Virus record (IMG/VR): IMGVR_UViG_3300047554_000527
Span: 8,387-72,386 of that record
Strand: one strand, 5' to 3'
Source: a virus
Taxonomy: Duplodnaviria > Heunggongvirae > Uroviricota > Caudoviricetes
Length of the DNA stretch: 64,000 bases
Shown: positions 1 through 64,000 of the stretch, one piece after another
Layout: every line of letters begins with the position of its first letter
Numbering within the stretch: the first letter of the stretch is position 1
Program-made: the position numbers and the translations under genes
Notes under the pieces: model-generated
Databases searched by the model: none
What the model was told of the DNA's origin: nothing
The model's input: the letters and a program-made list of their open reading frames with translations, nothing else

Positions 1-23
1 TGCTGTAGTCATCCTAAAACTTT

Positions 24-101
24 TGGTACGGACACTGGGATTCGAACCCAGACTTGACAATGTTTAAGACTGTTGCCTGCTACCAATTGGGCTATGTCCG
101 C
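24..101 (-). tRNA. tRNA with anticodon UAA (Leu-decoding, codon TTA on + strand); class-I length (78 nt incl. CCA), no long variable arm
   Basis: rc GGTTCGAATCC T-loop at 35-51, 7-bp acceptor 28-34/95-101 (G1-U72), encoded CCA (tgg 24-26), A73; anticodon arm 57-73 hand-folded (ACAGU/AUUGU stem, loop CUUAAAC). Confidence 0.55.
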
Positions 102-110
102 ATTAAATGT

Positions 111-188
111 TGGTACCCTCGGTCGGATTCGAACCGACACTGTATGACTTCTAAGGCCACTGCCTGCTACCAATTGGGCTACGAGGGC
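111..188 (-). tRNA. tRNA with anticodon UAG (Leu-decoding, codon CTA); class-I length, D-arm identical to the previous tRNA
   Basis: T-arm 122-138, acceptor 115-121/182-188, CCA encoded, A73; anticodon stem GUGGC/GUCAU with two G-U pairs, loop CUUAGAA. Confidence 0.55.
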
Positions 189-198
189 ATAAATTGCT

Positions 199-276
199 TG
201 GTGCGGGGTAGGAGATTCGAACTCCTTCCTTCTGGGTGGAAGCCAGAGATGCTAAACCGTTGAACACTAACCACGC
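199..276 (-). tRNA. tRNA-Gly (UCC)
   Basis: T-arm 210-226, anticodon arm 231-247 (loop shows codon GGA on + strand), acceptor 203-209/270-276 with one U4-C69 mismatch, CCA encoded. Confidence 0.55.
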
Positions 277-359
277 ATTGTATTGGTTGCGGAGGAAGTA
301 TTCGAAACTTCTAATCCGGCTTATGAGGCCTTCATCTACCCTGACTCTCCGCGATAACT

Positions 360-453
360 TGGCAGTGACGGAGGGATTCGAACCCTCGAGCCCGGTTTTT
401 GCCGAACTGTCTTCTTAGCAGGAAGGTGATTTAAGCCTCTCATCCACGTCACT
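360..453 (-). tRNA. tRNA-Ser (GCU), type II (94 nt, long variable arm)
   Basis: T-arm 371-387, acceptor 364-370/447-453 perfect, codon AGC in loop 415-421, G73, CCA encoded. Confidence 0.6.
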
Positions 454-459
454 ATAATC

Positions 460-538
460 TGGTCTGGGTGGCAGGATTCGAACCTGCGACCTCCGACTTC
501 CAAGGCCGGCCGTCTGACCTGACTGACATTACACCCAG
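460..538 (-). tRNA. tRNA-Pro (UGG)
   Basis: T-arm 471-487, anticodon arm 493-509 (codon CCA in loop), acceptor 464-470/532-538, A73. Confidence 0.65.
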
Positions 539-545
539 ATTAACT

Positions 546-622
546 TGGTGCGGGGTACAGGGTTCGAACCTGCGACCTTCTGGTTGGCAACCAGATGCTC
601 TACCAAACTGAGCTAACCACGC
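546..622 (-). tRNA. tRNA-Gly (GCC)
   Basis: T-arm 557-573, perfect anticodon arm 579-595 (codon GGC), canonical D-arm GCTCAGTTTGGTAGAGC, acceptor 550-556/616-622 (one U-C mismatch, same as Gly-UCC copy). Confidence 0.65.
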
Positions 623-788
623 ATGAATAGGTTTTTGAGAGCCTAACTATCCTCCTGAGAGGACTCACTAGATTGTCTCGAATAGGCAAGTTTAACATAC
701 CGGCTTCAGTCAGACTATAGTGTCACCACAGTTAACCCCACTGTGGCTAGACTGGCAGGGACTCAAACCCATCGTCTATCTCAAAACT

Positions 789-866
789 TGGAATACCGGG
801 TGAGATTCGAACTCACGGTTTTGCGGATTTGCAATCCACTGCATTGGGCCTCTCTGCCACCGGTAC
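789..866 (-). tRNA. tRNA-Cys (GCA)
   Basis: T-arm 800-816, anticodon arm 823-839 (codon TGC), acceptor 793-799/860-866, U73 discriminator consistent with Cys. Confidence 0.6.
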
Positions 867-867
867 A

Positions 868-993
868 TAAAAAACAGGATACGGTCTTTAAGACGAATGC
901 TCTACCTAATGAGCTAATCACGCATGAAGCGTAATGTTGGAATCGAACCAACTACCTATCGTTTGATAGAATTTGCTGTAAGTATCCTTGAAC
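868..993 (-). pseudogene. degenerate tRNA-like fragments: a 5' half (acceptor+D-arm, + strand 899-923) and a separate 3' half (T-arm+acceptor, 928-952) without foldable anticodon arms
   Basis: 5' fragment GCGTGATTAGCTCATTAGGTAGAGCA closely matches the 5' end of the Gly-GCC tRNA; 3' fragment has GTTGG-TTCGATT-CCAAC T-arm and an acceptor strand ATTACGC perfectly complementary to the other fragment's GCGTGAT, but their order is permuted and no anticodon stem forms. Confidence 0.4.
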
Positions 994-1067
994 TGGCACA
1001 CCCCCAGGGACTCGAACCCCGACGAACAGTTTTGGAGACTGTCATGCTGCCATTACATTAGGGATGT
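994..1067 (-). tRNA. tRNA-Trp (CCA)
   Basis: T-arm 1005-1021, perfect anticodon arm 1026-1042 (codon TGG), acceptor 998-1004/1061-1067, G73, CCA encoded. Confidence 0.65.
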
Positions 1068-1073
1068 ATAATT

Positions 1074-1163
1074 TGGCCGAAGCGGTGAGATTCGAACTCA
1101 CGGACCTGTTTCCAAGCCGACGGTGTTCAAGACCGTTGCAATAAACCGCTCTACCACGCTTCG
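1074..1163 (-). tRNA. tRNA-Ser (UGA), type II (90 nt)
   Basis: T-arm 1085-1101, perfect anticodon arm 1120-1136 (codon TCA), acceptor 1078-1084/1157-1163 perfect, G73. Confidence 0.65.
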
Positions 1164-1170
1164 ATTAAAT

Positions 1171-1246
1171 TGGTGCCACAAGCTGGACTCGAACCAGCAA
1201 CACAAGAATTTTCAGTCCTCTGCTCTACCATTGGAGCTATTGTGGC
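1171..1246 (-). tRNA. tRNA-Phe (GAA)
   Basis: T-arm 1182-1198, anticodon arm 1204-1220 (codon TTC; two G-U pairs), canonical D-arm, acceptor 1175-1181/1240-1246 perfect, A73. Confidence 0.65.
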
Positions 1247-1258
1247 ATTAAACTTCTT

Positions 1259-1333
1259 TGGGGTGACCAACGGGATTTGAACCCGTACTGACAAGGTCAC
1301 AACATGTAGTGCTACCGATTACACTATGGCCAC
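1259..1333 (-). tRNA. tRNA-His (GUG), tentative
   Basis: T-arm 1270-1286, anticodon arm 1291-1307 with one mismatch (codon CAC), acceptor 1263-1269/1327-1333, C73 discriminator as expected for His; no encoded G-1. Confidence 0.5.
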
Positions 1334-1349
1334 ACCAAAGAAGTCTATT

Positions 1350-1426
1350 TGGCACCCGCGGAAGGATTCGAACCTCCGACTCCTACGTTCGTAGCGTAGT
1401 ACTCTAATCCACTGAGTTACGCGGGC
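1350..1426 (-). tRNA. tRNA-Arg (ACG)
   Basis: T-arm 1361-1377, perfect anticodon arm 1383-1399 (codon CGT), acceptor 1354-1360/1420-1426. Confidence 0.65.
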
Positions 1427-1435
1427 ATTAAAAAT

Positions 1436-1509
1436 TGGCACCCCTACTTGGAATCGAACCAAGGACGACGAGTTCAAAGCCCGTTGTGTTACCATTACAC
1501 CATAGAGGA
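1436..1509 (-). tRNA. tRNA-Gln (UUG)
   Basis: T-arm 1447-1463, anticodon arm 1468-1484 (codon CAA), acceptor 1440-1446/1503-1509 with unpaired U1-U72 and G73 (Gln-like identity). Confidence 0.55.
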
Positions 1510-1586
1510 ACAAAATAAACAGGTTGCTTTTTTACGGTTTAGATTAAAAGTCTAATGTAATATGTTTGCTGAACGCAACCTAAAAC

Positions 1587-1662
1587 TGGCACCATAGACG
1601 GGAATCGAACCCGCCGCTGCTTCATAGACAGTGAAGTATCACCCCCAGGTGGTCTCTATGGT
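1587..1662 (-). tRNA. tRNA-Asp (GUC)
   Basis: T-arm 1598-1614, perfect anticodon arm 1620-1636 (codon GAC), acceptor 1591-1597/1656-1662 perfect, G73. Confidence 0.6.
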
Positions 1663-1669
1663 ATAAAAC

Positions 1670-1744
1670 TGGAGCTCCGTGACGGACTCGAACCGCCATC
1701 GCCGGACTACAAAACCGGAATTCTAGCCTTTGAAATAACAGAGC
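1670..1744 (-). tRNA. tRNA-Thr (UGU)
   Basis: T-arm 1681-1697, anticodon arm 1702-1718 (codon ACA; 31-39 mismatch), acceptor 1674-1680/1738-1744. Confidence 0.55.
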
Positions 1745-1750
1745 ATAAAT

Positions 1751-1825
1751 TGGTATCGCGTACGGGAATCGAACCCGTCTCTTTGGCTTGAAGGGCCAAG
1801 GACCTACCCAGAAGTCCAACGCGAT
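1751..1825 (-). tRNA. tRNA-Glu (UUC), tentative (C instead of U at position 33)
   Basis: T-arm 1762-1778 perfect, perfect anticodon stem 1783-1787/1795-1799 (codon GAA), acceptor 1755-1761/1819-1825 perfect. Confidence 0.5.
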
Positions 1826-1831
1826 ATAAAT

Positions 1832-1907
1832 TGGTGGAAGCCGAGGGAATCGAACCCTTCTAGACAGGAATCTTGCAAGGATACCCCGTAGCCCACTACT
1901 GCCCCCA
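1832..1907 (-). tRNA. tRNA-like gene, isotype undetermined (canonical T-arm, acceptor 3' strand and CCA, but no canonical anticodon/D arms by hand)
   Basis: T-arm 1843-1859 with AATCGAA loop, tgg 1832-1834; 5' portion (GGGGGCAGTAGTGGGCTACGGGGTATCCTTGCAAG...) does not fold canonically. Confidence 0.3.
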
Positions 1908-2334
1908 ATTAAAAAACACACTATTGAGAATTCAACTCAAGTCCGCCTAGCGGTACGACGCTGTTAGTATGTTTGTTAATTGGCTCCGTATCTGGGTAAC
2001 GATCCCAGCTAATCATTGATTAACAGTCAAGTCCGTGCACCATGCTCGAATTCTACGGAATATAAATCTTGTAGGCTACGCTTTTCCAATTCGCCCCTAC
2101 TTGAGTTGCTCTGCTCTGTCACTGTGTTTTATTCTCTGCCTAGTTACAGTTCTAGTCAGCGGTTCGAGGTGTTTTTATTTGTAACACCTTACCTTCTCGG
2201 GTCACCGCCCCCGGCCTTGACGCTGAGGCTTGCGACACAGATTCGTTCTGTGCTGACGGGATTAAACAGGATAGCTTTTGTCGCTAGACAACCAAAAAGT
2301 TTAGCTTTGAAATTTGCTGTAACTATCCTAAAAC

Positions 2335-2408
2335 TGGTTCCTCCAACAAGAATCGAACTTGTAATGACCGGTTATCAGCCGATTGTTATACCATTTAACT
2401 ATAGAGGA
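2335..2408 (-). tRNA. tRNA-Ile (GAU)
   Basis: T-arm 2346-2362 perfect, anticodon arm 2367-2383 (codon ATC), D-arm GTTA/TAAC, acceptor 2339-2345/2402-2408, A73. Confidence 0.6.
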
Positions 2409-2414
2409 ATAATT

Positions 2415-2501
2415 TGGTGGAACCCCAAGGAATCGAACCTCTTGCCACCACCCACCTTATTATGGCTACGATTTTACAGACCGCAAGCGGGAAAGGGCTC
2501 C
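2415..2501 (-). tRNA. tRNA-Tyr (GUA), type II (87 nt)
   Basis: T-arm around 2426-2442, anticodon loop CUGUAAA (codon TAC at 2473-2479) with GCGGU/AUCGU stem, acceptor 2419-2425/2495-2501, A73. Confidence 0.55.
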
Positions 2502-2929
2502 AAAATTTGTAACACACTCCCCGCTATGCGTTCCGGTCTTGCGTCAGAAGCAAGTGGTAGGGAATGTGTGTATTAAAAAGCACTACTCATCTGCTCGCGC
2601 AATTTGACTGTTCGGCAGTGCTCTTTAATACGCTACCTTTTATACTCTGCTGTTATCGCCAGCATTTCATCCGGTAGGCCGCCCGTTCGCTCCATGTTTT
2701 ACGTGCAGAGCGTGGTCCTCGTTACCACATATTCACACGTTTGCGTTAATCTGCGAGCAAAGCTCGAGTGTCACGCTGTCTTACAGAAAGACTATAAAAT
2801 CTAGCTCTCTCCATCTTTTCCTTAACAAGTTTAGAAAACTCATCTTGGGACAGAGTATGCTGTTTCATAAATTCTTCCTGCTTTACTTTGTCTTTTAAAT
2901 CAGTTTCTTTCATTTTTCCTTTCGGCAAA

Positions 2930-2966
2930 CAAAAACCCCAGGGTGTTTAGTCCTGGGGTCCTTTTG
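2930..2966 (-). terminator. rho-independent terminator (minus strand; hairpin CCCCAGGG/CCTGGGG followed by U-run)
   Basis: perfect 7-8 bp GC stem 2936-2943/2952-2958 flanked by A-run (2930-2935) on + strand = U-run on minus; downstream of methyltransferase gene. Confidence 0.6.
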
Positions 2967-3299
2967 AATAAGTTTCGGATACTTGTTATGCGTATCCGGC
3001 TCCTTCTCGGGACCCCTGGGTAATCTCTGGTGTGCGATCACTTTTATTTGACAGAGCATTCGCAGACCAATAGGTGGGCATAAAGCCGCCTTGTTGGGCC
3101 ACACAATGTAATCTACCAAATATGTTCGCAGTTTTCATTTGCTTTGATCTACCTTAAAAATTCTTTACATTGACAGCACCATTGCTGCCTATGTGTTAAT
3201 TGTACAGTTATTTAGTTCTGTTGTCAAGTACTATTTGCAATTTTGAGCAAAAAGTTTTTAACAACTGTTCTAACTAACTATGCCTCTATTGTATATTGT

Positions 3300-3929
3300 T
3301 TATTTAGTCTCGTCAAGATCTTTCTGTTGTTTTTTGGCAACTTTTTGAAGAATCACTAACGAATCTACTTGTAACACTTTAGTATAACCCAGGCTTACTA
3401 ATCTTTCAACTTCGATTTCGACTCCAGGCCATCTTAGGTTATGCGCCAAATGTAGCCAAGGTCGGCAGTCGTGTAGTGCAATTATACCATCGTCCTTTAA
3501 AAATTGCAACCAATAATTTAAATTTAGAGGAAGTCCTTGAACCGTGTGATCGCCGTCGTCAAACAACAGATCAATTGGATCACCTTGCCATTTAAATGAT
3601 CCGGGCAATCTAGGCAAAGACCTCCGTAGTTCTATATTTTGGTAAGAATTAGTTACTTTACTCACCGACTCTAGTGTTCGTTCTACTCCTGCTCCTAATG
3701 CTTTTTCAACTAGGCTTGTTCCAAAAAATGGATCTGAATCTTGTCCGTTATATAAATCGTATGTGAAAATTTTAATTGCAGGATTTGCTTCCGCCATAAT
3801 AGATGCGCTACCACCTAAGTAAGTTCCTACTTCGACTACAACAGAGGCCGGTGCTAGATCTTTTGCGAGTTTCCTTAGAAGAGACTTTTCGGCAATAGAC
3901 ATTAAACTAAATTCGTGATTTGGACTCAT
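3300..3929 (-). CDS. class I SAM-dependent methyltransferase (sugar O-methyltransferase-like)
   Basis: motif VVEVGTYLGGSA resembles Rossmann motif I of SAM MTases; sits beside sugar-modification operon. Confidence 0.45.
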   Translation of the reverse strand: MSPNHEFSLMSIAEKSLLRKLAKDLAPASVVVEVGTYLGGSASIMAEANPAIKIFTYDLYNGQDSDPFFGTSLVEKALGAGVERTLESVSKVTNSYQNIELRRSLPRLPGSFKWQGDPIDLLFDDGDHTVQGLPLNLNYWLQFLKDDGIIALHDCRPWLHLAHNLRWPGVEIEVERLVSLGYTKVLQVDSLVILQKVAKKQQKDLDETK

Positions 3930-3950
3930 GAATCTATTTATTGGACAAGG

Positions 3951-3978
3951 TTGCAGTATTAATTAAATACAGCTATAA
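3951..3978 (+). promoter_or_regulatory. sigma70-like early promoter candidate (TTGCAG-16 nt-TATAAT) upstream of + strand sugar operon
   Basis: -35 TTGCAG 3951-3956, -10 TATAAT 3973-3978, immediately upstream of ATG 3990 (very short leader). Confidence 0.3.
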
Positions 3979-3989
3979 TTTTAAGACCT

Positions 3990-4799
3990 ATGAAAAATAC
4001 AAACTATATTACACACTCAACATTCGGTGATATTGTTTATAGTCTTTGCGTTATGCGTATGATTGGTCCAGGCGACCTATATGTAAGACTAAACTATCAT
4101 GATGAATTTGCACAAAAGGTATTAGGGTGGCCTAACGCAGGTCCTGCTAGTGGCAGACTAACACAAAAAGATTTTGAAATCGTTGCTCCTTTACTTGAAG
4201 CACAGGATTTTATTGGTAAGGTTGCAGTATGGGCAGGAGAAGAAGACAGTTACCCACAACTGTTAGATCACTGGAAGATGCACTTACCTAGAGGTTGGCA
4301 AGGAAACCAAACTGAATGTTATGCGCTAACAATGGGGTGGGACATACACAATCCCGAGATCAAAAAGAAGCTGTTACATGATGCTTGGCTAACACCTGTT
4401 GATCCTATTCGAATACCCGGAAAGACTGTAGTAGTGAATAGAACTACACGCCACTTACACGGAGCAGAAGCAGGCGAGGGATGGATTGAACAAGGATTCA
4501 TTGAAAAGGGCATCGGAGATTGCGGAGTCTTTGTAGGTACAGCAGAAGAACATGCTGCCTGGGAAGAAAACTTCAAAACAAAAATACACTATCACAAAAC
4601 AGAAGATCTACTAGAAGTTGCAAGACTTATACAAGGTTGCGAGATGTTTATTGGCAATCAAAGCTCTGCCCTAAGTATTGCAGTAGGTCTGGGCAAAACA
4701 TACTGGTGTGAAGTTCGTGCAGATTACGAACGCACACGCACACCGCACGGTGGCTATGGAGACACATGGTTTCCTAGAGCAAACGGATTCTATTTTTAA
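3990..4799 (+). CDS. putative glycosyltransferase (GT9 heptosyltransferase-like C-terminal region)
   Basis: 269 aa; weak similarity pattern to GT-B fold heptosyltransferases; first gene of co-directional sugar operon. Confidence 0.35.
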   Translation: MKNTNYITHSTFGDIVYSLCVMRMIGPGDLYVRLNYHDEFAQKVLGWPNAGPASGRLTQKDFEIVAPLLEAQDFIGKVAVWAGEEDSYPQLLDHWKMHLPRGWQGNQTECYALTMGWDIHNPEIKKKLLHDAWLTPVDPIRIPGKTVVVNRTTRHLHGAEAGEGWIEQGFIEKGIGDCGVFVGTAEEHAAWEENFKTKIHYHKTEDLLEVARLIQGCEMFIGNQSSALSIAVGLGKTYWCEVRADYERTRTPHGGYGDTWFPRANGFYF

Positions 4800-4807
4800 G
4801 GACATAT

Positions 4808-5452
4808 ATGTACGCTGTTGTTAGCTTAAACGACGAAAAGTATCAGCCTTTAGCTGATTTAACTTGGACACAAAACAAACAAATCTACTGCAAACGACAC
4901 GGGTACGCAGGTATTAACAAGACTTCCGGATTTAGAGGCGGCATTCCAATTGGGTTTGAAAAGATTGTATTCTTACAAGATCTGCTTAATGAACGCAAGG
5001 ACATCGAGTGGGTTTGGTGGACTGGATCAGATGCTATGATCACCAATCACACTATTAAAATTGAAGACAAGATCATTCCAGAATACGATCTAATTATTGC
5101 CACAGACTGCAATGAAATCAACAATGATAGTTTCTTACTTAAAAACAGCGAATGGTCTAGAAACTATCTTGCACACATTATGGAAGTAATGCCGCAGTAC
5201 AAAAATCATTATTTCTACGAACAGCAGGCTATGATTGACAGCATTCCTGCTAACAAAGACAAAATTAAGATTGTTCCACAACGTTATCTAAATGCTTACA
5301 AGAACGATCTATATCCACATCAAAGCAAATACGATTTACTAGGCAACGACGGAACTTGGCAAAAAGGTGATTGGTTAATCCACTGGCCTGGAACTAGTTT
5401 AGACCTACGCCTACAACTTGCTAGACATTTCCTAAACGAAGTTGTACAATAA
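4808..5452 (+). CDS. putative nucleotide-sugar glycosyltransferase (GT34/GMA12-like?)
   Basis: 214 aa, D-x-D-like acidic motifs, operon context. Confidence 0.3.
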   Translation: MYAVVSLNDEKYQPLADLTWTQNKQIYCKRHGYAGINKTSGFRGGIPIGFEKIVFLQDLLNERKDIEWVWWTGSDAMITNHTIKIEDKIIPEYDLIIATDCNEINNDSFLLKNSEWSRNYLAHIMEVMPQYKNHYFYEQQAMIDSIPANKDKIKIVPQRYLNAYKNDLYPHQSKYDLLGNDGTWQKGDWLIHWPGTSLDLRLQLARHFLNEVVQ

Positions 5453-5455
5453 CAT

Positions 5456-6775
5456 ATGAAAGAAATCTTAGACCAAATCCGCGTTCTCATCGAAGAACGC
5501 CAAAAAAACAAAACATGGACTGCCGGCAAGGACTTTGTCAATTATGCAGGACCTCACTTTACAGCAGACGAGTATGTAGCAGCCGCAGAAAGCCTTTTAG
5601 GCGGTTGGCTTGTTATGGGTGACAAAAGCCTTAAGTTTGAACGTGAGTTTCCTAAACAATTTGGCAAACTAAACGGCATACTTACTAACAGTGGAAGCTC
5701 TAGCAATCTGCTAATGATGGCTAGCTTGACCAGCAAGCGAGGACACAACTTGCCCAAAGGTACTAAAGTATTAATGCCTATCGCAGGATTCCCTACCACA
5801 CTCAATCCTACACTACAGATGGGTTTTGAACCTGTGTTTGTAGATATCGAGTTAAGTACCTTAAACTTAGACTTAGATCAAGTCGAAAAGGCACTCTCAG
5901 AAAACCCAGACATTCGTGTAATCACTTTTGCACACGTACTAGGTAATCCGCCCGACATGGACAGACTGATGGAATTAGTTAAGAAACATGATCTTATCTT
6001 GCTTGAAGACTGTTGTGATGCACTAGGCAGTACCTATGACGGTAAGCCGTTAGGCTCGTTCGGTGAAATGGCGTCGTGCAGTTTCTATCCTGCACACCAT
6101 ATGACTATGGGGGAAGGCGGATATGTTGCCTGTAATACATACGAGCAAGAAGTTATCCTACGTTCGTTCCGTGAATGGGGCCGTGGATGCTACTGTGTAG
6201 GGCCAGAAGCTAACAAACTAAAGTGCGGTAGCTGTGGCAAGCGTTTCCAAGAATGGATTCCTACAATGCCCGGCGAAATCTTTGACCACAAATACGTCTA
6301 TGACGAAATTGGTTACAACTTAAAGCCTATCGAAATACAAGGCGCAATGGGATTAGTCCAGCTTGAGAAGCTAGATGAGATCCACAGACTACGTAAAAGG
6401 AATTATGCATTACTATTTGAGATCTACAGCAAGTATGAGGATTACTTCTATCTACCTCGTCCGCAAGCGAAAGCAGATCCTAGTTGGTTTGCCTTCCCGC
6501 TAACCATTAGAGAGAATGCTCCATTCAAGAGAGCAGACATTGTCGATTACCTAGAAGAAAATCTAATTCAAACTCGTCCATACTTTGCAGGCAACATTAT
6601 GTTGCAACCTGCTTACAGTCACATTATGGACCCTCAAAAGGCTAAAGACAACTTTCCAGTTGCTACGCTGACTATGACTAATACCTACTTCCATGGTACT
6701 AGTCCTGTTATTACTCCTGAACAGATTGCCTACATTGGAAAAACTGTTGATGGGTTTATGAGTCTATTTGTATGA
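5456..6775 (+). CDS. DegT/DnrJ/EryC1/StrS-family PLP enzyme, RfbH/DdhC-like (CDP-4-keto-6-deoxyglucose 3-dehydratase-like)
   Basis: 439 aa with insertions typical of RfbH relative to plain DegT aminotransferases; N-terminal ...GGWLVMGDK... segment. Confidence 0.6.
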   Translation: MKEILDQIRVLIEERQKNKTWTAGKDFVNYAGPHFTADEYVAAAESLLGGWLVMGDKSLKFEREFPKQFGKLNGILTNSGSSSNLLMMASLTSKRGHNLPKGTKVLMPIAGFPTTLNPTLQMGFEPVFVDIELSTLNLDLDQVEKALSENPDIRVITFAHVLGNPPDMDRLMELVKKHDLILLEDCCDALGSTYDGKPLGSFGEMASCSFYPAHHMTMGEGGYVACNTYEQEVILRSFREWGRGCYCVGPEANKLKCGSCGKRFQEWIPTMPGEIFDHKYVYDEIGYNLKPIEIQGAMGLVQLEKLDEIHRLRKRNYALLFEIYSKYEDYFYLPRPQAKADPSWFAFPLTIRENAPFKRADIVDYLEENLIQTRPYFAGNIMLQPAYSHIMDPQKAKDNFPVATLTMTNTYFHGTSPVITPEQIAYIGKTVDGFMSLFV

Positions 6776-7587
6776 AAATATTTGTTACAGGCAGCACAGG
6801 GTTCATAGGACAGAACCTTGTGCAATTTTACAAAGGTCATGAAATCTTTGAATTTAAAAGATACATGGATCTTGGTGCAAAGTTATATTATTTTAAGCCA
6901 GACCTTATTATAAATTGTGCTGCCGAAATATATGACAAAGACAGCATGTGGCATGTTAATGTTGAAATGACTAGAGAGTGTCTAGAATACTGTAAAGAAT
7001 ATCCTAACACTAAAATGATTCATCTCGGATCAAGTTCAGAGTACGGTTATGATTATAGTCGTGCTACTATGGAAACGGATGCTATCAATCCAGTAGATAT
7101 GTATGCAGGAACTAAAGGTATTGCTACAACACTGTGTCAGACATACGGTCATGTATATAAGACTGATGTTGTAACACTTAGACCCTATAGCCCTTATGGA
7201 CCAGGCGAGCGTCCTCATAGATTGTTTCCTAACCTATGGCGTAGTTTTAAATTAAATCGTCCAATGGACCTTGTATTAGGTGTTCATGATTTCTGTTATA
7301 TAGATGACTTTGTCGATGCTGTGGATATTATTGTAAAGAGTGATCGCAGGCACCCGGGTGAAGTAATCAATGTCAGTTCAGGAATTCAAACATCTAACGT
7401 AGAAGTATTAGAAGCATTTAGGAAAGTTACAGGTCTAACAGGCAATGTTAATATAGTCAATAAGTTTGTAACACCTACTGTATGGCGCTGTGACAACACA
7501 AAGATTAAACTTCGTTACGGTTGGAGTCCTAAAACTTCCATCGAACAAGGTATTAAATTATTTTTAGAAAGAGCAAATTATGAATGA
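6772..7587 (+). CDS. NAD-dependent epimerase/dehydratase family protein
   Basis: N-terminal VTGSTGFIGQNL Rossmann motif; ATGA start/stop overlap with upstream gene. Confidence 0.6.
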   Translation: MKIFVTGSTGFIGQNLVQFYKGHEIFEFKRYMDLGAKLYYFKPDLIINCAAEIYDKDSMWHVNVEMTRECLEYCKEYPNTKMIHLGSSSEYGYDYSRATMETDAINPVDMYAGTKGIATTLCQTYGHVYKTDVVTLRPYSPYGPGERPHRLFPNLWRSFKLNRPMDLVLGVHDFCYIDDFVDAVDIIVKSDRRHPGEVINVSSGIQTSNVEVLEAFRKVTGLTGNVNIVNKFVTPTVWRCDNTKIKLRYGWSPKTSIEQGIKLFLERANYE

Positions 7588-8188
7588 TGTTGAACGCAGA
7601 GTCGTTGATATCAGTTACAAAGAAAAAATAGGACACCTTAGTTCTAATCTTAATGCTGTTAATATCATCGAAGAAATTTATAAAACAAAAAAGTCCGGTG
7701 ATCCTTTTATCCTAAGTTCAGGTCATGCTGCTCTTGCACTATATGTTGTGCTAGAAAAATACGAGGGTCAAGATGCTGAAAAACTTTTTTACAAGCACGG
7801 AGTACATCCTCACCGAGATCTAGGTTCAGGCATTCATTGCAGTACAGGCAGTCTCGGAATGGGTCTTACAGTAGCCACAGGCTATGCACTAGCAGATAGA
7901 ACAAGAGATGTTTATTGTTTAATCAGCGACGGTGAAGCAGGAGAAGGATCAATTTGGGAAGCACTACGATTTGCTTATGAAGCAAAACTAGATAACCTAA
8001 AAGTATATGCTAACGTAAATGGTATGATTGCCTATGATATGATTGATAGAGAATATATCAATACTAGACTAAAAGCATTCCTGCCCAACATTAGAATTAG
8101 AAATACAGAACCTCCTAAGTGGCCTTTTGCCGAAGGTATCTTAACTCACTACTATGTATTAAAGCCAGAGGACTACGAATCACTATGA
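7580..8188 (+). CDS. transketolase N-terminal subunit (ThDP-binding)
   Basis: motif LISDGEAGEGSIWEA (TPP-binding GDG-type), 202 aa split-transketolase arrangement. Confidence 0.6.
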   Translation: MNDVERRVVDISYKEKIGHLSSNLNAVNIIEEIYKTKKSGDPFILSSGHAALALYVVLEKYEGQDAEKLFYKHGVHPHRDLGSGIHCSTGSLGMGLTVATGYALADRTRDVYCLISDGEAGEGSIWEALRFAYEAKLDNLKVYANVNGMIAYDMIDREYINTRLKAFLPNIRIRNTEPPKWPFAEGILTHYYVLKPEDYESL

Positions 8189-8667
8189 GAAATTTATTTG
8201 GAGAACTGTTAGCCGACAGTATCAAGAACGATGAACGCATTTGGCTACTTACAGGTGATCTAGGTTTTGGTGTCCTCAACAAAGCTCGTGAAGTTGCCCC
8301 CAATCGTGCATACAACGTAGGAGCCGCAGAACAGTTAATGTTGGGTGCTGCCGTAGGTCTTACACATAATCACAAGATTCCTATTTGCTACAGCATTACA
8401 CCATTTGTTATCTTTAGACCTTACGAGTATCTTCGTAACTATCTTAACCACGAATTTGCTCCAGTTAAACTTGTTGGTGCCGGAAGAGATAAAGACTACG
8501 GACACTTAGGATTTAGTCATTGGGCTATTGATGATGAAGATGCCCTTCGAGCATTTCCACATATCAAAATCTTCAAACCAAAAGACGAAGCAGAGTTAAG
8601 TAGTATGTGGCAGGACTATTTGTATAACGATCAGCCTTGCTATTTGAATATTTTAAGGAAAGCATGA
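8185..8667 (+). CDS. transketolase C-terminal/pyrimidine-binding subunit
   Basis: MRNLFGELLADS... start at ATG 8185 overlapping upstream TGA (ATGA); transketolase Pyr domain-like; 8119 extension judged non-coding. Confidence 0.55.
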   Translation: MRNLFGELLADSIKNDERIWLLTGDLGFGVLNKAREVAPNRAYNVGAAEQLMLGAAVGLTHNHKIPICYSITPFVIFRPYEYLRNYLNHEFAPVKLVGAGRDKDYGHLGFSHWAIDDEDALRAFPHIKIFKPKDEAELSSMWQDYLYNDQPCYLNILRKA

Positions 8668-9602
8668 AGAAGATTGTTTATGTTACAGGCTGCTTAGGCT
8701 TTATCGGTTACCACGTAACTAAAGCCTGCTTGGATAAAGGTTGGTATGTTCGTGGAGTTGATAAGGGTACCTATGCCGCTAATTGGAACTTATTGCCCGA
8801 ACTAGAAAGTTACGATAACTTTACGTTTGAAGAAACAGATATTAACGACTTAGATAGGATCTACGATTGTGATTATTTTATTAACACAGCCGCAGAAACT
8901 CATGTTGATAACAGTCTAGAAGAAAGCGATAGTTTTGTTCATAGCAACATCAACGGCGTACATCATATTCTTAAATTAATCAATCAAAAGAAATATCGCA
9001 AGCCTGTATTCCTGCACTTCAGCACAGACGAAGTATATGGAGACATCGAAGTAGGCAGTCACACAGAAAAAGATAAACTGTGTCCAAGCAATCCTTATAG
9101 TGCAACTAAAGCGGCTGCTGACATGCTGGTAATGGCCTGGGGTCGCAGTCACAAACTGCCATACATTATTGTACGCCCTACTAACAACTACGGTATTGGG
9201 CAGTACGTTGAAAAGCTAATTCCCAAGACCTGCAAGTTTTTAACAGTAGGTAAGAAGATTGATCTTCATAATAATGGAACTCCTGTACGTACTTGGTTAC
9301 ATGCTAGTGATACTGCTCGTGCCGTTATTACTATTATCGAAGCAGGAGTTGTAAATGAGATCTACAACATCAGTGGTCCATATCAAACTGAGAATATTAA
9401 TGTTGTTCAACAGATCTTAAAGTTGCACGGACACAAAGGTGATCCTTTTGAGCACATTACTCACATGGAACGTCAAGGACAGGATGTTCGTTACAGCATA
9501 GATGACAGTAAGTTAAGAGCACTAGGTTGGAAACCAAAAGCAGTGTTTGAAGATGAACTGAAAAAGATCGTCAAATACTACAAGAACAATTTTATTTGGT
9601 AA
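8664..9602 (+). CDS. dTDP-glucose 4,6-dehydratase-like NAD-dependent sugar dehydratase/epimerase
   Basis: VTGCLGFIGYHV Rossmann motif, YxxxK (YSATKAA) catalytic motif; ATGA overlap with upstream gene. Confidence 0.65.
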   Translation: MKKIVYVTGCLGFIGYHVTKACLDKGWYVRGVDKGTYAANWNLLPELESYDNFTFEETDINDLDRIYDCDYFINTAAETHVDNSLEESDSFVHSNINGVHHILKLINQKKYRKPVFLHFSTDEVYGDIEVGSHTEKDKLCPSNPYSATKAAADMLVMAWGRSHKLPYIIVRPTNNYGIGQYVEKLIPKTCKFLTVGKKIDLHNNGTPVRTWLHASDTARAVITIIEAGVVNEIYNISGPYQTENINVVQQILKLHGHKGDPFEHITHMERQGQDVRYSIDDSKLRALGWKPKAVFEDELKKIVKYYKNNFIW

Positions 9603-10101
9603 GTCCTTGATCGTAGTTAATGTTATCAAACTCAATAACACTAGCACGGGGACTCCTTAACCAAAAATCGACTGCATCAACAACTTGACTGTAGGGTATA
9701 GAATCGTACTTTAACCAGTTTTCTAAAAAGCCCATTTTCAATAATAACATTGGATATGGGCTGTTCTTTTTTAAGCGTCTATGTTCTATCTCTAATGCTT
9801 TCTTTGCTACTGCATAATCCATATACTCTTTTTTAGGATAGTCAGCAGCCATAGAACCGCAGGATACGATAGGCAATTTGTTTCCAAGTTTTGACAATAG
9901 TCTTACTTGTGCCATGCCAGCGTAAGCATTGTTTATAAACAGGTCAGATGATTCTACAATCTCTACTACCTGATCAATATTTTCAGGTAAAGTGTAACCG
10001 TTTGAACGGGCAAGACCTATGACAGTATCCCCACGTTCTACAAAGTAATTAAAAAAGGCGAGCCCGAGCCCGCCTGTGTGTCCTGTTATAACGACTCGCA
10101 T
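9592..10101 (-). CDS. short-chain dehydrogenase/reductase-like NAD(P)-binding protein
   Basis: ITGHTGGLGLAF glycine-rich motif, YAVAK (YxxxK). Confidence 0.45.
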   Translation of the reverse strand: MRVVITGHTGGLGLAFFNYFVERGDTVIGLARSNGYTLPENIDQVVEIVESSDLFINNAYAGMAQVRLLSKLGNKLPIVSCGSMAADYPKKEYMDYAVAKKALEIEHRRLKKNSPYPMLLLKMGFLENWLKYDSIPYSQVVDAVDFWLRSPRASVIEFDNINYDQGLTK

Positions 10102-10616
10102 TAGTTATTTAAAACTTTTGCAACTGAGTTCATAACAGAAGCGATCCTACCGATATCGCGAAGTTGTTCTACTGTGTAGCCTTCTTGCTTGAGTGTGTCG
10201 TAATGTGCCTTAACACAGAAATGACACTTACCGACAATACTAGCTGCTAGGCTGTATGCTTCAAAGCGAGCCTTAGTAGTTCCGCCGTGACTGGCAATTG
10301 CATTCATACGTAACTGTGCCGGCAAGCCTTTCAACTGCTCGTCATCTGCCATTTCAACAAATGGATACCATGTGTTGTTCTGTGCCATAATGCTTGCGGC
10401 TGTAAGAGCAGCATCTGCTTCCTTGCGGTCTGCAATCTGAGCATGTACCCATGTCCAGAACTTACTATTGCCTGTAGCAAACGCGGCTGCAACTGCAACA
10501 GCTTCTGCTTCTTCTACTGGCAATGTGCTACGCTTGATTACTGCATCTAAATTTAGTTTAGTATCCTTGGCGTAGTCTGGAATTGTTTCTTTAAGTGCAT
10601 CTACCCATGTTGTCAT
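10101..10616 (-). CDS. carboxymuconolactone decarboxylase-family protein (AhpD-like alkylhydroperoxidase)
   Basis: CHFCVKAH CxxC-H motif characteristic of AhpD/CMD family; adjacent to peroxiredoxin. Confidence 0.55.
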   Translation of the reverse strand: MTTWVDALKETIPDYAKDTKLNLDAVIKRSTLPVEEAEAVAVAAAFATGNSKFWTWVHAQIADRKEADAALTAASIMAQNNTWYPFVEMADDEQLKGLPAQLRMNAIASHGGTTKARFEAYSLAASIVGKCHFCVKAHYDTLKQEGYTVEQLRDIGRIASVMNSVAKVLNN

Positions 10617-10617
10617 T

Positions 10618-11238
10618 TTAATATTTCCCCGATGATAAAACGATTTGACAAATATGTTCTAATCGTTCAATGTGTTCAAAAGCCCGCCATGGGCTAGTAT
10701 CTATAGCCACTACTCCATGTCCCTTAATGCCTACAATGTCATAACTGATGTTGCCATAGTCGTCAAGTTTTAAATTCTTGTGACACTGGTCGGCAAGTTC
10801 TTGACTAATAGGAGGTACATCTCCTACATTAGGTGCTACCTTAGTATAGCGACTGAGTTCAGGGAAGCTGTCGGCAAGACTGCTCAACTCAATGCCGCGA
10901 TGCATAGCCGCAACACAATAAGTAGGATGTAGATGAACTACTACTCTAACATCATCACGATGCTGCCCCATATTTCGTTGTAATCCAAAATGTAACGGAA
11001 TTTCTCCACTGGGTTTTAAGTTAGCACTGATGTCAGTGTAGAACTCTTCTTGCCACAACATGCCATGAATACTGATCTTTTTAAATTGATCAGGTTGCAT
11101 AGTTTGCTTACGGACGCCACTGGGTGTGATATAAAAGTGATCACGATCGTGATGACGAATTGAAACATTGCCATCACGACTGGTAATCCAGTTGCGTCTA
11201 TATGCTTCAACTAATGTGTCGCATATAGTTTCTAACAT
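10618..11238 (-). CDS. class II aldolase/adducin-family protein
   Basis: VVVHLHPTYCVAAMHRG metal-binding His motif and N-terminal ...GNVSIR...ITPSG... pattern; start at ATG 11238 (TAATG overlap with peroxiredoxin stop), alternative 11271. Confidence 0.5.
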   Translation of the reverse strand: MLETICDTLVEAYRRNWITSRDGNVSIRHHDRDHFYITPSGVRKQTMQPDQFKKISIHGMLWQEEFYTDISANLKPSGEIPLHFGLQRNMGQHRDDVRVVVHLHPTYCVAAMHRGIELSSLADSFPELSRYTKVAPNVGDVPPISQELADQCHKNLKLDDYGNISYDIVGIKGHGVVAIDTSPWRAFEHIERLEHICQIVLSSGKY

Positions 11239-11771
11239 TATAGAGTCTCGCCGCCAACTGTGCGGTTGCAAGCACAGAGTTCGCCAGTCTGAAGCGCATC
11301 AAGAACACGAAGTGTTTCTTCCGGTGAGCGACCAACGTTCAAGTTATTGACAGTAACGTGCTGGATAATGTTGTCTGGATCAACAATAAATGTTGCACGA
11401 AGTGCGGCACCTGCTGGAGCATAGAATACACCTAGCTGCTCAATCAAGCTCAACTCGCCACGCTGTGTATCAGCAAATTGTGTGTGAGTAATCTTAGCAA
11501 GATCAGGGTGTGCTTTTTGCCATGCTAGTTTGCAGAACTCATTGTCTGTGCTACCTGTTAGCAATACTGCATCGCGATCTTTAAAATCACCTGCTAATTT
11601 GTCATAGGCAACAATTTCTGTTGGGCATACGAATGTGAAGTCTTTAGGGTAATAGACAACGACTTTCCACTTGCCTTCGAAAGACTTTTCAGTAATGTCA
11701 AAGAACTGATCGCTACCTGGGTTAATTCCAACTACGCTAAATGCTTCTAATTTATCGCCAACTGTTTTCAT
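11238..11771 (-). CDS. peroxiredoxin (AhpC/TSA family, 2-Cys type)
   Basis: FTFVCPTEI peroxidatic Cys motif; start at ATG 11771 preceded by GGAGAA SD; upstream part of 219-aa ORF judged non-coding. Confidence 0.75.
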   Translation of the reverse strand: MKTVGDKLEAFSVVGINPGSDQFFDITEKSFEGKWKVVVYYPKDFTFVCPTEIVAYDKLAGDFKDRDAVLLTGSTDNEFCKLAWQKAHPDLAKITHTQFADTQRGELSLIEQLGVFYAPAGAALRATFIVDPDNIIQHVTVNNLNVGRSPEETLRVLDALQTGELCACNRTVGGETL

Positions 11772-11911
11772 TTGTGTTTCTCCTTGTGTGTAAATGAAAT
11801 AGGAATTTCTAATTCCATAGTTAATTGTACATTTATTTACGCTATAAATCAAGGTTTTTTCATTGATTTTTCCTATGACTGAAATAGCTATGCTCAAAGA
11901 TAAACTCCCAA

Positions 11912-11919
11912 TATAAATA
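11912..11919 (+). promoter_or_regulatory. T4-type late promoter motif TATAAATA
   Basis: exact TATAAATA about 25 nt upstream of ATG 11945. Confidence 0.4.
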
Positions 11920-11944
11920 CAGTTACACTACAATTGGAGCGAAC

Positions 11945-12226
11945 ATGAACGAAATTTTCAAGTTAATTGGAGATTTAGGTTTCCCAATAGCCGTTGCCTT
12001 CGCTGGCGGCTATTTCGTATATCTAACCATTAAATTACTTTTGCAAGGCGTGCTTGGCAGTATCAAAGGCATGGCTGGTATTATTGTTGCACTCGATAAT
12101 CGAGTCAAAACAATGAACCACGATGTTGTACGTATTGATACTATTGTAAGTAATGCCCTTGGCCTACGTCCCGACGTTGATCGTATTGCTCGTGCAGACG
12201 GTAAGAACGATGCAAGGAGAGACTAA
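11945..12226 (+). CDS. small membrane protein (paralog of 12528..12950)
   Basis: N-terminus MNEIFKLIGDLGFPIAVAFAGGYFVYL aligns with MNEIVDLVNKYGFPIVMAVGMGYIIKY of downstream gene; one TM segment. Confidence 0.5.
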   Translation: MNEIFKLIGDLGFPIAVAFAGGYFVYLTIKLLLQGVLGSIKGMAGIIVALDNRVKTMNHDVVRIDTIVSNALGLRPDVDRIARADGKNDARRD

Positions 12227-12414
12227 TGCTACACTTTGATTATTCTTGGGATTTATACCCTGATAGAATCATACTAGACGAAGAACTTAACATAGACAAG
12301 TTAGGTTGGCAAGGCGGCGACTATTTTAAATTAGTCAATATTAACGGTAAGGCACAGTTAATCAAAATAGATCCTTTGGTAAAATTTTTAAAGGAAGGAA
12401 AACAAAATGGGTAA
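12226..12414 (+). CDS. hypothetical protein
   Basis: 62-aa ORF, 1-nt overlap with upstream gene. Confidence 0.3.
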   Translation: MLHFDYSWDLYPDRIILDEELNIDKLGWQGGDYFKLVNINGKAQLIKIDPLVKFLKEGKQNG

Positions 12415-12527
12415 GTGGGAAAAATTCTACGAAGCACAACCACAACATATTAAAGATTGGATGAATCAACCGAGAGCTATCTGGTATGACAGTGATATGT
12501 GGCGTGCAGGATTAATAGGAGCCGCAT

Positions 12528-12950
12528 TTGGATTCCTCATCGGCCTATGCTTCTAAGGAGAACAAAATGAATGAGATTGTTGATTTAGTTAATAAGTACG
12601 GATTCCCTATTGTGATGGCTGTAGGTATGGGCTACATCATTAAGTATGTGTGGGAGTGGAGTACGAAAGAAGTTAAGCCAGTTATTAGCGAAGCTAACAC
12701 TGTGTTGATTGCTCTAATTGATCGTATTCGTATGTTAGATAATGACCTTATTAGACTTAACCAAAAGGTGAATACGGTATTACACCTACGTGGTAAGATC
12801 ATTGAAAGCGATCGTGTATTAGAACAGGTCAAAGTTGAACGAGAAGCTGCAAAGCAATTTGATAAAGCAGTACGAATGGATGATCCAAAGTCGAAGAAGA
12901 AAGACGATAAAAGCGAGGATGACAAAGCAGCAGCTTCAGGTGAAGGATAA
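12528..12950 (+). CDS. small membrane protein with charged C-terminal tail (paralog of 11945..12226)
   Basis: shared N-terminal TM motif; C-terminal KKKDDKSEDDK tail. Confidence 0.5.
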   Translation: MDSSSAYASKENKMNEIVDLVNKYGFPIVMAVGMGYIIKYVWEWSTKEVKPVISEANTVLIALIDRIRMLDNDLIRLNQKVNTVLHLRGKIIESDRVLEQVKVEREAAKQFDKAVRMDDPKSKKKDDKSEDDKAAASGEG

Positions 12951-12983
12951 TTTGAGGTTTTGCTAGATTGTGAAGCCATACGA

Positions 12984-13015
12984 CACCCTCTACGGAGGGT
13001 GATCTTATGATGTTT
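12984..13015 (+). terminator. terminator-like hairpin (CACCCTC-tacg-GAGGGTG)
   Basis: perfect 7-bp stem right after stop of 12528..12950; weak U-tract. Confidence 0.3.
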
Positions 13016-13418
13016 GCTGAGTTGCTCGGCGCACACTTGACAGTAGGTATTTGATTTTCACTCTTCTGGGCTCTGTACCTTACCCCACCTACTACGACTT
13101 TTAAAGGAACTGCGGTGTCACTGTTCCTATGAGAGTATAGAAAATCTTTTCAACTATTATGACAATCCAAACGTTTCTCGCCAGCGGGCAGACGTTTAAG
13201 CATCCTCTCGGGTAGTGGATTGAAAATGCCCTCGCAATGAGGCAGGGTCAGTGGGTCGCACGTCAGAACCTTGACCAACAGAAAGTTACTGGCGCTGTCA
13301 CGCCTTTAGTTGCGAATGATGGAAGTGTGTAAGTGTAGTTACATTATACAGGTTATCCAAAATGATCGCGACCGAAATGGCAATATATTTTGGATAGTTT
13401 AATCGACTTAAATACTAT

Positions 13419-14138
13419 ATGTTAGAAATTTTATTATACACACTCGTCGTCACACAGATTACTATTGCATCTGTCACATTGTATCTGCACCGTGGTCAAG
13501 CACACAGGGCAGTAACATTCCATCCTGTAGTAGATCATTTCTTTAGATTATGGCTATGGCTTACAACAGGCATGAATACCAAGGAGTGGGTTGCTATCCA
13601 CCGTAAGCATCACCAAGGTAGCGACACTCCTGAAGATCCGCATAGTCCTAAAGTATATGGACTATGGAGAGTACTATTCGGTGGAGCCTTTCTATATGTT
13701 AAGGCATCTAAGAATAGAGAGATGATTGAGAAGTTAGGAGTAGGTACTCCTGACGATTGGGTAGAACGCAAAATATATACAGCGCATCCTTGGTTAGGTA
13801 TCCTAACAATGCTGATCGTAGATCTTGTTCTTTTCGGGGCTGTGGGTATAGTTGTATGGGGCGTTCAAATGATATGGATCCCGTTCTGGGCTGCAGGAGT
13901 AATTAACGGCCTAGCACATTCTGTAGGATATAGAAATCATGAAGTACCTGATACTAGCCGTAATTTGTTGCCTATTGCTATTTGGATTGGCGGTGAAGAA
14001 CTCCATAACAACCACCATGGAAAAGGTTCAGCAGCGAAATTTAGTCATAGATGGTTTGAGTTTGACATTGGGTGGTTCTACATCAAAACCTTAAGCGCTA
14101 TTGGGCTTGCAAAGGTTAGACCATCGAGCGCCGTTTAA
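13419..14138 (+). CDS. membrane fatty-acid (acyl-lipid/acyl-CoA) desaturase
   Basis: histidine boxes HRKHH and HNNHH, multiple TM segments. Confidence 0.7.
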   Translation: MLEILLYTLVVTQITIASVTLYLHRGQAHRAVTFHPVVDHFFRLWLWLTTGMNTKEWVAIHRKHHQGSDTPEDPHSPKVYGLWRVLFGGAFLYVKASKNREMIEKLGVGTPDDWVERKIYTAHPWLGILTMLIVDLVLFGAVGIVVWGVQMIWIPFWAAGVINGLAHSVGYRNHEVPDTSRNLLPIAIWIGGEELHNNHHGKGSAAKFSHRWFEFDIGWFYIKTLSAIGLAKVRPSSAV

Positions 14139-14238
14139 ACTAACGGCGTTCATCCACTTATCAACTTCGCTATCACCTGCTAACATATAAGGCAGGTAGT
14201 ACCAATATAGGAATAATACTACGGGCCAACTAGCAGGA

Positions 14239-16299
14239 TCACTTGCTAGTCGCTCTGTAAATTCCGTCCCAATCTTTTGGTAGATCATGAGTTCTCATCT
14301 CCTCGATACGTTCTAACCACAGTTCGTAATAATGATCCATCTGACCATCAAACTCGCCCATTAGTTCTCGACACTGCTCTGCTGCCTTGTCCCACTGTTG
14401 TTTTCTATAGTAGGCTAACATTAGATCGTGTAGCTCTTTTGCCATGACATATTCTGCCATAGCTCCGGCATCTGTGTGTAACAGAGGTGTGTAGATGTTT
14501 AAGCCGATTGCCTTGCCTTTAACAGCAATACAATCTAACTCTAGACAGAAAAAGTCGTCTTTGACTTCATCATATGTTGAAGGACCGATGATTACTAATA
14601 CACCGTAACCTTTTGTCTGCCCTTCTAAACGGCTGGCAACTGATACAGGGTCACCTAATACATCGTAACCCATTTTGCCCTGTGCGCCAATGTTACCTAC
14701 TAGGATCTTACCTGTATTAACACCTGCACCCATACCTACTGGAGGTTTGCCAATGGCTTCTAATTGCTTGTTGAATTCTTCAACAGCCTTAATCATTTCA
14801 ATTGTAGTTTTAACAGCGCGGTAAGCATGACGATCGTCATCTAATGGAGCGCCGTGAATATGTAAGGATGCATCGCCGATAAACTTGATTAGGCATCCGT
14901 CGTTAGCAAATACAGGCTGAGCAATAGCAGTCATGTATTCGTTCATGATCTTAGTAAAGCCTTCTACATCTGCTCCATACTTCTCACCTAGTCCTGTAAA
15001 GTTACGCATGTCTGTCATAACTGCGGTCAGTATCTTTTCCTCACCGCCCAGCTTGATAAGATCTGGATTCTTTTGTAAGCGCTCAACTATAACTGGACTT
15101 ACATAACTTCCAAACTGTTTCTTGATCTGTTGCTTCTGTAAGAACTCACTTACAAACTTGACGCCATAGGCATGCAGAGCGACCAATACTGTGCCAGCGG
15201 TAAAGACAGTAGTGTCGAATAAGAATAAAAAGTTATTGAAAGCGTAGCGACTAGCAAGATAGCCCCCAACAGCAATAACAATTGTCGTTGCCAATCCAAC
15301 ATATACATACCTCGTTAAAAATAGTAAAATCAATCCTGCTACTAGAATAGCAATAATTTCTACACCGTCAGCGTAGTCTGGACGTTGTATAACAACATTA
15401 TTGATCATAGTTCCGACAACTGCTGCCTGTACTTCGTGTGGCCAAACTGCTCCTAGTGAAGTTGGTAAAGGGTTGCCAATACCTGCGGCTGTCGGTCCTA
15501 TGATAACAATAGCCTTTTCTAAATCTTTTGGTAACTTGCTTAAACTAAAGCTACGACTCTGCTGACTCCAGTCAATCCATACGCGACCTAGACTGTCTGT
15601 AGTAACAGGACCGTAAGCAGGAATACGCATTTTCTCTACACCGTTCTCATTCAACTTTACTTGGAAGGTCGAATCGCCGGCCGCTACGCGGAGTGTTTCC
15701 ATAGCTAGACTAGGGTATAACTTACCATCAACTGTGACAATCAAAGGTAATCGACGATTTACACCATCTACTTCGGGCAATGTGCCAGTTATGCCAACCC
15801 CTACTGCTGAATTTTCTAGTGCAGGTACGTTTGCAATAAGTCCCGGGTATTGAACAATTTGATCTAAGAACTCTGGGCCTAGTACAGCCGATCCTGGAAC
15901 ACGTGGTGTATTCTTAGTTTGTTGTGCAGGAGCACTGCCTAGAACTACTGGGAACTCTTTTAGAGTTTGACCCAGCTGACTGTCACCACCTGTACGGTCT
16001 GCTTCTGGCATGAGTACGTTAAGTACAACAAGGCCTGCGTTCCTCTGATATAGATCTCGTATAATTTCACTGTATCGTGCTCTAGGTAGTGGCCACTGTC
16101 CGTATTTGTCCAATGCTGCCTCATCAATATTTACAGTTACAATATTGTTGTAAGTTGGCTCTTTGGCAGTAATTAATGTGTCAAAATAACGTAGTCTTAC
16201 GCTTTCGACAAAAGTGGGATCTGCTACACGTATGCCCAGTACTAACGCTAAGGTCAGTAGAGCAGTCCAGGGGCTGGTTAGAACTTTTTTAAACATCAA
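14239..16299 (-). CDS. CHASE2 sensor domain-containing class III adenylate/guanylate cyclase
   Basis: N-terminal signal/TM then periplasmic domain, TM cluster, C-terminal cyclase core (...MTDMRNFTGL..., ...FIGDASL...). Confidence 0.7.
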   Translation of the reverse strand: MMFKKVLTSPWTALLTLALVLGIRVADPTFVESVRLRYFDTLITAKEPTYNNIVTVNIDEAALDKYGQWPLPRARYSEIIRDLYQRNAGLVVLNVLMPEADRTGGDSQLGQTLKEFPVVLGSAPAQQTKNTPRVPGSAVLGPEFLDQIVQYPGLIANVPALENSAVGVGITGTLPEVDGVNRRLPLIVTVDGKLYPSLAMETLRVAAGDSTFQVKLNENGVEKMRIPAYGPVTTDSLGRVWIDWSQQSRSFSLSKLPKDLEKAIVIIGPTAAGIGNPLPTSLGAVWPHEVQAAVVGTMINNVVIQRPDYADGVEIIAILVAGLILLFLTRYVYVGLATTIVIAVGGYLASRYAFNNFLFLFDTTVFTAGTVLVALHAYGVKFVSEFLQKQQIKKQFGSYVSPVIVERLQKNPDLIKLGGEEKILTAVMTDMRNFTGLGEKYGADVEGFTKIMNEYMTAIAQPVFANDGCLIKFIGDASLHIHGAPLDDDRHAYRAVKTTIEMIKAVEEFNKQLEAIGKPPVGMGAGVNTGKILVGNIGAQGKMGYDVLGDPVSVASRLEGQTKGYGVLVIIGPSTYDEVKDDFFCLELDCIAVKGKAIGLNIYTPLLHTDAGAMAEYVMAKELHDLMLAYYRKQQWDKAAEQCRELMGEFDGQMDHYYELWLERIEEMRTHDLPKDWDGIYRATSK

Positions 16300-16303
16300 C
16301 TAT

Positions 16304-18316
16304 TTATTGACGTATAACGGTGTTACATCCTGCCGGATTAGTGCAACTTTGTATAAGAGTAAAGCTCTTTCCGCCTGATTGTTCTACATCAACAGTAGCG
16401 GCTCCGCCTGCATTTGTAACGTCTATTCTTGCGTTATTTCCGCCTGAACCGTATTGATTTACCAGTACATTATGCCCGTTACCTGTCATTCTTACATCTA
16501 AATAGTGCTGTCCAGCGCCGGACTGTGTAGTAGTTAAAGTGTTGTTATCACCATTTACAGTGCTGAATAATAGTCTATTGTTATTGTTGCTCTGCGTGTG
16601 ATTGACGATATTGTTATTACCACTAATTGTTGTTTCTGTGTAGTTGGTTCCGATAGTGTTAGTCTGGCTAGATGTTAGGCTGTTGTTATATCCATTTACA
16701 TCTGCTTTGATATAGTTCGATCCTACTTGTGTGATACCAATAGTATTTGTGCCAGCACCGTCGAGAGTTAGCTCTGTACGATTTTTACTGCCAGATAAGT
16801 TGATATTAACTGTGTTATTATCTCCACCTATTTGTGTAACATGTACAGCATTGTTATATGTTTGTGCTGTATTGGCCCAAGTTGAGATTCTAGAATTTTG
16901 AGCAGTCCTATCGTTGTTGTTAGTAAATGATGTGCCGCTTTGTAGTGTTTGATTGCTAGGAGAGCCCGACTGTGTAATAGTTCCGCCTTGAATAGTAGGA
17001 GCTGCTGCCGCCTGTACTGGATCAACTGGAGTAGTAGTTCCGCCTGTCGCTGAACTTGTTGTTGAATTATTAGCATCGTAGTAATATGTAATTTCACTGA
17101 TCTGCATACTGTCGCAGTCTAATCCACAGCCTGTTCCTGCTTTTGTACTAGGAAAGAAAATATAGTAATAAACGTAAGCAGAAGAATTAGTAACGTTAAT
17201 CATACTGCTAGTTGTTAAACGACTATCAGTTAATGATAGGTTACCTTCTTGTATTAGTACCCAATTTACACCATCGTTACTACCATATAACTTATAGCTT
17301 GTGGGATCTCGCCCACTAAAATCGTTAGCGGTAGTAATAGTAAAACCATTGACTACTCGACCTGTGTTTAGTTTAACAGTAACACCTGCATTTAATTTGT
17401 CAAAGTTTAAGTACTTAGTGTTTGGATTATTGTCGAACGCATTGGCAGCACCTTCACCTGCCGGACTGTTATTACTCGTTGGCCATATGTTAGTAATTTT
17501 AACTGTGGAGTTATCAAAATATATAGGTGTAGGTTGAGGAGTTGGAGTTCCAGCAGTAGCGCCTGTACCAGCATTAGTTACGGTCATTGTGTTGTTATAT
17601 CCGCCAGCCTGGCCGCTAGTTGTTCCACCTGTCGCACTTGGACCTCCACCGTTGGCGTTAGCAACTAAGCCAACTGTGCTAGAACCTGGCACACCATCAC
17701 TATTAACAATACAGGCATTTGATCCTCCCCAAGCACCTTGGCAAGCACCAAATCCTGGACTACTTGTCCAACCTTGTGCTGTTATGCCGTTGTAAGGTCC
17801 AAACTCTGGGTTGTATGTTAAGTTGCCTCCCCCGTTTAGTGTAAAGGTAGGAGCACGATACCAAGGACCATAATCCCCTGCCCAATAACTTCCATCAATG
17901 CCGTACATGCTAACTTTAGCATAAGCAACCTGTGATGCTTGTGCTGAAGTTAATGTTGAACTAACAGTAAGTGTTGTCCAGGGCACACTTGTATCAATAC
18001 ACGGATTACCGCAAATAGCATTTGGGTTTGGTAAGTTAGCACTATGGGCAGTTGCTACTTGAGTTATTAATCCTCCACTGCTGTTGTAGAATTCTATCTT
18101 AACGTTGGCTGTATCACTTTGGCCGGCACGGCCGCCACCGTTGTGTGCCAGGACACTAAAGGTAAATGTACCTCCAGCCTGCATAGCAGAATTAAAAACT
18201 ACATGCTGACTAATTGTTGTAGTAACATACGCAGTGGCAATAGCATTATAACCTGTCTGAGCTTGCGAACTAAAACAGAGTGCTAGTAGAAAAAGTTGTA
18301 GTAAATATTTTATCAT
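16304..18316 (-). CDS. secreted protein with F5/8 type C (discoidin) domain and C-terminal curlin (CsgA-like) repeats
   Basis: signal peptide MIKYLLQLFLLALCFSSQA; discoidin-like NAFDNNPNTKYLNF...YKLYGSNDGVNW; repeats VNQYGSGGNNARIDVTNAGGAATVDVEQSG matching curlin Q-x-G-x-G-N-x-A pattern. Confidence 0.6.
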   Translation of the reverse strand: MIKYLLQLFLLALCFSSQAQTGYNAIATAYVTTTISQHVVFNSAMQAGGTFTFSVLAHNGGGRAGQSDTANVKIEFYNSSGGLITQVATAHSANLPNPNAICGNPCIDTSVPWTTLTVSSTLTSAQASQVAYAKVSMYGIDGSYWAGDYGPWYRAPTFTLNGGGNLTYNPEFGPYNGITAQGWTSSPGFGACQGAWGGSNACIVNSDGVPGSSTVGLVANANGGGPSATGGTTSGQAGGYNNTMTVTNAGTGATAGTPTPQPTPIYFDNSTVKITNIWPTSNNSPAGEGAANAFDNNPNTKYLNFDKLNAGVTVKLNTGRVVNGFTITTANDFSGRDPTSYKLYGSNDGVNWVLIQEGNLSLTDSRLTTSSMINVTNSSAYVYYYIFFPSTKAGTGCGLDCDSMQISEITYYYDANNSTTSSATGGTTTPVDPVQAAAAPTIQGGTITQSGSPSNQTLQSGTSFTNNNDRTAQNSRISTWANTAQTYNNAVHVTQIGGDNNTVNINLSGSKNRTELTLDGAGTNTIGITQVGSNYIKADVNGYNNSLTSSQTNTIGTNYTETTISGNNNIVNHTQSNNNNRLLFSTVNGDNNTLTTTQSGAGQHYLDVRMTGNGHNVLVNQYGSGGNNARIDVTNAGGAATVDVEQSGGKSFTLIQSCTNPAGCNTVIRQ

Positions 18317-19428
18317 CTCTGTACAATAGTAATAATTGTATTACCGCCCGAATTAACTCTGTTCTTAAATTCAATACTACCCTGAATCTGTGTTATTACA
18401 CTGTTTTGTGTAAGAGGAGTTGTGACACATTGTAAGTCACTACCGTTATCTCTACAAAGACCTACTTGACCTTCGTCTTTGGTTACAACTATTCCGCTGG
18501 ATCTACGCCAGTCGGGCAATACACTATCTACATCATCTTTTAGATAATCTTCATCTAATCCATTTCCAATAATGTCAAACAAACTGTCTAAGAAATGATT
18601 GTCTAAAAAGTTACGAGTTAGTCTATCTTGAAAGAATTGTGCGTTCTGTTGATCTAGTTTGTTTTCTAATCCTTGCTCTCTTAAGAAATCGACATCTAAT
18701 ACATTAACTGTCGAAGCTGAATCTTTTTTGCTTGCTTGTTTTAATTCTAGGGGTGGGCTAAGAATTAAAAGATTGCTCATAGCATCTTCACTTAGATTTA
18801 AAATTATTGGTCTAGTAGGTTGAGCACTTCTGCTATTAACCTTAGTTGCTTGGAAAGGTTGATTAAGAATAACTTGCCCAACGTCAGTTTCAACAATAAT
18901 AGTGCCAGTAATACAGTTAGCTTCTATATCACGTTTAGATCTAGTAGGACGGTCGTTGGGACAACTAGGTAATAGTACAACTGTGCTAGCACCTACTTCA
19001 TCTACTGTGGCTGTAAAATCTGTACCACGAACACTGATAGTAGCAGTAGGAGTATTAACAGCTACGTTTTGCGGCGAGTTTTTAGCAATTTGGCCGCTGG
19101 CGTACCTAACAGTGCCCAGTGCCACCTTAACGCCCAACTTACCAGCCTTACTTTTAGGATCATATACAAAGTCATCAATTACTAGTCTTGAGTTTTCATT
19201 AACCTGTACTCGAGTCTGATCCTCGAAGGTTATTCCAACTTTGCCCGCCGCTGTCTTTACTGAATCGTTCATCTCGACTCCTGTGCCCTTGTTGGCCGTT
19301 AGCGTCGAGTTCTTGCGCTGTATGCTGGGAGGTGTGTTCAGCAACTCGGTCACTGTTCCTATATTGGCATGACTGCTCAATGAGAAACTCGTCAATAAGC
19401 CTAATAAGATTAAGCGACATAGTGTCAT
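18313..19428 (-). CDS. secreted protein of unknown function within curli-like operon
   Basis: signal peptide MTLCRLILLGLLTSFSLSSHA; 371 aa; 4-nt overlap with flanking genes. Confidence 0.4.
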   Translation of the reverse strand: MTLCRLILLGLLTSFSLSSHANIGTVTELLNTPPSIQRKNSTLTANKGTGVEMNDSVKTAAGKVGITFEDQTRVQVNENSRLVIDDFVYDPKSKAGKLGVKVALGTVRYASGQIAKNSPQNVAVNTPTATISVRGTDFTATVDEVGASTVVLLPSCPNDRPTRSKRDIEANCITGTIIVETDVGQVILNQPFQATKVNSRSAQPTRPIILNLSEDAMSNLLILSPPLELKQASKKDSASTVNVLDVDFLREQGLENKLDQQNAQFFQDRLTRNFLDNHFLDSLFDIIGNGLDEDYLKDDVDSVLPDWRRSSGIVVTKDEGQVGLCRDNGSDLQCVTTPLTQNSVITQIQGSIEFKNRVNSGGNTIITIVQR

Positions 19429-19436
19429 TTCACACC

Positions 19437-20219
19437 TTAATTACCAGTGATAATAGTGTATGTATTTCCGCTACCTGCTATAGCAAGATTAACAGTAGTA
19501 TCAATAGTACCACTTTGTGTGATAGTTGTGCTATTGCTAGAACCGGTAATGTTCAATGTAGCATTATGTCCATTGACTCCGCCTCCACTTTGAGTGATGC
19601 TGGTTACGTTAGTTGCTCCATTAGAAGTTAAATTAACTGTGCCTTTTGCACCAGTTAAGTTAAGAGTAGTAGAGTTTCCACCACCACCTGTTTGGTTAAG
19701 AATAACACTAATTTGATCAGCATTAAGAGTTGCTACAACACTGTTGTTAGCGCCACCTGCTGTATCGACTACAAAACTACTGTTAGAACCTAACATGTTT
19801 AAGTTAGCGATAGCACCATCGCCTGTTTGTTCAATATTAACAGTGTTGCTATTAGCTGTACCAGTTTCGGCATTGTTCATGTTGATTGTACCTACAGCAT
19901 TGTTACCTGTAACTTTATAGATTACACTAGTATCAACACCGCCGCTGGCTGTGGCTGTAACAACACCTAAGTTTAAAATGTTGCCGCTACCTATTTGTTC
20001 TACAGTTAATGTAACGTTATCACCTTTAATTTTAGACGGTGTGGTGTTACCTGTACCGGAACCTTGTATTCCTCGAATACGGTTTGATGCACCATCTTGT
20101 GTCATTGTAATAACACCATTGTCGCCTGCTTGATCGACGTAGATGGTATTGTCTGCCGCAAAAGATGACGCAGCAAACAATATCGCTATAACTGCCATAA
20201 CTTTATTCAGCTTCTTCAT
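19437..20219 (-). CDS. secreted curlin-repeat protein (CsgA/CsgB-like amyloid subunit candidate)
   Basis: signal peptide MKKLNKVMAVIAILFAASSFA (start 20219); repeated ITQSGGGVNGHNATLNITGSSNSTTITQSG units; Gly/Asn/Thr/Gln-rich. Confidence 0.55.
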   Translation of the reverse strand: MKKLNKVMAVIAILFAASSFAADNTIYVDQAGDNGVITMTQDGASNRIRGIQGSGTGNTTPSKIKGDNVTLTVEQIGSGNILNLGVVTATASGGVDTSVIYKVTGNNAVGTINMNNAETGTANSNTVNIEQTGDGAIANLNMLGSNSSFVVDTAGGANNSVVATLNADQISVILNQTGGGGNSTTLNLTGAKGTVNLTSNGATNVTSITQSGGGVNGHNATLNITGSSNSTTITQSGTIDTTVNLAIAGSGNTYTIITGN

Positions 20220-20281
20220 ATATACTACCAGTTCTTTTGGAACTGTCTCCTTGTTGGGGGAATTATGTATCATTCCCCGTT

Positions 20282-21193
20282 TTATTTGGTCCTAATTTCT
20301 TTGCTTCCTTCAGCATTTTTTCCGTTGCCGGACTGTTCCGTTGGGGGAGTTGCTTCTGCGGCTCCTTTACTCTCGGTCGTCTTTTGAACCAGCTCATTTT
20401 TATCTCCTTTGTAGTTCCAAAGCCCTTTACGAGCTCCATCTTTAATTAGCTCAACTACTCCGGCTTCGATTGCGGCCTTGACAGCATAAGTGCCCGGCTC
20501 GTTAATCGTTAAACCTGCTTCACCCTCAAACGCTTTAGTTCCCATATCAAAAAACTTCAATGCTGTTACCGCATCAGCACTACTGATGATTGTTTTTTGT
20601 ACGGTTACTGATGTAAGAACTTTACCAGTATTCACGCTAACTGCTCGCAAACTGATAGTAACTACATCCTGACTCCACTGTGTCTGTTTGCCTATTCCAA
20701 AAACTCTGGCTCCGATGCCACCGCTTTTAATAGAGCTATCATACCCAATAATACCGCCTTCTATAATAATCCCTGCAAACTGCATGGGCATTAAAGGTTT
20801 TGCGTTGTTGCCTTCATATGCTTCGCGCATCTGACGGATAATTAATCTTTCTTTAGTTAAGTTGTCAATACCTACACGCTCAACAACATCAAACCAACGA
20901 CCGCCACCTACATCTTGTAGGGCTTTAATCAAGAAGCTTTCCGCCCCTTGTGTTACTGCTGTACTTAAACTAGCAATGTTAGCCTGAGGGCGACGTTGTC
21001 CTGTTAGATCTCTAAAACTATAAACTGCTACACTTACTGGCCTTTCTGCTGCCGGTAATGGAACGGTATCAAATTCTTTCTGCATTACGCTAGAAGGAAT
21101 TGTTGGCATCTCTTCAAGAAGCCCATCTTGCTGTGTTATTGCACAGCCTGTTAATAAACTTGTGATTGCTAGAGTTAATAGTGTCTTTTTCAT
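20282..21193 (-). CDS. csgG: curli production assembly/transport lipoprotein CsgG
   Basis: lipobox LLTGC; extended colinear similarity to E. coli CsgG (...VAVY.F.D.TGQ..., ...A.VMVEGSIIGY.SNVKSGGVGARYFGIG..., ...NEPV..C.M.AIE.GV..LI.DG...GLW). Confidence 0.8.
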   Translation of the reverse strand: MKKTLLTLAITSLLTGCAITQQDGLLEEMPTIPSSVMQKEFDTVPLPAAERPVSVAVYSFRDLTGQRRPQANIASLSTAVTQGAESFLIKALQDVGGGRWFDVVERVGIDNLTKERLIIRQMREAYEGNNAKPLMPMQFAGIIIEGGIIGYDSSIKSGGIGARVFGIGKQTQWSQDVVTISLRAVSVNTGKVLTSVTVQKTIISSADAVTALKFFDMGTKAFEGEAGLTINEPGTYAVKAAIEAGVVELIKDGARKGLWNYKGDKNELVQKTTESKGAAEATPPTEQSGNGKNAEGSKEIRTK

Positions 21194-21194
21194 A

Positions 21195-21683
21195 TTATAC
21201 TCCAGGAATTACGAAACTACTTAACGGAACATCAATTTGTGTATTAATGCCCGGGCCGATAACAGTTAATCTAATCATTTCATTAAGATCAGCATCGACT
21301 ACTTTTTGCCAACTAATTCTGTTACCTTGGAAATCTATTTCACCCCTACATTGATCAACAGGAGTAGAAGTAGTACAACCATTGTTGGCAAACATAGCAG
21401 TAGCTACGTTTTGGCTGATCTGTGCGTAGATACGCGACTCTAAGTTACTGATAAACTTAGCTAAGTTAGTGTTCTTTTTGTCTGCTATTTCTTTATCGAT
21501 AGCAGCTTGAATTTTGTCTTGTAAAGCCTTTCTGCGTGTAGCTTCTTGGTTCTCAATAGTTAAGACGTGACTGCTATAGCCTGCGCCGTTAAACGCAGGG
21601 CTTTTAAACGTAAAATCGTTAATTGGTGCAGCCGTTGCTGTTAGTGTTGCAGACAAGGCCAGACCGAGAAATATTAATCGCAT
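21195..21683 (-). CDS. CsgF-like curli assembly protein
   Basis: signal peptide; mature N-terminus INDFTFKSPAFNGAGY resembles CsgF TMTFQFRNPNFGGNP; immediately upstream of csgG. Confidence 0.45.
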   Translation of the reverse strand: MRLIFLGLALSATLTATAAPINDFTFKSPAFNGAGYSSHVLTIENQEATRRKALQDKIQAAIDKEIADKKNTNLAKFISNLESRIYAQISQNVATAMFANNGCTTSTPVDQCRGEIDFQGNRISWQKVVDADLNEMIRLTVIGPGINTQIDVPLSSFVIPGV

Positions 21684-21762
21684 CCTAAATCCCCAGTGTA
21701 GTGTAATTGTATTTACAATTACCTGAGAATTGATTTTGTATGCAGTTAAAGTTTAATCTAGA

Positions 21763-22800
21763 TTAAACAGTTGGAGAAATACCTGTTTGTGGTGCAGGTG
21801 TAGTTCCCATAGGACCTTTAGGAGGAACAGGCGCACCTATTTTAGGTTTTGACACATCTAATGCAGGCTTCATAGGTTGTGCCTTTGCAGGCTTTGGTAA
21901 AGGATTCCACGGACGACCTGTGCTAGGATACGAAGAAATACGTGCTCCTGCTATACCAAAGTTTCCTCTATCTGCAGAGAATCTAACTATTAACACAGGA
22001 TCATATCCGTTTGCAGGAATATCTCCATTGTGCCAGGTATGTGCTCCAGTTAGAACAAAAGAACCTCTAGTACCTTTTTTAAGTGTAGGGTGTCCCTGCA
22101 ACACTAAATCTACATTACTACGACCAGGAGCACCGCCAAAGTCTTTTCCAAAAACAGTGAGAGCTTTTAATTTAGGATTCTTGATAGGAACCCCATATGT
22201 TGGACCTCTCGGAAATTGATCTCCGAATGCTGCCTTAATGCCTTTGACAAATGCCGATACTTCTGGATCTGAGGCAAGATGATCAACTCCGCCCCAATGA
22301 CCGAATCCTTTAGGTGTTGTGCCATCTTTTAAACTTATCCAAGCTACCGGGGTGCCTTGATCATCTACTATTTCTACGTCTGCTTTAACGTTTCCTGGAA
22401 CCTTAACAGCACCAGCGGCATTAACTACGCGAGTACCTATAGCTACTTTAATAAACGGTTGCCCGTTAAGATGCTCTTTAATAGTAGTATCGAGAGCAAG
22501 AATTTGCCCTTCTTCTTTTTCTAATCTTCCGCCTTGAGCTTCTGCGGGTTTTACCAAAACTGTAGCACCGTCGAAATGAATTACTTTACCATCAGCGGAG
22601 ACAGTAGATCCCGGTAAAGTTCTAGCAATATTTTGAACGCTGTCGAAACGATTTGCCGAAGGAACAACTACTTTAACTGTTGTACCTGTTTTCTTTTCAA
22701 CATCAAACCCCATGGGTTTAATATAGGAAATTAGTTCATCTGCTGATGTTTTTTCTGAAATAATTTCGATAGTTTCGTATAAAAAGTCACGTGCTCGCAT
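21763..22800 (-). CDS. hypothetical protein with Pro-rich C-terminal tail
   Basis: 345 aa; C-terminus PKPAKAQPMKPALDVSKPKIGAPVPPKGPMGTTPAPQ. Confidence 0.35.
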   Translation of the reverse strand: MRARDFLYETIEIISEKTSADELISYIKPMGFDVEKKTGTTVKVVVPSANRFDSVQNIARTLPGSTVSADGKVIHFDGATVLVKPAEAQGGRLEKEEGQILALDTTIKEHLNGQPFIKVAIGTRVVNAAGAVKVPGNVKADVEIVDDQGTPVAWISLKDGTTPKGFGHWGGVDHLASDPEVSAFVKGIKAAFGDQFPRGPTYGVPIKNPKLKALTVFGKDFGGAPGRSNVDLVLQGHPTLKKGTRGSFVLTGAHTWHNGDIPANGYDPVLIVRFSADRGNFGIAGARISSYPSTGRPWNPLPKPAKAQPMKPALDVSKPKIGAPVPPKGPMGTTPAPQTGISPTV

Positions 22801-22806
22801 AATAAG

Positions 22807-23475
22807 TTATTTACCTATTTCTGGGAACAGCACTTCATCAACGAAATCACGGATAACAGGTTCAGGAACACCCATGGCAATCATGCTACGATAAACATGT
22901 GGGTTTTTCTTTTGATTAATGCAGTAGAAATTTTGACGATCTTTAGAATTGGCAGTGCCCTTGCGATTGACGTTGCTAATATAGTATTCTAGGGTTTTTA
23001 AACCTAGGCTAACAAATTGATCAATTTCACTAGATTCTGTAAGATTGCCGGCAGCTACCATACTAGGGCTAAAGATGTTACTAGCCCACTCAGGCAGCTC
23101 ACGCTTTTTGTTCCACGTGATATCTTTAACTTCGTTAGCAAACCAATCATGCATTGTGTGTTGATTACTAACTAGGCTGAAGTCGTGGAATGCACCTGTG
23201 ATCTTGTTTTTACCGCAGACAGTATCGAACCCCCAAATAGGCGTATCGTCATCAGCATGTGGAAATACTGTAGCGTGTAGAATATAAATTCCGTGGCTTT
23301 CAGTTTTATCTACAATCTCAATGTGTGCTCTACGATAAGTTTCTGCATAATAGACATGATTTTCCCATGTGTATTTTGCATCGTGTTCTGGATTTCTGTG
23401 TAGTGTGCCAGTACGTGCAAATATCTTTTGTATTTCATCTGCACATGCTCGCATCTTTTCCCATACATGACTCAT
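22807..23475 (-). CDS. ferredoxin-dependent bilin reductase (FDBR family; PebB/PebS/PcyX-like), copy 2
   Basis: 222 aa, paralog of upstream FDBR (shared W.NKV...YRR.HI..VD......HC.VFPH......PI.GFD.V.GKNKITGAFHDFS...); ATGA overlap. Confidence 0.65.
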   Translation of the reverse strand: MSHVWEKMRACADEIQKIFARTGTLHRNPEHDAKYTWENHVYYAETYRRAHIEIVDKTESHGIYILHATVFPHADDDTPIWGFDTVCGKNKITGAFHDFSLVSNQHTMHDWFANEVKDITWNKKRELPEWASNIFSPSMVAAGNLTESSEIDQFVSLGLKTLEYYISNVNRKGTANSKDRQNFYCINQKKNPHVYRSMIAMGVPEPVIRDFVDEVLFPEIGK

Positions 23476-24155
23476 TGCGTTTCTCCTATCTTAGGAAAAA
23501 GACACTGCTGTATGAATACCTGCACATCTTCAGGATTAAGCCCTAACGCTGTCATAACCTTGGGAGTGTGCGGATTTAGTCTTTGATTGTCGCAGTAATA
23601 GTCTTGTGCGGACTGTGTATCTACTGCTGTATTGTTTGATAGGCCTACATTATCTAGGTAGTATCTAAGATCGTTAATAGCTGTTAGATACAGTTGATTT
23701 ATTTCTTCAGGATCTTGTACGTTGCCTGCAGAAATCATACTAGGTGTAAAGATACGTTCCGCCCAGTCTGGTAAGCGTCTAACTTTATTCCATTCTAGTT
23801 TTTGTGCAGAATCTGCAAACCAGTCGAGCATGAAGTGTTCGGGATCACCTGCAGGACTAAAGTCATGGAATGCACCTGTAATTTTATTTTTTCCTGCTAC
23901 TACATCAAAACCGAATATAGGTGCAGGATTGTGAGTATGGGGGAACACACAACAATGCATCATCCAGAGACCGCGAGTTTCCCTAGCATCAACGACGTCG
24001 ATGTGTGCTCTCCTATAAAGACTACTGGTCCAAACTTTGTTGTACCAATTGAATCTGTCTAGTCCAGGCTCTTGTATTTCTTGCCCGGTGCTGTTGAACA
24101 GCCTCTCAAATTCTTGCTGAATATCAATCAGCGTTGGCCAAACTAAGTTCGTCAT
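23472..24155 (-). CDS. ferredoxin-dependent bilin reductase (PebA-like), copy 1
   Basis: 227 aa FDBR-fold signature; immediately downstream of heme oxygenase as in cyanobacterial ho1-pebA-pebB clusters. Confidence 0.65.
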   Translation of the reverse strand: MTNLVWPTLIDIQQEFERLFNSTGQEIQEPGLDRFNWYNKVWTSSLYRRAHIDVVDARETRGLWMMHCCVFPHTHNPAPIFGFDVVAGKNKITGAFHDFSPAGDPEHFMLDWFADSAQKLEWNKVRRLPDWAERIFTPSMISAGNVQDPEEINQLYLTAINDLRYYLDNVGLSNNTAVDTQSAQDYYCDNQRLNPHTPKVMTALGLNPEDVQVFIQQCLFPKIGETQ

Positions 24156-24672
24156 TGTAGCTGTTCATAATTTTAATTGCCCAGTCAAAGGCCACGTTTG
24201 CTTCTTCTGCCATGCTGTCGTCTAGCATAGCACGAATTTTTTCTTTAAGGCCTTCGACATCATTAAAATCTAAGTTACGATGAGGAGCATTAATTACTTT
24301 TCTAATCATTTGACCGCCGAACAAGTCTCCCATGTGCCATGTGTAAAGATGTGCGGTAATCTTTGCTGGTTGTCCTACAAGGTCTAGGATATAACGACTG
24401 TAGGCAATAGTCTCAGGACGAAGTCTAGGATAGACCCCGTTATTCATCTCTTTAGCATCAAGGTACAGTTTTAATGCTCGTTCGATTTCTAACATGTCTG
24501 TTGTAAGTCCGGCATCTCTTGCAACAGTTTCGATACTGGCATAGAAGTTAGACTTTTGATAGGTATAGTCTGCCCAAACTTCAATTGGCATGTTTCTTTT
24601 AAACACTGCCTTCATGAATTTAGTTTCTTCTGCGGCTGTATGACTGTCTTTGGTTAGCTCTTTTAAACTCAT
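24124..24672 (-). CDS. heme oxygenase
   Basis: 182 aa; HO-like N-terminal LKE.T...H...E...FMK motif and overall length. Confidence 0.6.
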   Translation of the reverse strand: MSLKELTKDSHTAAEETKFMKAVFKRNMPIEVWADYTYQKSNFYASIETVARDAGLTTDMLEIERALKLYLDAKEMNNGVYPRLRPETIAYSRYILDLVGQPAKITAHLYTWHMGDLFGGQMIRKVINAPHRNLDFNDVEGLKEKIRAMLDDSMAEEANVAFDWAIKIMNSYNDELSLANAD

Positions 24673-25887
24673 TTATTCCTCGTAGCGTTTTAGCACAATG
24701 CAAGCGGAACGCCCGCTAAATGCAAAGTTATTCTTTATAGCGTACTTAGCATTGATAGCAGATGCTTCTGTAGGAATTGACATACCCGAATCGATAGGAG
24801 TTTTTAGATTGATAGTAGGCGGCGTTGTTTGTGTTTTTAAAGCCATTAGCGTATAGATAGTTTCAATAATGCCGCTAGCCGCTAATGTGTGTCCTATCTG
24901 CGCTTTATTCGCTACCATAGTTTTTTCAGGAAACAATTCTCGCATAGCATAGAATTCTATATCATCTCCTGCCTGAGTCCCTGTTGCATGAGCGTTAATA
25001 TATCCGATGTCGGATGTTGTAATTCCTGCAGACTTTAATGCTCTAGCAACTGAGGTTTTGGCAGCAATTCCATCTTTATCAGGACTGGTGTCGTGATGTC
25101 CTGCGCTAGCAACTCCTGATCCTACGATTAACCCATATATTTTTGCACCCCTAGCTTTTGCTTTTTCTAAAGGCTCAATAACTAAACAGCCTGCGCCCTC
25201 TCCTGCATTAAATCCTGCTCGATTTTGGTCAAAGGGTGTTGCAGGTTCGTTGCTCAGTGCTCCGAGATTTTGAAAATAATAACATTGATATGCTTCAATC
25301 GGCATATCTGCGCCACCGACTACAACTGCATCAATATCTGGCTCTGTTTCTAAAGTTCTTAACGCATAATCTATACTTAGAAGTCCGGTAGAACAGGCAG
25401 CGTTAATACCAGTAGATAATCCATTAAACTCAAACATTCGAGAAATAGTACCGCTAAGGTAATCTAATGTTGATTGAATTACCTGTCTAGGTAATATTCT
25501 TTCTCGGCCGTCTTCTAATGCTCGTGTAAGGTACCCTCTACTTACTGTATTTCCGCCTGTAGTGCTATAAACAACTGAAACATTTTTACTTTCGATGCCG
25601 CTATCTTTAACAGCATCTTCTACAGATCGTATTCCTAATTTAATGCAAGGATCCCAATGCTGGGCGATTCCACCATAGGCCATTTCTTCATAGATAGGAA
25701 TAGGTGCCGGAGCACCTATTTTTACTGTAAGACTTTTATGTGTTTTCGGAAACTTTTTAGGATTGTCTTCTGGCCAGGAAATTTCTTTAATAGCAGTTTG
25801 TCCTGCTAGTAAATTTGTCCAATTTTCTGCTAGTGTTTCGCCTAAGCCATTTATAATACCAATACCTGTTACTGCGTATTGTTTCAT
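24673..25887 (-). CDS. beta-ketoacyl-ACP synthase (FabF/FabB-type KAS)
   Basis: active-site Cys (INAACSTGL), His-His pair (NAHATGT, QIGHTLAASG), 404 aa. Confidence 0.7.
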   Translation of the reverse strand: MKQYAVTGIGIINGLGETLAENWTNLLAGQTAIKEISWPEDNPKKFPKTHKSLTVKIGAPAPIPIYEEMAYGGIAQHWDPCIKLGIRSVEDAVKDSGIESKNVSVVYSTTGGNTVSRGYLTRALEDGRERILPRQVIQSTLDYLSGTISRMFEFNGLSTGINAACSTGLLSIDYALRTLETEPDIDAVVVGGADMPIEAYQCYYFQNLGALSNEPATPFDQNRAGFNAGEGAGCLVIEPLEKAKARGAKIYGLIVGSGVASAGHHDTSPDKDGIAAKTSVARALKSAGITTSDIGYINAHATGTQAGDDIEFYAMRELFPEKTMVANKAQIGHTLAASGIIETIYTLMALKTQTTPPTINLKTPIDSGMSIPTEASAINAKYAIKNNFAFSGRSACIVLKRYEE

Positions 25888-26192
25888 TCTTCCTCTACTC
25901 TGATAACCAAAGGATATCCGTTTTGTCGGGCTAACATAGTTCCTTCGACGCCTTTTTGTTCGGCAATTTCGTGCGGATAAATTCCTGCAATGCCTGCACC
26001 TTCATTATGAACCTGCATAGTGACTGTTTTTGCACTGGCTTCATTATGTTTAAAAACGTGCATTAGTAGAGCAATGACAAAATCCATAGGAGTGTGGTCG
26101 TCATTCTGTAGGACAACTTTATAAAGTCCGGGGCTTAAGATATCAAAATCATTTTCAGTTTCGACGATATCTTTAGTTTTAGTTTCTGCCAT
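25884..26192 (-). CDS. clpS: ATP-dependent Clp protease adaptor ClpS
   Basis: YKVVLQNDDHTPMDFVIALLMHVF... matches ClpS core. Confidence 0.7.
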   Translation of the reverse strand: MAETKTKDIVETENDFDILSPGLYKVVLQNDDHTPMDFVIALLMHVFKHNEASAKTVTMQVHNEGAGIAGIYPHEIAEQKGVEGTMLARQNGYPLVIRVEEE

Positions 26193-26246
26193 CTTAAACT
26201 CTTTTCTGTGTATGGTGTAAATTGGGGGATTGCTCCCCCAATGCTT

Positions 26247-26672
26247 TTACTTGATGGCAATCATGCGAGGCTTGAGTGCTTCAGGTACTTCACGTGTTAG
26301 TTTAACACGAAGAATACCGTTTGTCAATTCTGCATCGCCCACGATGATATAATCAGCAAGTGTAAAGCTACGCTCAAAATCTCGAGCAGCTAGACCACGA
26401 TGTAGATACTTGCTAGCATCTTCATCTTTTAGACGCTGTCCTCGGATAGTGAGTTGGTTTTGATCAACTTCAATAGTGATATCCTCGCGATCAAACCCTG
26501 CAACAGCGATTTCAACTTCAAAAGTGTTGTCGTCGTGTTTTAGGACATTGTATGGTGGATAGTTGTGTTGAGCGGAGTTTGCAAAGCGTCTTTCAGCATC
26601 TGTGAAAATACGATCAAATCCGATAAGAGCTCTGTTTAGAGCAGAAGTGTCAAAACGAGTAATTGCGTTCAT
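26247..26672 (-). CDS. small heat-shock protein Hsp20 (IbpA-like)
   Basis: alpha-crystallin domain; start ATG 26672 after AGGAGA SD giving MNAITRFDTSALNRALIGFDRIF (IbpA-like N-terminus). Confidence 0.65.
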   Translation of the reverse strand: MNAITRFDTSALNRALIGFDRIFTDAERRFANSAQHNYPPYNVLKHDDNTFEVEIAVAGFDREDITIEVDQNQLTIRGQRLKDEDASKYLHRGLAARDFERSFTLADYIIVGDAELTNGILRVKLTREVPEALKPRMIAIK

Positions 26673-26752
26673 AGTTTTTCTCCTTAATAAGCAAGAACGT
26701 TTGGGCATTGTGCCCGATTTGTAAGACCCATTATGGCGTCCTACAAATTTAT

Positions 26753-27541
26753 TTATGCCGGCAAATTTGAAATTTCTTCCAAACTTGGAGCATAATTTCC
26801 TCGGTGCTGTACAGAAATACTAGCAGCCTTGTTAGCAAATAGTATAGCATCTTCTATGCTTTTTGTCTGTAGATACTGGTAGGCTAAAGATGCCAGAAAC
26901 GTATCCCCGCATCCACATACATCCATAACTTCTACTGCCCTTGTTGAAAACAGTGTTTCGGTATGAACTGTTTTTAGCATAGCTCCTCGATCGCCTAGTG
27001 TAACAATCAAGTTCCTTGGAATGCTGTATCTATTTTTGTATTCAGTTTCGTTGATTTTTATATAAGCATTATCGGCACTGAATCTCGATAAGTCTCGTTT
27101 CTTTGTGTCAATAAACACAGGACAGTTGGCAGACCTAATAACATGCTCAATATGCTCATAGGTTAGAAAACCTTTATCGTAATCAGAAATAACTACAGCA
27201 TCGAACGGTCCTGCAGGGATCTTTCCACTCCAGGGTGTTAGACTGTGTTCGTTATCGACTCGCAATAAGTGTTGCCCCGACTTTTTATCAATGAAGCGAG
27301 TTTTAGTTATAGTTTCGTAGTTAGTTATAAAATCAGGATCGATGCCTAAAGCAGTAAAGTTTCTGAATACATTCTCGGACATGCCGGGCAAGGACATTGT
27401 TTCAACTACCTTAATAACAGGTACAGGTGCTTCCGGGCTAAGTCTATCAACTGTGCCTATTTTATATTCGTCAATACAACTATCACCTATCAGCAATACG
27501 TTGAATGATGTTTGTTGTTGAATAGTCCCCGACTCGTTCAT
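26753..27541 (-). CDS. PfkB-family carbohydrate kinase (RfaE domain I-like D-glycero-beta-D-manno-heptose-7-phosphate kinase)
   Basis: N-terminal VLLIGDSCIDEY, C-terminal DVCGCGDTFLASLA (PfkB GAGD-like motif). Confidence 0.6.
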   Translation of the reverse strand: MNESGTIQQQTSFNVLLIGDSCIDEYKIGTVDRLSPEAPVPVIKVVETMSLPGMSENVFRNFTALGIDPDFITNYETITKTRFIDKKSGQHLLRVDNEHSLTPWSGKIPAGPFDAVVISDYDKGFLTYEHIEHVIRSANCPVFIDTKKRDLSRFSADNAYIKINETEYKNRYSIPRNLIVTLGDRGAMLKTVHTETLFSTRAVEVMDVCGCGDTFLASLAYQYLQTKSIEDAILFANKAASISVQHRGNYAPSLEEISNLPA

Positions 27542-27881
27542 AATAAATTACTTCTTTAGAATATTGATGGGCAGTACCCTCTCCGCCCTTCCAGTCACTG
27601 CCTTTGACATAGACCTCCGGTTTCCAACCTTTCATGATTTCAATCAGTTCTTCTTTACTGTCAAAGAACATAACTGCATCTACAGCTTTTAGATTTAATA
27701 AATGAAATTTTCGATCTTCTTGATTGTTAATAGGCCGATCAGTGCCCTTGAGCTCTTTTACACGACGGTCAGTATCTATAGCTACCAACAGCCGATCACC
27801 TTGACTACGTGCAAAGTTTAATAGTTCTATATGGCCCCTGTGTAGTATGTCAAAGGTACCATTAACCATTACACGTTTCAT
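27483..27881 (-). CDS. cytidylyltransferase-fold nucleotidyltransferase (RfaE domain II-like heptose-1-phosphate adenylyltransferase)
   Basis: VNGTFDILHRGHIELL (HxGH motif). Confidence 0.6.
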   Translation of the reverse strand: MKRVMVNGTFDILHRGHIELLNFARSQGDRLLVAIDTDRRVKELKGTDRPINNQEDRKFHLLNLKAVDAVMFFDSKEELIEIMKGWKPEVYVKGSDWKGGEGTAHQYSKEVIYYERVGDYSTTNIIQRIADR

Positions 27882-28234
27882 TTTTGACTGTCGCCCGGAG
27901 CAACACGATAATTGTCTGCGATTGAGTCCGGCGTGCTAACTTCAATGATAGTACCCTCTTCAATGCAGATCAGTTGATGCGGCTCGAGCGGCTCATTACG
28001 CCATGTACTACCTTCTTCAAGAATTTCTACTCGGCGACTAGCATCATGAGTTATAATGTAATGAACTTCAAACTTACCGTTGAGTACATACCAAGTCTCA
28101 TCTTTCTGTGCGTGGAAGTGCATGGAGAACTTTGCACCTTTGTTGAACTTTAGCAGTTTGCCGCAGTATTTGTCGTTGGTGGCCCAGATAAGTTCGTGCC
28201 CCCAACCTTTTTCTACGAATCCTTCGAGTCTCAT
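27878..28234 (-). CDS. cupin-domain protein
   Basis: 118 aa, His-rich two-motif cupin pattern (FSMHFHAQKDETWYVL...). Confidence 0.4.
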   Translation of the reverse strand: MRLEGFVEKGWGHELIWATNDKYCGKLLKFNKGAKFSMHFHAQKDETWYVLNGKFEVHYIITHDASRRVEILEEGSTWRNEPLEPHQLICIEEGTIIEVSTPDSIADNYRVAPGDSQK

Positions 28235-28482
28235 TAATATTCCTTGAGTTTTTGTTTTATGTCTTTGTGTTTGACAATTAAGATATTATGTCTCACACCA
28301 TTATATATGACAGGAAGGTCGGGCATGACGGTAATTCTGGGTCCTTCTATTAAACTGACTAACGTATCGTTACCTACACTGCCAATAAAGGGTATCTTGT
28401 TCCAATAGCCGAATACACGATCTCCAATAAAGTATTTAGGCTTGTAGGCAATCTTGTCAAAATATTCAGCATAGTTAGCCAT
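28234..28482 (-). CDS. hypothetical protein
   Basis: 82-aa ORF, 1-nt overlap with upstream gene. Confidence 0.3.
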   Translation of the reverse strand: MANYAEYFDKIAYKPKYFIGDRVFGYWNKIPFIGSVGNDTLVSLIEGPRITVMPDLPVIYNGVRHNILIVKHKDIKQKLKEY

Positions 28483-28666
28483 CTAACGGATCTCCAAAAA
28501 TATGATTCATCATACGCTTTTCTACCTGCTCTTTATCACATTTAGTAGTAGCACAATCGAAACAGATTTGTTCGCCGTTAGGCCCATAAGGACGGCATTC
28601 TGCAATTATACCACACATTTCGCAAGCCTGAGGAGGTTCCTCCATAATAACACCGCGACCGCTCAT
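28475..28666 (-). CDS. hypothetical zinc-ribbon protein
   Basis: CEMCG...CFDC four-Cys pattern. Confidence 0.3.
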   Translation of the reverse strand: MSGRGVIMEEPPQACEMCGIIAECRPYGPNGEQICFDCATTKCDKEQVEKRMMNHIFGDPLDG

Positions 28667-28878
28667 TTTGGCACTCCAATAAAATTTCTTAGATCTCGAA
28701 ACGCTTCTTCACGTCCCGCCTTATATGCTTGATTTAGAGCATCGACAATTTGCCAAGGCTTTAGATCTTCTTTGCGGATAACATAAGTTCTGAAGTCTGC
28801 ACTAAGACCGTGATCAAGCAGAATATCGCAAGGCTCGTAGCCGTTATCCGTTTCTCTAATACAGTAAAGGCGTGTCAT
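28663..28878 (-). CDS. hypothetical protein
   Basis: 71-aa ORF, overlapping start/stop packing. Confidence 0.3.
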   Translation of the reverse strand: MTRLYCIRETDNGYEPCDILLDHGLSADFRTYVIRKEDLKPWQIVDALNQAYKAGREEAFRDLRNFIGVPK

Positions 28879-29117
28879 TTTTTACTCGAGTTTGTTAATA
28901 GATACATGCTAACTTCGGGACCATCTACTTTAACAAGGTCTTGCGGATACTTATTCTGTTCCCACTTACTACCGATCTTAGCAACTTTGATCATTTTAGG
29001 GTTAAACTTTTTAATAACGCCAATGCCCAAGCTATTGCTCTGCGGATATACTACGCAGTCTCCAAGTTCGAGTATCCTACCTAGTTTGTCTTTATGTTGA
29101 GGTATTTCTTTAGCCAT
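28875..29117 (-). CDS. hypothetical protein
   Basis: 80-aa ORF in operon. Confidence 0.3.
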   Translation of the reverse strand: MAKEIPQHKDKLGRILELGDCVVYPQSNSLGIGVIKKFNPKMIKVAKIGSKWEQNKYPQDLVKVDGPEVSMYLLTNSSKK

Positions 29118-29413
29118 TAGTGGTAGCCTTCCTCTTCAGTATAAACCATCCAACGACCTTCTTCTTCATTCCAATGACGATTGTCGTAGAATGTAAAGCC
29201 AATGTGATATCCTAGTAATCCCAATTCAATATTAAATCCTGCGTGATCCTGACGAGTTGTTATTTCAATTTCAATACGGAACAGCTCAGGGCCTTTCATT
29301 ATTTGAAGTTCCCAGAATTTATTCTTAAATGGAGTATCTCCCATCCAAACTTTAATGTTCTTAAAGCGGTCCCACCAAAAAGGATTACGGATGTTGATAT
29401 TAAAGTAGATCAT
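29117..29413 (-). CDS. hypothetical protein
   Basis: 98-aa ORF. Confidence 0.3.
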   Translation of the reverse strand: MIYFNINIRNPFWWDRFKNIKVWMGDTPFKNKFWELQIMKGPELFRIEIEITTRQDHAGFNIELGLLGYHIGFTFYDNRHWNEEEGRWMVYTEEEGYH

Positions 29414-29886
29414 TCTTCGTCATCTCGTAGTTGGTCACGGTAGAAAGACAACTGATCAATCATATTTTGAATCCCTAGTCGATTCATAGTAACTTCACTA
29501 TAGCCCATAGTGAAGGATACTCGATTGTTATCAGTTAAACCTAACCGGTAATAGGTCCTGCCTGCCTTTTCGGGTTCAGGTTCTGGGGGCTCTACTTCCG
29601 GCATTTTGGGATAAGATTTAGGTTCCGGGAACTTAACTACATTAGTTTTTTCCATATCGTCTCCATTCTTTTTAATAAATCTAAAAAAATCAAACATTAA
29701 AGGCTCCATGTTAAAATAACGTGCTACCGGAGGGCACCAAAGAGGAATACTGAGTACCAATACGAAACACAGCGTTGCAAGTTCAGGTCGGGCTATCTTA
29801 GTTGTGATAAAGATAATGCCTACGATGAAATAGACAAAACTCGTCCAAAACAAATAGTAGCCACTTGTGCGTCCAAAGAGTTTCAT
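29410..29886 (-). CDS. hypothetical membrane protein
   Basis: two predicted TM segments near N-terminus. Confidence 0.35.
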   Translation of the reverse strand: MKLFGRTSGYYLFWTSFVYFIVGIIFITTKIARPELATLCFVLVLSIPLWCPPVARYFNMEPLMFDFFRFIKKNGDDMEKTNVVKFPEPKSYPKMPEVEPPEPEPEKAGRTYYRLGLTDNNRVSFTMGYSEVTMNRLGIQNMIDQLSFYRDQLRDDEE

Positions 29887-30086
29887 TTTGACCTCACACA
29901 GCGATAAGCATCAGTTTTCAATCCCAGCTGACGGGCGGCATCCTCACACATTTCTCGACCATTTTTACCCACATCAACGGAATTATAAAACTCGCCCAAT
30001 GGTCGCCAATCGTATTTGATAACATCGGCAGACTTGGCAGAAGCCCCTGCGCCAACTACTGTCCAGATCATTAGGATATAAATCAT
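29883..30086 (-). CDS. hypothetical secreted small protein
   Basis: signal-like N-terminus MIYILMIWTVVGAGASA. Confidence 0.3.
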   Translation of the reverse strand: MIYILMIWTVVGAGASAKSADVIKYDWRPLGEFYNSVDVGKNGREMCEDAARQLGLKTDAYRCVRSK

Positions 30087-31054
30087 TCTTCGATGTACTC
30101 CTCTTCTTCACCAACATTCTCAGACTCCCACTCTGCCTTTTCCTTATCCAACACAGTAACGGTAGCGTCGGCAAGCAAACGTAGAGCACCGCCACTGGAA
30201 CTTTGACTTCCTTCGTGTCCGCCCGGAATCCAAGTCTTACGTGCGGCGTGCATGAACCCATCGATGAATACAGCCTTGAGGTGATCGACAAGAACTTTTT
30301 CCAAATTGTTGATAGATTCAACTGTGCCTACTTCGAGTCCTCGGCGGATAACACTCTTCATATCTACAATGCGGCTGTAACGATAACTGTCCCCACGCAA
30401 CCATTTGGCTACCTTGTTAGGATGTCCATATGGAAACAAACCTTCAAAGCCATCGTAGAGCATGTAGCTGGCTAGTGTGTCGTTTTCGTCTTCTTTTGCT
30501 TTAGCAATCTTTTCCATTGCCTCGTTCAGCAAAGGCCGAATGTCTGCTACAATATCAGCAAACTTATATTTGATATAGTTGTTGCCGTAGCCGCAGGTGC
30601 CTTTGCCTTCTCCGACATAGTCTTGGATACGACGATTCTCAAGGATATGATCTACAATGTCCTTACGGAACATAGTGAAGTAAATCTGTGTAGGTTCTGC
30701 ACTAAGGCGTCCTTGGATCTGCAAACGATCTTCATGCACAGCTTCAAAAAACTTTTCCGGAGTGAATCCTTCTTTCTTGACAGCAATGTCGTGGTACTGA
30801 TTTTCACCTACTTCCATTTCTACAAGATCTTTTTTAATACCGCCCATGATCAAGTTAAGAGCAATACCATGACTGTCTTCGCCACCGCCGTAGTCATCGT
30901 AGGTGCTTTCAAATGGCAGAAGCAAGGGAGTAAATAGGCTAGTGCTATAGCAATGATCGTATGACTTGTTCTTTTCCAAAACAAACACATACACAGGAGT
31001 GCCCGCAGTAATGTGCAAATTGCTCAGGCCACAGGTTTTATTCCAACATCCCAT
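30083..31054 (-). CDS. hypothetical protein
   Basis: 323-aa ORF, no recognisable motif. Confidence 0.4.
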   Translation of the reverse strand: MGCWNKTCGLSNLHITAGTPVYVFVLEKNKSYDHCYSTSLFTPLLLPFESTYDDYGGGEDSHGIALNLIMGGIKKDLVEMEVGENQYHDIAVKKEGFTPEKFFEAVHEDRLQIQGRLSAEPTQIYFTMFRKDIVDHILENRRIQDYVGEGKGTCGYGNNYIKYKFADIVADIRPLLNEAMEKIAKAKEDENDTLASYMLYDGFEGLFPYGHPNKVAKWLRGDSYRYSRIVDMKSVIRRGLEVGTVESINNLEKVLVDHLKAVFIDGFMHAARKTWIPGGHEGSQSSSGGALRLLADATVTVLDKEKAEWESENVGEEEEYIEE

Positions 31055-31056
31055 GA

Positions 31057-31335
31057 TTACATCTTTCCAAAACTGCCAGGCTTGCCAGCATTAGGGTTTT
31101 CACAACGAACACCTTTGCCAAACTCGTCGAGAATTTGACGAGCCTGTCCTTCTTGCCCAACAATGAACTTGTATCCTTCGATACAACGGCTTTCAGTCAT
31201 ACCATTAATACCCCAGCTGATGGTATTGTTATTACTGGTATTGCCGGTAATAACTGGTATTGCAATCAATACAATGCAACAGGCAAAAATTGCCAGCACC
31301 ATAATTTCAATTAGAGACATTCCACGTTGTTTCAT
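31057..31335 (-). CDS. type IV pilin-like / pseudopilin-like protein (prepilin N-terminal methylation motif)
   Basis: N-terminus MKQRG-MSLIEIMVLAIFACCIVLIAIPV: G|(M)SLIE with Glu at +5 and hydrophobic helix. Confidence 0.5.
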   Translation of the reverse strand: MKQRGMSLIEIMVLAIFACCIVLIAIPVITGNTSNNNTISWGINGMTESRCIEGYKFIVGQEGQARQILDEFGKGVRCENPNAGKPGSFGKM

Positions 31336-31505
31336 TTTGAAGCCTTTTCATTACGAACCGCAGTCCAGACTAGAGGAGCAAACAGTACAATCATAAACAC
31401 AATCCAGGGCAAGACGGCACTTTTAAAAAGTTCGAAATCCAGGATATAAAACATGTAGCAGGTAAATGCCACTAACGAATAAGCAAGATAACCAAAAACA
31501 GCCAT
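31332..31505 (-). CDS. small hypothetical membrane protein (57 aa, below ORF-track cutoff)
   Basis: ATG 31505, two hydrophobic segments, ATGA overlap with pilin-like gene start. Confidence 0.25.
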   Translation of the reverse strand: MAVFGYLAYSLVAFTCYMFYILDFELFKSAVLPWIVFMIVLFAPLVWTAVRNEKASK

Positions 31506-31540
31506 TTCGGTCTTTCAGCATTAGTTGAACATGTATATAT

Positions 31541-31568
31541 TATAGCATAAAAGAAAAGGGCCGTCAAG
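31541..31568 (-). terminator. rho-independent terminator after SPFH gene
   Basis: AAGGGCC-gtcaa-GGCCCTT hairpin followed on minus strand by U-rich tract. Confidence 0.55.
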
Positions 31569-31591
31569 GCCCTTGTTCTTGTTTTTATTGC

Positions 31592-32398
31592 TTACTTAGG
31601 CAACATCAACGATGTCATGTTGCTAGGAACAACGATAGTCTGAACCTTACCATTCTTAATACCTTCGGAGATATTCAGAGCAGCCTGAGCATTCATGAAT
31701 GCAATTGAGCTAGAACTGTTGTTAGCCAGAGCAGCCATTCGACGTGCTTCTGCTTCGGCAGTTTTAACTTCGATTTCCTTTTGCTTCAACTCGTTCTTGC
31801 TACGAACCAAATCGTTAGCACTTTGAACAACACTATCAGCTGGAGTTACGTTACGAATCATAACCTGTGTAATAGTAATAGCACCATCTAGTTTTTCCTC
31901 AGCAAGGTTACGAGTGATTTCGTCCTTGATGAAGTTTTCCATGGCATCTCGGTTATCTGCCATGTCCAATGCTTCGTGCTTACGTGCGGCCTTGTAGATA
32001 GCGTTACGTGCATTTTGGACAATGTAGTTGTACATCAAGTAGGTATCACCTTTGTGATCAGCGTGGAAACTGCGGTTCTTAGTTGAGTACAGTTCTGCGG
32101 CCTGATTCTTATTGAGGTTATAAACAACCACAGCATCAAGATCCTTCATAGTGCTGTTGTCTTTGGCAACAGGAGTCATATTCTCCAAAACCACATTGAC
32201 ATCCTTGTAGGGGAAAGTCAAGACATCACCGATCAAGACTTGATTGAACGAGCCTGGCTCAAGTTCGCCCGGTTTGACCTGTTTGTCAAAACCAACTCGG
32301 ACACCAACCTCACCAGTTTCAATACGAGTACAACCAGTAGCAAAAACGGCCATACCCAAAACAGCAGCCACCAAACCAAAACGCTTCATTTTCAACAT
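31592..32398 (-). CDS. SPFH/band-7 (stomatin/prohibitin/HflKC-like) lipoprotein
   Basis: lipobox FATGC, SPFH-like core and C-terminal coiled coil (KQKEIEVKTAEAEARRMAA). Confidence 0.6.
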   Translation of the reverse strand: MLKMKRFGLVAAVLGMAVFATGCTRIETGEVGVRVGFDKQVKPGELEPGSFNQVLIGDVLTFPYKDVNVVLENMTPVAKDNSTMKDLDAVVVYNLNKNQAAELYSTKNRSFHADHKGDTYLMYNYIVQNARNAIYKAARKHEALDMADNRDAMENFIKDEITRNLAEEKLDGAITITQVMIRNVTPADSVVQSANDLVRSKNELKQKEIEVKTAEAEARRMAALANNSSSSIAFMNAQAALNISEGIKNGKVQTIVVPSNMTSLMLPK

Positions 32399-32410
32399 TT
32401 CATTTCCTTA

Positions 32411-32588
32411 AATTAAAAGAGGATTACCAAACCAAACATCAGTATCATCGCAACTGATGCACTAATTATAGCATAGACCGCGGCCTTTGTCAAGTCCAGG
32501 GCCTGCTTTCCTGTCATCTTTTGGACTCCAAGAATGCCTGCCCAGACCAGAGCCGCTAATACCAAGAATAGTAAAATGACTCTGATCA
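32411..32588 (-). CDS. small two-TM membrane protein upstream of SPFH gene (NfeD-like partner?)
   Basis: 58-aa ORF, two hydrophobic helices. Confidence 0.25.
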
Positions 32589-32592
32589 TGGA

Positions 32593-33588
32593 TTAGTCCT
32601 TAGTTGGAAACGGCCACTGTGCGGCAGGATTTTGACCTGCTGGCTTAGCCTTGGGCACATAGCGCCAACGTTCTGCTTGACCGTGATCAGCATCTAGGAC
32701 TCCAAGATCGTAGCCGTTGTCATAGTTCTGATAATCCTTACCACTATAGGTGTTATGGTAGTCCAAACGGCGGAAACCATCGCTGTAACCCTTCTTAAAG
32801 GCACTGTCGCCTTCGCGCGGAGCATCCGCATAAACAGTTTGGGTACCGTTGGCATTGGCCTGTACAGGAGCAGTAAAAGCATCTTCTGCCTTGACGCCCA
32901 TTTCACCGATAACTTCGTAGCGGCAAGCACGACCTTTGGCGCCGTTGTAGTCCGACGGAATCGAAACAACGTCACGTGGATTGATCTTGACAATAACGAT
33001 ACGGCTGTCACTGCCACCGAAGTGGTCCAGGTAACTCATACCACAGAAGTGAAGACCAGTGGAGCAGGTTTGATCCTTGTTGTCATCAACTTGGTTACGT
33101 TCCATTTCCACAATCTTACCAGGACTATTGTCCATAGTACCTGAATGGATATCCAGGAAGTTACGACGGACTTTCTTGTAAGCAAGGAAGTGACCATCTG
33201 GAGTTAGCGGCAGGTTGTTCTTTTCCAAGAAGCCGTAGAGTTCATCGACTGAACGCTTGCTTGGGTTCAACATGAGGTTTTCCATGAACAGAACCATGGG
33301 CTCAATGCTAAAGCCTTCTTCCAGCATGGCAATCATACGAGTTGCCAGTACGCCAGCAAACGGAGCACCTTTCCAGAACAGTTTCTCGCCCTGGATGCTA
33401 ACGTTACCACGACCGTAGTTGAGTACGATTTTAACTGGATCGATGATCTGCTTGACAGCATCCCAATCTCCGGCCTTGATAGCTTCAACTACCTTGGTAT
33501 AGGTAATGTGGGTTTTCGCAATAGTATGCGGCTTGCCATCAATAACAACAGTTACGTTTTGGCCTTGGATAATAAACGGATAACTCAT
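32593..33588 (-). CDS. rIIB: rIIB protein
   Basis: extended colinear match to T4 rIIB (...LENL..NPS...V..L..FL.N......DG.F.AYK.V...HS.T.DNSPGK.V.M.R..V.D...QTCS.GLH.C..SY..HFG.S.SR.V.VK..PRDVVSIP.DYN.AK.R.C.YEV); start 33588 right after rIIA stop. Confidence 0.85.
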   Translation of the reverse strand: MSYPFIIQGQNVTVVIDGKPHTIAKTHITYTKVVEAIKAGDWDAVKQIIDPVKIVLNYGRGNVSIQGEKLFWKGAPFAGVLATRMIAMLEEGFSIEPMVLFMENLMLNPSKRSVDELYGFLEKNNLPLTPDGHFLAYKKVRRNFLDIHSGTMDNSPGKIVEMERNQVDDNKDQTCSTGLHFCGMSYLDHFGGSDSRIVIVKINPRDVVSIPSDYNGAKGRACRYEVIGEMGVKAEDAFTAPVQANANGTQTVYADAPREGDSAFKKGYSDGFRRLDYHNTYSGKDYQNYDNGYDLGVLDADHGQAERWRYVPKAKPAGQNPAAQWPFPTKD

Positions 33589-33589
33589 T

Positions 33590-35791
33590 TTAAACGCCTT
33601 TCTTAGCATCAATCAAATTAACATATTCTGCGATTTCGCTCGCATCTACGCGGTAGGTACTCAACTTCAACAGCAATGGATAACGCATATTCACCTCACG
33701 AAGTTCATTGTTGTACTTAGTTTGGAGACTAGTGGGATCCAAAGTTTTGTTAGGAGCAAAGTTCCTAAACAGTCTTTCAATATTGTAGCGCGAACCATCG
33801 AACTTGTCAATACCGTTGAATACCGAAACAAACTTCAAATAAGGACTCGCCTTGTTTTCAATGAACATCGAAACATCACGGTTGTTGAACTGAAGAATGT
33901 CAGCATGATCCAAATTGCTACGAACCAAGCTCATCAGCATTTTAGTCATATCACGCTTAACCAATTGCTCGGCAATGTGTTCTTCAAAGTTCTTCCAGTT
34001 TGGCTTTTTCTTGATATCTTCAATGTCTTTTTTACGAACACCGTAGATTTCGCCGTTGAACAGACCTTTGAGACTCTTAACATCTTCGTAGAGTTCTTTG
34101 CCACCGGTGTAGCCTTTGGTACTCTGCATGTAGAAGCCACTCAGCGGAACATAGTAGTAGGTAATGGGCTGACCAGTAATAACATCCTTGTCGGGAAACT
34201 TGCTAGTATCACCGGCATCACGCCACACCATGTCCTCGTCACTACGACGATAGCCACTACCGCCACGACGTTCCAGTTTAAGAATCGTTACATCGCGACC
34301 CAACTTTTCACGTTCGGGCTTGTTTAATGTGCTAGCGGCAATACGACGATCATTAGGAGGTTCGCAGATTGCGGCAAAGAAACTCTTAAGGTCCATTTCC
34401 TTGCTCTTGTCTGCCTTCTCCAGAATCCAGATACGGCGGCTGTAGTGCTTAGTACCTTCTTCACGGAAGTGATAGTTAGCACGACCCTGAGCACCGGTCT
34501 TGATGTCGTTGATAACAAACACACTACCGGCATCAACATTAATATGCCATTCGGGCCAAGTAATGTAATGGCCTTTATCATCACGAGCATTGCCGTCTGC
34601 ATAGGCAGTGTAGGTCTTGCCGTTCTTAAGAGTCTTAGAACTAGCACTTTGCTCAGAACACTTGATAAGGATGTTATAGTCCTTGGCAAGATCACTGACC
34701 TTCAGTTCGAAAGTCTTAGGACGAGCACCATAGCCATGTTTGTCATCAAAAGTAGGCAAGGGGTTAGCTTTGACATACTCTTGCACAGCGGTACGCCACA
34801 GTTGAACATCACGCTTCTTATAAACGTAGAGAGCACGATCCCACAGGTTAGGCAGAGCATTGGCTTCACGAGCCAAAACTACACTCAGCGCCTTGCTGAC
34901 AGCTTCGAGTTTGTTCTTGATTGCTTCGATAGTCTGAGGAATGTAACTCAAACCTTCACGACTAGCTTGGAAGTCTAACTCGCCAATACCGAAGTGCATT
35001 TCCAAACCACAGTTCAACATAACTGCCAAGTCACCGAGCGTCTTGTCACTGCGAGGGATGTCAATAGGGTAAGCAATATTACCCATGATGGCAATACTTT
35101 GATGCTGACTCTTGATAGCATGAACACCAGGAATGATGTCGCGGCTTTCGTATTCAGTGTTAGTAAATTGGAAGTTATCAGCACCACTAACAACCGGACG
35201 CAGAGCAAAGTGCTTATAGACATGGCGAGCTTCTTGCTTGAACTTGTCAAAGTCGTAGCGATCATTGACTGCAAACTTAACTTCAACCCCAGCAGGATCT
35301 GTAGTGTCTTCAGTCATCATCAGTGCAATACTAGGCACACCAGCTTCGTTAATGAAAGCAGTGTAGATACCCTTCTTGCCATCTTTGATAGCAGTAACGG
35401 TAAAGTTGTCGGTGTAAGAGAACGGCGACTTGGAACCCAAGCCCAGCGCACCGATGAACTCGTTAGACGCAGTCTTAGTAGATTCGAAGTAAGTGGTGTA
35501 AATGTTAGTAACCTGTTCGTGGCTCAGACCAGTACCGTAGTCACGGATCGAGAAGAACGGTTCAAGTTGGTTAGGCAGGTGAACATCAAACGGAGTATCC
35601 TTTTTACCTGCGGCGGCATGACTATCTACAGCATTACAGCTCAATTCACGCACAATGGCACGAATCTTGTTAGCGTAAAGACCGCTGGAAAGAATGTTAA
35701 ATGCTTTGGCCGAATTGCGAATACGGAACTCGCCAATTTCGCCAACATTGGAAACAATAGCTTCATTTGCAGGAGCATTGTTGAGAATCAT
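33590..35791 (-). CDS. rIIA: rIIA protein
   Basis: N-terminal ...KAFNILSSGLYANKIRAIVRELSCNAVDSHA... and ...FIGALGLGSKSPFSYTDNFTVTA... match T4 rIIA (GHKL-like ATPase region); 733 aa. Confidence 0.85.
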   Translation of the reverse strand: MILNNAPANEAIVSNVGEIGEFRIRNSAKAFNILSSGLYANKIRAIVRELSCNAVDSHAAAGKKDTPFDVHLPNQLEPFFSIRDYGTGLSHEQVTNIYTTYFESTKTASNEFIGALGLGSKSPFSYTDNFTVTAIKDGKKGIYTAFINEAGVPSIALMMTEDTTDPAGVEVKFAVNDRYDFDKFKQEARHVYKHFALRPVVSGADNFQFTNTEYESRDIIPGVHAIKSQHQSIAIMGNIAYPIDIPRSDKTLGDLAVMLNCGLEMHFGIGELDFQASREGLSYIPQTIEAIKNKLEAVSKALSVVLAREANALPNLWDRALYVYKKRDVQLWRTAVQEYVKANPLPTFDDKHGYGARPKTFELKVSDLAKDYNILIKCSEQSASSKTLKNGKTYTAYADGNARDDKGHYITWPEWHINVDAGSVFVINDIKTGAQGRANYHFREEGTKHYSRRIWILEKADKSKEMDLKSFFAAICEPPNDRRIAASTLNKPEREKLGRDVTILKLERRGGSGYRRSDEDMVWRDAGDTSKFPDKDVITGQPITYYYVPLSGFYMQSTKGYTGGKELYEDVKSLKGLFNGEIYGVRKKDIEDIKKKPNWKNFEEHIAEQLVKRDMTKMLMSLVRSNLDHADILQFNNRDVSMFIENKASPYLKFVSVFNGIDKFDGSRYNIERLFRNFAPNKTLDPTSLQTKYNNELREVNMRYPLLLKLSTYRVDASEIAEYVNLIDAKKGV

Positions 35792-35850
35792 TTGAAAGCC
35801 TTTCTGTGTTTGTCTGTATGTATATATTATAGCAAGGTTTTACCTAAATG

Positions 35851-36090
35851 TCAAGCGGTTGTGCCCTGAGTAATCAACCAAAGTAGCACTTGATTCTTAT
35901 CCAAAACAGCAATATCTTTTGAGAATTTGGTTACTGGGCGAGCAGTATGCCCACCGTTCCAAATCATCATTTTAACATTGCCCCTACCACCATCGCGGGC
36001 TTTACCCAATGCTTTGACTTGGTATATGTTGCTGTAGAATACCACAAAGTCATCCACTTTGATCTCACGATTGATAATGTCTGTGATCAT
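35851..36090 (-). CDS. hypothetical protein
   Basis: 79-aa ORF. Confidence 0.3.
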   Translation of the reverse strand: MITDIINREIKVDDFVVFYSNIYQVKALGKARDGGRGNVKMMIWNGGHTARPVTKFSKDIAVLDKNQVLLWLITQGTTA

Positions 36091-36428
36091 TCTTCAACTC
36101 CGAATTCTACAGCCTTTGTAGCTTCAATCATAGCATCTGCTGGCGCCGCCCAAAAGTTAGGCTGTCGGTTTTTTTCAGTCTCTCGGAAAGTATCGAAAAT
36201 ACGATCTTGGACACGAGTGCAAAACTCTTTAGGCCAAGAATCCATAATGGCAAGGAACTTTTTAAGACTGGCTTCCTTTTGTTCTTTAGAAAGTCCATGC
36301 TTGTTGTGAGTTTCTCGAGCAAGTTTGGCAAGGTAGAGGATAACCGCATCTACCTGCTCGTCAGTAAAATCTGAAAGATTGACAGGATTAGATTCGGGCT
36401 GTTTCAGTGTATCAATTACATTGTCCAT
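36087..36428 (-). CDS. hypothetical protein
   Basis: 113-aa ORF. Confidence 0.35.
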   Translation of the reverse strand: MDNVIDTLKQPESNPVNLSDFTDEQVDAVILYLAKLARETHNKHGLSKEQKEASLKKFLAIMDSWPKEFCTRVQDRIFDTFRETEKNRQPNFWAAPADAMIEATKAVEFGVEE

Positions 36429-36482
36429 TTCTGGCTCCTTTGTGTCTGTATGTGTTAATTATACACTGGTTTTACCAGGAAG

Positions 36483-37421
36483 TCAAGTATCGTCAAAAAG
36501 ATTTATAACATTTTTTGTTTTTTTGGGCTTTTTAGCTTTTGGTTTAGCGTCCGGATTTCGAATAGCTTCCAAAACGCCCTGTTCGTACTTGTCGTCCGGT
36601 GTAGTTTGGACACCTTCCGGAAGTTGTGTGCTCAATTGCTTGTTGGCTGGAGTAACAGTAGATTCTACAGTTTGGTTAATTCGAGTAGTGGCAATGTCAA
36701 AGTATTCTTTGGTCATTTCTACGCCAATGAAGTTTCTTCCGGTAAGTTTGGCACTCACGCCGCAACTGCCCGAACCCATGGTAAAATCTAGTACAGTATC
36801 GCCCGGATTGCTATAGGTCATGATAAGCCAATTTAAGACGTTAGTCGGCTTCTGTGTTGGATGCACGGTCTGTTGAGCACTGAAATTGCGGCTAGCATGA
36901 AGAATACTTTTTGGATAACGAGTTCCGTGATTCTCCCCGCCTAGATAGACTTTGCCGTTGTTACCAAAACCGTATCCGTGACTGTTCTTGCCTGTGCCAT
37001 AACCTTTTTCTTTGTCCTTGGCTTCTCGCTTGTAGGCTTCACCTTCTTCCATAATAGGATTGTATGTGCCGCCACTTTCTTTGCTAAAGACCATAATGTT
37101 CTCATGGACTTTCTGAGGACGATATTTGGCTAGACCGGGACTACCGCACTTATTCTTGTTCCAAATAAGCTCGTGTCGGAACCAATCAATTTTACTAGCA
37201 ATAACAAGGCTAGTAAATGGCTGACTGCCGAAGATAATTATGTTGGCTTTTGGCTTGCAGATTCTATCTAGCTCTGCCCACATCTTAGTAAAGTCTAGTG
37301 TCTTATCCCACTCAATAGTAGTTGTACCGTATGGAGGATCAACACAGACCATATCTACACTTTTGTCTGCAATTTTTGCAAACGCTTCAAAACAAGATTC
37401 ATTAAACAGTGTTATATTCAT
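36483..37421 (-). CDS. DNA N6-adenine (or N4-cytosine) methyltransferase, beta-class (DPPY then SAM motif)
   Basis: VCVDPPYGTT (motif IV) followed later by DFTMGSGSCGVSA (motif I); start 37421 chosen (4 nt after upstream stop), longer ORF to 37598 would overlap. Confidence 0.7.
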   Translation of the reverse strand: MNITLFNESCFEAFAKIADKSVDMVCVDPPYGTTTIEWDKTLDFTKMWAELDRICKPKANIIIFGSQPFTSLVIASKIDWFRHELIWNKNKCGSPGLAKYRPQKVHENIMVFSKESGGTYNPIMEEGEAYKREAKDKEKGYGTGKNSHGYGFGNNGKVYLGGENHGTRYPKSILHASRNFSAQQTVHPTQKPTNVLNWLIMTYSNPGDTVLDFTMGSGSCGVSAKLTGRNFIGVEMTKEYFDIATTRINQTVESTVTPANKQLSTQLPEGVQTTPDDKYEQGVLEAIRNPDAKPKAKKPKKTKNVINLFDDT

Positions 37422-37425
37422 TGTG

Positions 37426-38205
37426 TTATTTACTTTTTGTTTTTGTGCTCTTTTCGATCTCAGGCTCGGCTTTGAAGTTAGCCTTTCGATAAGCAATGGC
37501 CGTTTTCCACTGCTCGGCTTTGAGTGCCCAGCATCGGAACGCACCGTCTGTGATAACATTATAAAAAACTTCTTCAAAGGTTTTCTCGCCGGGCGCACAA
37601 TCGTGTTCTTTATTCCAAACGATTTGCAAGTTATTGGTAGGATTTTTAAACCAATGAGTGATTTGTTTTACACCGCGTACCATAACATGACTAAAGTCTT
37701 TTTTATCTAAACTAAGAAACCAGTAATCGCGAGTAGTTTCTTTTTTATGTTTAATAATCAACTCTGCAAATTTTGTATCGCTGATCTTATTAGTAATTTT
37801 AAGTTTTTCGTACTGGTCGAGAGTTAGATCAGTAAGAGCCCACAATATCCCTAACTTACTAAAGGCATTGTCCGAACTACCGATAGAAGTTTTGATATTT
37901 ACAGCATGAGCAGAACCATCGTAGTCGATAACTTCCATATCCATAAAACTACGAAGCACACCTTCTTTAATACGGTCTTTAAATTTAGGCTGATTTTTCA
38001 ACCATGCAATAATCTTATCTTCATCATTTTTACTATTAACTCTCCCCTCGCTGTTCTCATTAACAGCCTTTAGGTTTGACTTTTTAAGTGCTTCGACAAT
38101 TTCGTTTAAGATTTGAGGGGCTTTTGGGTTGCTCATATTATTCCTGATGGTCTGCTGAGTCGATTTGTTCTTGCCAGAATTGGCGAGCTTCGGCTTCGTT
38201 GTCAA
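37426..38205 (-). CDS. hypothetical protein adjacent to MTase (candidate restriction endonuclease or anti-restriction partner)
   Basis: 259 aa, no recognised motif; position immediately upstream of MTase in same operon. Confidence 0.35.
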   Translation of the reverse strand: MTTKPKLANSGKNKSTQQTIRNNMSNPKAPQILNEIVEALKKSNLKAVNENSEGRVNSKNDEDKIIAWLKNQPKFKDRIKEGVLRSFMDMEVIDYDGSAHAVNIKTSIGSSDNAFSKLGILWALTDLTLDQYEKLKITNKISDTKFAELIIKHKKETTRDYWFLSLDKKDFSHVMVRGVKQITHWFKNPTNNLQIVWNKEHDCAPGEKTFEEVFYNVITDGAFRCWALKAEQWKTAIAYRKANFKAEPEIEKSTKTKSK

Positions 38206-38342
38206 ACGATTCTAAAACATTCATTCCGCCGAGTGGATGTGGGAACCAAACTAGCCATTCTTCACGGTCTTCGTCATATGTACAGTGTAGTTCAACCATA
38301 TCAGCTTCCTTTCAATATGTAACATTATAAACGAAAAAACCG

Positions 38343-38373
38343 ACTCTGTCAAGAGCCGGTTTTATCATTTTAA
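38343..38373 (-). terminator. rho-independent terminator (possibly bidirectional) after AAA+ ATPase gene
   Basis: ACCGACTCT-gtca-AGAGCCGGT stem flanked by A6 (U-run on minus) and T4 on plus. Confidence 0.5.
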
Positions 38374-38386
38374 CCTGAATTACAGA

Positions 38387-39484
38387 TTAAAAAGCGTCCC
38401 AATGATAGCCACGTTCGCGAACCTTAGTAAGTGACAAACGCTCACCGTCTTCGTTCATGAACACGAACTTGCCAGTTTGGCTATCGACCTGCTTAAGGTC
38501 TTGCCCATTAAATCGGGCACATTCCCAATCGAAGTCTCGGGAAACGGAGCCATCAACAGCTTCTGGGCCAGGAGTACCATCTTCGTCCCAGACCTTGTAG
38601 TCAATGCTGACATTCTGAACCAGTGGGTTGCCTTGCCATTCAGTATCAGCATCCTTTTCAGGAACATCGACACCATCAATCTGCAGGGAAACCTTGTAGC
38701 GAGTTTCGCCACCGAACTCTGGACGAGTGTTCAGCATCTTCATGACCTGATTCGGAGTTTCACCGTAACGGTTCATTTCTTCAACCATTGCTTTCAGCAT
38801 GTCAAAGTTGAACTGATCAAACAGTGTAGCAATACGGCAGACACTGGGAATGTGATCCTTGTTCTTCAAGTTGTCGTCGCAGTACTCGATGATAAAGTCC
38901 TGCTCCAAACCCTTGTACTCCATCATGTAGTAGATACGACCGGGACGGTTACGCATGTGTTCATTGACACGCCACTTGTCGTTACAGGTCAGAACGAACA
39001 GCTTTTTGCTGGGATATACGCCATCCAGCAGAGTCAGCATCTTTTCCTGATCTTCACGATCATAGACCTTTTCAAACTCGTCAAAGAGGATAATAGTCGG
39101 TTGTTCAATCATCTGCATGAAGCCGTTGAAGTCCTCACCGCACCATGGCTGGTTGATGACGATTGTAGGCACTCCGGCTTTGGCACCTTCAAGGCTCAGC
39201 ATTTTGGCTAGCAGGGTCTTACCAGAACCTTTTTCACCAGTCAGCATAATGCCAGTGGAGGCCGTACGGTCATTGAAGGTGTTAAGAATACGATCAGCTT
39301 GGCGCTTAGTATCGCCGTAGATCTTACCCTTTATTTCAAAGCCGTCAATTTGTTCAAGATAAAAGCAACCGGCCATTTTGTCAAACTTAACAGTGTAATG
39401 TCCAACTGGAAGAGCCTCGTGAAGGTCCATTGCTTCCTTAGTCGAAACATTAAAACGAGTACCGGATTTCAGAAAGTAAGTCAT
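38387..39484 (-). CDS. AAA+ family ATPase
   Basis: Walker A GEKGSGKT, Walker B IILFDEFEK. Confidence 0.6.
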   Translation of the reverse strand: MTYFLKSGTRFNVSTKEAMDLHEALPVGHYTVKFDKMAGCFYLEQIDGFEIKGKIYGDTKRQADRILNTFNDRTASTGIMLTGEKGSGKTLLAKMLSLEGAKAGVPTIVINQPWCGEDFNGFMQMIEQPTIILFDEFEKVYDREDQEKMLTLLDGVYPSKKLFVLTCNDKWRVNEHMRNRPGRIYYMMEYKGLEQDFIIEYCDDNLKNKDHIPSVCRIATLFDQFNFDMLKAMVEEMNRYGETPNQVMKMLNTRPEFGGETRYKVSLQIDGVDVPEKDADTEWQGNPLVQNVSIDYKVWDEDGTPGPEAVDGSVSRDFDWECARFNGQDLKQVDSQTGKFVFMNEDGERLSLTKVRERGYHWDAF

Positions 39485-39524
39485 TGTGTCTTTCAGTGTG
39501 TTGTTGCTATAGACAAATTATACA

Positions 39525-39554
39525 TTAAAAACAAGGGGTTGTCTAGACCCCTTG
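39525..39554 (-). terminator. rho-independent terminator after nadV
   Basis: CAAGGGGT-tgtctaga-CCCCTTG hairpin with U-run on minus strand. Confidence 0.55.
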
Positions 39555-39558
39555 TAGT

Positions 39559-40956
39559 TTATTTGCGAGCGTTAGCTCGAACTTCTTCGAAGGTAATCTC
39601 TTTTACAAGACGACCATCGCGATAGACTTCAACCATTGCCGATGTCCATCCACCGATGCCTTTGTCAGTCCAACCAGTAGGTGCAGTAACACCACTAGCA
39701 AACTCGCCGCCGCTGGTCCAGAGTTGAACACGACCTGCTTTGGACTTCTTGCCCGAATCGGTAACTGGGTCTTTTTGCACATCGATCCACTCGCCGTTGA
39801 TCTCTGCGGAACTGCACTTCATTGCGAATTTTTGGGTGTCTCGATCGACTTGCTGTAGAAGGGCGCCGCCCATGCCGAAAGCAATGTTGTCTGCACTCCA
39901 ACCATTAGCCATAAAGGCCCCCAATATACTGCGGATAGTGAGTTCATTAACCCCATCACCTTGGATAAGTCGGACATTGTTAAGGACTTTAAATCCTTTT
40001 GCGTTTGTTGTGTAACCAAATTTTTCTCCTAAGATTTCAACCAATCGACGATTAACTTCAACAGGATCACCGGAGTCAGGACGAATAACAACGGTAGCGC
40101 CACTATCAATAACAAGCTGGCGGAGATCTTCCCCCCAAAGTTTTGATGCCGCATTGTAAATATCGTAACTGTCACTAACCACGGCAACAATGCTGCCTGC
40201 TCTACCAAACTGACGAACCATGTTTTCATATGCTTTTACCTCGTTGTCTCGTCCCCAACTAGTAATTGTACTGTGCTCTGCGGCAGGGATAGAGAAACCC
40301 GCAACCCCAGCATTGTAAAATTCGCGAGCATACAAAACACCAGAAATAGTATCACTGCCCATGAAGTTAATAAGGTGTGATGCACCTCCGATTGCCGCTG
40401 ATTCAAGGCTAGAAACACCACGAGCACCGAAATCGTGCAACTTAAAATCAATGAGGCTAGGGTCACCTGTTTTCTCCAAGTAGTCAAGGATCACTTCGCG
40501 GATCTTGTGCGACTGTGTTGCCACAGTAGTTGGATACCAAATGGCACGAAGCAGAGCAGTTTCGAGCCAGGTAGTTAGCCAGAAGCATTCTGGGTCTGTG
40601 TTTTCAATTGTAGCAAGGACGTTTTTAACAGGTACAACGGTTCCCTCGGGGACAGCTCGAATGACAACTGGGAGGTATCCATTGTGCTTGTCAAGGATGT
40701 ACTGCCATCCTGCTCGGTTGAAGGGCTCACCGTGTGCGGTAAGGATTTCGTCAGCCACGTCAATGTCTGACTGTGTGATTGGCCCCAGTAGGTATTCCTT
40801 GATAAAAGCCTGTAGTCCGAAGAATACTGTTCTATCGTAACGCCCACCCCGGCTTTCAATATACGAATAAACACCAGTAGTTCCTGCCGGGTATTGTTTG
40901 AACATGCTAACTTTGTAGCTGTCTGTGTTCAGAATGATGTTGCTTGCTAATTTCAT
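39559..40956 (-). CDS. nadV: nicotinamide phosphoribosyltransferase (NadV/NAMPT)
   Basis: N-terminal MKLASNIILNTDSYKVSMFKQYP signature, 465 aa. Confidence 0.8.
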   Translation of the reverse strand: MKLASNIILNTDSYKVSMFKQYPAGTTGVYSYIESRGGRYDRTVFFGLQAFIKEYLLGPITQSDIDVADEILTAHGEPFNRAGWQYILDKHNGYLPVVIRAVPEGTVVPVKNVLATIENTDPECFWLTTWLETALLRAIWYPTTVATQSHKIREVILDYLEKTGDPSLIDFKLHDFGARGVSSLESAAIGGASHLINFMGSDTISGVLYAREFYNAGVAGFSIPAAEHSTITSWGRDNEVKAYENMVRQFGRAGSIVAVVSDSYDIYNAASKLWGEDLRQLVIDSGATVVIRPDSGDPVEVNRRLVEILGEKFGYTTNAKGFKVLNNVRLIQGDGVNELTIRSILGAFMANGWSADNIAFGMGGALLQQVDRDTQKFAMKCSSAEINGEWIDVQKDPVTDSGKKSKAGRVQLWTSGGEFASGVTAPTGWTDKGIGGWTSAMVEVYRDGRLVKEITFEEVRANARK

Positions 40957-41036
40957 GATAAACTCCTTATCAGTTAAATCACCCTTGCGTCTATCGCTTG
41001 GGCTTAGTTATAGTATAACAGAACCCCATTGTCCTG

Positions 41037-41564
41037 TCAACCGAATTCGACTAAAGTAACTGTACCACCTTTAGCCGAAATTTCTTTGGCAAAGTTTTCA
41101 ATCATTGCCAAAATTCTTTTCTTGTCGCCGCCAGCCAAACCCATACCAATGTAGGGCAGACCGTAGCGTTGTGCGCCATATTGATGCGCCAATTTACGCA
41201 GAATCAATTCAAACGATGCATACTCAAACACATCTTCGCCCTGACTACTGGTACTGTATTGTGTATAAGCATTGATAATTCCAAATCGGACTGGAGCACT
41301 GCCAGCCTCGTCATTCCAAGCAAAAGTCCAATTGCCTAGTTTGTTGATACTACCTTTGACAGTTTTGCTATCAACTGCCTCTGCCATTGGATAGCGCCGA
41401 GCAATCTGCGGAGCAAGACCTGCACCCATTGCATTGAAACAATTACAGCCTTGGATGATGATATCAAAATCACCACGGTCTGCCATGTCCAACAAATTAC
41501 CTTTAACTTTGTTCAGCATTTTGATACCTGTATTCACGTTTGAGCCAATATTTGTATTTGGCAA
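41037..41564 (-). CDS. macro domain protein (ADP-ribose/O-acetyl-ADP-ribose processing)
   Basis: DIIIQGCNCFNAMGAGLA resembles macro-domain glycine-rich ADP-ribose-binding loop; NAD-cluster context. Confidence 0.45.
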   Translation of the reverse strand: MPNTNIGSNVNTGIKMLNKVKGNLLDMADRGDFDIIIQGCNCFNAMGAGLAPQIARRYPMAEAVDSKTVKGSINKLGNWTFAWNDEAGSAPVRFGIINAYTQYSTSSQGEDVFEYASFELILRKLAHQYGAQRYGLPYIGMGLAGGDKKRILAMIENFAKEISAKGGTVTLVEFG

Positions 41565-41623
41565 AATATTCTTTTGCGGTATAACTCAGTGGTTGTCCAT
41601 AAGATTGTAACTCATCTTTGTGT

Positions 41624-41995
41624 TCATACCATTGTTCTTGACACCAGCTTCTGAAGGTCATATTGACTCCTATACTTTTTCATGCGTTGATAAATTTGCG
41701 GATGCACAGTTAGCAGGTCTTTTGTATAACAGCGAACATAATGCTCCCTATGTTGCTCCCCGATGCCCGAGCCATCTACGTTGTAGAAGTCTGCACGACT
41801 ACAGTGTCTTGCTCGAGCCATTACGTCTAGCCAGTCAATTCGATCAATGCGACCAATTTGACAGTAGGCGTTACTGACTCCAATGTAACCTTTTTTAGCT
41901 AGCTCAAGTGCAAACACTTCGGCAACGAGCTCGTCGGGATCAGTAGGACCGTAGGTCACATCTTCTTCAGTAATCTTTGTTTTGAACAGAAGCAT
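41624..41995 (-). CDS. hypothetical protein
   Basis: 123-aa ORF between macro-domain gene and NMNAT gene. Confidence 0.35.
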   Translation of the reverse strand: MLLFKTKITEEDVTYGPTDPDELVAEVFALELAKKGYIGVSNAYCQIGRIDRIDWLDVMARARHCSRADFYNVDGSGIGEQHREHYVRCYTKDLLTVHPQIYQRMKKYRSQYDLQKLVSRTMV

Positions 41996-42087
41996 TTTCT
42001 AATCCTTTGACAAACAAACTGCCTACCATTGCCAACAGGAACAAACAGGCAAGACCTACAGCATAAACTATCAAAAATTCAATCATA

Positions 42088-43107
42088 TTAGGCACCTAAG
42101 AAGTGTTGCAGGATTTCGTAATGGTCTTCAAAACACTCTTCGCTCTTTACTTCGGCAATAGGAACCCAACGTGCTTTCTCAGCATCGTCTAGACCTTTTA
42201 CACGAGGCAGTTCCCCATCAGGCAACTGGATATAAAATGCGTGAGTAATAGTACGACCACGAGCGCTACGATCAACAGCATCAAAAACCTTAGAACGCTG
42301 GATATTTCCTCGGAGGACTGGCGCCGGGACTTTGATACCGGTTTCTTCGCGGAGTTCGCGGATTGCGGCATCTTCGACTGATTTGTCGGTGTTGGCATTT
42401 ACGAAACCTCCAGGAAGTGCCCACAGACCTTTACCGGGTTCTGAACGGCGTTTAATCATAAGTACGTGCCCGCTTTGAATCACTACTGCATCGGCAGTAG
42501 AGAAGATTGGAGGATAAGGTAATGATGCATACTGTTTCTTGTAATTGGCAACAAATTCACGCTCCTTGATGATTTGTTCATATTCAGATGTGGCACGGAA
42601 CTGTTCCAAGAATTCAAAAGTAGTTTCGGGAACAACACCTTTAATGAACTTCATATTAACATCGGACTTGAAGTACAGGTCGCGAATATTAACAGCGCTC
42701 AACGGTTCAATTTCTTCCACGTTAATGTACTCCCATTGAGGGAACATGTCGAGGTAGAACGAACTGTCATCTTTCTTATGACCGATGATAGCATCTTTAG
42801 TTCCAAGGCAACGGTACTTGCTGTGGATACCTTGAACACGAACTGCCCATGCTTGGTCATTGTAGATAGTGTCAATGTTGGGTTCAACATACACACGCAT
42901 ACTGAGCCCAGCAGTAGCCGCACGAATCATTCGACTGCGTTCATCGAACGTAAATGGGTTTTTATAAGTACGCGGTTGATTAGCACTACCGACAACTACA
43001 ACCAACTGATCAGTTAGTGCGGTGCATCGCTTGATGATCTCAAGGTGTGCTGAGTGTAAGGGCTGGAAACGCCCGATGAGCATAATGGTGCCATATGGCT
43101 TAGACAT
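42088..43107 (-). CDS. bifunctional NMN adenylyltransferase / Nudix (ADP-ribose pyrophosphatase) NadM-Nudix (NatV-like)
   Basis: IGRFQPLHSAH (HxGH-type nucleotidyltransferase) plus Nudix box GGFVNANTDKSVEDAAIRELREETGI; start ATG 43107 after AAGGA SD. Confidence 0.75.
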   Translation of the reverse strand: MSKPYGTIMLIGRFQPLHSAHLEIIKRCTALTDQLVVVVGSANQPRTYKNPFTFDERSRMIRAATAGLSMRVYVEPNIDTIYNDQAWAVRVQGIHSKYRCLGTKDAIIGHKKDDSSFYLDMFPQWEYINVEEIEPLSAVNIRDLYFKSDVNMKFIKGVVPETTFEFLEQFRATSEYEQIIKEREFVANYKKQYASLPYPPIFSTADAVVIQSGHVLMIKRRSEPGKGLWALPGGFVNANTDKSVEDAAIRELREETGIKVPAPVLRGNIQRSKVFDAVDRSARGRTITHAFYIQLPDGELPRVKGLDDAEKARWVPIAEVKSEECFEDHYEILQHFLGA

Positions 43108-43209
43108 AGAAAAATCCTTTCTATAATTGTTAGCGCGGAGTCTATCTCTTTGCTGTATGTATTTATTATACAGGAAACATGCCCACCTGTAAAGTGGGCA
43201 TTTGTCCAA

Positions 43210-43443
43210 TTATTTGTACTTTATTTTTAAAAATAGTTCATTTGGATTGGGATATAGCTCAATTTCATAGTATCCCTGTGGTATATATGCACTAAACGGC
43301 TTGTGCCGAACATTGAGCCGCTTAATATCATTAATGAACTCAGTTATTCTGGGTGGCGGAATTTTAAATGTCGTCATCGTCGTCCTCCCAATCCATAGCA
43401 TCTTCATCAATAAAGGGAACATCCTTATATTTTGGATCATCAT
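43210..43443 (-). CDS. hypothetical protein
   Basis: 77-aa ORF; true start may be internal (43377). Confidence 0.25.
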   Translation of the reverse strand: MMIQNIRMFPLLMKMLWIGRTTMTTFKIPPPRITEFINDIKRLNVRHKPFSAYIPQGYYEIELYPNPNELFLKIKYK

Positions 43444-43933
43444 AGTATTTGTAATAGCCCTCGTTAGGCATCAATACTCTGAAACTTAGACAACTACTCA
43501 TTGCCAATGCCAGCATGGAAAACTGTGGCTTCTCCAAAATATCAGTCATATAGAATGTGCTGGTACAGGCACCGCCTACACCCTTAATGGGACCGTGTTT
43601 AATCTTCAGCTGTTTGAGCGTTTCTTTAAACTTCCAATGATCTGCACCTTCTTTGACAATGATGCGAGTAATACCCAGCTTCTGATTCCTCAGACGGATT
43701 TTATCTACAAAGGTAAGTTTAGTTAGTGTTGCACAGTTATCATCGTCAATTTGGAGCAGAGCGTCCTTGACTTTGATACTGCCTTTAGTGTGTGGATTGT
43801 CACTGGTTTCTTTAGTGCTCCACGGAATTTGACATTCTACGTGATTAACGTAAAAAGATTCTCCATGTGTTTTTAAGACCCACATTGGAATGGTCTGATC
43901 TTCTAGGTGTTTTTTGTTGAAATGGAACACCAC
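43364..43933 (-). CDS. hypothetical protein with acidic C-terminus
   Basis: 189 aa ending DWEDDDDDI. Confidence 0.35.
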   Translation of the reverse strand: MVFHFNKKHLEDQTIPMWVLKTHGESFYVNHVECQIPWSTKETSDNPHTKGSIKVKDALLQIDDDNCATLTKLTFVDKIRLRNQKLGITRIIVKEGADHWKFKETLKQLKIKHGPIKGVGGACTSTFYMTDILEKPQFSMLALAMSSCLSFRVLMPNEGYYKYYDDPKYKDVPFIDEDAMDWEDDDDDI

Positions 43934-43976
43934 GTCCTTACATGCGTACTCAATCTATGCCATTTTGTTTTCTCCT

Positions 43977-44186
43977 TTAAAAATCGAATATAGAGCGTTT
44001 CTCTTTTTTAACAAATTCTGCCGCCGCTCTGGCGCCTTCTAACCTTACAGCAGGATCCGGACTCATAAGCATTTCATTGATTAATGCTATCTTAGCCATA
44101 CTTTCCATAGTTTTATCGCGACTGACAGATTCGGTATTAACAGTAGCACACCCTGTCAAAAACAATAAAAGGAAAAGTATTCGCAT
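43977..44186 (-). CDS. small lipoprotein
   Basis: lipobox LFLTGC. Confidence 0.35.
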   Translation of the reverse strand: MRILFLLLFLTGCATVNTESVSRDKTMESMAKIALINEMLMSPDPAVRLEGARAAAEFVKKEKRSIFDF

Positions 44187-44198
44187 ACAGTAATTATA

Positions 44199-44426
44199 TT
44201 AAACTTCTTCGTCAGTGTCAAGCTCTTGAGCTTGATTTTGAGGCTGACGTTTTGCAGCCATTTGGCCTTTAGCGATGTTACAACCAGAATTAAAGCTCTT
44301 ATTTTTAGAGTTGCAGTTTTTGTTGGCGTTTTTCATAGCCCACTGATATCCAGCCGAATGACCGCTACAGTCTTTAGTGCAGGGTTCGCCTTGGAAAGTT
44401 GCTTCAAGTAGTTCTGAAATTCGCAT
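44199..44426 (-). CDS. hypothetical Cys-rich small protein
   Basis: 75-aa ORF with CTKDCSGH...CNSKN...GCN pattern. Confidence 0.3.
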   Translation of the reverse strand: MRISELLEATFQGEPCTKDCSGHSAGYQWAMKNANKNCNSKNKSFNSGCNIAKGQMAAKRQPQNQAQELDTDEEV

Positions 44427-44439
44427 GAAATATTTAGTC

Positions 44440-44466
44440 GAAAAAAAAATAGGACCGGTCGGTCCT
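44440..44466 (-). terminator. rho-independent terminator
   Basis: A9 (U9 on minus) then TAGGACC-ggtc-GGTCCTA hairpin between two minus-strand genes. Confidence 0.55.
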
Positions 44467-44509
44467 ATTACTGGCTACTTATCCTATTATACGCTGCCAG
44501 CGAAGCGAG

Positions 44510-45505
44510 TTATTTTTCGATCAAATTATCTTTAAATATCTGCCAAGCACGATCCCATGACCAGCGATGACTACCTTCCCAAACACGCTGTCTATTTAAC
44601 ATTAATGCATCTTTGACTGCTTGTTTTAGATCATCATTTAGGCAACCAGTAACACCTTCATCTACAACATCTTCAGGTCCTTGACAAGGATAGGCTGCTA
44701 CTGGTGTGCCGCAGGCCATGGCCTCAATCATAACAATGCCAAATGTTTCCCAACGACTAGGAAATACAAATACTTCTGCATTGGCATAGTACATGGCTAG
44801 TTCTAGGCCTGTCTTAAATCCTGTGAATGTTACATCTGGGTACTTGGCTTTATATTCTTCTAGCATAGGGCCATCACCGACCATGATCTTTTGATAGCCG
44901 GGATAATCTAAATTAAGAAAGTCTTCTAAGTTCTTTTCTTTACTAACACGACTAACACATAGTAGATATTTGCCGGGCAAGTTCTCTCTTAAACTAGGGC
45001 TAAAGATATTACGATCAACACCTCGAGTCCATGGAATAACTTCCCCTCCAAACCCCTGTTGTTTTAATTCTGTTACCATTGATTCAGTAGTAGTCAATAC
45101 TTTTCCAGCATGTTTATGGAACCATCTGACTAAAGGCCAAGTAATGGCTTCAGGTATTCCAAATAAAGCACGGAGTCCTTCAGGAAACTTAGTGTGATAA
45201 GCAGTATTGTACCTAACATTATGTTTTGAAAGATATTTTCTAGCAGACAGACCAACAGGACCCTCTGTGGCGATATGGATATGATCCGGATTGATCTCCT
45301 CAATCTTCTTGCCCATCTGCCTCGGAAGGGCAATCTTGACTTCGTTGTAGCGAGGACAATCAAAGTAGCGGAAGTCCCTGGGAGTAATGTAAATAACCCT
45401 ATAACCATCCAGAACCGCATGAGCCTCAATATTTTTATAGGTCGTGACGACACCATTAATCTGCTCCGATAAATTATCAGTAATGATCAAGATTGTTTTT
45501 GACAT
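44510..45505 (-). CDS. glycosyltransferase family 1 (GT4-like, GT-B fold)
   Basis: E-x7-E motif region FPSRWETFGIVMIEAMACGTPV. Confidence 0.7.
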   Translation of the reverse strand: MSKTILIITDNLSEQINGVVTTYKNIEAHAVLDGYRVIYITPRDFRYFDCPRYNEVKIALPRQMGKKIEEINPDHIHIATEGPVGLSARKYLSKHNVRYNTAYHTKFPEGLRALFGIPEAITWPLVRWFHKHAGKVLTTTESMVTELKQQGFGGEVIPWTRGVDRNIFSPSLRENLPGKYLLCVSRVSKEKNLEDFLNLDYPGYQKIMVGDGPMLEEYKAKYPDVTFTGFKTGLELAMYYANAEVFVFPSRWETFGIVMIEAMACGTPVAAYPCQGPEDVVDEGVTGCLNDDLKQAVKDALMLNRQRVWEGSHRWSWDRAWQIFKDNLIEK

Positions 45506-45526
45506 GTTGCTGTTATCTTAAATGAA

Positions 45527-46414
45527 TTAAATTTTAGTTGATACTGCATCGTCTTTAGAGTCGATTCGCAAGACTGTTGATCCGGAAACATCAGACTTAT
45601 TCTTCCTGGTTGATCGCTTGGATTTGATACGCTCACTGCTATCAATAACATTATCCACATTGTCGTACTCCTTGGTCCATGTTACTAGTTCCCAGCGACC
45701 GTCCCAGTGTTCTACAAGTGCTGTGCATGACTCTACCCAGTCGCCGTCGTTCATGTAGATCACACCGTCTATCTCTTTAATTTCTGCATGATGTATGTGT
45801 CCGCAGATAACACCATCAAACCCACGCTTCTTGCAGTAGCCTGCTAGATTCTGTTCGAACTTAAACATAAAATCTACAGCCTTTTTAACTTTGTGTTTTA
45901 GGTATTTGCTAAGACTCCAGTAACCAAATCCAAATTTGTGACGAATCCAGTTAAACTTGCCATTTAGCATTAGTACAAAATCGTATGCCTTATCGCCTAG
46001 AAAACTCAGCCAGGGTGCTAGTCTAGTAATACCGTCAAAAAGATCACCATGAACTACAAGATAATGCTTACCGTCAGCACCTATATGTTCTATTTGATTA
46101 TGTATTTCTACATGACCAAAACTGAAACCATAAGGTATCATTGGTCTTAGGAATTCGTCGTGATTGCCTGCTATATAAACAACTCTAGTACCACGTTTAG
46201 CATGACCTAAAATTCGTCGAACTACATTAGTGTGACTTTGTTTCCATCGCCATTTATTTTGTTGTATTCTCCAGGCATCAATAATATCTCCGATGAGATA
46301 TAAGGTATCGCAGGTATTGTGTTTGAGAAAGTTGTTTAACTTTTCCGCTTGACTATCTTTAGTGCCTAAATGCACGTCACTAATAAAAATAGAGCGATAA
46401 GTCTTGGCTGTCAT
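45527..46414 (-). CDS. calcineurin-like metallophosphoesterase (LpxH-like)
   Basis: motifs SDVHLG, GDIID, GNHDE. Confidence 0.55.
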   Translation of the reverse strand: MTAKTYRSIFISDVHLGTKDSQAEKLNNFLKHNTCDTLYLIGDIIDAWRIQQNKWRWKQSHTNVVRRILGHAKRGTRVVYIAGNHDEFLRPMIPYGFSFGHVEIHNQIEHIGADGKHYLVVHGDLFDGITRLAPWLSFLGDKAYDFVLMLNGKFNWIRHKFGFGYWSLSKYLKHKVKKAVDFMFKFEQNLAGYCKKRGFDGVICGHIHHAEIKEIDGVIYMNDGDWVESCTALVEHWDGRWELVTWTKEYDNVDNVIDSSERIKSKRSTRKNKSDVSGSTVLRIDSKDDAVSTKI

Positions 46415-46459
46415 GCCAGTATTTATCGCTCTATCTGTTACAGAATGATTACAATGTAA

Positions 46460-46651
46460 TCAAATCTGAACTACGGTCCAACGGTGTGTAAAATGCTTAC
46501 CTTCGGCCTTGCGTTTCAGTATCTTCGCAAACTCTTTTTTACGGAGTTTGGCGATGGTTTCTGTATCATGGTCGAAGCAAGCCTTAAACAACTTGGAAAC
46601 TAGTTTCTTTTGTTTCATAGTCTTGCCCCTCCTTGAAAAATATTTATGCAA
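46460..46651 (-). CDS. hypothetical protein
   Basis: 63-aa basic ORF. Confidence 0.25.
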   Translation of the reverse strand: MHKYFSRRGKTMKQKKLVSKLFKACFDHDTETIAKLRKKEFAKILKRKAEGKHFTHRWTVVQI

Positions 46652-47549
46652 AAATTTCTAATGCTGTTCCGCATTGGCTACAGAACTTAGCACTGTGCTT
46701 GTTCTGATGACCGCAGGTTACACATTTAGGCTTTGCTTTAACAGTGACAGGCTCAGTTACAGGCTTGTTATGTCCGAGGTCGCCGACAATGCGTAGAACA
46801 ATATTGTGCTTGGTAGGATCAAGTGCGCCTACTGTAGTAGTCTGGAAACTCTGTGTGCTCTTGCTACCTGCTACAGTGATACCGGTTTCATTAGCACACC
46901 AATCCATTGTGGCCATACCATCGTGTAGTTCAGTTGCATTTGGAATAGCCTTGTCGATTGCGGCACTAGCAGATGCCTGCATGGCGGCACCGTTGGCACT
47001 GAAATCAACACCACGCATTGCTCCACCGACATTAGTAGAGTATGTAGCGCCGCTGGCCTGAATCCAGCTATTTCCACTAGTTGTAGAATACTTATCAACA
47101 ACACCTGGATACTCACTATTCAGTCCGCGAACGCCCGGTGGGTAGTGTGGGAATGTATTACTACCAAAGATCTGGTTAATGTTGATAACAGGACGCGGTA
47201 GTTCAAACTGATACTCAATACGGATCAGCCCGTCCTCTTCTTTAATACCACGTGGACCGTTTTCGACTGCGGCAGTGCGTTCAATAAACTTGAACTTGTT
47301 GCCTTCGGATAAGTCGCCGTTCTTAATCCAACGCTCAAGATCGACTGATCGACCCGGGTCTATGACCAATCCGCCAGGAACGGCATTCTCGCCATCGATA
47401 AAAACATTAACGATAGCTCGAACTGTATTTAGGTTTTTTAGTAAAATGCTATATTCGCTGGCAAATGGAATATAGACTGTGTCTTTAAATTCGCGGAGAA
47501 TTTTGCCTTTTGATTTAATAGAGGCTACTAGTTTTTGATTGTACATCAT
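46644..47549 (-). CDS. hypothetical protein with C-terminal zinc ribbon
   Basis: C-terminus CVTCGHQNKHSAKFCSQCG. Confidence 0.4.
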   Translation of the reverse strand: MMYNQKLVASIKSKGKILREFKDTVYIPFASEYSILLKNLNTVRAIVNVFIDGENAVPGGLVIDPGRSVDLERWIKNGDLSEGNKFKFIERTAAVENGPRGIKEEDGLIRIEYQFELPRPVININQIFGSNTFPHYPPGVRGLNSEYPGVVDKYSTTSGNSWIQASGATYSTNVGGAMRGVDFSANGAAMQASASAAIDKAIPNATELHDGMATMDWCANETGITVAGSKSTQSFQTTTVGALDPTKHNIVLRIVGDLGHNKPVTEPVTVKAKPKCVTCGHQNKHSAKFCSQCGTALEIFA

Positions 47550-47626
47550 TTTTCTTCCTTTTTACTGCACACAGACTAAGTGCATATTAGTTAAAGTCTG
47601 TTGGTTTGTAGGACCTTCCTACAAAT

Positions 47627-47812
47627 TTATTTAGTGTCGTTATCTAACCCGAACACAAATTTGATTCTGTTTGCGGCTACCTGTCCATCGTAGCGAGTGT
47701 TTTCACAAATATCAATACACTCTTCAACGATCAGTTTAGCAAACTCTTCATAGTCAAAATTGCTATAGGGTTTATAGCATTTGATCATTATTTCTTTAAT
47801 TTTTTCGTTCAT
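47627..47812 (-). CDS. hypothetical protein
   Basis: 61-aa ORF. Confidence 0.25.
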   Translation of the reverse strand: MNEKIKEIMIKCYKPYSNFDYEEFAKLIVEECIDICENTRYDGQVAANRIKFVFGLDNDTK

Positions 47813-48093
47813 TCTTTCGTCCTCAACATTTCAAACAACTCTTTACCGAGTTTGTTTTTAAACTCTTCTTCAGTCATATCCACAAGGACTTCCTTAGCCA
47901 GTTCCATAGGCAAGGCTAATGTTATTATCATTTCTGGAGCAAAGGTATTTGGATTTGCTTTTATGTGTCTGCTGATTAATCTCATTTTGTAATCCTAAAT
48001 CCCACGCACCACAAATCGATGCGGGCAAACCAATTGCCATCGTTTTTACCAAATCCAATGCGTAGCATACGATTGTCTTTGTCTAAATCAAGT

Positions 48094-48327
48094 TTAACTA
48101 GTTGCATTAACTTTTTTATCCATAGTGGGTGCAATTTTTTCTGCTTCTGCTTCAGAAACAAATCGTGGAGGGTCATTCGCCCAATGAGGCATCCATTGCC
48201 ATCCCCATGTCTTCCAATATTTTGCTATTAGATTGTTAGCGATTAGAACTGCTCCTAAAATTACTAAACCACCAAGTGCTGTTAAAACTGAACCGGCCAA
48301 AAATACTGCCGCTTGATCCATGTCCAT
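48094..48327 (-). CDS. small membrane protein
   Basis: hydrophobic LAGSVLTALGGLVILGAVLIA helix. Confidence 0.3.
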   Translation of the reverse strand: MDMDQAAVFLAGSVLTALGGLVILGAVLIANNLIAKYWKTWGWQWMPHWANDPPRFVSEAEAEKIAPTMDKKVNATS

Positions 48328-48345
48328 ATTATCTCCTTGTTAATT

Positions 48346-48420
48346 GGTGCGCTAGGCGGGAATCGAACCCGCGATTCAGAGTTTTAGAGGCTCCTGCTAT
48401 GCCACTTAGCTACTAACGCA
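48346..48420 (-). tRNA. tRNA with anticodon CUA (amber/UAG-reading suppressor tRNA candidate)
   Basis: perfect T-arm GCGGG-TTCGATT-CCCGC, 7-bp acceptor GCGTTAG/CTAGCGC, encoded CCA, A73; anticodon stem GGAG/CUCU(+C-A) with 7-nt loop C-U-CUA-A-A. Confidence 0.5.
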
Positions 48421-48429
48421 ATGAATTTA

Positions 48430-48813
48430 TTATACACTATCATGCGAATATGTCAAGACATCAAATAGCTCAGCATACTCAACTTGAGGCTCCATGTGAA
48501 AGCCTGTACCCCACACTACCCACACCCTCCTCTTATATACCTTTCTACCCCAAATCTTTTTCCCCCCAACAGTCTTAACTGGTAACCAAGCAAATACTTC
48601 ACGCCACGGATAGCAACCAGCACCGTCTGTAATAACAGTATATTCCATGTACTTCTTTCCAGGACTAGGATTGAATTTTTCTGCGCCTCTATAACTCATT
48701 CTTGCCTTATGTAGTTCTATATTGAACCCTATGCTCCGGCCCCATACTATCTTCATTTGACCAATGATTCGACGATACGATATTGACGAATTGCTTCTTC
48801 TACATTTTGCCAA
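48430..48813 (-). CDS. hypothetical protein
   Basis: 127-aa ORF. Confidence 0.35.
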   Translation of the reverse strand: MAKCRRSNSSISYRRIIGQMKIVWGRSIGFNIELHKARMSYRGAEKFNPSPGKKYMEYTVITDGAGCYPWREVFAWLPVKTVGGKKIWGRKVYKRRVWVVWGTGFHMEPQVEYAELFDVLTYSHDSV

Positions 48814-49106
48814 GCAATATCCAATGCTGGATTAGGTGTTTCTTTCATTTTGTGCAACTGAACACTGGGAGGATCTTGGTCTGTCCAATCATCGGGCGTA
48901 GCATCTGTCCAATAATAGACAATAGCATAACTACTGCTAAGGGATTGATAAGTGCGCCACTCGTTTATTTTCTTGTCGTAATAGACATAGCCGTGGTCGC
49001 TATCACCATCTGCCTTGCCGCCCATTCCCCAACCGCGATAACATAGATAGTATCCCGAATTATCAGGTTGCCGTTGTTCTGTACGATGCCAAATGCTTGT
49101 TCTCAT
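48753..49106 (-). CDS. hypothetical protein
   Basis: 117-aa Trp/Tyr-rich ORF. Confidence 0.35.
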   Translation of the reverse strand: MRTSIWHRTEQRQPDNSGYYLCYRGWGMGGKADGDSDHGYVYYDKKINEWRTYQSLSSSYAIVYYWTDATPDDWTDQDPPSVQLHKMKETPNPALDIAWQNVEEAIRQYRIVESLVK

Positions 49107-49411
49107 AATTCGGGTATTTTTACAATGTGATCTGGAATTGAGTGAAAGATTTGAAGTATCTTTAAATCATCACCGTACTTTAATTTTAGCATAGATTCTT
49201 GTTTATCGCAAGTTGTTGTAATTCGTATAAAAGGACTTCCTGCACCCACATGCCATTGAGATCCGTCGGTTGCGGTAATGACCTGTGGTTCCGGTACTAC
49301 GACTTCTACATGACATTCTAGACCAATAATGAATGTAGCATCGATCACTGTAGCGTCAGGTCTGTGTAAGGCCCAAATTTTTCTTTTAATCATACCCATC
49401 TCAATATACAC
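49103..49411 (-). CDS. hypothetical protein
   Basis: 102-aa ORF, 4-nt overlap packing. Confidence 0.35.
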   Translation of the reverse strand: MYIEMGMIKRKIWALHRPDATVIDATFIIGLECHVEVVVPEPQVITATDGSQWHVGAGSPFIRITTTCDKQESMLKLKYGDDLKILQIFHSIPDHIVKIPEL

Positions 49412-49620
49412 ATCGCAGCAACCTTTTCATCATAGAACCAAACATCCAGTTCTCGTTTGTCAATGGCTATCCGCATACTATAATGTCCTGGTTGCCAATC
49501 AGTTGCTTCATCTAGCCAATCTCTTATAGTTTTGATTTCTTCAACCGCAAGATCAATTTCCCAAACATTACTAGTACGGAGAGGAATGACTACACGGTGT
49601 TCGAGATTATTCATGACCAC
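49390..49620 (-). CDS. member of paralogous small-protein family (C-terminal F..LRW motif)
   Basis: ends ...WFYDEKVAAMCILRWV. Confidence 0.45.
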   Translation of the reverse strand: MVMNNLEHRVVIPLRTSNVWEIDLAVEEIKTIRDWLDEATDWQPGHYSMRIAIDKRELDVWFYDEKVAAMCILRWV

Positions 49621-49877
49621 TTTAGGCTAAACAACACAGCATCTTTTTCTTTGGAAAACATCCAAATGCTTCCTCTACCTCTATATATGCCCGACAAGTT
49701 TGTTCTACACCATTCTTTAATATGATGTGCCTGTAGCTCATTCATCCTATCAGACCATTTCATTTTGACTTCAGTCCAGCCAATAGTCTTTAACATGTCG
49801 CACATAATTTCCCAGTCTATTTCTTCCTGGATCATCTTAGCCATATCTTCGACCATAGTTTCTTCAGTGTTTTTCAT
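49611..49877 (-). CDS. member of paralogous small-protein family
   Basis: ends ...HHIKEWCRTNLSGIYRGRGSIWMFSKEKDAVLFSLKWS. Confidence 0.5.
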   Translation of the reverse strand: MKNTEETMVEDMAKMIQEEIDWEIMCDMLKTIGWTEVKMKWSDRMNELQAHHIKEWCRTNLSGIYRGRGSIWMFSKEKDAVLFSLKWS

Positions 49878-49878
49878 A

Positions 49879-50208
49879 TTACATCCACCTTAGCGCAAAC
49901 ATGACAGCATCTTTCTCACGTTTGAATACAAACTTATTGTGGTTGTTGTTCCAATACCTTCCCTTGAAACGTTCCCAGCACCAACGTTCAGCTTCAGTAA
50001 TCTTGTCACGAGCAACGGTATATTGATAGGGCCAGTGTTTCTTGCTATAAGGTTTATTAAACCAATCGTAATAGTATTCTTTGAATAGACTTTTACCAGT
50101 TCCCATCATAGGTTGTACTCCTACAATCTGACTAGCTATTGTCTGCGGCATTATATTCCTTATGATGGGAATCATTACTTTCGGATCAGAAGTTGTGTTT
50201 ATAGCCAT
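49879..50208 (-). CDS. member of paralogous small-protein family
   Basis: ends ...ERWCWERFKGRYW...FVFKREKDAVMFALRWM. Confidence 0.5.
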   Translation of the reverse strand: MAINTTSDPKVMIPIIRNIMPQTIASQIVGVQPMMGTGKSLFKEYYYDWFNKPYSKKHWPYQYTVARDKITEAERWCWERFKGRYWNNNHNKFVFKREKDAVMFALRWM

Positions 50209-50492
50209 TTTAAATAGTAAATTACTGCATCTCGTTCAGGAACATAGAATTCGATATCGCTCAGACCAATCTGCCACAAAGGCCAATCTGTATGATCTTG
50301 CCACACACTACAATTCTTTTGTATCCAATCACAGCGTTCCCACCATGTTATTCTGTCGGTGATGCGGACAAGTGCCCACTCCACTTGATCAAGAAGAATG
50401 TCAGATATTTGTCCGGAACATCCAGGGTCCATTCTAGTTCCTTCGACCACTCTTGAGGTAGTATGCTCATAGCATGAATCAATTCGGCACAT
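50199..50492 (-). CDS. member of paralogous small-protein family
   Basis: ends ...EFYVPERDAVIYYLKWL. Confidence 0.45.
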   Translation of the reverse strand: MCRIDSCYEHTTSRVVEGTRMDPGCSGQISDILLDQVEWALVRITDRITWWERCDWIQKNCSVWQDHTDWPLWQIGLSDIEFYVPERDAVIYYLKWL

Positions 50493-50701
50493 TTTTCTCT
50501 ATCAATGTCTCTTTCAAAACACCATCTAATAATATCAATGGCGTAACGGTAAGGCAAAGGATTTAAATCTAAAATCATGAACTCCACTTTAGTGCAAACA
50601 TTGTTGCATCTTTTGTGTTTCGAAAGTAATAATGAACACCTTTCATTGTAGGAACCATGTTCCAACGGCCTTTGAAAGCACCCATGTTCTCGCCTAGCCA
50701 A
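50348..50701 (-). CDS. hypothetical protein (overlaps family members; possibly alternative frame)
   Basis: 117-aa ORF overlapping neighbours; no family motif. Confidence 0.2.
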   Translation of the reverse strand: MARREHGCFQRPLEHGSYNERCSLLLSKHKRCNNVCTKVEFMILDLNPLPYRYAIDIIRWCFERDIDREKCAELIHAMSILPQEWSKELEWTLDVPDKYLTFFLIKWSGHLSASPTE

Positions 50702-50787
50702 GTTTCAATGTAATAGTGATAGCCGTCAAACTCATCTTTAGGGATAAGAATTTTTGCAGGCCACAACTCTTTTTTAAGAACTCTCAT
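50575..50787 (-). CDS. member of paralogous small-protein family
   Basis: ends ...GAFKGRWNMVPTMKGVHYYFRNTKDATMFALKWSS. Confidence 0.5.
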   Translation of the reverse strand: MRVLKKELWPAKILIPKDEFDGYHYYIETWLGENMGAFKGRWNMVPTMKGVHYYFRNTKDATMFALKWSS

Positions 50788-51221
50788 GACATATCCGTAC
50801 TAATAGCACGCCACACTTTCATTTTCTTTTGAGTGCGCTCGTTATCTTCTTCAGCCTTTTTGCGAGCGCCTATTTCAGTTTGTGCCCTAAAGTCTAGCCT
50901 ACGATTTTCTTGTCTAAGTTCTTCAATAAAATCTGCCACAGTGAGTGTTTCGCGCTCTGCTAGTTTTTCCTGTGTAGTATGCAGTTCTCGACTTAGATAG
51001 TCAATTTCGTTTTCTAGGTGATTAATGTAATCTCCCGGATCGTAAGTGTTTTCAAACAGGCAGGTTTCTGGATTCATGCCTACATCTTCTAAACGCTTTA
51101 GAATGAAGCCGGGCATATTATCCATTATCTTAGCAAGCCTAACACGTACAGGATCTGTGTCATACTTAATAATATGATCGATCAGTTCTCCGTCTGTTAA
51201 ATGATTTAAATTCATGACCAC
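50784..51221 (-). CDS. hypothetical coiled-coil protein
   Basis: 145 aa, charged heptad-like region. Confidence 0.35.
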   Translation of the reverse strand: MVMNLNHLTDGELIDHIIKYDTDPVRVRLAKIMDNMPGFILKRLEDVGMNPETCLFENTYDPGDYINHLENEIDYLSRELHTTQEKLAERETLTVADFIEELRQENRRLDFRAQTEIGARKKAEEDNERTQKKMKVWRAISTDMS

Positions 51222-51505
51222 CTCAAAATAAACACTGTCATATCCCGCTCGTCCTTGAAATAGAACTTGCCTTCCTTTTCAAACCAACGAGCACCACTCT
51301 TGCCGTATTGTTCAAGACACCAATCTCGAGCAGGATCAACAATGTTCATGTGCTTGTTCCTTTCAGTAACAGGTAATGTGACCCAACTATAGGTCATGCC
51401 CCAACCTTTGGCTGTGCCCTTTTTCATTGGAGCAATTTCTGGCTCCATTTGAACACCATTAAACGAACTAGCAGTAAAAGGACCAATACTTACACTCATA
51501 ATCAA
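51212..51505 (-). CDS. member of paralogous small-protein family
   Basis: ends ...DWCLEQYGKSGARWFEKEGKFYFKDERDMTVFILRWS. Confidence 0.5.
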   Translation of the reverse strand: MIMSVSIGPFTASSFNGVQMEPEIAPMKKGTAKGWGMTYSWVTLPVTERNKHMNIVDPARDWCLEQYGKSGARWFEKEGKFYFKDERDMTVFILRWS

Positions 51506-51726
51506 TCTTTCGATAAAATTCTACGTTGTGCCTTATTACAGTAACCACAACTTCTAAATTGTTCTACATAATCGTATGCACCGCGACGATTCTTAACAGG
51601 ATCTCTCCACGGCAACCAAGTATGAACTCCGCAGGCACATTGCCATTGTTTTCTAGCAAGCAAGGGTTTCTCCGACAATGCTCGCATAGTGTTTTCTTTT
51701 TCTATGTTCATAAACAATTGTAACAT
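51502..51726 (-). CDS. hypothetical Cys-containing small protein
   Basis: 74 aa with CxC...C..C pattern. Confidence 0.3.
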   Translation of the reverse strand: MLQLFMNIEKENTMRALSEKPLLARKQWQCACGVHTWLPWRDPVKNRRGAYDYVEQFRSCGYCNKAQRRILSKD

Positions 51727-51727
51727 A

Positions 51728-52174
51728 TTATGTCCATTTGAGCAAGAACATTAGGTAGTCTCGCTCGTTTTCAAAAGCAAAAAACAGAGCATCTCCGCCC
51801 ATTTCGTTTATTTCCAAACTGTACTGGGCTTGATATACACGGAGAATGTCGTGCCGCCAAGCGCCCTGGCAACTGTCTTTGCACCAATCTCTAATAGCTT
51901 GATATCCTTCCATCCAAGTTGGATATAGAATAAATGGCGCCACGCGACTTGAATGATATGAATAGAAAAATGGATAACCGTGATAGTAATCTTTAACACG
52001 ATTAGCTCCCTGGTTGCGTCGAGGATCGTTATACTCTTGATACTGCTCCTCAGTCCAACCCATTTTTTTAAGATAATTACGGTGCTGATAAAAGTCGTAG
52101 CGGTGTTTTAACTCTTCTACGACATTTGCCATCAGTTCTTTGATGCTTTCAATCTGCTTTTTTTCGACCATCAA
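51728..52174 (-). CDS. member of paralogous small-protein family
   Basis: ends ...IRDWCKDSCQGAWRHD...FFAFENERDYLMFLLKWT. Confidence 0.5.
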   Translation of the reverse strand: MMVEKKQIESIKELMANVVEELKHRYDFYQHRNYLKKMGWTEEQYQEYNDPRRNQGANRVKDYYHGYPFFYSYHSSRVAPFILYPTWMEGYQAIRDWCKDSCQGAWRHDILRVYQAQYSLEINEMGGDALFFAFENERDYLMFLLKWT

Positions 52175-52415
52175 GATACTCCGAATATTTTAGCAGGAAC
52201 ATGGTACGCTTAGGTTCGTCATAGAAGTCTAAACAGATGTGACTCATGTAACCCTTCTGATGATCGTACCATAGATGCTCTCGTTCTACAAACCCTAAGA
52301 CTTTCTTACGCTTATCGCGGATCATCATGACACTAGGGCTGTAGTCGTTGGTTAGACGATTCTTCAGCTTTTCCCACTGATGATGCAATAGTACAATTGG
52401 TTTGCTCATGACCAC
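52149..52415 (-). CDS. member of paralogous small-protein family (divergent)
   Basis: contains ...FYDEPKRTMFLLKYSEY... Confidence 0.4.
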   Translation of the reverse strand: MVMSKPIVLLHHQWEKLKNRLTNDYSPSVMMIRDKRKKVLGFVEREHLWYDHQKGYMSHICLDFYDEPKRTMFLLKYSEYLDGRKKAD

Positions 52416-52603
52416 CTCAACAGAAACATCATATGATCCCGACGATCAGCAAAATAGATTTTAGGATGCCTATAGTGCCATCGGCGGCCGTCTCCTGGGC
52501 CAAACTTAACCTGTAGCCATTCGAACACTTCGTCAGGTACCCTGACATTATTCAGTTCGACTACATAGTATTCGTGATTGATAATTACACCTGGATGTAT
52601 CAT
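52406..52603 (-). CDS. member of paralogous small-protein family
   Basis: ends ...FEWLQVKFGPGDGRRWHYRHPKIYFADRRDHMMFLLRWS. Confidence 0.5.
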   Translation of the reverse strand: MIHPGVIINHEYYVVELNNVRVPDEVFEWLQVKFGPGDGRRWHYRHPKIYFADRRDHMMFLLRWS

Positions 52604-53355
52604 AACTTAGTTAATATTTCTTTCATTTGACGGTATCGGTCTAGTTTTGTTCTAGCACCTAACACAACTACAATGTACCGCTGGGCATTCTTTTCGACCA
52701 TCATGCCCAGGCACCAACCAGCCGGAGTAGTTAGACCAGTTTTAGTAAGTGTAATATTATCAAACTCGAACAACAGCTCTTGGTTGGTATTTTGAAGTTC
52801 GATCTTTCTTATTTTGTTTTTAATGATCTGTTGAAATGACGCTTCTTTTTTAGTTGTAGTTTGTTTGATCAAGGGATAAGTGGCGCTGGCAATCAGCAGT
52901 CTCTTAACGCCAAGAATAGTAGTAACATTCCTACTATCTAGACCGCTGGCATCGCTAAAGTTTGCACTAGGCATTTCTAATAGACGTGCTTTGGCATTCA
53001 TTGCTTCAATAAATGCAGTTCTGCCTCCGGGATAATCTTCTGCTAGCGTTTCTGCGGCGTTGTTATCACTGCGAACTAACATAGCCTGTAGCAGTTCTCC
53101 ACGTGTCCATGTTCCATGTGGAAGAACTCCCCATACTTTAGCTACGGATTTTAAAGGTCGATCTAAATCAGTGCTGTAGTCAAGTGCCACCATTGCAGTC
53201 ATTAGTTTAGTAAGACTGGCAATAGGCCGTACTTGATCTACATTTTCTTGTATTAGAGCATGTCCTGTATCTGTGTTGTATAGCAGGACGCTCTGCGGAA
53301 TTGGTTTAGACCAAGCAGAGCCACATAACAGAATAAGGGCAAGGAACCGAAACAT
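52600..53355 (-). CDS. D-alanyl-D-alanine carboxypeptidase (peptidase S11, PBP5/6-like) with signal peptide
   Basis: SxxK (IASLTKLMT), SxN (RSDNNAAE), KTG (LTKTGLT) motifs in correct order. Confidence 0.65.
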   Translation of the reverse strand: MFRFLALILLCGSAWSKPIPQSVLLYNTDTGHALIQENVDQVRPIASLTKLMTAMVALDYSTDLDRPLKSVAKVWGVLPHGTWTRGELLQAMLVRSDNNAAETLAEDYPGGRTAFIEAMNAKARLLEMPSANFSDASGLDSRNVTTILGVKRLLIASATYPLIKQTTTKKEASFQQIIKNKIRKIELQNTNQELLFEFDNITLTKTGLTTPAGWCLGMMVEKNAQRYIVVVLGARTKLDRYRQMKEILTKL

Positions 53356-53816
53356 TACTTGCCATTTTCTTTAACCAACTGACACATTAGAATAAAGTGT
53401 TCGTAGGCCTTTCGAACACTGTCGTGTTCCATTAGCTTGTCTGCTTCTTGCATCATGGCCTTAACTCCTTCTTCAGCAATTTCTCTGGCACTTGGTAGTT
53501 CGATGTAAAATCGATCAGTATCAAAGACTTCTGTCATCTTATCCCAAGCCGCACGTTGCTCTTCGGTAATAGGCTTGTTGCGGGGGCGCATTTCACTGGC
53601 CTTAACTACAGCTGAACTGATAGCATCTTCGGCGACACGACCTGCGGCAATCATTGCCGCATAGTTTGGATCAATATTGTAGCGAGTACTAGAGCCCCCA
53701 GGGTAACTCATAATAATATGAGTTCCTTTGGGCATGGCGCTCATAAGGTCGCTGTCGTACTCATAAACTGGTACATACTTGCGTCCTACTTTTTCATAGA
53801 ATATCTTCTTCGTCAT
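53355..53816 (-). CDS. hypothetical protein
   Basis: 153-aa ORF. Confidence 0.35.
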   Translation of the reverse strand: MTKKIFYEKVGRKYVPVYEYDSDLMSAMPKGTHIIMSYPGGSSTRYNIDPNYAAMIAAGRVAEDAISSAVVKASEMRPRNKPITEEQRAAWDKMTEVFDTDRFYIELPSAREIAEEGVKAMMQEADKLMEHDSVRKAYEHFILMCQLVKENGK

Positions 53817-54108
53817 TTTTCAATCCGTTGCTGTGTCGGTCTGTGTGTTTGTCAGGATCTTGGAATAAACGTTTTTCTTGTGCAGTCAGTTTATCTTTGT
53901 GCGTCTTACGAGGGTTACCACACATGAAGCATTCGGGATTGCCGCAGTCCATGGCGTGATGCTTATGGAATCGATGAGGTTGTTTTCCTACTTTGCTGTT
54001 GTACTCAGACACGCCATGTTGTTTAGCAATCTTGGCCTGCTTACGCACAGCGTTTTCGTCCTTAAGACGGCGGCGGCTGTTTAGATATTTTGCCAGTTCA
54101 TTAGCCAC
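53794..54108 (-). CDS. hypothetical protein with His/Cys metal-binding cluster
   Basis: HKHHAMDCGNPECFMCGNPRK. Confidence 0.3.
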   Translation of the reverse strand: MANELAKYLNSRRRLKDENAVRKQAKIAKQHGVSEYNSKVGKQPHRFHKHHAMDCGNPECFMCGNPRKTHKDKLTAQEKRLFQDPDKHTDRHSNGLKNDEEDIL

Positions 54109-54655
54109 GTATAAAATCCTTTGCTCGTTGTTTCATACCTTCTGGGTCACGTTGGTATTCATCGATAGCATGACGCAGTGCTTCTTCAACAAAAGCATTA
54201 AAGGTCATGTCACGGTCATGCGCTAACTTCATATACTTTAGAAGCTCTTCGTCAGTGAAGTCGATCGGAACTTGTACTCGTTCGTCGTAGTCTTTGCCAT
54301 CATAGATAGCAGTAGCTTTTTCTAGCCAATCTTCATCAACTTCGAGATCAGTGTAATTAACATCATCCCAAGCCATATCGGCAAAACCTCCCATTTCTTG
54401 AACTTTGGCTTTTTGGGCTTCCTTATACAGGGGATTGATCATTCGGTAAGCACGATTATGGACATAGTCGTGTGCCTGGACTTCATAGACCATCTGTGTC
54501 TCTGTGTCAAAGATGATTGTAAAACTGTGTCCGTTTTGCTCACCATTCCAACTATCTAGCATGTAGGCTTTATGACCGTAACAGTTCCAACCAAAATCGC
54601 TACCTTCGGTAATACGGTAATTAACAATTTCCATCCATTGCTTGAGAGTGATCAT
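54101..54655 (-). CDS. hypothetical acidic protein
   Basis: 184-aa ORF. Confidence 0.35.
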   Translation of the reverse strand: MITLKQWMEIVNYRITEGSDFGWNCYGHKAYMLDSWNGEQNGHSFTIIFDTETQMVYEVQAHDYVHNRAYRMINPLYKEAQKAKVQEMGGFADMAWDDVNYTDLEVDEDWLEKATAIYDGKDYDERVQVPIDFTDEELLKYMKLAHDRDMTFNAFVEEALRHAIDEYQRDPEGMKQRAKDFIRG

Positions 54656-54704
54656 CTAAATCTCCTATGTTGATGTATTATTATAGCAGGAGATGTGGTA
54701 AAGG

Positions 54705-55727
54705 TCAAGCAGGATTTCTTATCCAAATTATTTCGTGTGGTGTGTATTTGAATAATGGTTGATTGGGAGCAGGATGAACTGGCTTTACATTAATTGGACA
54801 CCTATCTCCAATCCGTTCTTTAAATTTTTTATAAACTGATTGGGCTGTGTCCAAATTACCAGGATCAACCATAATACGAACATTTACCCAATTTGAACCA
54901 CGACCTACAATAGCTTGCTCAACACTATCCAAAAACTTTTCAACTCCTTGTTCCTTAACATAATTTAGGTGTATGCTAAAACAGACATCGCTGACTGCGG
55001 CCAACTCACAATAATATTCTGCATTTCTACTACCGTTGGTTGTAGTAATAGACCGATGTCCTATGCTGTATAGATATTGTACAAAGGGCAGATAATCTTT
55101 ATAAACAGTTAATTCCCCGCCAAGCATACTGAATTTCACTCTAGCTCCATGTATCCAATATTGATCAATACTATGATAGGCAGACACCATTTGTTCTAAT
55201 GTTTTGTGTGCTTCGTGATTGTTGTGATCAGATTCTGGACAATACCAGCAATCAAAATTGCACCTTCTTCCCAATGCCCATGTTATAGTTTTAAAGTTAG
55301 TATCATTCGTTGATATTACCATATCGGCTTTTACTGTGTCGTGCTGACTATCTAACTTAAACTCTTCAACTATTCCATCTTTAAAAAATTCAACAACCTG
55401 CTCTTGTTGCTTAACTTTAGGGATTTCCATGTCTGCACCACAAGTACAAAGGTTCTTAGAACAAACAATCCATTCTTTATTAGATTTTAAATCATGTGTT
55501 ATTGTATAGATGTTTCCTATTATGCCGCCTTCTCTACAGACAGCGTTGTAGATATTTCCGTCGTAGTCGATATACAGAGAATTAAGTCCTGCTGAACAAA
55601 ACCAGTCTTTCCAATGACTTAGACCTTTTCCTAACATGCTTTCTACAGTATGCAGAGCATAGTTTTTATTTTGATCTATTAGGACAATATTTTTGCCTGT
55701 AAAGGGTATGCTCTTAGAAGTTGTCAT
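54705..55727 (-). CDS. radical SAM domain protein
   Basis: CNFDCWYC (Cx3Cx2C) cluster; start taken at MTTSKSIPF (55727) to avoid overlap with divergent ALAS gene; alternative 55823. Confidence 0.5.
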   Translation of the reverse strand: MTTSKSIPFTGKNIVLIDQNKNYALHTVESMLGKGLSHWKDWFCSAGLNSLYIDYDGNIYNAVCREGGIIGNIYTITHDLKSNKEWIVCSKNLCTCGADMEIPKVKQQEQVVEFFKDGIVEEFKLDSQHDTVKADMVISTNDTNFKTITWALGRRCNFDCWYCPESDHNNHEAHKTLEQMVSAYHSIDQYWIHGARVKFSMLGGELTVYKDYLPFVQYLYSIGHRSITTTNGSRNAEYYCELAAVSDVCFSIHLNYVKEQGVEKFLDSVEQAIVGRGSNWVNVRIMVDPGNLDTAQSVYKKFKERIGDRCPINVKPVHPAPNQPLFKYTPHEIIWIRNPA

Positions 55728-55758
55728 AGTAATATTTATTTGGTTAAATACACACATT

Positions 55759-56952
55759 ATGATTAAACCTAAGTCACAAGACGCTATTGCCGCTAGCTTA
55801 GAAAAACTTAAAACTGAAGGCAACTATAGGGTTTTCACCGACATTCTTCGTGAGCGTGGTGAGTTCCCTAAAGCTGTTTATTACGGCAAATACAATATTA
55901 AACATATCACCAATTGGTGTAGCAACGACTATCTAGGCATGGGACAACACAAAGTTGTTCTAGATGCTATGCATACCGCACTAGATACGGCAGGTGCAGG
56001 ATCCGGAGGCACTCGAAACATTTCCGGCACGACACACTATCATGTAGCCCTAGAATGGGAATTGGCCAAGCTTCACGACAAGACCAGTGCTTTATTATTC
56101 ACTAGTGGTTATGTTGCCAATCAAGCAACATTAAGTATCTTAGGTCGTATGATTCCCGGAGCACACTATATCAGTGATGCTAATAATCACAATAGTATGA
56201 TTGTAGGAATGAAGTCAGCACAGTGTCCTATCACAGTGTGGAAACATAACGATCTAGCACACTTGAGAGAAATACTATCAGCATTAGATTCGTCGGCACA
56301 ACCTATTATTGCCATGGAAGGTGTGTATAGTATGGATGGCGATAAAGGTTTAATCAGCGACGTTTGCGAAATTGCTCGTTTGTACGGCGCTATGGTCTAT
56401 GTTGATGAAGTACATGCTGTAGGCTTATACGGTACAAGAGGTGCTGGTGTAGCAGAAGAACAACGTTGCATCGACGGAGTGGATGTATTTCAAGGCACCC
56501 TGGCCAAAGCCTATGGAGTACAGGGCGGGTACATTGCCGCTGGCAGAGACTTAGTCGATATGGTTCGCAGTTATGCACAGGGATTTATTTTCAGTACTAG
56601 TATGAGTCCTGTACTGTGTGCAGGTGCGCTGGCCAGCGTAAAGTATGTCAGTGATCATCCTGAGCTACGTGATCGTATTTTTACAGTGGCGCAACAGACT
56701 AAGGAACACTTGTTGTCCAACGGCATTGATGTTCTAGAAGGCAATACACATATTGTACCTATTATGGTACGTGATGCTAAAAAATGTAAGATGATCAGTG
56801 ATTGGCTGCTAGAAGAACGTGCTATCTATCTACAGCCTATTAACTATCCAACAGTACCTTGGGGCACCGAACGACTTCGCGCTACTCCATCGCCTAACCA
56901 CACAGAAGCAGACATAGATTATTTGACAAGAAGTCTTAAGGAGATATTATGA
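55759..56952 (+). CDS. 5-aminolevulinate synthase (alpha-oxoamine synthase family, ALAS/HemA-like)
   Basis: start MIKPKSQDAIAASLEKLKTEGNYRVFTDILRERGEFPKA...WCSNDYLGMGQH and DEVHAVGLYGTRGAGVAE...GTLAKAYG closely track Rhodobacter HemA; PLP-lysine context. Confidence 0.7.
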   Translation: MIKPKSQDAIAASLEKLKTEGNYRVFTDILRERGEFPKAVYYGKYNIKHITNWCSNDYLGMGQHKVVLDAMHTALDTAGAGSGGTRNISGTTHYHVALEWELAKLHDKTSALLFTSGYVANQATLSILGRMIPGAHYISDANNHNSMIVGMKSAQCPITVWKHNDLAHLREILSALDSSAQPIIAMEGVYSMDGDKGLISDVCEIARLYGAMVYVDEVHAVGLYGTRGAGVAEEQRCIDGVDVFQGTLAKAYGVQGGYIAAGRDLVDMVRSYAQGFIFSTSMSPVLCAGALASVKYVSDHPELRDRIFTVAQQTKEHLLSNGIDVLEGNTHIVPIMVRDAKKCKMISDWLLEERAIYLQPINYPTVPWGTERLRATPSPNHTEADIDYLTRSLKEIL

Positions 56953-57368
56953 ACAAGATTAAAAAAGCGTTTTGGGTTGCTCTAGGATTCCTATTCTTAG
57001 GCATAGCTTATATTGGCGTTGTAACGCCCGGGATCCCCTGGAGCACACCTACAGTTATTGCCGCATTCTGTTTTGCCAAAGGTAGCGAGCGTTGGCACAA
57101 CTGGATCATGAATCACAAGCTGTTCGGTCCGTTCCTCAGCAACTGGGGAGAGAAGCGTGTGTTTCCGACTAAAGCCAAGTGGGCTATGTTTATTACCATG
57201 GACTGTAGCTTGATTATTATTTGGCTCACTACCGGCAACTGGAAAGCTGTAGTGGGAACAGGCATCTTTATGATGATGTGTGCAGTATGGGCTTGGCGCT
57301 ATCCGGGTAGCGTAGAAGAATGGAAACGCCGTGTAGATAACGGCTTAAAGGTCGGCTGGTTCAAGTAA
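56949..57368 (+). CDS. YbaN/DUF454-family inner membrane protein
   Basis: N-terminus MNKIKKAFWVALGFLFLGIAYIGVVTPGIP... typical of DUF454. Confidence 0.55.
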   Translation: MNKIKKAFWVALGFLFLGIAYIGVVTPGIPWSTPTVIAAFCFAKGSERWHNWIMNHKLFGPFLSNWGEKRVFPTKAKWAMFITMDCSLIIIWLTTGNWKAVVGTGIFMMMCAVWAWRYPGSVEEWKRRVDNGLKVGWFK

Positions 57369-57566
57369 CTGAGCGTTCCAACGTAGGCACATGAGTAGAG
57401 CATCTTTTGTATTAGAAAACTCGAACTCCATGTTTTCTACGTTGGCATGAGTTACAAACCGTTCGCCGGGCAATCCATAGTGTTCGATTGCCCAGGCACA
57501 GACTTCGTTCCAATAGGTATTGTTATCAAAATCTCGAATCCAAGATATGCGTACTACAGCAGTCAT
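57345..57566 (-). CDS. member of paralogous small-protein family (isolated copy)
   Basis: ...YWNEVCAWAIEHYGLPGERF...FEFSNTKDALLMCLRWNA. Confidence 0.45.
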   Translation of the reverse strand: MTAVVRISWIRDFDNNTYWNEVCAWAIEHYGLPGERFVTHANVENMEFEFSNTKDALLMCLRWNAQLLEPADL

Positions 57567-57961
57567 CGAGTCTTTTCTGCTAGGTCTTTATAACCTGCCC
57601 AACTGGGATGAACTCCGTCGGGTTGCAATCGTGTAATTGGCAATACAGTATCTCCGTACTCTGTTGCCATATTCTTAACAATATCTTGAATTTCAGGTTT
57701 GATTGCAGGCAGTATCCAAAATACTCTTGTGTTCGGACCTACCTTTTCTCTAATGCGTTGTAATTCTGCCTTAGTTCGAACACCCTTGTGGTCGTTACTA
57801 CCTAGGCTGATAATAACTGTACGAGCAGCCAAATTATTTTTAAGGTAATCGCGATTCCACTGCCAAGTATTCCACCCACCTTTGGCATGGGCAACACATT
57901 CAGGCCGAAACTGATGTGTGCCTACTGCAATACTATCACCGAGAATTAAACAGTCAATCAT
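57563..57961 (-). CDS. SGNH/GDSL-like hydrolase
   Basis: N-terminal ILGDSIAVG block. Confidence 0.5.
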   Translation of the reverse strand: MIDCLILGDSIAVGTHQFRPECVAHAKGGWNTWQWNRDYLKNNLAARTVIISLGSNDHKGVRTKAELQRIREKVGPNTRVFWILPAIKPEIQDIVKNMATEYGDTVLPITRLQPDGVHPSWAGYKDLAEKTR

Positions 57962-58488
57962 CGTGGTCTGATTTTTAGTTTAGCATAGACATTTTGTACG
58001 CCCACTGCCTGACGAATAGCATCTTGTAGAGCATCGTGCTTACTGCCCTTGGGCATGTCTGGATCAACACCGAGGTCAAACAGTGTGCGGGTATCCCGCA
58101 ATTGCCAATAGTTCCAAGGACGTGGCTTTTTAAGTTGGCTGTATAGGCTTTCTAAAATTACCAAGTCGAATGTAGCGCCGTGGCTCCAAAATGCATCACA
58201 CCCCCAGGCAAACTTATGAAACTGATCCATAGCATCTGCAAGTGGAATACGATTGTCGGGACTGAACGCTTCTTCCATAATAACAGGATCTTGCTTGGCC
58301 CACCAATCAAGTGTATTTGGATCAATTTCTCGACCTAGCGCATCTTGATCGTCGAGATTAATTTTGAAATACAGTTTATCACCGTATCCATTACCATAGG
58401 GATTAAAATGTACTGCGCCTAGACTAAGAACTACAGCATTAGGTGAGACAGCCATGGTCTCCATATCGACCATTAGGTGTTTTGGCAT
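57958..58488 (-). CDS. dexA: DexA-like 3'-5' exonuclease (DEDD family)
   Basis: MVDMETMAVSPNAVVLSLGAVHF resembles T4 DexA ...IIDFETMG...AVIDLAVIAF. Confidence 0.6.
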   Translation of the reverse strand: MPKHLMVDMETMAVSPNAVVLSLGAVHFNPYGNGYGDKLYFKINLDDQDALGREIDPNTLDWWAKQDPVIMEEAFSPDNRIPLADAMDQFHKFAWGCDAFWSHGATFDLVILESLYSQLKKPRPWNYWQLRDTRTLFDLGVDPDMPKGSKHDALQDAIRQAVGVQNVYAKLKIRPR

Positions 58489-58724
58489 TAGTTTAGCTTT
58501 CTGGGTTCGTCTGGAAGATCGTTGAGCTTACGAAGTAGAGTTTCTGCAAACTCTGGATCTTCGTCAATTAGTTCGTCGATGTCCAATGGTTGAGATTTTT
58601 CAAAGAGCTCACCGCTTTCGGCCATACGCTGAATTTCAGCAACCAACTCGTCGAGCTCTTCCTGTGTGCCTTCAAAGTTTTCAAAAGCACCAGGGGCGAA
58701 TTCAATTTTGATTTTTTTGTCCAT
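58488..58724 (-). CDS. hypothetical acidic protein
   Basis: 78-aa ORF. Confidence 0.3.
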   Translation of the reverse strand: MDKKIKIEFAPGAFENFEGTQEELDELVAEIQRMAESGELFEKSQPLDIDELIDEDPEFAETLLRKLNDLPDEPRKLN

Positions 58725-58755
58725 GCGTTAATTATACTATAATTCTTTACGCTTG

Positions 58756-58986
58756 TCAATACATTTTCTTGGGTAATTGTTGTTCTCTGAGTTTTTTTAA
58801 CCAACGAGAACGAGCGGCTCCGGCTTTTCTTTTGCGCTCTGTTGTGGGTTTTTCATAATGCTGCCGTGCTAGAACATCGATCAGTTTATTTGACTCATCC
58901 ACTTTCTTTTTAAATTTTCTTAGGGCAACATTTACGTTGTCATCGCGGACTTCTACAGTTAATCCTCTTTTATTGCTTTTTCTCAT
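58756..58986 (-). CDS. rpsU: ribosomal protein bS21
   Basis: ...VALRKFKKKV...QHYEKPTTERKRKAGAARSR... matches bS21 (ALRRFKR...EFYEKPTTERKRAK). Confidence 0.75.
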   Translation of the reverse strand: MRKSNKRGLTVEVRDDNVNVALRKFKKKVDESNKLIDVLARQHYEKPTTERKRKAGAARSRWLKKLREQQLPKKMY

Positions 58987-60202
58987 TTTCTACTTTGTCA
59001 AAAATTAGCACAGCTGGTTTTCCATCAACTGTTTCTTTACTTATCACAATTTTGGTTAAACCACGTTGCACAAGCTCAGCGGCTTCGAATTGATATTTAA
59101 GAAGAATTTTTTCAATAATATTTTTAAGTCCGCGGGCGTTAGTATCTAGCTTTTTAGCCTGTTCTGCAATAGCAACTAAGGCATCGTCTTCGAACTGTAG
59201 CTCAACTCCGTCTAGTTCGAAAATATATTGATACTGCCTAACTAGGCTGTTTTTTGGTTCTTTAAGAATCTTGGTTAAGTGTTCAATTTTCAATTCTTCG
59301 ACACTGGTACTAATTCCAAAACGGCCGATAAACTCAGGAATGAGTCCAAAACTGATTAAGTCCTTAGTAACAACTTCTTTGAAAAGGTCGTCACGTTCTA
59401 CAGCCTGCTCGAGTTTAGAGCCGAATCCAATAGAGCTAGTCTTAGTTCTACGACTGACAATCTTGTCAAGGCCGACAAATGCTCCACCGCAGATAAACAG
59501 AATGTTGCGTGTATCGATTTCGTTCATTTCACCACGAGGATGCTTACGCTTTTCTCCTGCAGGTAATCGAACTACACTGCCTTCAATCATTTTAAGCAGG
59601 CCCTGCTGTACGCCTTCACCACTAACATCTCGTGTAATACTAGTACTTTCACCCTTACGAGCAATCTTATCAATCTCGTCGATATATACAATACCGTGCT
59701 CTGCTTTTTTAATATCACCGTCGGCATTGGCTACTAGACGTACAAGAACACTTTCAACGTCGTCGCCGACATATCCTGCTTCAGTAAGACCTGTAGCATC
59801 GCAGATAGCAAACGGTACATCTAGATACTCTGCTAGTTTGCGTACAAGGAATGTCTTGCCGCAACCTGTAGGACCCATCATTAGCACGTTAGTCTTATCG
59901 ATCTCAATGTTTTGATCGTTTTTGGCAATACGCTTGAAATGTTGGCATACTGCTACAGCTAAGGTCATCTTAGCTTCGTCTTGTCCAATAACGTATTCGT
60001 CAAGATACTCTTTTACTCGAACAGGATTGAGTAACTGAGATGTGTCGGAGGGAAACTTTTTGATCTTTTCTTCTTTTAGAATATCAACACATAGATCAAC
60101 ACAGTCATTGCAGATGGCAATATCGTCACCACCTACAATTAACTTTTCAACTTCTTCTTTAGTTTTGCCGCAGAAACTGCAACTGGGAGTCTTTTCAGCC
60201 AA
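58970..60202 (-). CDS. clpX: ATP-dependent Clp protease ATP-binding subunit ClpX
   Basis: N-terminal CSFCGK...CNDC zinc-binding domain, Walker A GPTGCGKT, 410 aa. Confidence 0.85.
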   Translation of the reverse strand: MAEKTPSCSFCGKTKEEVEKLIVGGDDIAICNDCVDLCVDILKEEKIKKFPSDTSQLLNPVRVKEYLDEYVIGQDEAKMTLAVAVCQHFKRIAKNDQNIEIDKTNVLMMGPTGCGKTFLVRKLAEYLDVPFAICDATGLTEAGYVGDDVESVLVRLVANADGDIKKAEHGIVYIDEIDKIARKGESTSITRDVSGEGVQQGLLKMIEGSVVRLPAGEKRKHPRGEMNEIDTRNILFICGGAFVGLDKIVSRRTKTSSIGFGSKLEQAVERDDLFKEVVTKDLISFGLIPEFIGRFGISTSVEELKIEHLTKILKEPKNSLVRQYQYIFELDGVELQFEDDALVAIAEQAKKLDTNARGLKNIIEKILLKYQFEAAELVQRGLTKIVISKETVDGKPAVLIFDKVENEKKQ

Positions 60203-60569
60203 AATGTACCTCTAAAAATTCTGTAATGTTATTTACTGATCGTTGATTGATGTAACTCATTAATGAACGAAAGTTCTCGTCCTTGGCACTATACCAAACA
60301 TTATGCTTGCTCAGTATGTAGCTAGTCAGCCACTTAGTAAAGTCGCTGTCGTTGTCGCAGTTCAAATAAACTCCCTTTGAAACTGCAAGGGCATGTAATA
60401 ACCATGACATGTTATTTTCGCCCTGGTAGTAGTATAGGTTTAACGGATCTACAGTGTGCTCCGCAAACCAACGGCTAGAAGCTTCTTGTTCTTCTTCTGA
60501 TATATTCATAAACAGGATACTGTTGTTTCCGTTTTCAAAAATATCAGGAGGAGTAATCAATGTTATCAT
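60195..60569 (-). CDS. hypothetical protein
   Basis: 124-aa ORF overlapping clpX start. Confidence 0.35.
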   Translation of the reverse strand: MITLITPPDIFENGNNSILFMNISEEEQEASSRWFAEHTVDPLNLYYYQGENNMSWLLHALAVSKGVYLNCDNDSDFTKWLTSYILSKHNVWYSAKDENFRSLMSYINQRSVNNITEFLEVHFG

Positions 60570-61936
60570 TGTTTCTTCGAAGCCTGTTCCATGTATTCTT
60601 CTTCGCTGATCCTAGTGCTTTCGCTAAGACGATTCCATAGACTGTTCGGGTTTTGCTCTTCGTTTTGAATGTAGTCGTTTAATTGTTTAAACTCAGACGC
60701 CGAATACGTATCATTGGCAACTTTAATAATTCCGTTGTCACTGCTATATCCATGCACCTTAACATCGTCAGATAACTTTCTAGCTCTTAGTGCTAGTTTA
60801 AGCTCATCGTTCTCTTGTTGCAAGCGATTTACAGTACCTTCGAGCGCATCAATAAGCTCTGCTTCAACCAAATACTCTTTCTTTTCCTCGGGTGCAGGTG
60901 CAGGCTCTGGTTTATAAACCATTGGCTCTAGACCTTCGAAGTGTGTAAATCCGTTGTTAAGATAGGGATGTTGCTCTAGAATAGATTCTGTGACAGTGGC
61001 TGTGCTGACTACATCAGATTCCTTTTCTGGGCTGTCACCCTCCGCAATTGGTGTTATTTCTTCGTATGTAGGGAAGAGGTCATCTTCTGGAGCAAGCTCT
61101 TCAACAGTAGGTTTTTCTCCTACATCTGCTACATACGGATCTGGCGTATATTCTTCTTGTTCTCTAAGCTTCTGGAATGTAATTTGGCTGGCCAACAATA
61201 GGATAACAGCCATTGGATCAAACACAACTACAATAAGAATAATAACCCACGTGACTGCTTTCTCTAATACATTGGCATCTGTATTGTCGCCGTAGATAAA
61301 TGCCGCTATGTACTTTACTGGACCAACCTCTGCTTCCACCTTGCGTACTTCAGCGGCGATGGGTGCCCTCTCCTCACTAAGTTTGGCAATAACTTTCTGT
61401 TCGGCTGTAATCTCAGAAAGTAATCTAGTGCGTTCTTTGGCCTGCCCCCTACGTAGCGCAACTGCCTTGTCCGCACCTTTTTCGTCTTGACTTCGACCCA
61501 TAACTTGGTCCACAGCCTCATCCATTTGTTTGAGTGCTTTGCGATTAGCATCTATATTGTCCTTTGCTACTTTAATTTTCTCGTCGTATATCGCTATTTT
61601 AGAAAGTGCATCGCCACTGACAAGACTCTGGTCACTGTGTGCTTTACTTAGAAAGCCAAAGATGCCCATGCTGGTAATCAGCATAAGAGTAGCGATAGCA
61701 GTTAATAGGTATATCTTAATAGTCCAGGGAGAAATTTCCCAGTTCTGTTTTAACCATACAGTGGCTACTAATTTACCCACGCCTAGTGCAATTCCCATGA
61801 TAACGATAGGGAGAAACGCAGTTGGGAAAATGGCGGTAAGTCCTACAATACTGTAGAACTCTGCCACCGCCGAAATCAATAATCCGCTAAAAAGTGTTAG
61901 ATAGGCAATTAGTCTTTCTGTTCTTGTGTTAGTCAT
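60566..61936 (-). CDS. hypothetical multi-pass membrane protein with central coiled coil
   Basis: 3-4 N-terminal TM helices, charged helical region, further TM segment. Confidence 0.4.
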   Translation of the reverse strand: MTNTRTERLIAYLTLFSGLLISAVAEFYSIVGLTAIFPTAFLPIVIMGIALGVGKLVATVWLKQNWEISPWTIKIYLLTAIATLMLITSMGIFGFLSKAHSDQSLVSGDALSKIAIYDEKIKVAKDNIDANRKALKQMDEAVDQVMGRSQDEKGADKAVALRRGQAKERTRLLSEITAEQKVIAKLSEERAPIAAEVRKVEAEVGPVKYIAAFIYGDNTDANVLEKAVTWVIILIVVVFDPMAVILLLASQITFQKLREQEEYTPDPYVADVGEKPTVEELAPEDDLFPTYEEITPIAEGDSPEKESDVVSTATVTESILEQHPYLNNGFTHFEGLEPMVYKPEPAPAPEEKKEYLVEAELIDALEGTVNRLQQENDELKLALRARKLSDDVKVHGYSSDNGIIKVANDTYSASEFKQLNDYIQNEEQNPNSLWNRLSESTRISEEEYMEQASKKQ

Positions 61937-61946
61937 AGAATTTTAT

Positions 61947-62339
61947 TTATCGACGCATGTTAGCAATATCCTTGGCTTCATCGTCAGTGAAAATTGGCAC
62001 AGCATTGGATTTGTGCATAGTACCAATACCTTTAATCTTTGTACCTGTATAAACTTTAGCAGGGGCTAGTGTTGCGGCGCCTACACCGTCGCCTCGACTA
62101 GGGATGTGATTGCTAGTAGTACGTCCTGCTGGAGCACTCAACTTATAGGTCAGTGGCTCTGCAGAAAGAGCACGGCGGCGCTTTTTATCTTCTGCTTCTA
62201 CAGCCCACTTGGTCTGCAATTCTTTCCAAGAGGCATCGAGCTCACGAGCCTTGCGAGCTTCGTCGGCATTACGAAACTTTTGCTTGCCCTTTTTCTTACC
62301 GTTGAGGCTAAGACTAGGGTGATGAAGGTGCATGGTCAT
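61947..62339 (-). CDS. hypothetical basic protein
   Basis: 130-aa ORF, Lys/Arg-rich. Confidence 0.35.
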   Translation of the reverse strand: MTMHLHHPSLSLNGKKKGKQKFRNADEARKARELDASWKELQTKWAVEAEDKKRRRALSAEPLTYKLSAPAGRTTSNHIPSRGDGVGAATLAPAKVYTGTKIKGIGTMHKSNAVPIFTDDEAKDIANMRR

Positions 62340-62716
62340 ACGTTGTATGCTTCAAATTCTTGTTCAGGTTGGACTGCAACTTTTTGATCTACAGGCTCGA
62401 ATGTCTTTTGAATTTTACTAGGAATTCCAGTAAAACGCAAGATGGTGCCGTGTTCAGCAATTTTAAGACTTCCTGCTACTACCCAGATCTGTTTTCCGCT
62501 AGCATCAATACCTGCTAACTTTCGTACTACACCATTAACTAGTCCAGTAGCAGTATCTTTGCCCCTGTTCCAATGATATGTAGTACCTTTGTTTGTCCAA
62601 ATCTGTTCATTGCCAGATTGTTTAATGCACCAAAGTTTCAATTGTGTAAGTGTGTATTCAGCGTTCATAACGAACCTCCTATGATATAGTGTAACATGGT
62701 ACAACCACTTTGTCAA
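62336..62716 (-). CDS. hypothetical protein
   Basis: 126-aa ORF. Confidence 0.35.
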   Translation of the reverse strand: MTKWLYHVTLYHRRFVMNAEYTLTQLKLWCIKQSGNEQIWTNKGTTYHWNRGKDTATGLVNGVVRKLAGIDASGKQIWVVAGSLKIAEHGTILRFTGIPSKIQKTFEPVDQKVAVQPEQEFEAYNV

Positions 62717-62747
62717 TCACTGATTTTACCAAATTGTAAATATCAAT

Positions 62748-63464
62748 ATGGAGTTATTATTTGATAATTGTAGAGGATTTATCTGTTCTATTCTGGACTA
62801 CGAAAATGTCTTGAAAATTTACAAGTCTAGATCTCATATACACGGAACCTTAAGAACTATTAAATCCGATGAATTATTTGAAAAATACTTAACTGAAGTG
62901 CTGTTAGGTAATGTCGAAAATTGTTATGTATTGGGTGCAGAAAATGTAACTACAAAAGAACTAGTTTCTTATTCAATAGTTTCGTTTCCAAAAACTAGTC
63001 CTTTTGGATTTATAATTTCTGCAGGAACAATACCTCCGTCGTCTGCATTAACTAATCGAGCACACGCAGGTGGTATTTCTTTACTAAGATTAGGAGTACT
63101 TCTAGGAAAAGAAAAAGGATATTTTGATATTTTCTGTAGTGTTAAATTAAGTTCGTATCTTCCACTGTGTAAAATGTTCAATGCATCTGAAAAATTGACT
63201 ACTAATATAAGCTATTGGATGATGCATAAAGTAGTTTATCCAAATGATCAATTAGTTACACCGATTGAAAAAGTATTACTAGGTCATAATGTACTTAAAA
63301 GAAAATACCCTATCGCTATTATTCAAATGTCAATAAAAGAAGAATTTAGAATAGAGTATTATAAAAAACATTTTACTGTTTCCGAAGAAACAATTAAAAA
63401 ATGTACGGTTCCGAATTATGCCTGTTCTACTTCGACAATAACATCACTGGCAACTAATTCTTGA
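62748..63464 (+). CDS. hypothetical protein (AT-rich, opposite strand to surrounding block)
   Basis: 238-aa ORF with visibly lower GC than neighbours. Confidence 0.35.
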   Translation: MELLFDNCRGFICSILDYENVLKIYKSRSHIHGTLRTIKSDELFEKYLTEVLLGNVENCYVLGAENVTTKELVSYSIVSFPKTSPFGFIISAGTIPPSSALTNRAHAGGISLLRLGVLLGKEKGYFDIFCSVKLSSYLPLCKMFNASEKLTTNISYWMMHKVVYPNDQLVTPIEKVLLGHNVLKRKYPIAIIQMSIKEEFRIEYYKKHFTVSEETIKKCTVPNYACSTSTITSLATNS

Positions 63465-63688
63465 ACAACCTGTTCAATGGTCGCAGGCAGATCATCAAAT
63501 CCTGTTTTCTCAGCAATGTCACCTCGGTCTCGAACCAGCTGACTCAATTTTACTACAAATACTGTCTCTTGAATTTTAGCCATTTGGCTTCTCCTCTTTA
63601 GTAGGTTGTTTTTTCTTGCCGAAGATTCTATCGTAACCTTCGTCAAATTTCTCTTTATCTGTAGGGCGTTGTCTATCGCCCTTACCAC
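63416..63688 (-). CDS. hypothetical small acidic protein (ACP-like?)
   Basis: helical acidic C-terminal half; lacks canonical DSL Ser motif. Confidence 0.25.
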   Translation of the reverse strand: MVRAIDNALQIKRNLTKVTIESSARKNNLLKRRSQMAKIQETVFVVKLSQLVRDRGDIAEKTGFDDLPATIEQVVQELVASDVIVEVEQA

Positions 63689-63699
63689 CGTTACCCATT

Positions 63700-63963
63700 T
63701 TAATCTCCAATTCTTAATGCTACAGCCACTACTAGATCATCTTCATGGCTTAGAGTCAAATGATATTTACCCTCTAGTAGATTGTCTGGATCTTCTATCT
63801 TGGGCGCGGAGTTAAATGGAAAACGAATTCTAAGTTGAGAGACCCTAAAAACTTCGCCTTTGGCTTTGACCAGTGCTTCTAAGCAGGCCCAGGTCTTTGC
63901 GGCGGCAACCGGTGTATTACCATCGACACTGAACTTTTCTAAAAAAGTATCCAGTGTTTTCAT
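63700..63963 (-). CDS. 4'-phosphopantetheinyl transferase (AcpS-like), C-terminal part (N-terminus beyond window end)
   Basis: ...TWACLEALVKAKGEVF... resembles AcpS W..KEA..KA.G motif. Confidence 0.4.
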   Translation of the reverse strand: MKTLDTFLEKFSVDGNTPVAAAKTWACLEALVKAKGEVFRVSQLRIRFPFNSAPKIEDPDNLLEGKYHLTLSHEDDLVVAVALRIGD

Positions 63964-64000
63964 TTTTTCAAATCTTGAAATGCGGGTTATGTCAATGCCA

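Follow-up and report, generated by a model that had tools for sequence, protein, structure and literature searches.

The 64,000-nucleotide window, the whole stretch of DNA that was analysed, comes from a large uncultured phage and carries a tRNA gene. With about even confidence, we take this gene to be a functional suppressor of amber (UAG) codons in a phage that has kept the standard code. Phage suppressor tRNAs have been proposed as an entry point to stop-codon reassignment. Those of this sort are already known, and the window adds one to a widespread phage-only family. The locus joins an uncultured, large aquatic phage to a family with the cultured members XacN1, RAS14, and Arash, which makes it accessible to testing. 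Three regularities mark the family: an A/C mismatch at positions 31:39, a dedicated near-leaderless promoter, and absence from cellular genomes. The mismatch and the near-leaderless promoter are the features most worth experiment, and the former offers a mutable handle on the tuning of a suppressor against release factor 1 (RF1), with a bearing on code evolution and on suppressor design. The features of the locus are as follows.

48345 to 48419, minus strand: tRNA gene, anticodon CUA (reads UAG), A73, encoded CCA (ARAGORN, Rfam, covariation in 36 homologues)
48385 to 48387, minus strand: anticodon C34-U35-A36, TAG on the plus strand (ARAGORN, which sets the anticodon at position 33; Rfam alignment; sequence)
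48382 to 48390, minus strand: anticodon loop and its closing positions, with the mismatch C31 (48390)·A39 (48382) (Rfam, minimum-energy fold)
48429 to 48456, minus strand: sigma-70-type promoter, TTGACA-16 nt-TATAAT, 12/12 consensus positions (promoter scan)
48094 to 48327, minus strand: 77-aa ORF with one hydrophobic helix and an AAGGAG ribosome-binding site (ORF list, sequence)
47627 to 48176, minus strand: three small ORFs of 64, 58, and 61 aa between the tRNA unit and the 301-aa gene (ORF list)
46644 to 47549, minus strand: gene of a 301-aa protein with a C-terminal zinc ribbon, its only Pfam match
24 to 2408, minus strand: main array of 18 sense tRNAs, 46 kb from the suppressor (ARAGORN, Rfam)

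A canonical tRNA gene with a CUA anticodon

Analysis of the whole window by ARAGORN yielded 19 tRNAs, the array of 18 and one apart from it, a single tRNA of 75 nt on the minus strand with the anticodon cta. A preliminary description of this DNA, made from the sequence, had reported a well-formed tRNA far from the main array; it had left the strand unstated and had given the span as 48346-48420, one base too high. The Rfam tRNA model RF00005 matched the gene with 62.2 bits (gathering threshold 29; E = 4e-11 over the window). The match spans 48348-48419 and model positions 1-71 of 71, i.e. the full length, and ranks fourth by score among the 17 Rfam tRNA matches in the window. Two independent finders thus concur on a well-formed tRNA at a position well removed from the array.

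Reading of the sequence confirmed the structural elements noted before, namely a 7-bp acceptor stem (GCGUUAG/CUAGCGC, with one wobble, U4·G69), the discriminator A73 followed by a CCA present in the DNA, and a T arm (GCGGG-UUCGAUU-CCCGC) with perfect pairing. The D stem, GCUA/UAGC, comprises 4 bp, G18 and G19 are present, the variable loop has 5 nt, and the tertiary partners U8-A14, G15-C48, and A26-G44 are all there. In the Rfam alignment the anticodon loop reads C32-U33-C34-U35-A36-A37-A38, in agreement with ARAGORN and with the hand folding of the preliminary description, which had feared a shift of register to UCU or UAA or a low tRNA score. Either of the shifted registers would place C instead of U at position 33, while U33 and A37 flank the anticodon in the CUA register only, and CUA is therefore the only canonical register. 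We concluded that the gene encodes a canonical tRNA with a CUA anticodon. The loop CUCUAAA and its A36-A37-A38 context are those of supF.

ARAGORN assigned the name 'tRNA-Pyl', which reflects the CUA anticodon alone and carries no further meaning. Hallmarks of tRNA-Pyl are a small D loop without G18 G19, a 3-nt variable loop, a 6-bp anticodon stem, a non-canonical T loop, and one base between the acceptor and D stems. In the window tRNA, G18 G19, the 5-nt variable loop, and the T loop UUCGAUU are canonical, two bases (U8 A9) separate the acceptor and D stems, and the anticodon stem has 4 standard pairs. An identity as tRNA-Pyl was rejected on these grounds, the anticodon being the sole likeness. 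Neither pylS nor pylBCD was detected by Pfam or PHROGs among the 60 window ORFs scanned. A role as an integration-site tRNA was likewise rejected, given the full-length gene, its own promoter, and the context of a lytic-type jumbo phage; no integrase was found among the window ORFs tested.

The phage-only family and the genomic context of the gene

Scanning of IMG/VR with the acceptor and T-arm sequence yielded three homologues, all with a CUA anticodon. With the anticodon arm 24 loci were obtained, with the 3' half of this arm only 35 loci, and with 'TCTAAA' plus the T arm only at least 120 loci. More than 100 distinct CUA tRNAs were found across IMG/VR contigs, and many of the family loci reside on contigs of 100-500 kb. 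The pattern of arm plus T arm had no match in 185,579 bacterial and archaeal genomes, one per species. A BLAST search with the suppressor tRNA against E. coli genomes gave no match, and thus no host tRNA ancestor was found. Among cultured phages, BLAST retrieved related CUA tRNAs in XacN1 (two copies), Xoo-sp13, RAS14, CM1, Arash, and mycobacteriophages of the genus Bixzunavirus. The exact sequence of the suppressor tRNA occurred on three short metagenome contigs only. We define the family here by a 5'-GCG start, A73, CCA, the loop YUCUAAA, the pair G30-C40, and the T loop UUCGAUU. The window tRNA displays every family trait, including the A/C mismatch at 31:39 and the restriction to phages.

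In an alignment of 36 diverse homologues, 92.7% of the cells were paired and 135 cells had changed on both sides. The covariation score was not reached by any of 500 shuffles, and slid controls were about 40% paired. The acceptor, D, and anticodon stems covary, and U33, C34, U35, A36, A37, G30-C40, G18, and the T-loop core are invariant. Covarying stems in combination with invariant decoding residues indicate a working gene family and not decay. These comparisons establish a family restricted to phages and, by all signs in the alignment, maintained under purifying selection.

The -10 hexamer of the promoter ends 9 nt before the 5' end of the suppressor tRNA. On the minus strand of the window six perfect promoter matches were observed compared to 0.05 expected, this promoter being one of the six and the one upstream of rIIA another. 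A promoter with at least 10 of 12 matching positions occurred at the corresponding spot upstream of 26% of the family tRNAs, compared to 3% of other tRNAs. A consensus sigma-70 promoter is therefore dedicated to the suppressor tRNA, and the other consensus promoters of the window belong to its class. We infer that these are early promoters read by the host polymerase, and that the transcript of the suppressor tRNA has a leader of a few nucleotides only. Several of the promoters with 11 or 12 of 12 matching positions have a ...CAT... motif approximately 7 nt past the -10 hexamer. Both the promoter and the C31·A39 mismatch, which characterise the family, had been overlooked in the preliminary description. 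Its proposal of a candidate amber suppressor is borne out by the two finders, the covariation among homologues, the dedicated promoter, and the cultured relatives annotated as tRNA-Sup.

Just past the CCA an AAGGAG site follows, and the ATG of the 77-aa ORF occurs 17 nt after the CCA; this ORF is probably co-transcribed with the suppressor tRNA. No Pfam match was obtained for it. Its homologues adjoin a suppressor tRNA in several IMG/VR loci, including L128, L124, L072, L002, L001, and L022. Conservation of the three ORFs of 64, 58, and 61 aa is limited to near-identical metagenome contigs plus a few further loci. In many of the 39 loci in which the 301-aa gene was found (about 150 loci fetched), it follows the suppressor at a distance of 0.3-0.8 kb downstream. 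The protein has more than 4,300 metagenomic homologues, and a search of 50,697 cultured phage records gave it in none but XacN1, Xoo-sp13, CM1, and RAS14, the very four cultured jumbo phages (309-385 kb) that match the tRNA. In XacN1 the homologous gene adjoins the tail sheath gene. An AlphaFold model of the protein was of low confidence (mean pLDDT 46). This distribution assigns the window phage to a broad group related to XacN1. The synteny of tRNA and 301-aa gene may be due to common descent instead of a connection in function. On two syntenic contigs of 393 kb and 355 kb, no suppressor tRNA was present around the 301-aa gene within the 20 kb read. A search with the XacN1 sheath protein listed XacN1-like relatives only, and neither the suppressor tRNA nor the 301-aa gene was present in any of 80 IMG/VR sheath loci.

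By megablast, window positions 47000-50000 gave no match to cultured phages. The rIIA protein of the window phage is 32% identical to that of PA5oct, which is among its best, albeit distant, protein relatives; the exact rIIA protein occurred on one 6-kb Logan contig only, and the identical rIIA gene is present in SRR35181419. The curli-like genes match those of Pelagibacter and Methylophilales phages. Besides rIIA, the window encodes rIIB, NAMPT, NMNAT-Nudix, and a DNA methyltransferase. Its auxiliary genes include those for heme oxygenase, two bilin reductases, Hsp20, ketoacyl synthase, fatty acid desaturase, curli CsgG and CsgF, and a CHASE2 cyclase. No virion gene was detected by Pfam or PHROGs among the 60 window ORFs scanned.

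The copies in XacN1, Xoo-sp13, and RAS14 belong to the same family and share the ...GC-CUCUAAA-AC... arm with C31·A39 as well as the CCA. A73 is likewise common to them with the exception of one XacN1 copy, while CM1 is a BLAST match only. Their acceptor stems, GGCCCGU, GCUUUCG, and GCGCUUU, differ from the GCGUUAG of the window. Unlike in the window, the tRNAs of XacN1 are located in the terminal repeats, beside the tmRNA and far from the 301-aa gene, and the protein identity of the four jumbo phages to the window phage is only about 31-38%. The closest cultured sequence is the 'tRNA-Phe' of Arash (OQ632216.1, 49176-49247) with 83% identity over 70 nt. Its anticodon arm, GGAGC-CUCUAAA-ACUCU, is identical, and ARAGORN reads its anticodon as cta although it was deposited as tRNA-Phe. 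This copy adjoins tRNA-Lys and tRNA-Arg near a gene for peptidyl-tRNA hydrolase and has no 301-aa neighbour. The Arash phage itself, with 53% GC and an enterobacterial host, is unrelated to the window phage.

Use of UAG and the genetic code

The ORFs of the window had been described as intact under the standard code, and this was corroborated. In a greedy gene set, the standard code gave a coding density of 0.905; reading TAG as a sense codon raised it to 0.919, and these additional 1.4 points were all due to upstream extensions or spurious ORFs. A search of the window for ORF pairs joined in-frame by a single TAG, which had been suggested before, did not join any real gene. In-frame TAG codons were also screened for in 163 sequences totalling 1.54 Mb, which comprised the window and the loci of the tRNA together with regions of cultured phages and both syntenic contigs, by alignment to well-called genes of other loci, with only the best non-overlapping genes considered. 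No in-frame TAG was obtained in conserved genes of this set, the only signals being antisense artefacts of the 301-aa gene. A first, unfiltered version of the screen had been swamped by off-frame and antisense similarity between related loci. In tblastn alignments over 39 loci, the 301-aa gene had no internal stop. No release factor, aminoacyl-tRNA synthetase, or other 'code-change' gene was detected by Pfam or PHROGs in the 60 window ORFs.

The count of TAG stops, likewise suggested before, was run on the window. Of the non-overlapping genes with 100 aa or more, 39 end in TAA and 27 in TGA, and none of these 66 in TAG. Among mechanical ORFs of at least 50 aa, 55 of 276 end in TAG, nearly all of which overlap longer genes. 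The mean share of TAG stops was 5.3% in loci of the mismatch class, 10.6% in loci with a paired 31:39, and 14.2% in the remaining loci. The two syntenic relatives, for which the 20 kb fetched contained no suppressor tRNA, had 3 TAG stops among 63. Against the 5.3% baseline, the probability of finding 0 of 66 is about 0.03; the absence of TAG stops is thus only modestly unusual relative to a clade baseline of about 5%. The TAG-free pattern fits a genome adapted to its own suppressor, and is no proof of it.

A similar picture emerged from the cultured relatives. The 82 annotated genes in the first 50 kb of Arash have 50 TAA, 30 TGA, and 2 TAG stops, and genes of up to 3.5 kb annotated as structural are uninterrupted under the standard code. 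XacN1 uses the standard code with 18 amber stops in 592 genes, in-silico read-through of which gave no recognisable extensions and no targets (PMC5852040). A code change is not supported by the window, the related loci, or the cultured relatives, and the association with stop-codon recoding or a subset of late genes that had been raised in the preliminary description found no backing in the 1.54 Mb or in the standard-code relatives. By its sequence, the locus appears to represent a 'suppressor-bearing, standard-code' state as in XacN1 and Arash, and not a completed code change.

A code change might nevertheless be limited to late genes, with TAG read as sense in structural or lysis genes outside the window and the suppressor acting as the switch. 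Recoded gut phages (crAss-like, Lak, Garnet, and others) have in-frame TAG in structural and lysis genes, and some of them also possess a gene for RF2 or for a synthetase (Borges et al., Peters et al.). They likewise have CUA tRNAs of their own, whose expression is predicted to precede that of the genes reliant on them. The model of Borges et al. has the suppressor produced first and early genes that stay readable under the standard code, which agrees with a window of early and auxiliary genes only, all without TAG stops, and with the early type of the tRNA promoter. However, neither the in-frame TAG codons of the gut phages, in the 1.54 Mb screened, nor their RF2 or synthetase, among the 60 window ORFs, were seen here. 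Conserved genes were free of in-frame TAG throughout the related loci, and the uninterrupted 301-aa gene adjoins the tail sheath gene in XacN1. In addition, the cultured family members use the standard code. We therefore consider a late-gene code change unlikely.

The suppressor might alternatively serve programmed read-through of a few TAG-ending phage genes elsewhere in the genome, resulting in C-terminally extended isoforms in the manner of Qbeta A1. The few TAG stops that relatives retain (2/82 in Arash, 18/592 in XacN1) would be compatible with this, as would a 180-aa ORF in the relative L003 which ends in TAG and is followed by an in-frame extension of 50 codons. However, the window has no TAG-terminated real gene, and the amber stops of XacN1 led to no recognisable extensions in silico (PMC5852040), which renders programmed read-through quite improbable.

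In the reading that we prefer, a functional suppressor in a phage with the standard code, host RNA polymerase would transcribe the tRNA from the start of infection as a near-leaderless transcript. After maturation, the tRNA would be charged by a host aminoacyl-tRNA synthetase and compete with RF1 at UAG. The phage genes in the 64 kb use UAG neither as stop nor as sense codon and would thereby be insulated from the suppressor. Read-through would fall on mRNAs of the host or of competitors that end in UAG, and on amber mutations arising in the phage. The same competition with RF1 at UAG is expected of the E. coli amber suppressors supF (tRNA-Tyr), su7 (tRNA-Trp), and supE (tRNA-Gln). These classical suppressors arose by point mutation from sense tRNAs of the cell and have a normal 31:39 pair, whereas the window tRNA is a dedicated, conserved phage gene with a mismatch and with no cellular counterpart found.

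The 31:39 mismatch and the identity of the tRNA

The C31·A39 pair is non-canonical in the Rfam alignment, by which 4 standard pairs remain in the anticodon stem, and the minimum-energy fold of the tRNA has a 4-bp anticodon stem and a 9-nt loop. We compared this position among 105 distinct CUA tRNAs, i.e. distinct ARAGORN calls across all fetched loci, and the other tRNAs of the same loci. Of the CUA tRNAs, 48 had C·A and 11 had A·C at 31:39, 5 had a mismatch of another type, and 41 were paired in the standard way, whereas a mismatch occurred in only 25 of the 463 other tRNAs (5.4%; C·A in 2, A·C in 7). The difference was also apparent in an unbiased subset, loci first found by a scan without any constraint on the stem, in which 39 of 76 CUA tRNAs and 12 of 219 others had a mismatch (Fisher p = 2e-17). 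Within this subset the mismatch was seen in 18 different stem sequences, 13 of them with C·A and 5 with A·C, which indicates that it persisted while the neighbouring pairs changed on both sides. A GCG start was present in 31 of the 39 tRNAs of the mismatch class, and A73 plus CCA in 32. By this pattern, the 31:39 mismatch appears to be under selection in the CUA tRNA family. C·A or A·C accounted for 59 of 64 mismatches overall and for 36 of 39 in the unbiased subset. As both combinations are able to pair in a wobble-like manner, the position seems to be weakly paired and not opened into a larger loop.

According to a review (PMC11231383), how flexible the anticodon arm is, and hence how efficiently the tRNA decodes, depends largely on the 31:39 pair. 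In E. coli, this pair also shifts whether LysRS or GlnRS charges an amber suppressor (PMC1483225). In a non-exhaustive search of the literature we found no description of the 31:39 mismatch of phage CUA tRNAs. In the proposed suppressor, the A/C mismatch would leave a 4-bp stem and thereby a flexible anticodon arm, probably tuning the decoding of UAG. The mismatch could also weaken the tRNA instead of strengthening it.

Given its rarity in working elongators (5% of the other tRNAs on the same contigs), the mismatch might even mark a tRNA that does not decode at all, either a decoy for a host tRNA-targeting nuclease or tRNA-binding factor, or a decaying gene. However, U33, CUA, A37, A38, G18 G19, the T loop, and CCA are invariant in the 36 homologues, a decoy would need no fixed stop-codon anticodon, and the covariation of all other stems runs contrary to decay. 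A non-decoding tRNA is therefore a very unlikely explanation. The 9-nt loop of the minimum-energy fold might also be taken to read a four- or five-base codon starting with UAG and to shift the frame, as engineered tRNAs whose loop is enlarged to 8 or 9 nt are capable of reading quadruplet or quintuplet codons (quadruplet decoding by 8-nt-loop tRNAs is covered by a review), but this is hardly credible, as the mismatches are nearly all of the two types able to form a wobble-like pair and no window gene needs a frameshift at TAG.

A short anticodon stem has a possible parallel in Blastocrithidia, whose tRNA-Trp(CCA) reportedly has a 4-bp anticodon stem, the shortened stem enhancing stop-codon reading (Kachale et al. 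in 2023). Both tRNAs combine a weak or short anticodon stem with rivalry against a release factor at a stop codon. The Blastocrithidia case is eukaryotic and concerns a near-cognate tRNA on UGA in which the pair is deleted and not mismatched; the likeness is one of resemblance only. By extension of this parallel, the 31:39 mismatch might be a selected adaptation to competition with RF1, and the UAG-free early genomes of large aquatic phages such as this one might result from UAG reassignment, under way or done, in late genes outside the window. We regard this combined scenario as doubtful.

The mismatch is not confined to CUA tRNAs with this arm. In the IMG/VR scan, the 3' stem half of the anticodon arm recurred in tRNAs whose anticodons are those of Trp (CCA), Cys, Leu, and Arg. 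One 406-kb contig carries a Trp (CCA) tRNA with G73, the same arm, and the same C31·A39. The anticodon arm, CUCNAAA followed by A39 C40, thus resembles that of tRNA-Trp, a likeness which does not fix the ancestry of the gene. When the anticodon was masked, nearest-neighbour typing pointed to more than one isotype (Phe, Leu, and Met), with phage tRNA-Phe the nearest to the body of the tRNA. In E. coli, class I tRNAs with a CUA anticodon are mostly charged with Lys if they have A73, or with Gln. By these identity rules for CUA plus A73, the amino acid carried by the window tRNA would most likely be Lys or Gln.

The 301-aa protein, tmRNAs and peptidyl-tRNA hydrolase genes

The gene downstream of the suppressor tRNA encodes a 301-aa protein whose N-terminal domain is rich in beta structure, followed by a middle section of low complexity and a zinc ribbon at the C terminus.

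46644-47549, minus strand: gene of the 301-aa zinc-ribbon protein

More than 4,300 metagenomic homologues of this protein were obtained, with identities of 70-85%. The only cultured phages found to possess it are the four XacN1-like jumbo phages (XacN1, Xoo-sp13, CM1 and RAS14). The gene is present in 39 fetched loci, and in many of these it is located directly downstream of the suppressor tRNA. In XacN1, the tail sheath gene adjoins it.

tmRNAs or peptidyl-tRNA hydrolase genes were observed close to the 301-aa gene or to CUA tRNAs in several other phage sequences:

L162 9477-9947: permuted tmRNA with the tag ANDEQFALAA (JGI contig of 355 kb, in synteny with the window)
L006 4072-4492: tmRNA (XacN1)
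L005 358-510: gene annotated as peptidyl-tRNA hydrolase (Arash)
L009 853-1227: gene annotated as peptidyl-tRNA hydrolase (Mycobacterium phage Yucca)

On the syntenic contig, the tmRNA lies just upstream of the 301-aa gene; in many relatives this region holds the suppressor tRNA, at a distance of a few hundred bases from the gene. The tmRNA of XacN1 is located 1 kb from both of its suppressor tRNAs. tmRNA and suppressor tRNA may represent a recurrent pairing of termination-related RNAs. Arash and Yucca are unrelated cultured phages, and in each the annotated peptidyl-tRNA hydrolase gene occurs within about 1 kb of a CUA tRNA.

Unusual tRNA architectures in the window and its relatives

Bacterial tRNA-Leu is defined by a long extra arm. 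This arm is absent from the two tRNA-Leu genes of the window, each 78 nt in length, in which the variable loop comprises 5 nt:

24-101, minus strand: tRNA-Leu, anticodon UAA
111-188, minus strand: tRNA-Leu, anticodon UAG

In both, the D loop is still of Leu type (AAUUGGUAG) and A73 is retained. Of the 40 distinct tRNA-Leu in the full set of fetched phage loci, 27 display the short form, and the long arm is kept in every tRNA-Ser (25/25) and every tRNA-Tyr (12/12).

Features of the suppressor family were also observed in a tRNA of different specificity:

L048, at about index 1292 of the reverse complement, minus strand: tRNA-Trp, anticodon CCA, G73 (IMG/VR contig of 406,734 bp)

This tRNA has the AGAGC/ACUCU anticodon stem and the C31·A39 mismatch, both of which also occur in the suppressor family. 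With its weakened anticodon stem, it is reminiscent of the UGA-reading tRNA-Trp of Blastocrithidia.

Within the suppressor family itself, five IMG/VR members (L011, L012, L018, L019 and L021) form a sub-group with the non-standard D arm ACCG-ACGGU-CGGU, the loop of which comprises 5 nt. None of the five was called as a tRNA by ARAGORN; acceptor stem, anticodon arm, T arm, A73 and CCA are all intact. A further member, L015, likewise received no ARAGORN call and has a D arm different from that of the sub-group.

Auxiliary genes, promoters and small ORFs of the window

Auxiliary genes are densely packed in the window and include the following:

13419-14138: fatty acid desaturase
14239-16299: CHASE2 sensor fused to a nucleotide cyclase
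20282-21683: curli secretion components CsgG and CsgF
22807-24672: heme oxygenase and two ferredoxin-dependent bilin reductases
26247-26708: Hsp20

A protein from the curli region (18313-19428) has its nearest relatives in Pelagibacter phage HTVC008M and Methylophilales phage Melnitz, suggesting that the host is aquatic. An Rfam match to the L31-Firmicutes ribosomal protein leader (14434-14462, minus strand) falls within the CHASE2-cyclase ORF. It scored 33.5 bits (gathering threshold 33.3) and has almost certainly arisen by chance.

Between 3199 and 58759, the minus strand carries six perfect TTGACA-N16/17-TATAAT sequences and nine matching at 11 of 12 positions, and two more occur on the plus strand of the window, compared to about 2.5 expected in total. 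Examples on the minus strand are:

58759-58731
44221-44193
38352-38324
35854-35826
32493-32465

These promoters look like a class of consensus early promoters. At several of them, a CAT-containing motif is located about 7 nt past the -10 hexamer.

A run of small ORFs just upstream of the tRNA unit resembles a family of tandem paralogues:

49390-50492, minus strand: four ORFs of 76, 88, 109 and 97 aa in succession

At their C termini, all four ORFs have a common motif that reads approximately (K/R)DAV-x-(F/Y)-x-L-(K/R)-W.

Follow-up and report, generated by a model that had tools for sequence, protein, structure and literature searches.

A translationally coupled array of small phage genes encodes members of a large unnamed protein family

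Introduction

What does a phage gain from a packed string of small related genes, and how is such a string held together while its content changes? Many small genes of large phages are unexplained, and the present analysis defines one very large unnamed family among them. The window (the whole stretch of viral DNA analysed, 64 kb) carries an array of small minus-strand ORFs at 49390-52603. The original prediction described these as a tandem array of at least ten paralogues from a diversifying, unrecognised family, in a region resembling the hyperplastic regions of T4-like genomes.

Results

The ORFs and their C-terminal motifs were found at the predicted positions. A family HMM was built from the last 26 domain columns of 313 homologues, with the window and its near-identical relatives excluded, and was run on every stop-to-stop segment of the window (986 in total). 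The C-terminal similarity proved statistically supported: this independent HMM matched eight minus-strand ORFs in 49390-52603 and the predicted extra copy at 57345-57566, with E-values from 3e-14 to 1.4e-4 (individual values are given below for the extra copy and seven of the array ORFs). The next-ranked matches included three further array ORFs (52149-52415, 50199-50492, and 50348-50701), with spurious segments ranked between them. These three keep F.L(K)(W/Y) remnants, none is individually significant, and HMM iteration over 4,583 sequences failed to recruit them. Eight plus one of the ten or more predicted paralogues are thereby proven, and by way of the three weak ORFs a count of at least ten members is, judged from sequence, likely. 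Two array genes (50784-51221 and 51502-51726) lie outside the family.

All array genes are read from the minus strand. The array opens with the minimal single-domain form of the family (52406..52603, 65 aa, HMM E 4.5e-10, dN/dS 0.04-0.07), whose start overlaps the stop of an S11 peptidase gene (ATGA). It is followed by a probable degenerate member of 86-88 aa (52149..52415, ...FYDEPKRTMFLLKYSEYLDGRKKAD) with a non-significant HMM match (E 0.2-1); since its dN/dS is 0.03-0.06, we regard it as a real gene. The member of 147-148 aa at 51728..52174 (E 9.5e-6 to 1e-14 with differing models) has a long N-terminal extension and an insert of about 20 residues between strands 2 and 3. Its dN/dS was 0.13 against the related phages L001 and L003 and 0.06 against L004, and similar long forms occur in L008, L010, and L017. 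The adjacent 74-aa gene with two Cys pairs (51502..51726) gave no HMM match and is a non-member; it has a homologue in L007, and a diverged allele takes its place in L001 and L003, with a dS of about 1 versus 0.1-0.3 in most neighboring genes. Next come a member of 95-97 aa (51212..51505, E 1e-10), the 95-aa form of which is identical to database protein P0001, and a non-member companion of 143-145 aa (50784..51221), coiled-coil-like by eye and with no family or Pfam match, whose homologue adjoins family members in L007 (E 3.4e-16).

The 70-aa single-domain member at 50575..50787 (E 2.9e-14) has many homologues of 69-70 aa. Behind it lies 50348..50701, a probable degenerate member (E 3.9, not significant) that has 76 aa when read from the ATG at 50578; it ends ...KYLTFFLIKWS plus a nine-residue run-on and overlaps the next gene in another frame; compared with L001 it showed 11 synonymous changes and one non-synonymous change. 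For a probable divergent member of 77-97 aa (50199..50492, ...IEFYVPERDAVIYYLKWL, E 0.09-2.7), phmmer detected an orthologue (E 6e-24) in L017, a 393-kb contig of a distant phage, and that orthologue matches the family HMM at E 0.0012. The array closes with a 109-aa member that carries a capsid-like N-terminal tail before the family domain (49879..50208, E 4e-12), an 88-aa member (49611..49877, E 7.9e-8, dN/dS 0.04), and a last member of 74-76 aa (49390..49620, E 1.4e-4 with the independent HMM and 2.8e-5 with a seven-member model). The solitary 73-aa copy (57345..57566, minus strand, E 2.1e-12) ends in an LRWNA... tail and belongs to a subfamily of 73-87 aa, which supplies most of the top database matches. 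Its position between a GDSL-like gene and DUF454 is fixed, being the same in L001, L002, L003, and L018.

The predicted picture of a C-terminal signature of about 40 residues behind divergent N-termini understated the shared part: the shortest members consist of one domain of about 55 residues and nothing else. An AF2 model of the 65-aa member 52406..52603 (pLDDT 84.6) is beta-alpha-beta-beta-alpha, and the same fold was predicted for the 109-aa member, in agreement with the proposed common scaffold. The family comprises 1,660 clusters at 50% identity with the fold kept throughout, and among the best 150 of these clusters no larger multidomain protein was found. Conserved residues are mainly aromatic or hydrophobic, with glycines, one Arg, and one Asp; none looks catalytic, and one end of the domain bears the conserved G..G.R and KD residues. 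Members vary in charge, N-terminus, first strand and helix, and the loop between strands 2 and 3. The pI ranges from 4.6 to 9.8, Trp makes up 5% of residues, and a TM-like segment was seen in one of 286 family proteins.

The family was indeed unrecognised. The shared domain gave zero matches to the HMMs of Pfam-A, PHROGs v4, NCBIfam 20, and PADLOC 2.0, and no match in the PDB; in the curated libraries only Gp23 and major-head models matched, within the N-terminal tail of 109-aa-type proteins. A search of one genome for each bacterial species, with a single subfamily as query, found no family protein. INPHARED contained no DNA match to the window, and tblastn with the 97-aa member found none there either; a weak INPHARED match in Sinorhizobium phage Phosso was upheld by the family HMM (E 3.9e-14). 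The rIIA protein encoded in the window is 32% identical to its best match, from Pseudomonas phage PA5oct. No earlier description of the family was found in the literature searched.

Orthologues of the array genes are under strong purifying selection: dN/dS was 0.00-0.13 for all robust members, positive selection was not detectable, and the predicted diversifying character of the family is in that sense not supported. For 51212-51499 versus L001 and L003, 22-26 synonymous changes and 0 non-synonymous changes were counted. Among the weak ORFs two of three had dN/dS of 0.02-0.06, and the value of 0.48 for 50199-50492 comes from a gene that overlaps another. The only DNA-level repeat across the array is a 3' coding motif of about 33 nt (63-79% identity), and the similarity between members is therefore old and at the protein level. 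On the sequence evidence, the diversity of the family is the product of old paralogue divergence (20-40% identity) and of gain and loss of cassettes, not of detectable positive selection.

The array is a string of genes coupled in translation. An ATGA overlap follows each of the stops at 52600, 52406, 51212, 50784, 50575, 49611, and 49390; three junctions have spacers of 1-2 nt (TAATATG twice, TGATTATG once), and three longer overlaps measure 10, 23, and at least 85 nt. The shared junction, TTGAGGTGGKCATGA, reads LRW(S/A)-stop and also contains a ribosome-binding site and the start codon of the next gene, so that the last codons of a typical member double as the translation start region of the gene that follows. 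One form of it, TTGAGGTGGTCATGA (LRWS-stop, a GAGG ribosome-binding site, and the next gene's ATG), is exact at 51212..51226 (minus strand) and again at 52406-52420, and has two mismatches at 49390-49404. Inside the array no sequence matched a promoter at better than 9/12, and none made a convincing terminator. Upstream of the same-strand gene run that includes the array lies a host-type promoter candidate (54680..54708, minus strand, TTGACC-17-TG-TATAAT), a consensus match of 11/12.

The region is hyperplastic, as had been proposed: gene content varies among close relatives at a fixed syntenic site, and the number of extra cassettes is 0, 2, or 6 among phages whose flanking genes are 92-100% identical. 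The window has the same array content as L002, L003 has two more cassettes, and L001 six more. The plastic island begins after the S11 peptidase gene, with NMNAT and NAMPT genes further on, and in the more distant syntenic relative L018 another set of small genes follows the same peptidase gene. Copy number was 9 robust members in the window, 12 in L001, 27 within 20 kb in L007, and 13 in L010, and subfamilies hold fixed positions across distant phages. The borders of the extra cassettes in L001 and L003 fall on or beside the junction motif, and each gain or loss thus preserves frame and coupling.

Residues 10-38 of the 109-aa protein (49879..50208) match Pfam Gp23 (PF07068) at E 1.7e-5. Only positions 6-34 of this capsid profile of about 376 positions (HK97-like fold) are covered, and the idea that the protein is itself a capsid protein was rejected because of this fragmentary match. 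The capsid-like segment (residues 8-42; 50083..50187, minus strand) is a copy of the stretch that gp23-type major capsid proteins conserve best, a stretch shared by T4-like, cyanophage, and Rak2/CBB-like capsids. The subfamily HMM aligns to residues 97-125 of T4 gp23 (30 bits) and to residues 56-88 of the CBB capsid protein (50 bits), and a tblastn search with the segment hit 473 phage records, nearly all capsid genes among the matches listed. The 109-aa type makes up 22 clusters, in which the tail is conserved; their identity to the window protein is 43-94%, in most cases 53-68%. The tail is predicted to be flexible or disordered, since its AF2 pLDDT is below 50. The 64-kb window holds no capsid gene, and the 50-residue tail as a protein query gave no candidates for the phage's own capsid protein.

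In T4 the Gol segment is, we assume, gp23 residues 93-122. It has been described as a 29-residue region that binds EF-Tu, lies in the first quarter of gp23, and is better conserved than any other part of that protein; the Gol peptide is the activator of Lit, binding domains II-III of EF-Tu and enabling Lit to cleave it (PMC3014915). The match of the tail (gp23 97-125) falls in the quarter of gp23 that PMC3014915 assigns to Gol. Only one subfamily has the capsid-like tail, and the other long N-termini match nothing. BLASTP against T4 gp23 and Pfam searches of 36 long members gave no support for the idea that the 88-aa member and its relatives took their N-terminus from a later part of gp23. The N-terminus of the 95-aa member (..FNGVQMEPE..), considered as a decayed capsid tail, was undetected by the tail HMM, and P0041 and P0286, whose alternative N-termini resemble a helicase or terminase by eye, had no family of either kind among their Pfam matches.

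Discussion

We tentatively favor the hypothesis that the array supplies early, non-enzymatic small binding proteins for host takeover or counter-defence. On this view the array encodes small cytoplasmic phage proteins of an unnamed family, built on one beta-alpha-beta-beta-alpha domain of about 55 residues. The string would be transcribed from the host-type promoter candidate at 54708-54680, a consensus match, and if so would be expressed early in infection. The junction itself may serve as the microhomology for recombination that adds or removes cassettes. The types of residue conserved, together with the variable charge, N-terminus, and loops, suggest that the proteins are non-enzymatic binders; with such variable surfaces they would make up a repertoire in which every small adaptor or inhibitor has its own host or defence target. 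Purifying selection between orthologues counts against this hypothesis, as it is not the usual signature of an arms race. So do the lack of any fusion pointing to a target among the best 150 clusters and the restriction of the capsid-like tail to one subfamily. In the 109-aa member the flexible tail would be the variable part and would bind the partner of the capsid segment. In T4 that partner would be EF-Tu and, through EF-Tu, the Lit suicide protease, and the tail would be a mimic or competitor. A Gol-like peptide made early could also trigger a Lit-type protease and not block it, which counts against the mimic model.

A bolder, and quite unlikely, version would make the array a fast-reshuffling 'presenter' repertoire, in which a constant 55-residue scaffold shows variable peptides or surfaces resembling conserved phage proteins and thereby blunts the bacterial immune sensors for those proteins. 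The Gol-like capsid segment would then be the first recognizable mimic, and the coding junction would have evolved as a built-in recombination site for in-register cassette swaps.

Other explanations start from the fold, the tail, or the junction. It is unlikely that the domain is a miniature nucleic-acid-binding module of KH-like or ferredoxin-like type and that the array encodes regulators which bind RNA or DNA and act on transcripts of the phage or its host. Scores of the family against two-layer alpha/beta domains of the KH, ferredoxin-like, and Tfb5/MzrA types lay below the usual homology threshold, and there is no sequence relation. KH domains have the order beta-alpha-alpha-beta-beta-alpha and a GXXG loop joining helices 1 and 2; the family fold lacks their second helix, and it also lacks the fourth strand of ferredoxin. 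A role as virion or assembly components (internal, ejected, or capsid-associated), with the tail directing the 109-aa member into the prohead, would fit the capsid-segment copy in one subfamily, and the T4 internal proteins are likewise a variable set of small proteins from a plastic locus. We consider such a role very improbable, given that most members have no capsid-like part, that the conserved part is C-terminal with no common N-terminal targeting or cleavage motif, and that the array, behind a host-type promoter, has auxiliary and metabolic genes as neighbors and is far from any structural gene in the 64 kb.

There is equally little probability that the proteins are weapons against competing phages, by superinfection exclusion or by dominant-negative poisoning of capsid assembly via the tail. 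The broad conservation of the copied segment across capsids and the differing repertoires of co-occurring strains are what would be expected of such weapons, but the tail would meet the phage's own capsid protein too, and there were zero matches to defence-system models. Breakpoints on or beside the repeated junction, wide variation in copy number among relatives, and two or three degenerate-looking copies would also be seen if the genes were selfish or near-neutral passengers, spread via the easily recombined junction and with no role in infection. Against this stand the low dN/dS in all robust members and in two of the three weak ones, the fixed positions of subfamilies across distant phages, and a fold conserved over 1,660 clusters, which together make passengers highly unlikely.

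The family joins great size (1,660 clusters, up to 27 copies in 20 kb) and a confident fold model with genome rules: a fixed island, translational coupling, and breakpoints at a coding junction. The array is a model for how accessory genes expand and contract without breaking expression. One member offers a readable clue, a detached copy of a capsid segment that would correspond to the one which in T4 binds EF-Tu and triggers a suicide protease, which is of relevance to how phages handle capsid-sensing immunity.

One of the closest known parallels is with the hyperplastic regions and PeSL shuffling of T4-like phages (PMC4122927). In both, small accessory ORFs occupy a variable island flanked by conserved genes, close relatives differ in gene content, and a short repeated motif at the cassette borders appears to guide exchange. 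PeSLs are non-coding units of an early promoter and a stem-loop (PMC4122927), whereas the border in the array is coding (the last 4-5 codons, the ribosome-binding site, and the start). No early promoter with a stem-loop terminator is present between the array genes, which overlap or abut, and unlike PeSL-shuffled modules the array cassettes are paralogues of one family. The T4 internal proteins IPI-IPIII, a small variable set from a plastic locus with at least one anti-defence role, share an N-terminal sequence for capsid targeting and cleavage at the prohead-protease site. Array members share a folded C-terminal domain instead, and their N-termini are unrelated to one another. Gol within T4 gp23, to which the tail of the 109-aa member appears to correspond by its alignment to residues 97-125, is likewise a first-quarter segment in the most conserved gp23 stretch; in the 109-aa member the segment is no part of a capsid protein and is joined to a different domain. 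Two stand-alone capsid-fragment ORFs, USV40872.1 of Xanthomonas phage BUDD and L012 9842-10126, both unannotated and, unlike the 109-aa member, without the family domain, carry the same gp23-like segment, and the BUDD protein also has the ...GK.FKE(F/Y)Y residues that follow it in the 109-aa member.

Results

The minus-strand interval 49390-52603, which begins immediately after the gene for an S11 D-Ala-D-Ala carboxypeptidase (52600-53355) in the direction of transcription, holds twelve tightly spaced ORFs of 65-148 aa, the majority with the C-terminal pattern F.F..(E/K).DA..F.L(R/K)W(S/T/M/V/L). An HMM of the seven obvious members, searched against the 986 stop-to-stop segments of the window, recovered its own seven (E 1e-14 to 1e-26) and independently found 49390-49620 (E 2.8e-5). 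A stricter control HMM covered only the final 26 domain columns and was built from 313 homologues outside the window and its near-identical relatives; it matched eight ORFs in the interval and an additional one at 57345-57566 (E 2.9e-14 to 1.4e-4). Three other minus-strand ORFs of the array, 52149-52415, 50199-50492 and 50348-50701, were among the next-ranked matches; they were not individually significant and are probably degenerate members. For the 50199 type, phmmer found an orthologue (E 6e-24) in a distant contig of 393 kb, and this orthologue matches the family HMM at E 0.0012. Two minus-strand genes inside the array are non-members: 50784-51221, which looks coiled-coil-like by eye, and 51502-51726, which has two Cys pairs. 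The original prediction of at least 10 paralogues with a shared C-terminal motif was confirmed by HMM as regards the family, and its count was corrected to eight robust members plus one outside the interval, three probable members and two unrelated genes. The paralogues are old, since at the DNA level only a 3′ motif of about 33 nt is repeated among them (63-79% identity).

The equivalent contig (JGI Ga0451689_0001197) was 100% identical to the window in every gene tested, and L004, a near relative, was 99-100% identical across the genes it covers. The near relatives L001 and L003 were 92-99% identical in most genes. Against these two, robust members had dN/dS values of 0.00-0.13, the one exception being 49390-49614 against L003, where the value of 0.75 comes from only 8 substitutions. 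The 95-aa gene (51212-51505) differed by 22-26 synonymous and 0 non-synonymous changes. Two of the weak ORFs had values of 0.02-0.06, and the third, 50199-50492, which overlaps another gene, 0.48; all three evolve as genes. Each retained copy is firmly established to be under strong purifying selection, and the HMM statistics together with dN/dS exclude chance or a gene-calling artefact. Within 50199-50701, the ORFs 50348-50578/50701 and 50199-50432/50492 lie in different frames and overlap by at least 85 nt; gene callers differ on which to call, and the upstream ORF shows 11 synonymous changes and 1 non-synonymous change against L001. The Cys-pair gene (51502-51726, 74 aa) was only about 76% identical in L001/L003, and its synonymous divergence was about 1.0 versus 0.1-0.3 in most neighbours, a jump that indicates allele replacement by recombination within the array.

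Despite this gene conservation, L003 carries two and L001 six cassettes that are extra relative to the window. The extra cassette after the 95-aa gene has at both ends the 15-nt string TTGAGGTGG(T/G)CATGA, and the extra block after the coiled-coil gene runs from the stop/start overlap (...CATGA) of that gene to a further copy of the 15-nt string. This string terminates most members. In frame it reads Leu-Arg-Trp-Ser/Ala-stop, and it contains GAGG five bases 5′ of the next gene's ATG; the same bases therefore specify the end of one protein, a ribosome-binding site and a start codon. The breakpoints coincide with this junction, which may act as microhomology for recombination. The position of the island is fixed: in the more distant locus L018 the same S11 gene is followed by a different set of small genes, which extends as far as NMNAT and NAMPT, two genes found 6-10 kb beyond the array in the window. 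In L007, a distant IMG/VR contig, homologues of four unrelated small-gene families of the array and its flank (50784-51221, 51502-51726, 48753-49106 and 48430-48813) recur together among family members at 18016-19489, and such families travel with the array. The region had been predicted to be hyperplastic, which the extra cassettes and the L018 gene set bear out, and to hold a diversifying family; positive diversification was not seen in the dN/dS values.

The 65-aa member (52406-52603) was modelled by AlphaFold2 from a 59-sequence alignment (mean pLDDT 84.6) as strand 13-16, helix 24-34, strand 42-45, strand 48-51 and helix 54-64. The same fold was predicted for residues 58-109 of the 109-aa member (49879-50208; pLDDT about 85), whose N-terminal 50 residues had pLDDT below 50. 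On these models, the part common to members is an entire domain. Over 361 aligned sequences the conserved residues were Trp in strand 1 (92%), Trp in helix 1 (97%), the Gly after it (96%), Arg (70%) followed by Trp/Phe/Tyr at strand 2, Phe in strand 3 (100%), the Asp capping helix 2 (94%) and the terminal Leu-(Arg/Lys)-Trp (94%, 90% and 95%), positions that do not suggest a catalytic site. Isoelectric points ranged from 4.6 to 9.8, tryptophan made up about 5% of residues, and a membrane-like segment was seen in only 1 of 286 family proteins. The domain matched nothing in Pfam-A, PHROGs, NCBIfam, PADLOC or PDB sequences, and the best Foldseek match in the PDB had E 2.1, so the family has neither a name nor a structural assignment. 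Against predicted viral structures, Foldseek returned dozens of entries named "uncharacterized protein, uncultured Caudovirales phage" (best E 3e-3, probability 1.00) and a weak match to Agrobacterium phage Atu_ph07. Both the common scaffold and the unfamiliarity of the family had been anticipated correctly.

When 1.84 billion cluster representatives were searched with a profile, 1,660 proteins matched at E ≤1e-3, 59 of them at ≤1e-10. The best 150 of the 1,660 were all 51-213 aa long with the domain at the C-terminus; two of these 150 had two matched stretches, and fusion to a larger known domain was seen in none. Source names on database matches went no further than "hypothetical protein". 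Sinorhizobium phage Phosso (469 kb; HMM E 3.9e-14) was the one cultured phage confirmed as a carrier; it has a tRNA(cta) close to its own family member. At HMM E ≤0.01, arrays in uncultured relatives held 27 members in 20.3 kb (L007), 13 (L010), 11 (L006), 11 (the 393-kb contig) and 6 (L018). A query with a single subfamily gave no match in a set of bacterial genomes with one per species.

In the 109-aa member, residues 10-38 matched positions 6-34 of Pfam Gp23 (E 1.7e-5, just above the curated cut-off), and tblastn with the first 50 residues matched 473 phage records; among those listed, almost every one was a capsid gene from a cyanophage, a Rak2/CBB-like giant or a T4-like phage. Its subfamily is made up of 22 clusters at the 90% identity level, which share 43-94% identity with the window protein; many of the subfamily's proteins already carry a PF07068 flag, and ..PMIRK.MP..IAQQI.GVQPM.. 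is kept in 19 or 20 of the 23 aligned sequences (window protein included). An HMM of the tail matched T4 gp23 at residues 97-125 (30 bits), the CBB capsid protein at 56-88 (50 bits) and that of S-IOM18 at 77-108 (38 bits). We take the Gol span of gp23 to be residues 93-122. The Gol function maps to 29 residues within the first quarter of gp23; this stretch is the most conserved part of the protein and binds EF-Tu domains II-III and so enables EF-Tu cleavage by the Lit protease (review, PMC3014915).

Stand-alone small ORFs with the gp23-like segment and without the family domain occur in Xanthomonas phage BUDD (2447-2668, USV40872.1, 73 aa) and in a 358-kb contig (L012, 9842-10126, 94 aa), which suggests that the detached segment is an independent module. 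The BUDD ORF lies between two genes annotated "endonuclease". The capsid-like feature is not general: the other long N-termini of the family gave no matches, and two ideas of further capsid-derived pieces in other members failed when checked. In P0041 and P0286, database homologues of 49879-50208, a different N-terminus replaces the tail; the two replacements are alike, and their helicase- or terminase-like appearance by eye was met by no helicase or terminase match in Pfam.

A promoter-like site, TTGACC-17-TG-TATAAT, lies at 54708-54680 upstream of the same-strand gene run, and inside the array there was no promoter match above 9/12 and no convincing terminator. From this arrangement we infer early transcription by the host polymerase. 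The window derives from a large phage; it encodes, among others, 18 clustered tRNAs (24-2408, minus strand), rIIA (32% identity to PA5oct), NAMPT, NMNAT-Nudix, a radical SAM enzyme (54705-55823), an ALAS-like aminotransferase (55693-56952, plus strand), an Rv2179c-like exoribonuclease (57958-58488), ribosomal protein bS21 (58756-58986) and ClpX (58970-60202). DUF454 is also encoded within 54705-60202, and the 393-kb contig has heme oxygenase, bilin reductase, ClpS and HSP20 in addition beside its array. A minus-strand cluster at 14239-21193 (CsgG, a FecR-domain protein, an F5/8 type C domain protein and a CHASE2-adenylate/guanylate cyclase) is unusual phage cargo. Just downstream of the array, a minus-strand tRNA with a CUA anticodon (48345-48419; amber suppressor, labelled tRNA-Pyl by ARAGORN) is preceded by a promoter-like 12/12 sigma-70 consensus site at 48456-48429. 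TAG may be avoided or reassigned, because just 3 of the 102 crude ORFs with 60 aa or more stop at it, all three spurious-looking.

Discussion

Two results are firmly established besides the selection on each copy. One is the family itself, which is new, very large and of a defined fold. The other is the array, whose cassettes are translationally coupled, lie in a plastic island and have their breakpoints on or next to a dual-coding junction. Our tentative reading, somewhat short of an even chance, is that the array supplies a repertoire of binding proteins, made early and directed at host takeover or counter-defence, in which the 109-aa member would mimic a capsid segment. This reading fits best because the proteins are small and soluble, lack catalytic-looking residues and have highly variable surfaces, because the family is massively expanded and patchily retained in lytic-type large phages, and because a host-type promoter (a consensus match) lies upstream of the string of genes.

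Four other readings were weighed against this repertoire, each of them unlikely and all at about the same level. The domain might be a KH-like mini-domain that binds nucleic acid, or the products might have roles in the virion or its assembly. They might serve competition between phages, or the cassettes might be selfish passengers.

Accessory small-gene families in phage plastic regions are a known kind, and the array is a variant of these. Two features are unusual here: a coding junction at the borders of gained and lost cassettes, and the detached capsid segment.

Follow-up and report, generated by a model that had tools for sequence, protein, structure and literature searches.

The window, by which we mean the whole analysed stretch of 64,000 nucleotides of phage DNA, carries a gene for a 5-aminolevulinate synthase (ALAS), in the following called valaS. 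The sequence supports a classification of its product as a bona fide ALAS and not as one of the related enzymes BioF, Kbl or serine palmitoyltransferase (SPT), based on the cutoffs of family models, the ranking of PDB matches, discriminating residues and phylogeny. Taken as a whole, the data are best explained, and in our view with high confidence, by a functional phage enzyme (vAlaS) that would give the virocell a one-enzyme route to 5-aminolevulinate (5-ALA). With an enzyme of this kind a single step would lead to the committed precursor from which heme, chlorophyll and B12 are made, whatever ALA pathway or regulation the host possesses. The gene belongs to a family that has already been published and validated by experiment (Wegner et al. 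2024, Nat Commun 15:8783, PMC11480375); its identification is correct, but not new.

The valaS gene and the identity of its product

55759..56952, + strand: valaS, coding for the phage ALAS of 397 aa with Lys250 as the Schiff-base residue for PLP

The valaS reading frame is real. It is open on the + strand and ends with a TGA stop codon at 56950-56952. The mechanical start of the frame is a TTG at 55693, and the ATG at 55759 leads to a protein of 397 aa with the N-terminus MIKPKSQDAIAASLEKLKTEGNYRVF, i.e. starting with MIKPKSQD. This ATG is favoured over the TTG because length and N-terminus of the resulting protein match those of nearly all homologs. The motifs quoted in a preliminary description of this DNA, WCSNDYLGMGQH, DEVHAVGLYGTRGAGV and GTLAKAYG, are all found in the translation.

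The NCBIfam equivalog model for ALAS (TIGR01821) covers residues 9-396 of the protein with 535.9 bits and lies 197 bits over its own cutoff of 338.55. The models of the sister enzymes remain under their cutoffs, with 301.8 bits for BioF (cutoff 426.45), 301.2 bits for Kbl (cutoff 460) and at most 235 bits for the SPT models (cutoffs of at least 500). The protein is thus 125-160 bits short of the BioF and Kbl cutoffs and falls outside both clades. Among PDB sequences the five best matches are all ALAS, including 2bwn from Rhodobacter capsulatus with 431 bits, 7x98 with 422, human ALAS2 with 348 and the yeast enzyme with 326, and Kbl, AONS and SPT score 209 bits or less. The alignment to 2bwn comprises residues 10-392 and shows 54% identity over 383 positions (E = 2e-128).

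In the R. capsulatus enzyme we take Lys248 to be the Schiff-base residue, His142, Asp214 and His217 to be located around PLP, and Thr245, Ser277 and Thr278 to be the phosphate ligands. Asn54 and Arg374 are presumably the ligands of the glycine carboxylate and Arg21, Thr83 and Asn85 those of the succinyl carboxylate. These roles reportedly go back to Astner et al. in 2005. In the HMMER alignment the valaS protein has kept, compared to 2bwn, the residues R24, N56, T85, N87, H144, S191, D216, H219, T247, K250, S279, T280, T365 and R374, and its K250, H144, D216 and H219 align to K248, H142, D214 and H217 of R. capsulatus. The PLP-lysine together with the PLP-binding His/Asp/His is invariant in all 15 phage and all 18 bacterial ALAS compared. 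The positions of T85 and N87 discriminate between the families: they are Thr and Asn in 33/33 ALAS, whereas Kbl has V/F and BioF either S/H or S/L. A simple neighbour-joining tree (Kimura distance, 100 bootstraps) of 36 sequences, consisting of 15 phage ALAS, 18 cellular ALAS, Salmonella Kbl and two BioF, places the valaS protein within the ALAS clade in 100/100 replicates and leaves Kbl and BioF outside.

That the protein is another α-oxoamine synthase (BioF, Kbl, SPT or CqsA-like) mis-read as ALAS appears effectively refuted by these comparisons and keeps next to no probability. The fold, the Pfam domain PF00155, which is present in the valaS protein and common to all α-oxoamine synthases compared, and the PLP-binding residues would suit such an enzyme equally, and the BioF and Kbl models still reach about 300 bits; yet the scores of BioF, Kbl and SPT are well under the curated cutoffs, and the ALAS structures beat Kbl and AONS by more than 200 bits. 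A further point for such an enzyme is that the only homologs among deposited phage records belong to BioF or Kbl (26-36% identity); against it, the succinyl-binding Thr85 and Asn87 are specific for ALAS, and in the tree Kbl and BioF are split from the protein with full bootstrap support. The preliminary description had read the frame as ALAS and had proposed an alignment to HemA versus BioF, Kbl and SPT as a check; TIGR01821, the PDB ranking, T85/N87 and the tree bear this reading out, and both the ALAS-specific residues and the PLP-lysine at 250 are present. A placement among the AONS or KBL sequences, named there as the contrary outcome, was not found.

Phage origin and the published valaS family

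RIIA (phrog_612, 432 bits), NAMPT and an array of 18 tRNAs show that the window comes from a large T4-like environmental phage; one more tRNA, an NMNAT-Nudix protein, ClpX, ClpS, S21 and an Rv2179c-like exonuclease are encoded as well. The nearest relative of RIIA is that of Pseudomonas phage PA5oct with 32%. No TAG stops occur, alongside a tRNA with a CUA anticodon, which may signal a simple avoidance of TAG or its recoding.

ALAS homologs of 57-91% identity with conserved flanking genes were found on 28 IMG/VR viral contigs, some of them longer than 200 kb, and the same neighbourhood exists on metagenome contigs of up to 378 kb. The NCBI metagenome contig L122 (GCA_013573015.1) shares 96.5% DNA identity over about 11 kb, and its valaS protein is 100% identical; this protein was not listed by the protein search for homologs. 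A scan of Bacteria and Archaea with one genome for each of 185,579 species gave cellular ALAS of 50-57% identity at best, almost all of them alphaproteobacterial, compared to 75-91% for viral contigs. In the tree described above the phage ALAS form a clade of their own (99/100) with a core clade (100/100), and the valaS protein lies inside, apart from the cellular ALAS. The composition of valaS (GC 43.6%, GC3 35.7%) matches that of the window genes (41.3 +/- 3.1% and 36.1 +/- 6.7%, respectively), and the gene has therefore been resident in the phage for a long time. None of the deposited cultured phages is a close relative: among 50,697 phage records megablast of the window from 40 to 64 kb gave no match, and tblastn of the ALAS returned BioF and Kbl only, mostly from bacterial contigs mislabelled as phage.

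Such mislabelled records, and the fact that one of the top genome-contig matches (L032) is an acidobacterial MAG, could suggest that valaS itself is bacterial and that its contig is chimeric, mis-binned or flanks a prophage in the host. We consider this extremely improbable, since phage genes (RIIA, NAMPT, ClpX, S21, the Rv2179c-like exonuclease and the tRNA array) flank valaS on both sides and the same synteny recurs on at least 30 independent viral contigs of up to 378 kb. Moreover, the composition of the gene fits the phage, its upstream region carries a TAAATA motif that is recurrent in the phage's own genes (see below), and no homolog above 57% identity exists in any of the 185,579 species representatives. 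The location of the ALAS gene on a phage, as originally described, is thus retained. The contrast drawn there with cyanobacteria and their C5 route is beside the point, as no feature of the window points to a cyanophage. A cyanophage reading was also rejected because the heme oxygenase of the window has no cyanophage heme oxygenase match at E <= 1e-5.

ALAS was first noted in large freshwater phages (Chen et al. 2020, bioRxiv 10.1101/2020.02.13.942896). The family was named valaS on the basis of marine and freshwater phage contigs, where the gene stands by itself, forms part of a hemO-pcyA/X-valaS cassette or belongs to a 'broken cassette'. [quoted passage not shown] Many vAlaS are reported to be without one or both of the heme-feedback residues His342 and Cys400 of R. 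capsulatus (all Wegner et al. 2024, PMC11480375). A search for later literature on valaS found nothing besides this paper and its preprint. The description of phage ALAS as a rare auxiliary metabolic gene, made with the restriction 'as far as I know', overlooked both of these publications (PMC11480375; Chen et al. 2020, bioRxiv 10.1101/2020.02.13.942896).

The valaS protein of the window is 74.6% identical (296/397) to CB_2 vAlaS, which was represented by the 401-aa protein of the IMG/VR locus L019, identical to CB_2 in all six alignment blocks retrieved. To GROS21-1_SAMEA9560623_UViG_0005 the identity is about 87% over 338 residues in the available part of the published alignment (Supplementary Data 5, PMC11480375), which includes sequences visibly near the window protein. 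The genomic context likewise agrees with the published family: the gene resides in a phage genome and a heme oxygenase with two FDBRs lies about 31 kb away, i.e. in a 'broken cassette'. Absent from the paper are the coupling to a DUF454 gene, the second FDBR paralog, the TAAATA motif and the lack of TAG stops together with a CUA-anticodon tRNA. Leads of residual value are therefore the valaS-DUF454 coupling, the duplicated FDBR and the signals of TAG avoidance with the CUA-anticodon tRNA.

Neighbouring genes and expression signals

54705-55727, - strand: radical SAM gene, divergent from valaS, likely start ATG 55727 (MTTSKS)
55745..55750, + strand: TAAATA motif, conserved among the aligned loci, with 8 nt between it and the start codon of valaS
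56938..56943, + strand: AAGGAG Shine-Dalgarno sequence of the DUF454 gene within the 3' end of valaS, read from the sequence
56949..57368, + strand: DUF454/YbaN-family small membrane protein, 139 aa, about four hydrophobic helices as read from the sequence (PF04304, 99.4 bits)

The valaS gene has no Shine-Dalgarno sequence. All 14 aligned loci have a TAAATA motif located 5-9 nt before its ATG, whatever gene is found upstream. The ATG at 55759 as start codon also agrees with this invariant motif. TAAATA is rare in the window, with 37 copies on both strands, yet within 40 nt upstream of the ATG it is present in 12 of 93 other ORFs compared to about one expected; ten of those have it at 4-7 nt. 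The motif resembles TATAAATA, the core sequence of T4 late promoters, and may be either a T4-late-type promoter core or an element of translation initiation. A sigma70 promoter for valaS was rejected, as the strong TTGACA-N17-TGTATAAT present in most loci is on the minus strand and points away from the gene. A promoter-scan match at 56923-56950 lies inside valaS just ahead of the DUF454 gene and is a consensus match only. An Rfam search near the locus detected no structured RNA.

Directly downstream of valaS follows a gene for a small membrane protein of the DUF454/YbaN family. Its ATG at 56949 overlaps the TGA of valaS (ATGA) and is preceded at a distance of 5 nt by AAGGAG, and the gene is therefore translationally coupled to valaS. 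DUF454 follows valaS directly in 21 of 31 phage loci; in four others the distance is up to 600 bp, and in two it has another position in the locus. Three of the four loci with the wider spacing have an ALAS of only 57-62% identity and a different arrangement. In the remaining four valaS loci, the CB_2-like L019 among them, DUF454 is missing, and related large phages have DUF454 genes of 71-74% identity that are not accompanied by valaS. Within 6 kb on either side of 80 bacterial ALAS genes no DUF454 was detected by tblastn and profile HMM (E <= 1), which argues against a cellular operon as the source of the pair. DUF454 is mentioned neither in the main text nor in 11 supplements of Wegner et al. 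2024 (PMC11480375).

Independent hints of a link to heme and iron come from Bacteria. DUF454 co-occurs with hemophore/T11SS loci, ybaN of E. coli belongs to the core Fur regulon and iron restriction induces DUF454 in Avibacterium. On an Acinetobacter contig ybaN was found right after a heme oxygenase gene, in a cluster of TonB-receptor, NMB0313-like protein, TonB and heme oxygenase for heme uptake. Proposed roles of a partner protein are the export, import or sequestration of ALA, porphyrin or heme, or the tethering of the pathway at the membrane. In the DUF454 protein His50 and Asn55-His56 are conserved. Points in favour of a partnership are the persistence of the pair across rearranged loci, its absence near bacterial ALAS and the bacterial heme and iron hints; points against it are related phages with DUF454 and without valaS as well as the four valaS loci without DUF454. 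Since each gene also occurs without the other, their adjacency may reflect shared ancestry and inherited synteny only, and we regard DUF454 as a doubtful candidate for a functional partner of valaS in tetrapyrrole or iron handling. If the partnership were true, the phage module would for the first time give access to the function of DUF454, a family so far uncharacterised.

On the other side of valaS the preliminary description had noticed an abutting radical SAM gene. The position is confirmed, as the gene is divergent and its ATG at 55727 is separated from the ATG of valaS by 31 bp; the conserved module that this implied does not hold. A radical SAM homolog abuts valaS only in L001, L002, L018 and L122-L124, the closest relatives, and is absent from the other loci. 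Because the adjacency is confined to these relatives, the gene is probably not part of the valaS module. It belongs to a small orphan family with 54 homologs, has no match in the PDB (best E = 0.07) and shows no signature of a tetrapyrrole enzyme. An identity as tetrapyrrole enzyme of the HemN, BchE or Ahb type was rejected, given generic radical-SAM matches of at most 34 bits and the lack of conserved adjacency.

Proposed function and comparison with known systems

24124..24672, - strand: heme oxygenase (HO), distal part of the 'broken cassette' (PF01126, 49 bits)
23472..24155, - strand: FDBR 1, ferredoxin-dependent bilin reductase, PcyA/PcyX-like (PF05996, 59.6 bits)
22807..23475, - strand: FDBR 2, ferredoxin-dependent bilin reductase paralog (PF05996, 56.3 bits; NF002760, 85 bits)

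The vAlaS protein is a PLP-dependent enzyme of the α-oxoamine synthase family, by analogy with the bacterial enzyme a homodimer, and would condense glycine and succinyl-CoA to 5-aminolevulinate, CoA and CO2. Glycine would form an external aldimine with the PLP held by Lys250, with Asn56 and Arg374 as predicted ligands of its carboxylate, and Arg24, Thr85 and Asn87 would bind the carboxylate of the succinyl group. That the window protein makes 5-ALA is suggested by the activity and the complementation shown for its 75% identical homolog from CB_2. Putatively co-transcribed with and translationally coupled to the DUF454 gene, valaS would be expressed by the infecting phage and provide the universal tetrapyrrole precursor independent of the host-regulated ALA synthesis.

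The protein has a lysine at position 342 and ends at residue 397 without a C-terminal cysteine. As the equivalents of the R. capsulatus heme-feedback residues His342 and Cys400 are missing, the enzyme is probably not shut off by heme. The loss of His342 is no special sign and only a weak argument for deregulation, because this residue is also missing in most bacterial ALAS (15 of 18 sampled, present in three).

The HO and FDBR genes, which the preliminary description had placed elsewhere in the window, are indeed present at 22807-24672 on the minus strand, about 31 kb from valaS, and the same phage accordingly carries genes for both the entry (ALAS) and the exit (HO, FDBR) of the tetrapyrrole pathway. 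Among the 50,697 deposited phage records the only relative of the HO is that of Pelagibacter phage Mosig with 31%. The best NCBIfam model for FDBR 1 is PcyA (NF002760) with 82.9 bits, under its cutoff of 206, and FDBR 2 is likewise most similar to PcyA with 85 bits. The two FDBRs are arranged in tandem and share 41% pairwise identity; of the other loci only L003 and L004 have a second FDBR. In 14 of 31 related loci HO lies within 10 kb of valaS together with one or two FDBR genes. The phage may thus both push flux into the tetrapyrrole pathway and convert heme to bilins. That phages can govern the entry as well as the exit of tetrapyrrole metabolism has already been pointed out and tested (PMC11480375). 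The HO and FDBR genes, 31 kb away, need not share their regulation with valaS.

The benefit to the phage is a matter of speculation: the enzyme could sustain heme-dependent respiration, spare Glu-tRNA in hosts with a C5 pathway or feed HO and FDBR. Benefits of this kind are treated as hypotheses also by Wegner et al. 2024 (PMC11480375). A role other than heme supply, in which valaS mainly feeds HO and the FDBRs to make a bilin or over-produces ALA and porphyrins for another purpose, is rather unlikely in our estimate, although it deserves some weight. It gains from the joint presence of HO, FDBR and valaS in this window as well as the 14 related loci, from the two diverged FDBRs and from the published three-gene cassettes with the CB_2 FDBR, whose phycocyanobilin assembles into phytochrome (PMC11480375), but many loci have valaS without HO or FDBR nearby. 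The bilin might then be used by a phytochrome-like or other bilin-binding protein or the reaction might serve the release of iron; neither a bilin-binding protein nor a phytochrome was found in the window. From ALA to heme at least seven host enzymes are still required, which also speaks against a dedicated bilin supply. This alternative concerns the physiological purpose and not the chemistry of the enzyme, and is compatible with the preferred explanation, a functional phage ALAS that opens a one-enzyme route to 5-ALA.

With BioF, Kbl and SPT the valaS protein shares the fold, PF00155, the PLP-lysine and the general Claisen-type condensation chemistry. It differs from them in that they remain under their family cutoffs, have other residues for succinyl-CoA recognition and form separate clades. 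Much closer is the ALAS (HemA) of R. capsulatus (PDB 2BWN, 2BWO, 2BWP), which belongs to the same length class, shows the 54% identity over 383 residues given above and has all its contact residues for PLP, glycine and succinyl-CoA kept in the valaS protein. In contrast to this enzyme, the valaS protein is encoded by a phage gene with AT-rich codon usage, carries a lysine in place of His342 and stops before Cys400.

The cellular hemO-pcyA-alaS island of Bradyrhizobium sp. ORS278, cited by Wegner et al. 2024 (PMC11480375), also combines ALAS, HO and a PcyA-type reductase in one genome. There the genes are contiguous and next to a phytochrome gene, whereas those of the window are 31 kb apart. 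The closest correspondence is to the vAlaS family, with the same phage-specific clade, the catalytic lysine likewise at position 250, the 'broken cassette' layout and the lack of both His342 and Cys400. Different from the published valaS are the two tandem FDBR paralogs of the window compared to one in the paper, the coupling of valaS to a DUF454 gene, which the CB_2-like L019 does not possess within 10 kb, and the radical SAM gene, which abuts valaS in the sub-lineage of the window only.

Genes and promoter-like sequences around valaS

The phage 5-aminolevulinate synthase (ALAS) gene valaS is adjoined on both sides by genes that are described here together with a short upstream motif:

54705-55727, - strand, orphan radical SAM protein with a CNFDCWYC motif
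55745-55750, TAAATA hexamer before valaS
56949-57368, + strand, DUF454/YbaN membrane-protein gene directly 3' of valaS

The start of the DUF454/YbaN gene overlaps the valaS stop as ATGA and is served by the Shine-Dalgarno sequence AAGGAG; these two features mark its translation as coupled to that of valaS. A DUF454/YbaN gene adjoins valaS in the majority of the related phage loci compared (L001-L031 and L115-L121), and none was found within 6 kb on either side of 80 bacterial ALAS genes. The main text and 11 supplements of the paper describing valaS do not mention it (Wegner et al. 2024). Related phages without valaS also encode DUF454/YbaN, and in an Acinetobacter heme-uptake cluster a heme oxygenase gene is followed by ybaN. 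The phage proteins possess a C-terminal tail (YPGSxEE..GWFK) missing from the two bacterial homologs aligned. The GC3 of the window gene is 0.55, about 2.8 SD over the window mean.

In the alignment of valaS upstream regions a consensus sigma70-type promoter, TTGACA-N17-TGTATAAT, is located on the minus strand 10-40 nt 5' of valaS in eleven of the valaS loci (L003-L005, L009, L012, L014, L020, L021, L025, L029 and L031). It is oriented opposite to valaS and faces the leftward genes upstream. The window and L001 lack this promoter in the alignment, the radical SAM gene filling its position. All 54 homologs of the radical SAM protein are metagenomic, and no relative with a solved structure was found. 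Its N-terminal Cys-rich segment (residues ~74-128 of the 372-aa ORF translation) aligns to the STM4011 radical SAM family model at the C-terminal portion of the model; this match points to an unusual arrangement of domains.

The TAAATA hexamer, which resembles the core of a T4-type late promoter, is unchanged 5' of valaS in 14 loci. It also precedes the start codon of 12 of the 93 other window ORFs (about 1 expected), in 10 of these at a distance of just 4-7 nt from the ATG. Examples are:

3300-3929, 14239-16296, 45527-46414 and 60566-61936, - strand
13419-14138 and 62748-63464, + strand

If TAAATA is a promoter, transcripts would be nearly leaderless because it lies so near the ATG.

The CUA tRNA and the use of TAG

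48345-48419, - strand, tRNA with anticodon CUA (good Rfam score, 62 bits)

This tRNA would be expected to read amber codons. Among 76 non-overlapping window ORFs of at least 80 aa none ends in TAG (TAA 43, TGA 33), and the TAG trinucleotide is not depleted in the window. The missing TAG stops and the tRNA are consistent with TAG recoding elsewhere in the genome; alternatively, the presence of the suppressor may have led the phage to avoid TAG as a stop codon.

Auxiliary genes and tandem bilin reductases

Auxiliary genes are dense in the regions 3990-21193 and 24673-47549. Those of the window include:

5456-9602, sugar-nucleotide enzymes
10618-11271, class II aldolase
11238-11897, AhpC/TSA peroxiredoxin
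13419-14138, fatty-acid desaturase
14239-16299, CHASE2-adenylate/guanylate cyclase
20282-21193, CsgG-like curli secretion component
24673-25887, FabF-like ketoacyl synthase
25884-26192, ClpS
36483-37598, DNA methylase
39559-40956, NAMPT
42088-43209, NMNAT-Nudix
52600-53355, S11 D-Ala-D-Ala carboxypeptidase

A marginal Rfam match to the L31-Firmicutes ribosomal leader within the cyclase ORF (14434-14462, - strand; 33.5 bits, gathering score 33.3) is probably due to chance.

The bilin genes comprise:

22807-23475, - strand, PcyA/PcyX-like ferredoxin-dependent bilin reductase (FDBR), in tandem with a second paralog
23472-24155, - strand, second PcyA/PcyX-like FDBR, adjoining the heme oxygenase gene
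24124-24672, - strand, heme oxygenase, beside the two FDBR paralogs

The two FDBRs share 41% identity, and among the related loci only L003 and L004 also possess two. Published phage cassettes contain one FDBR, whereas the window carries two in tandem.
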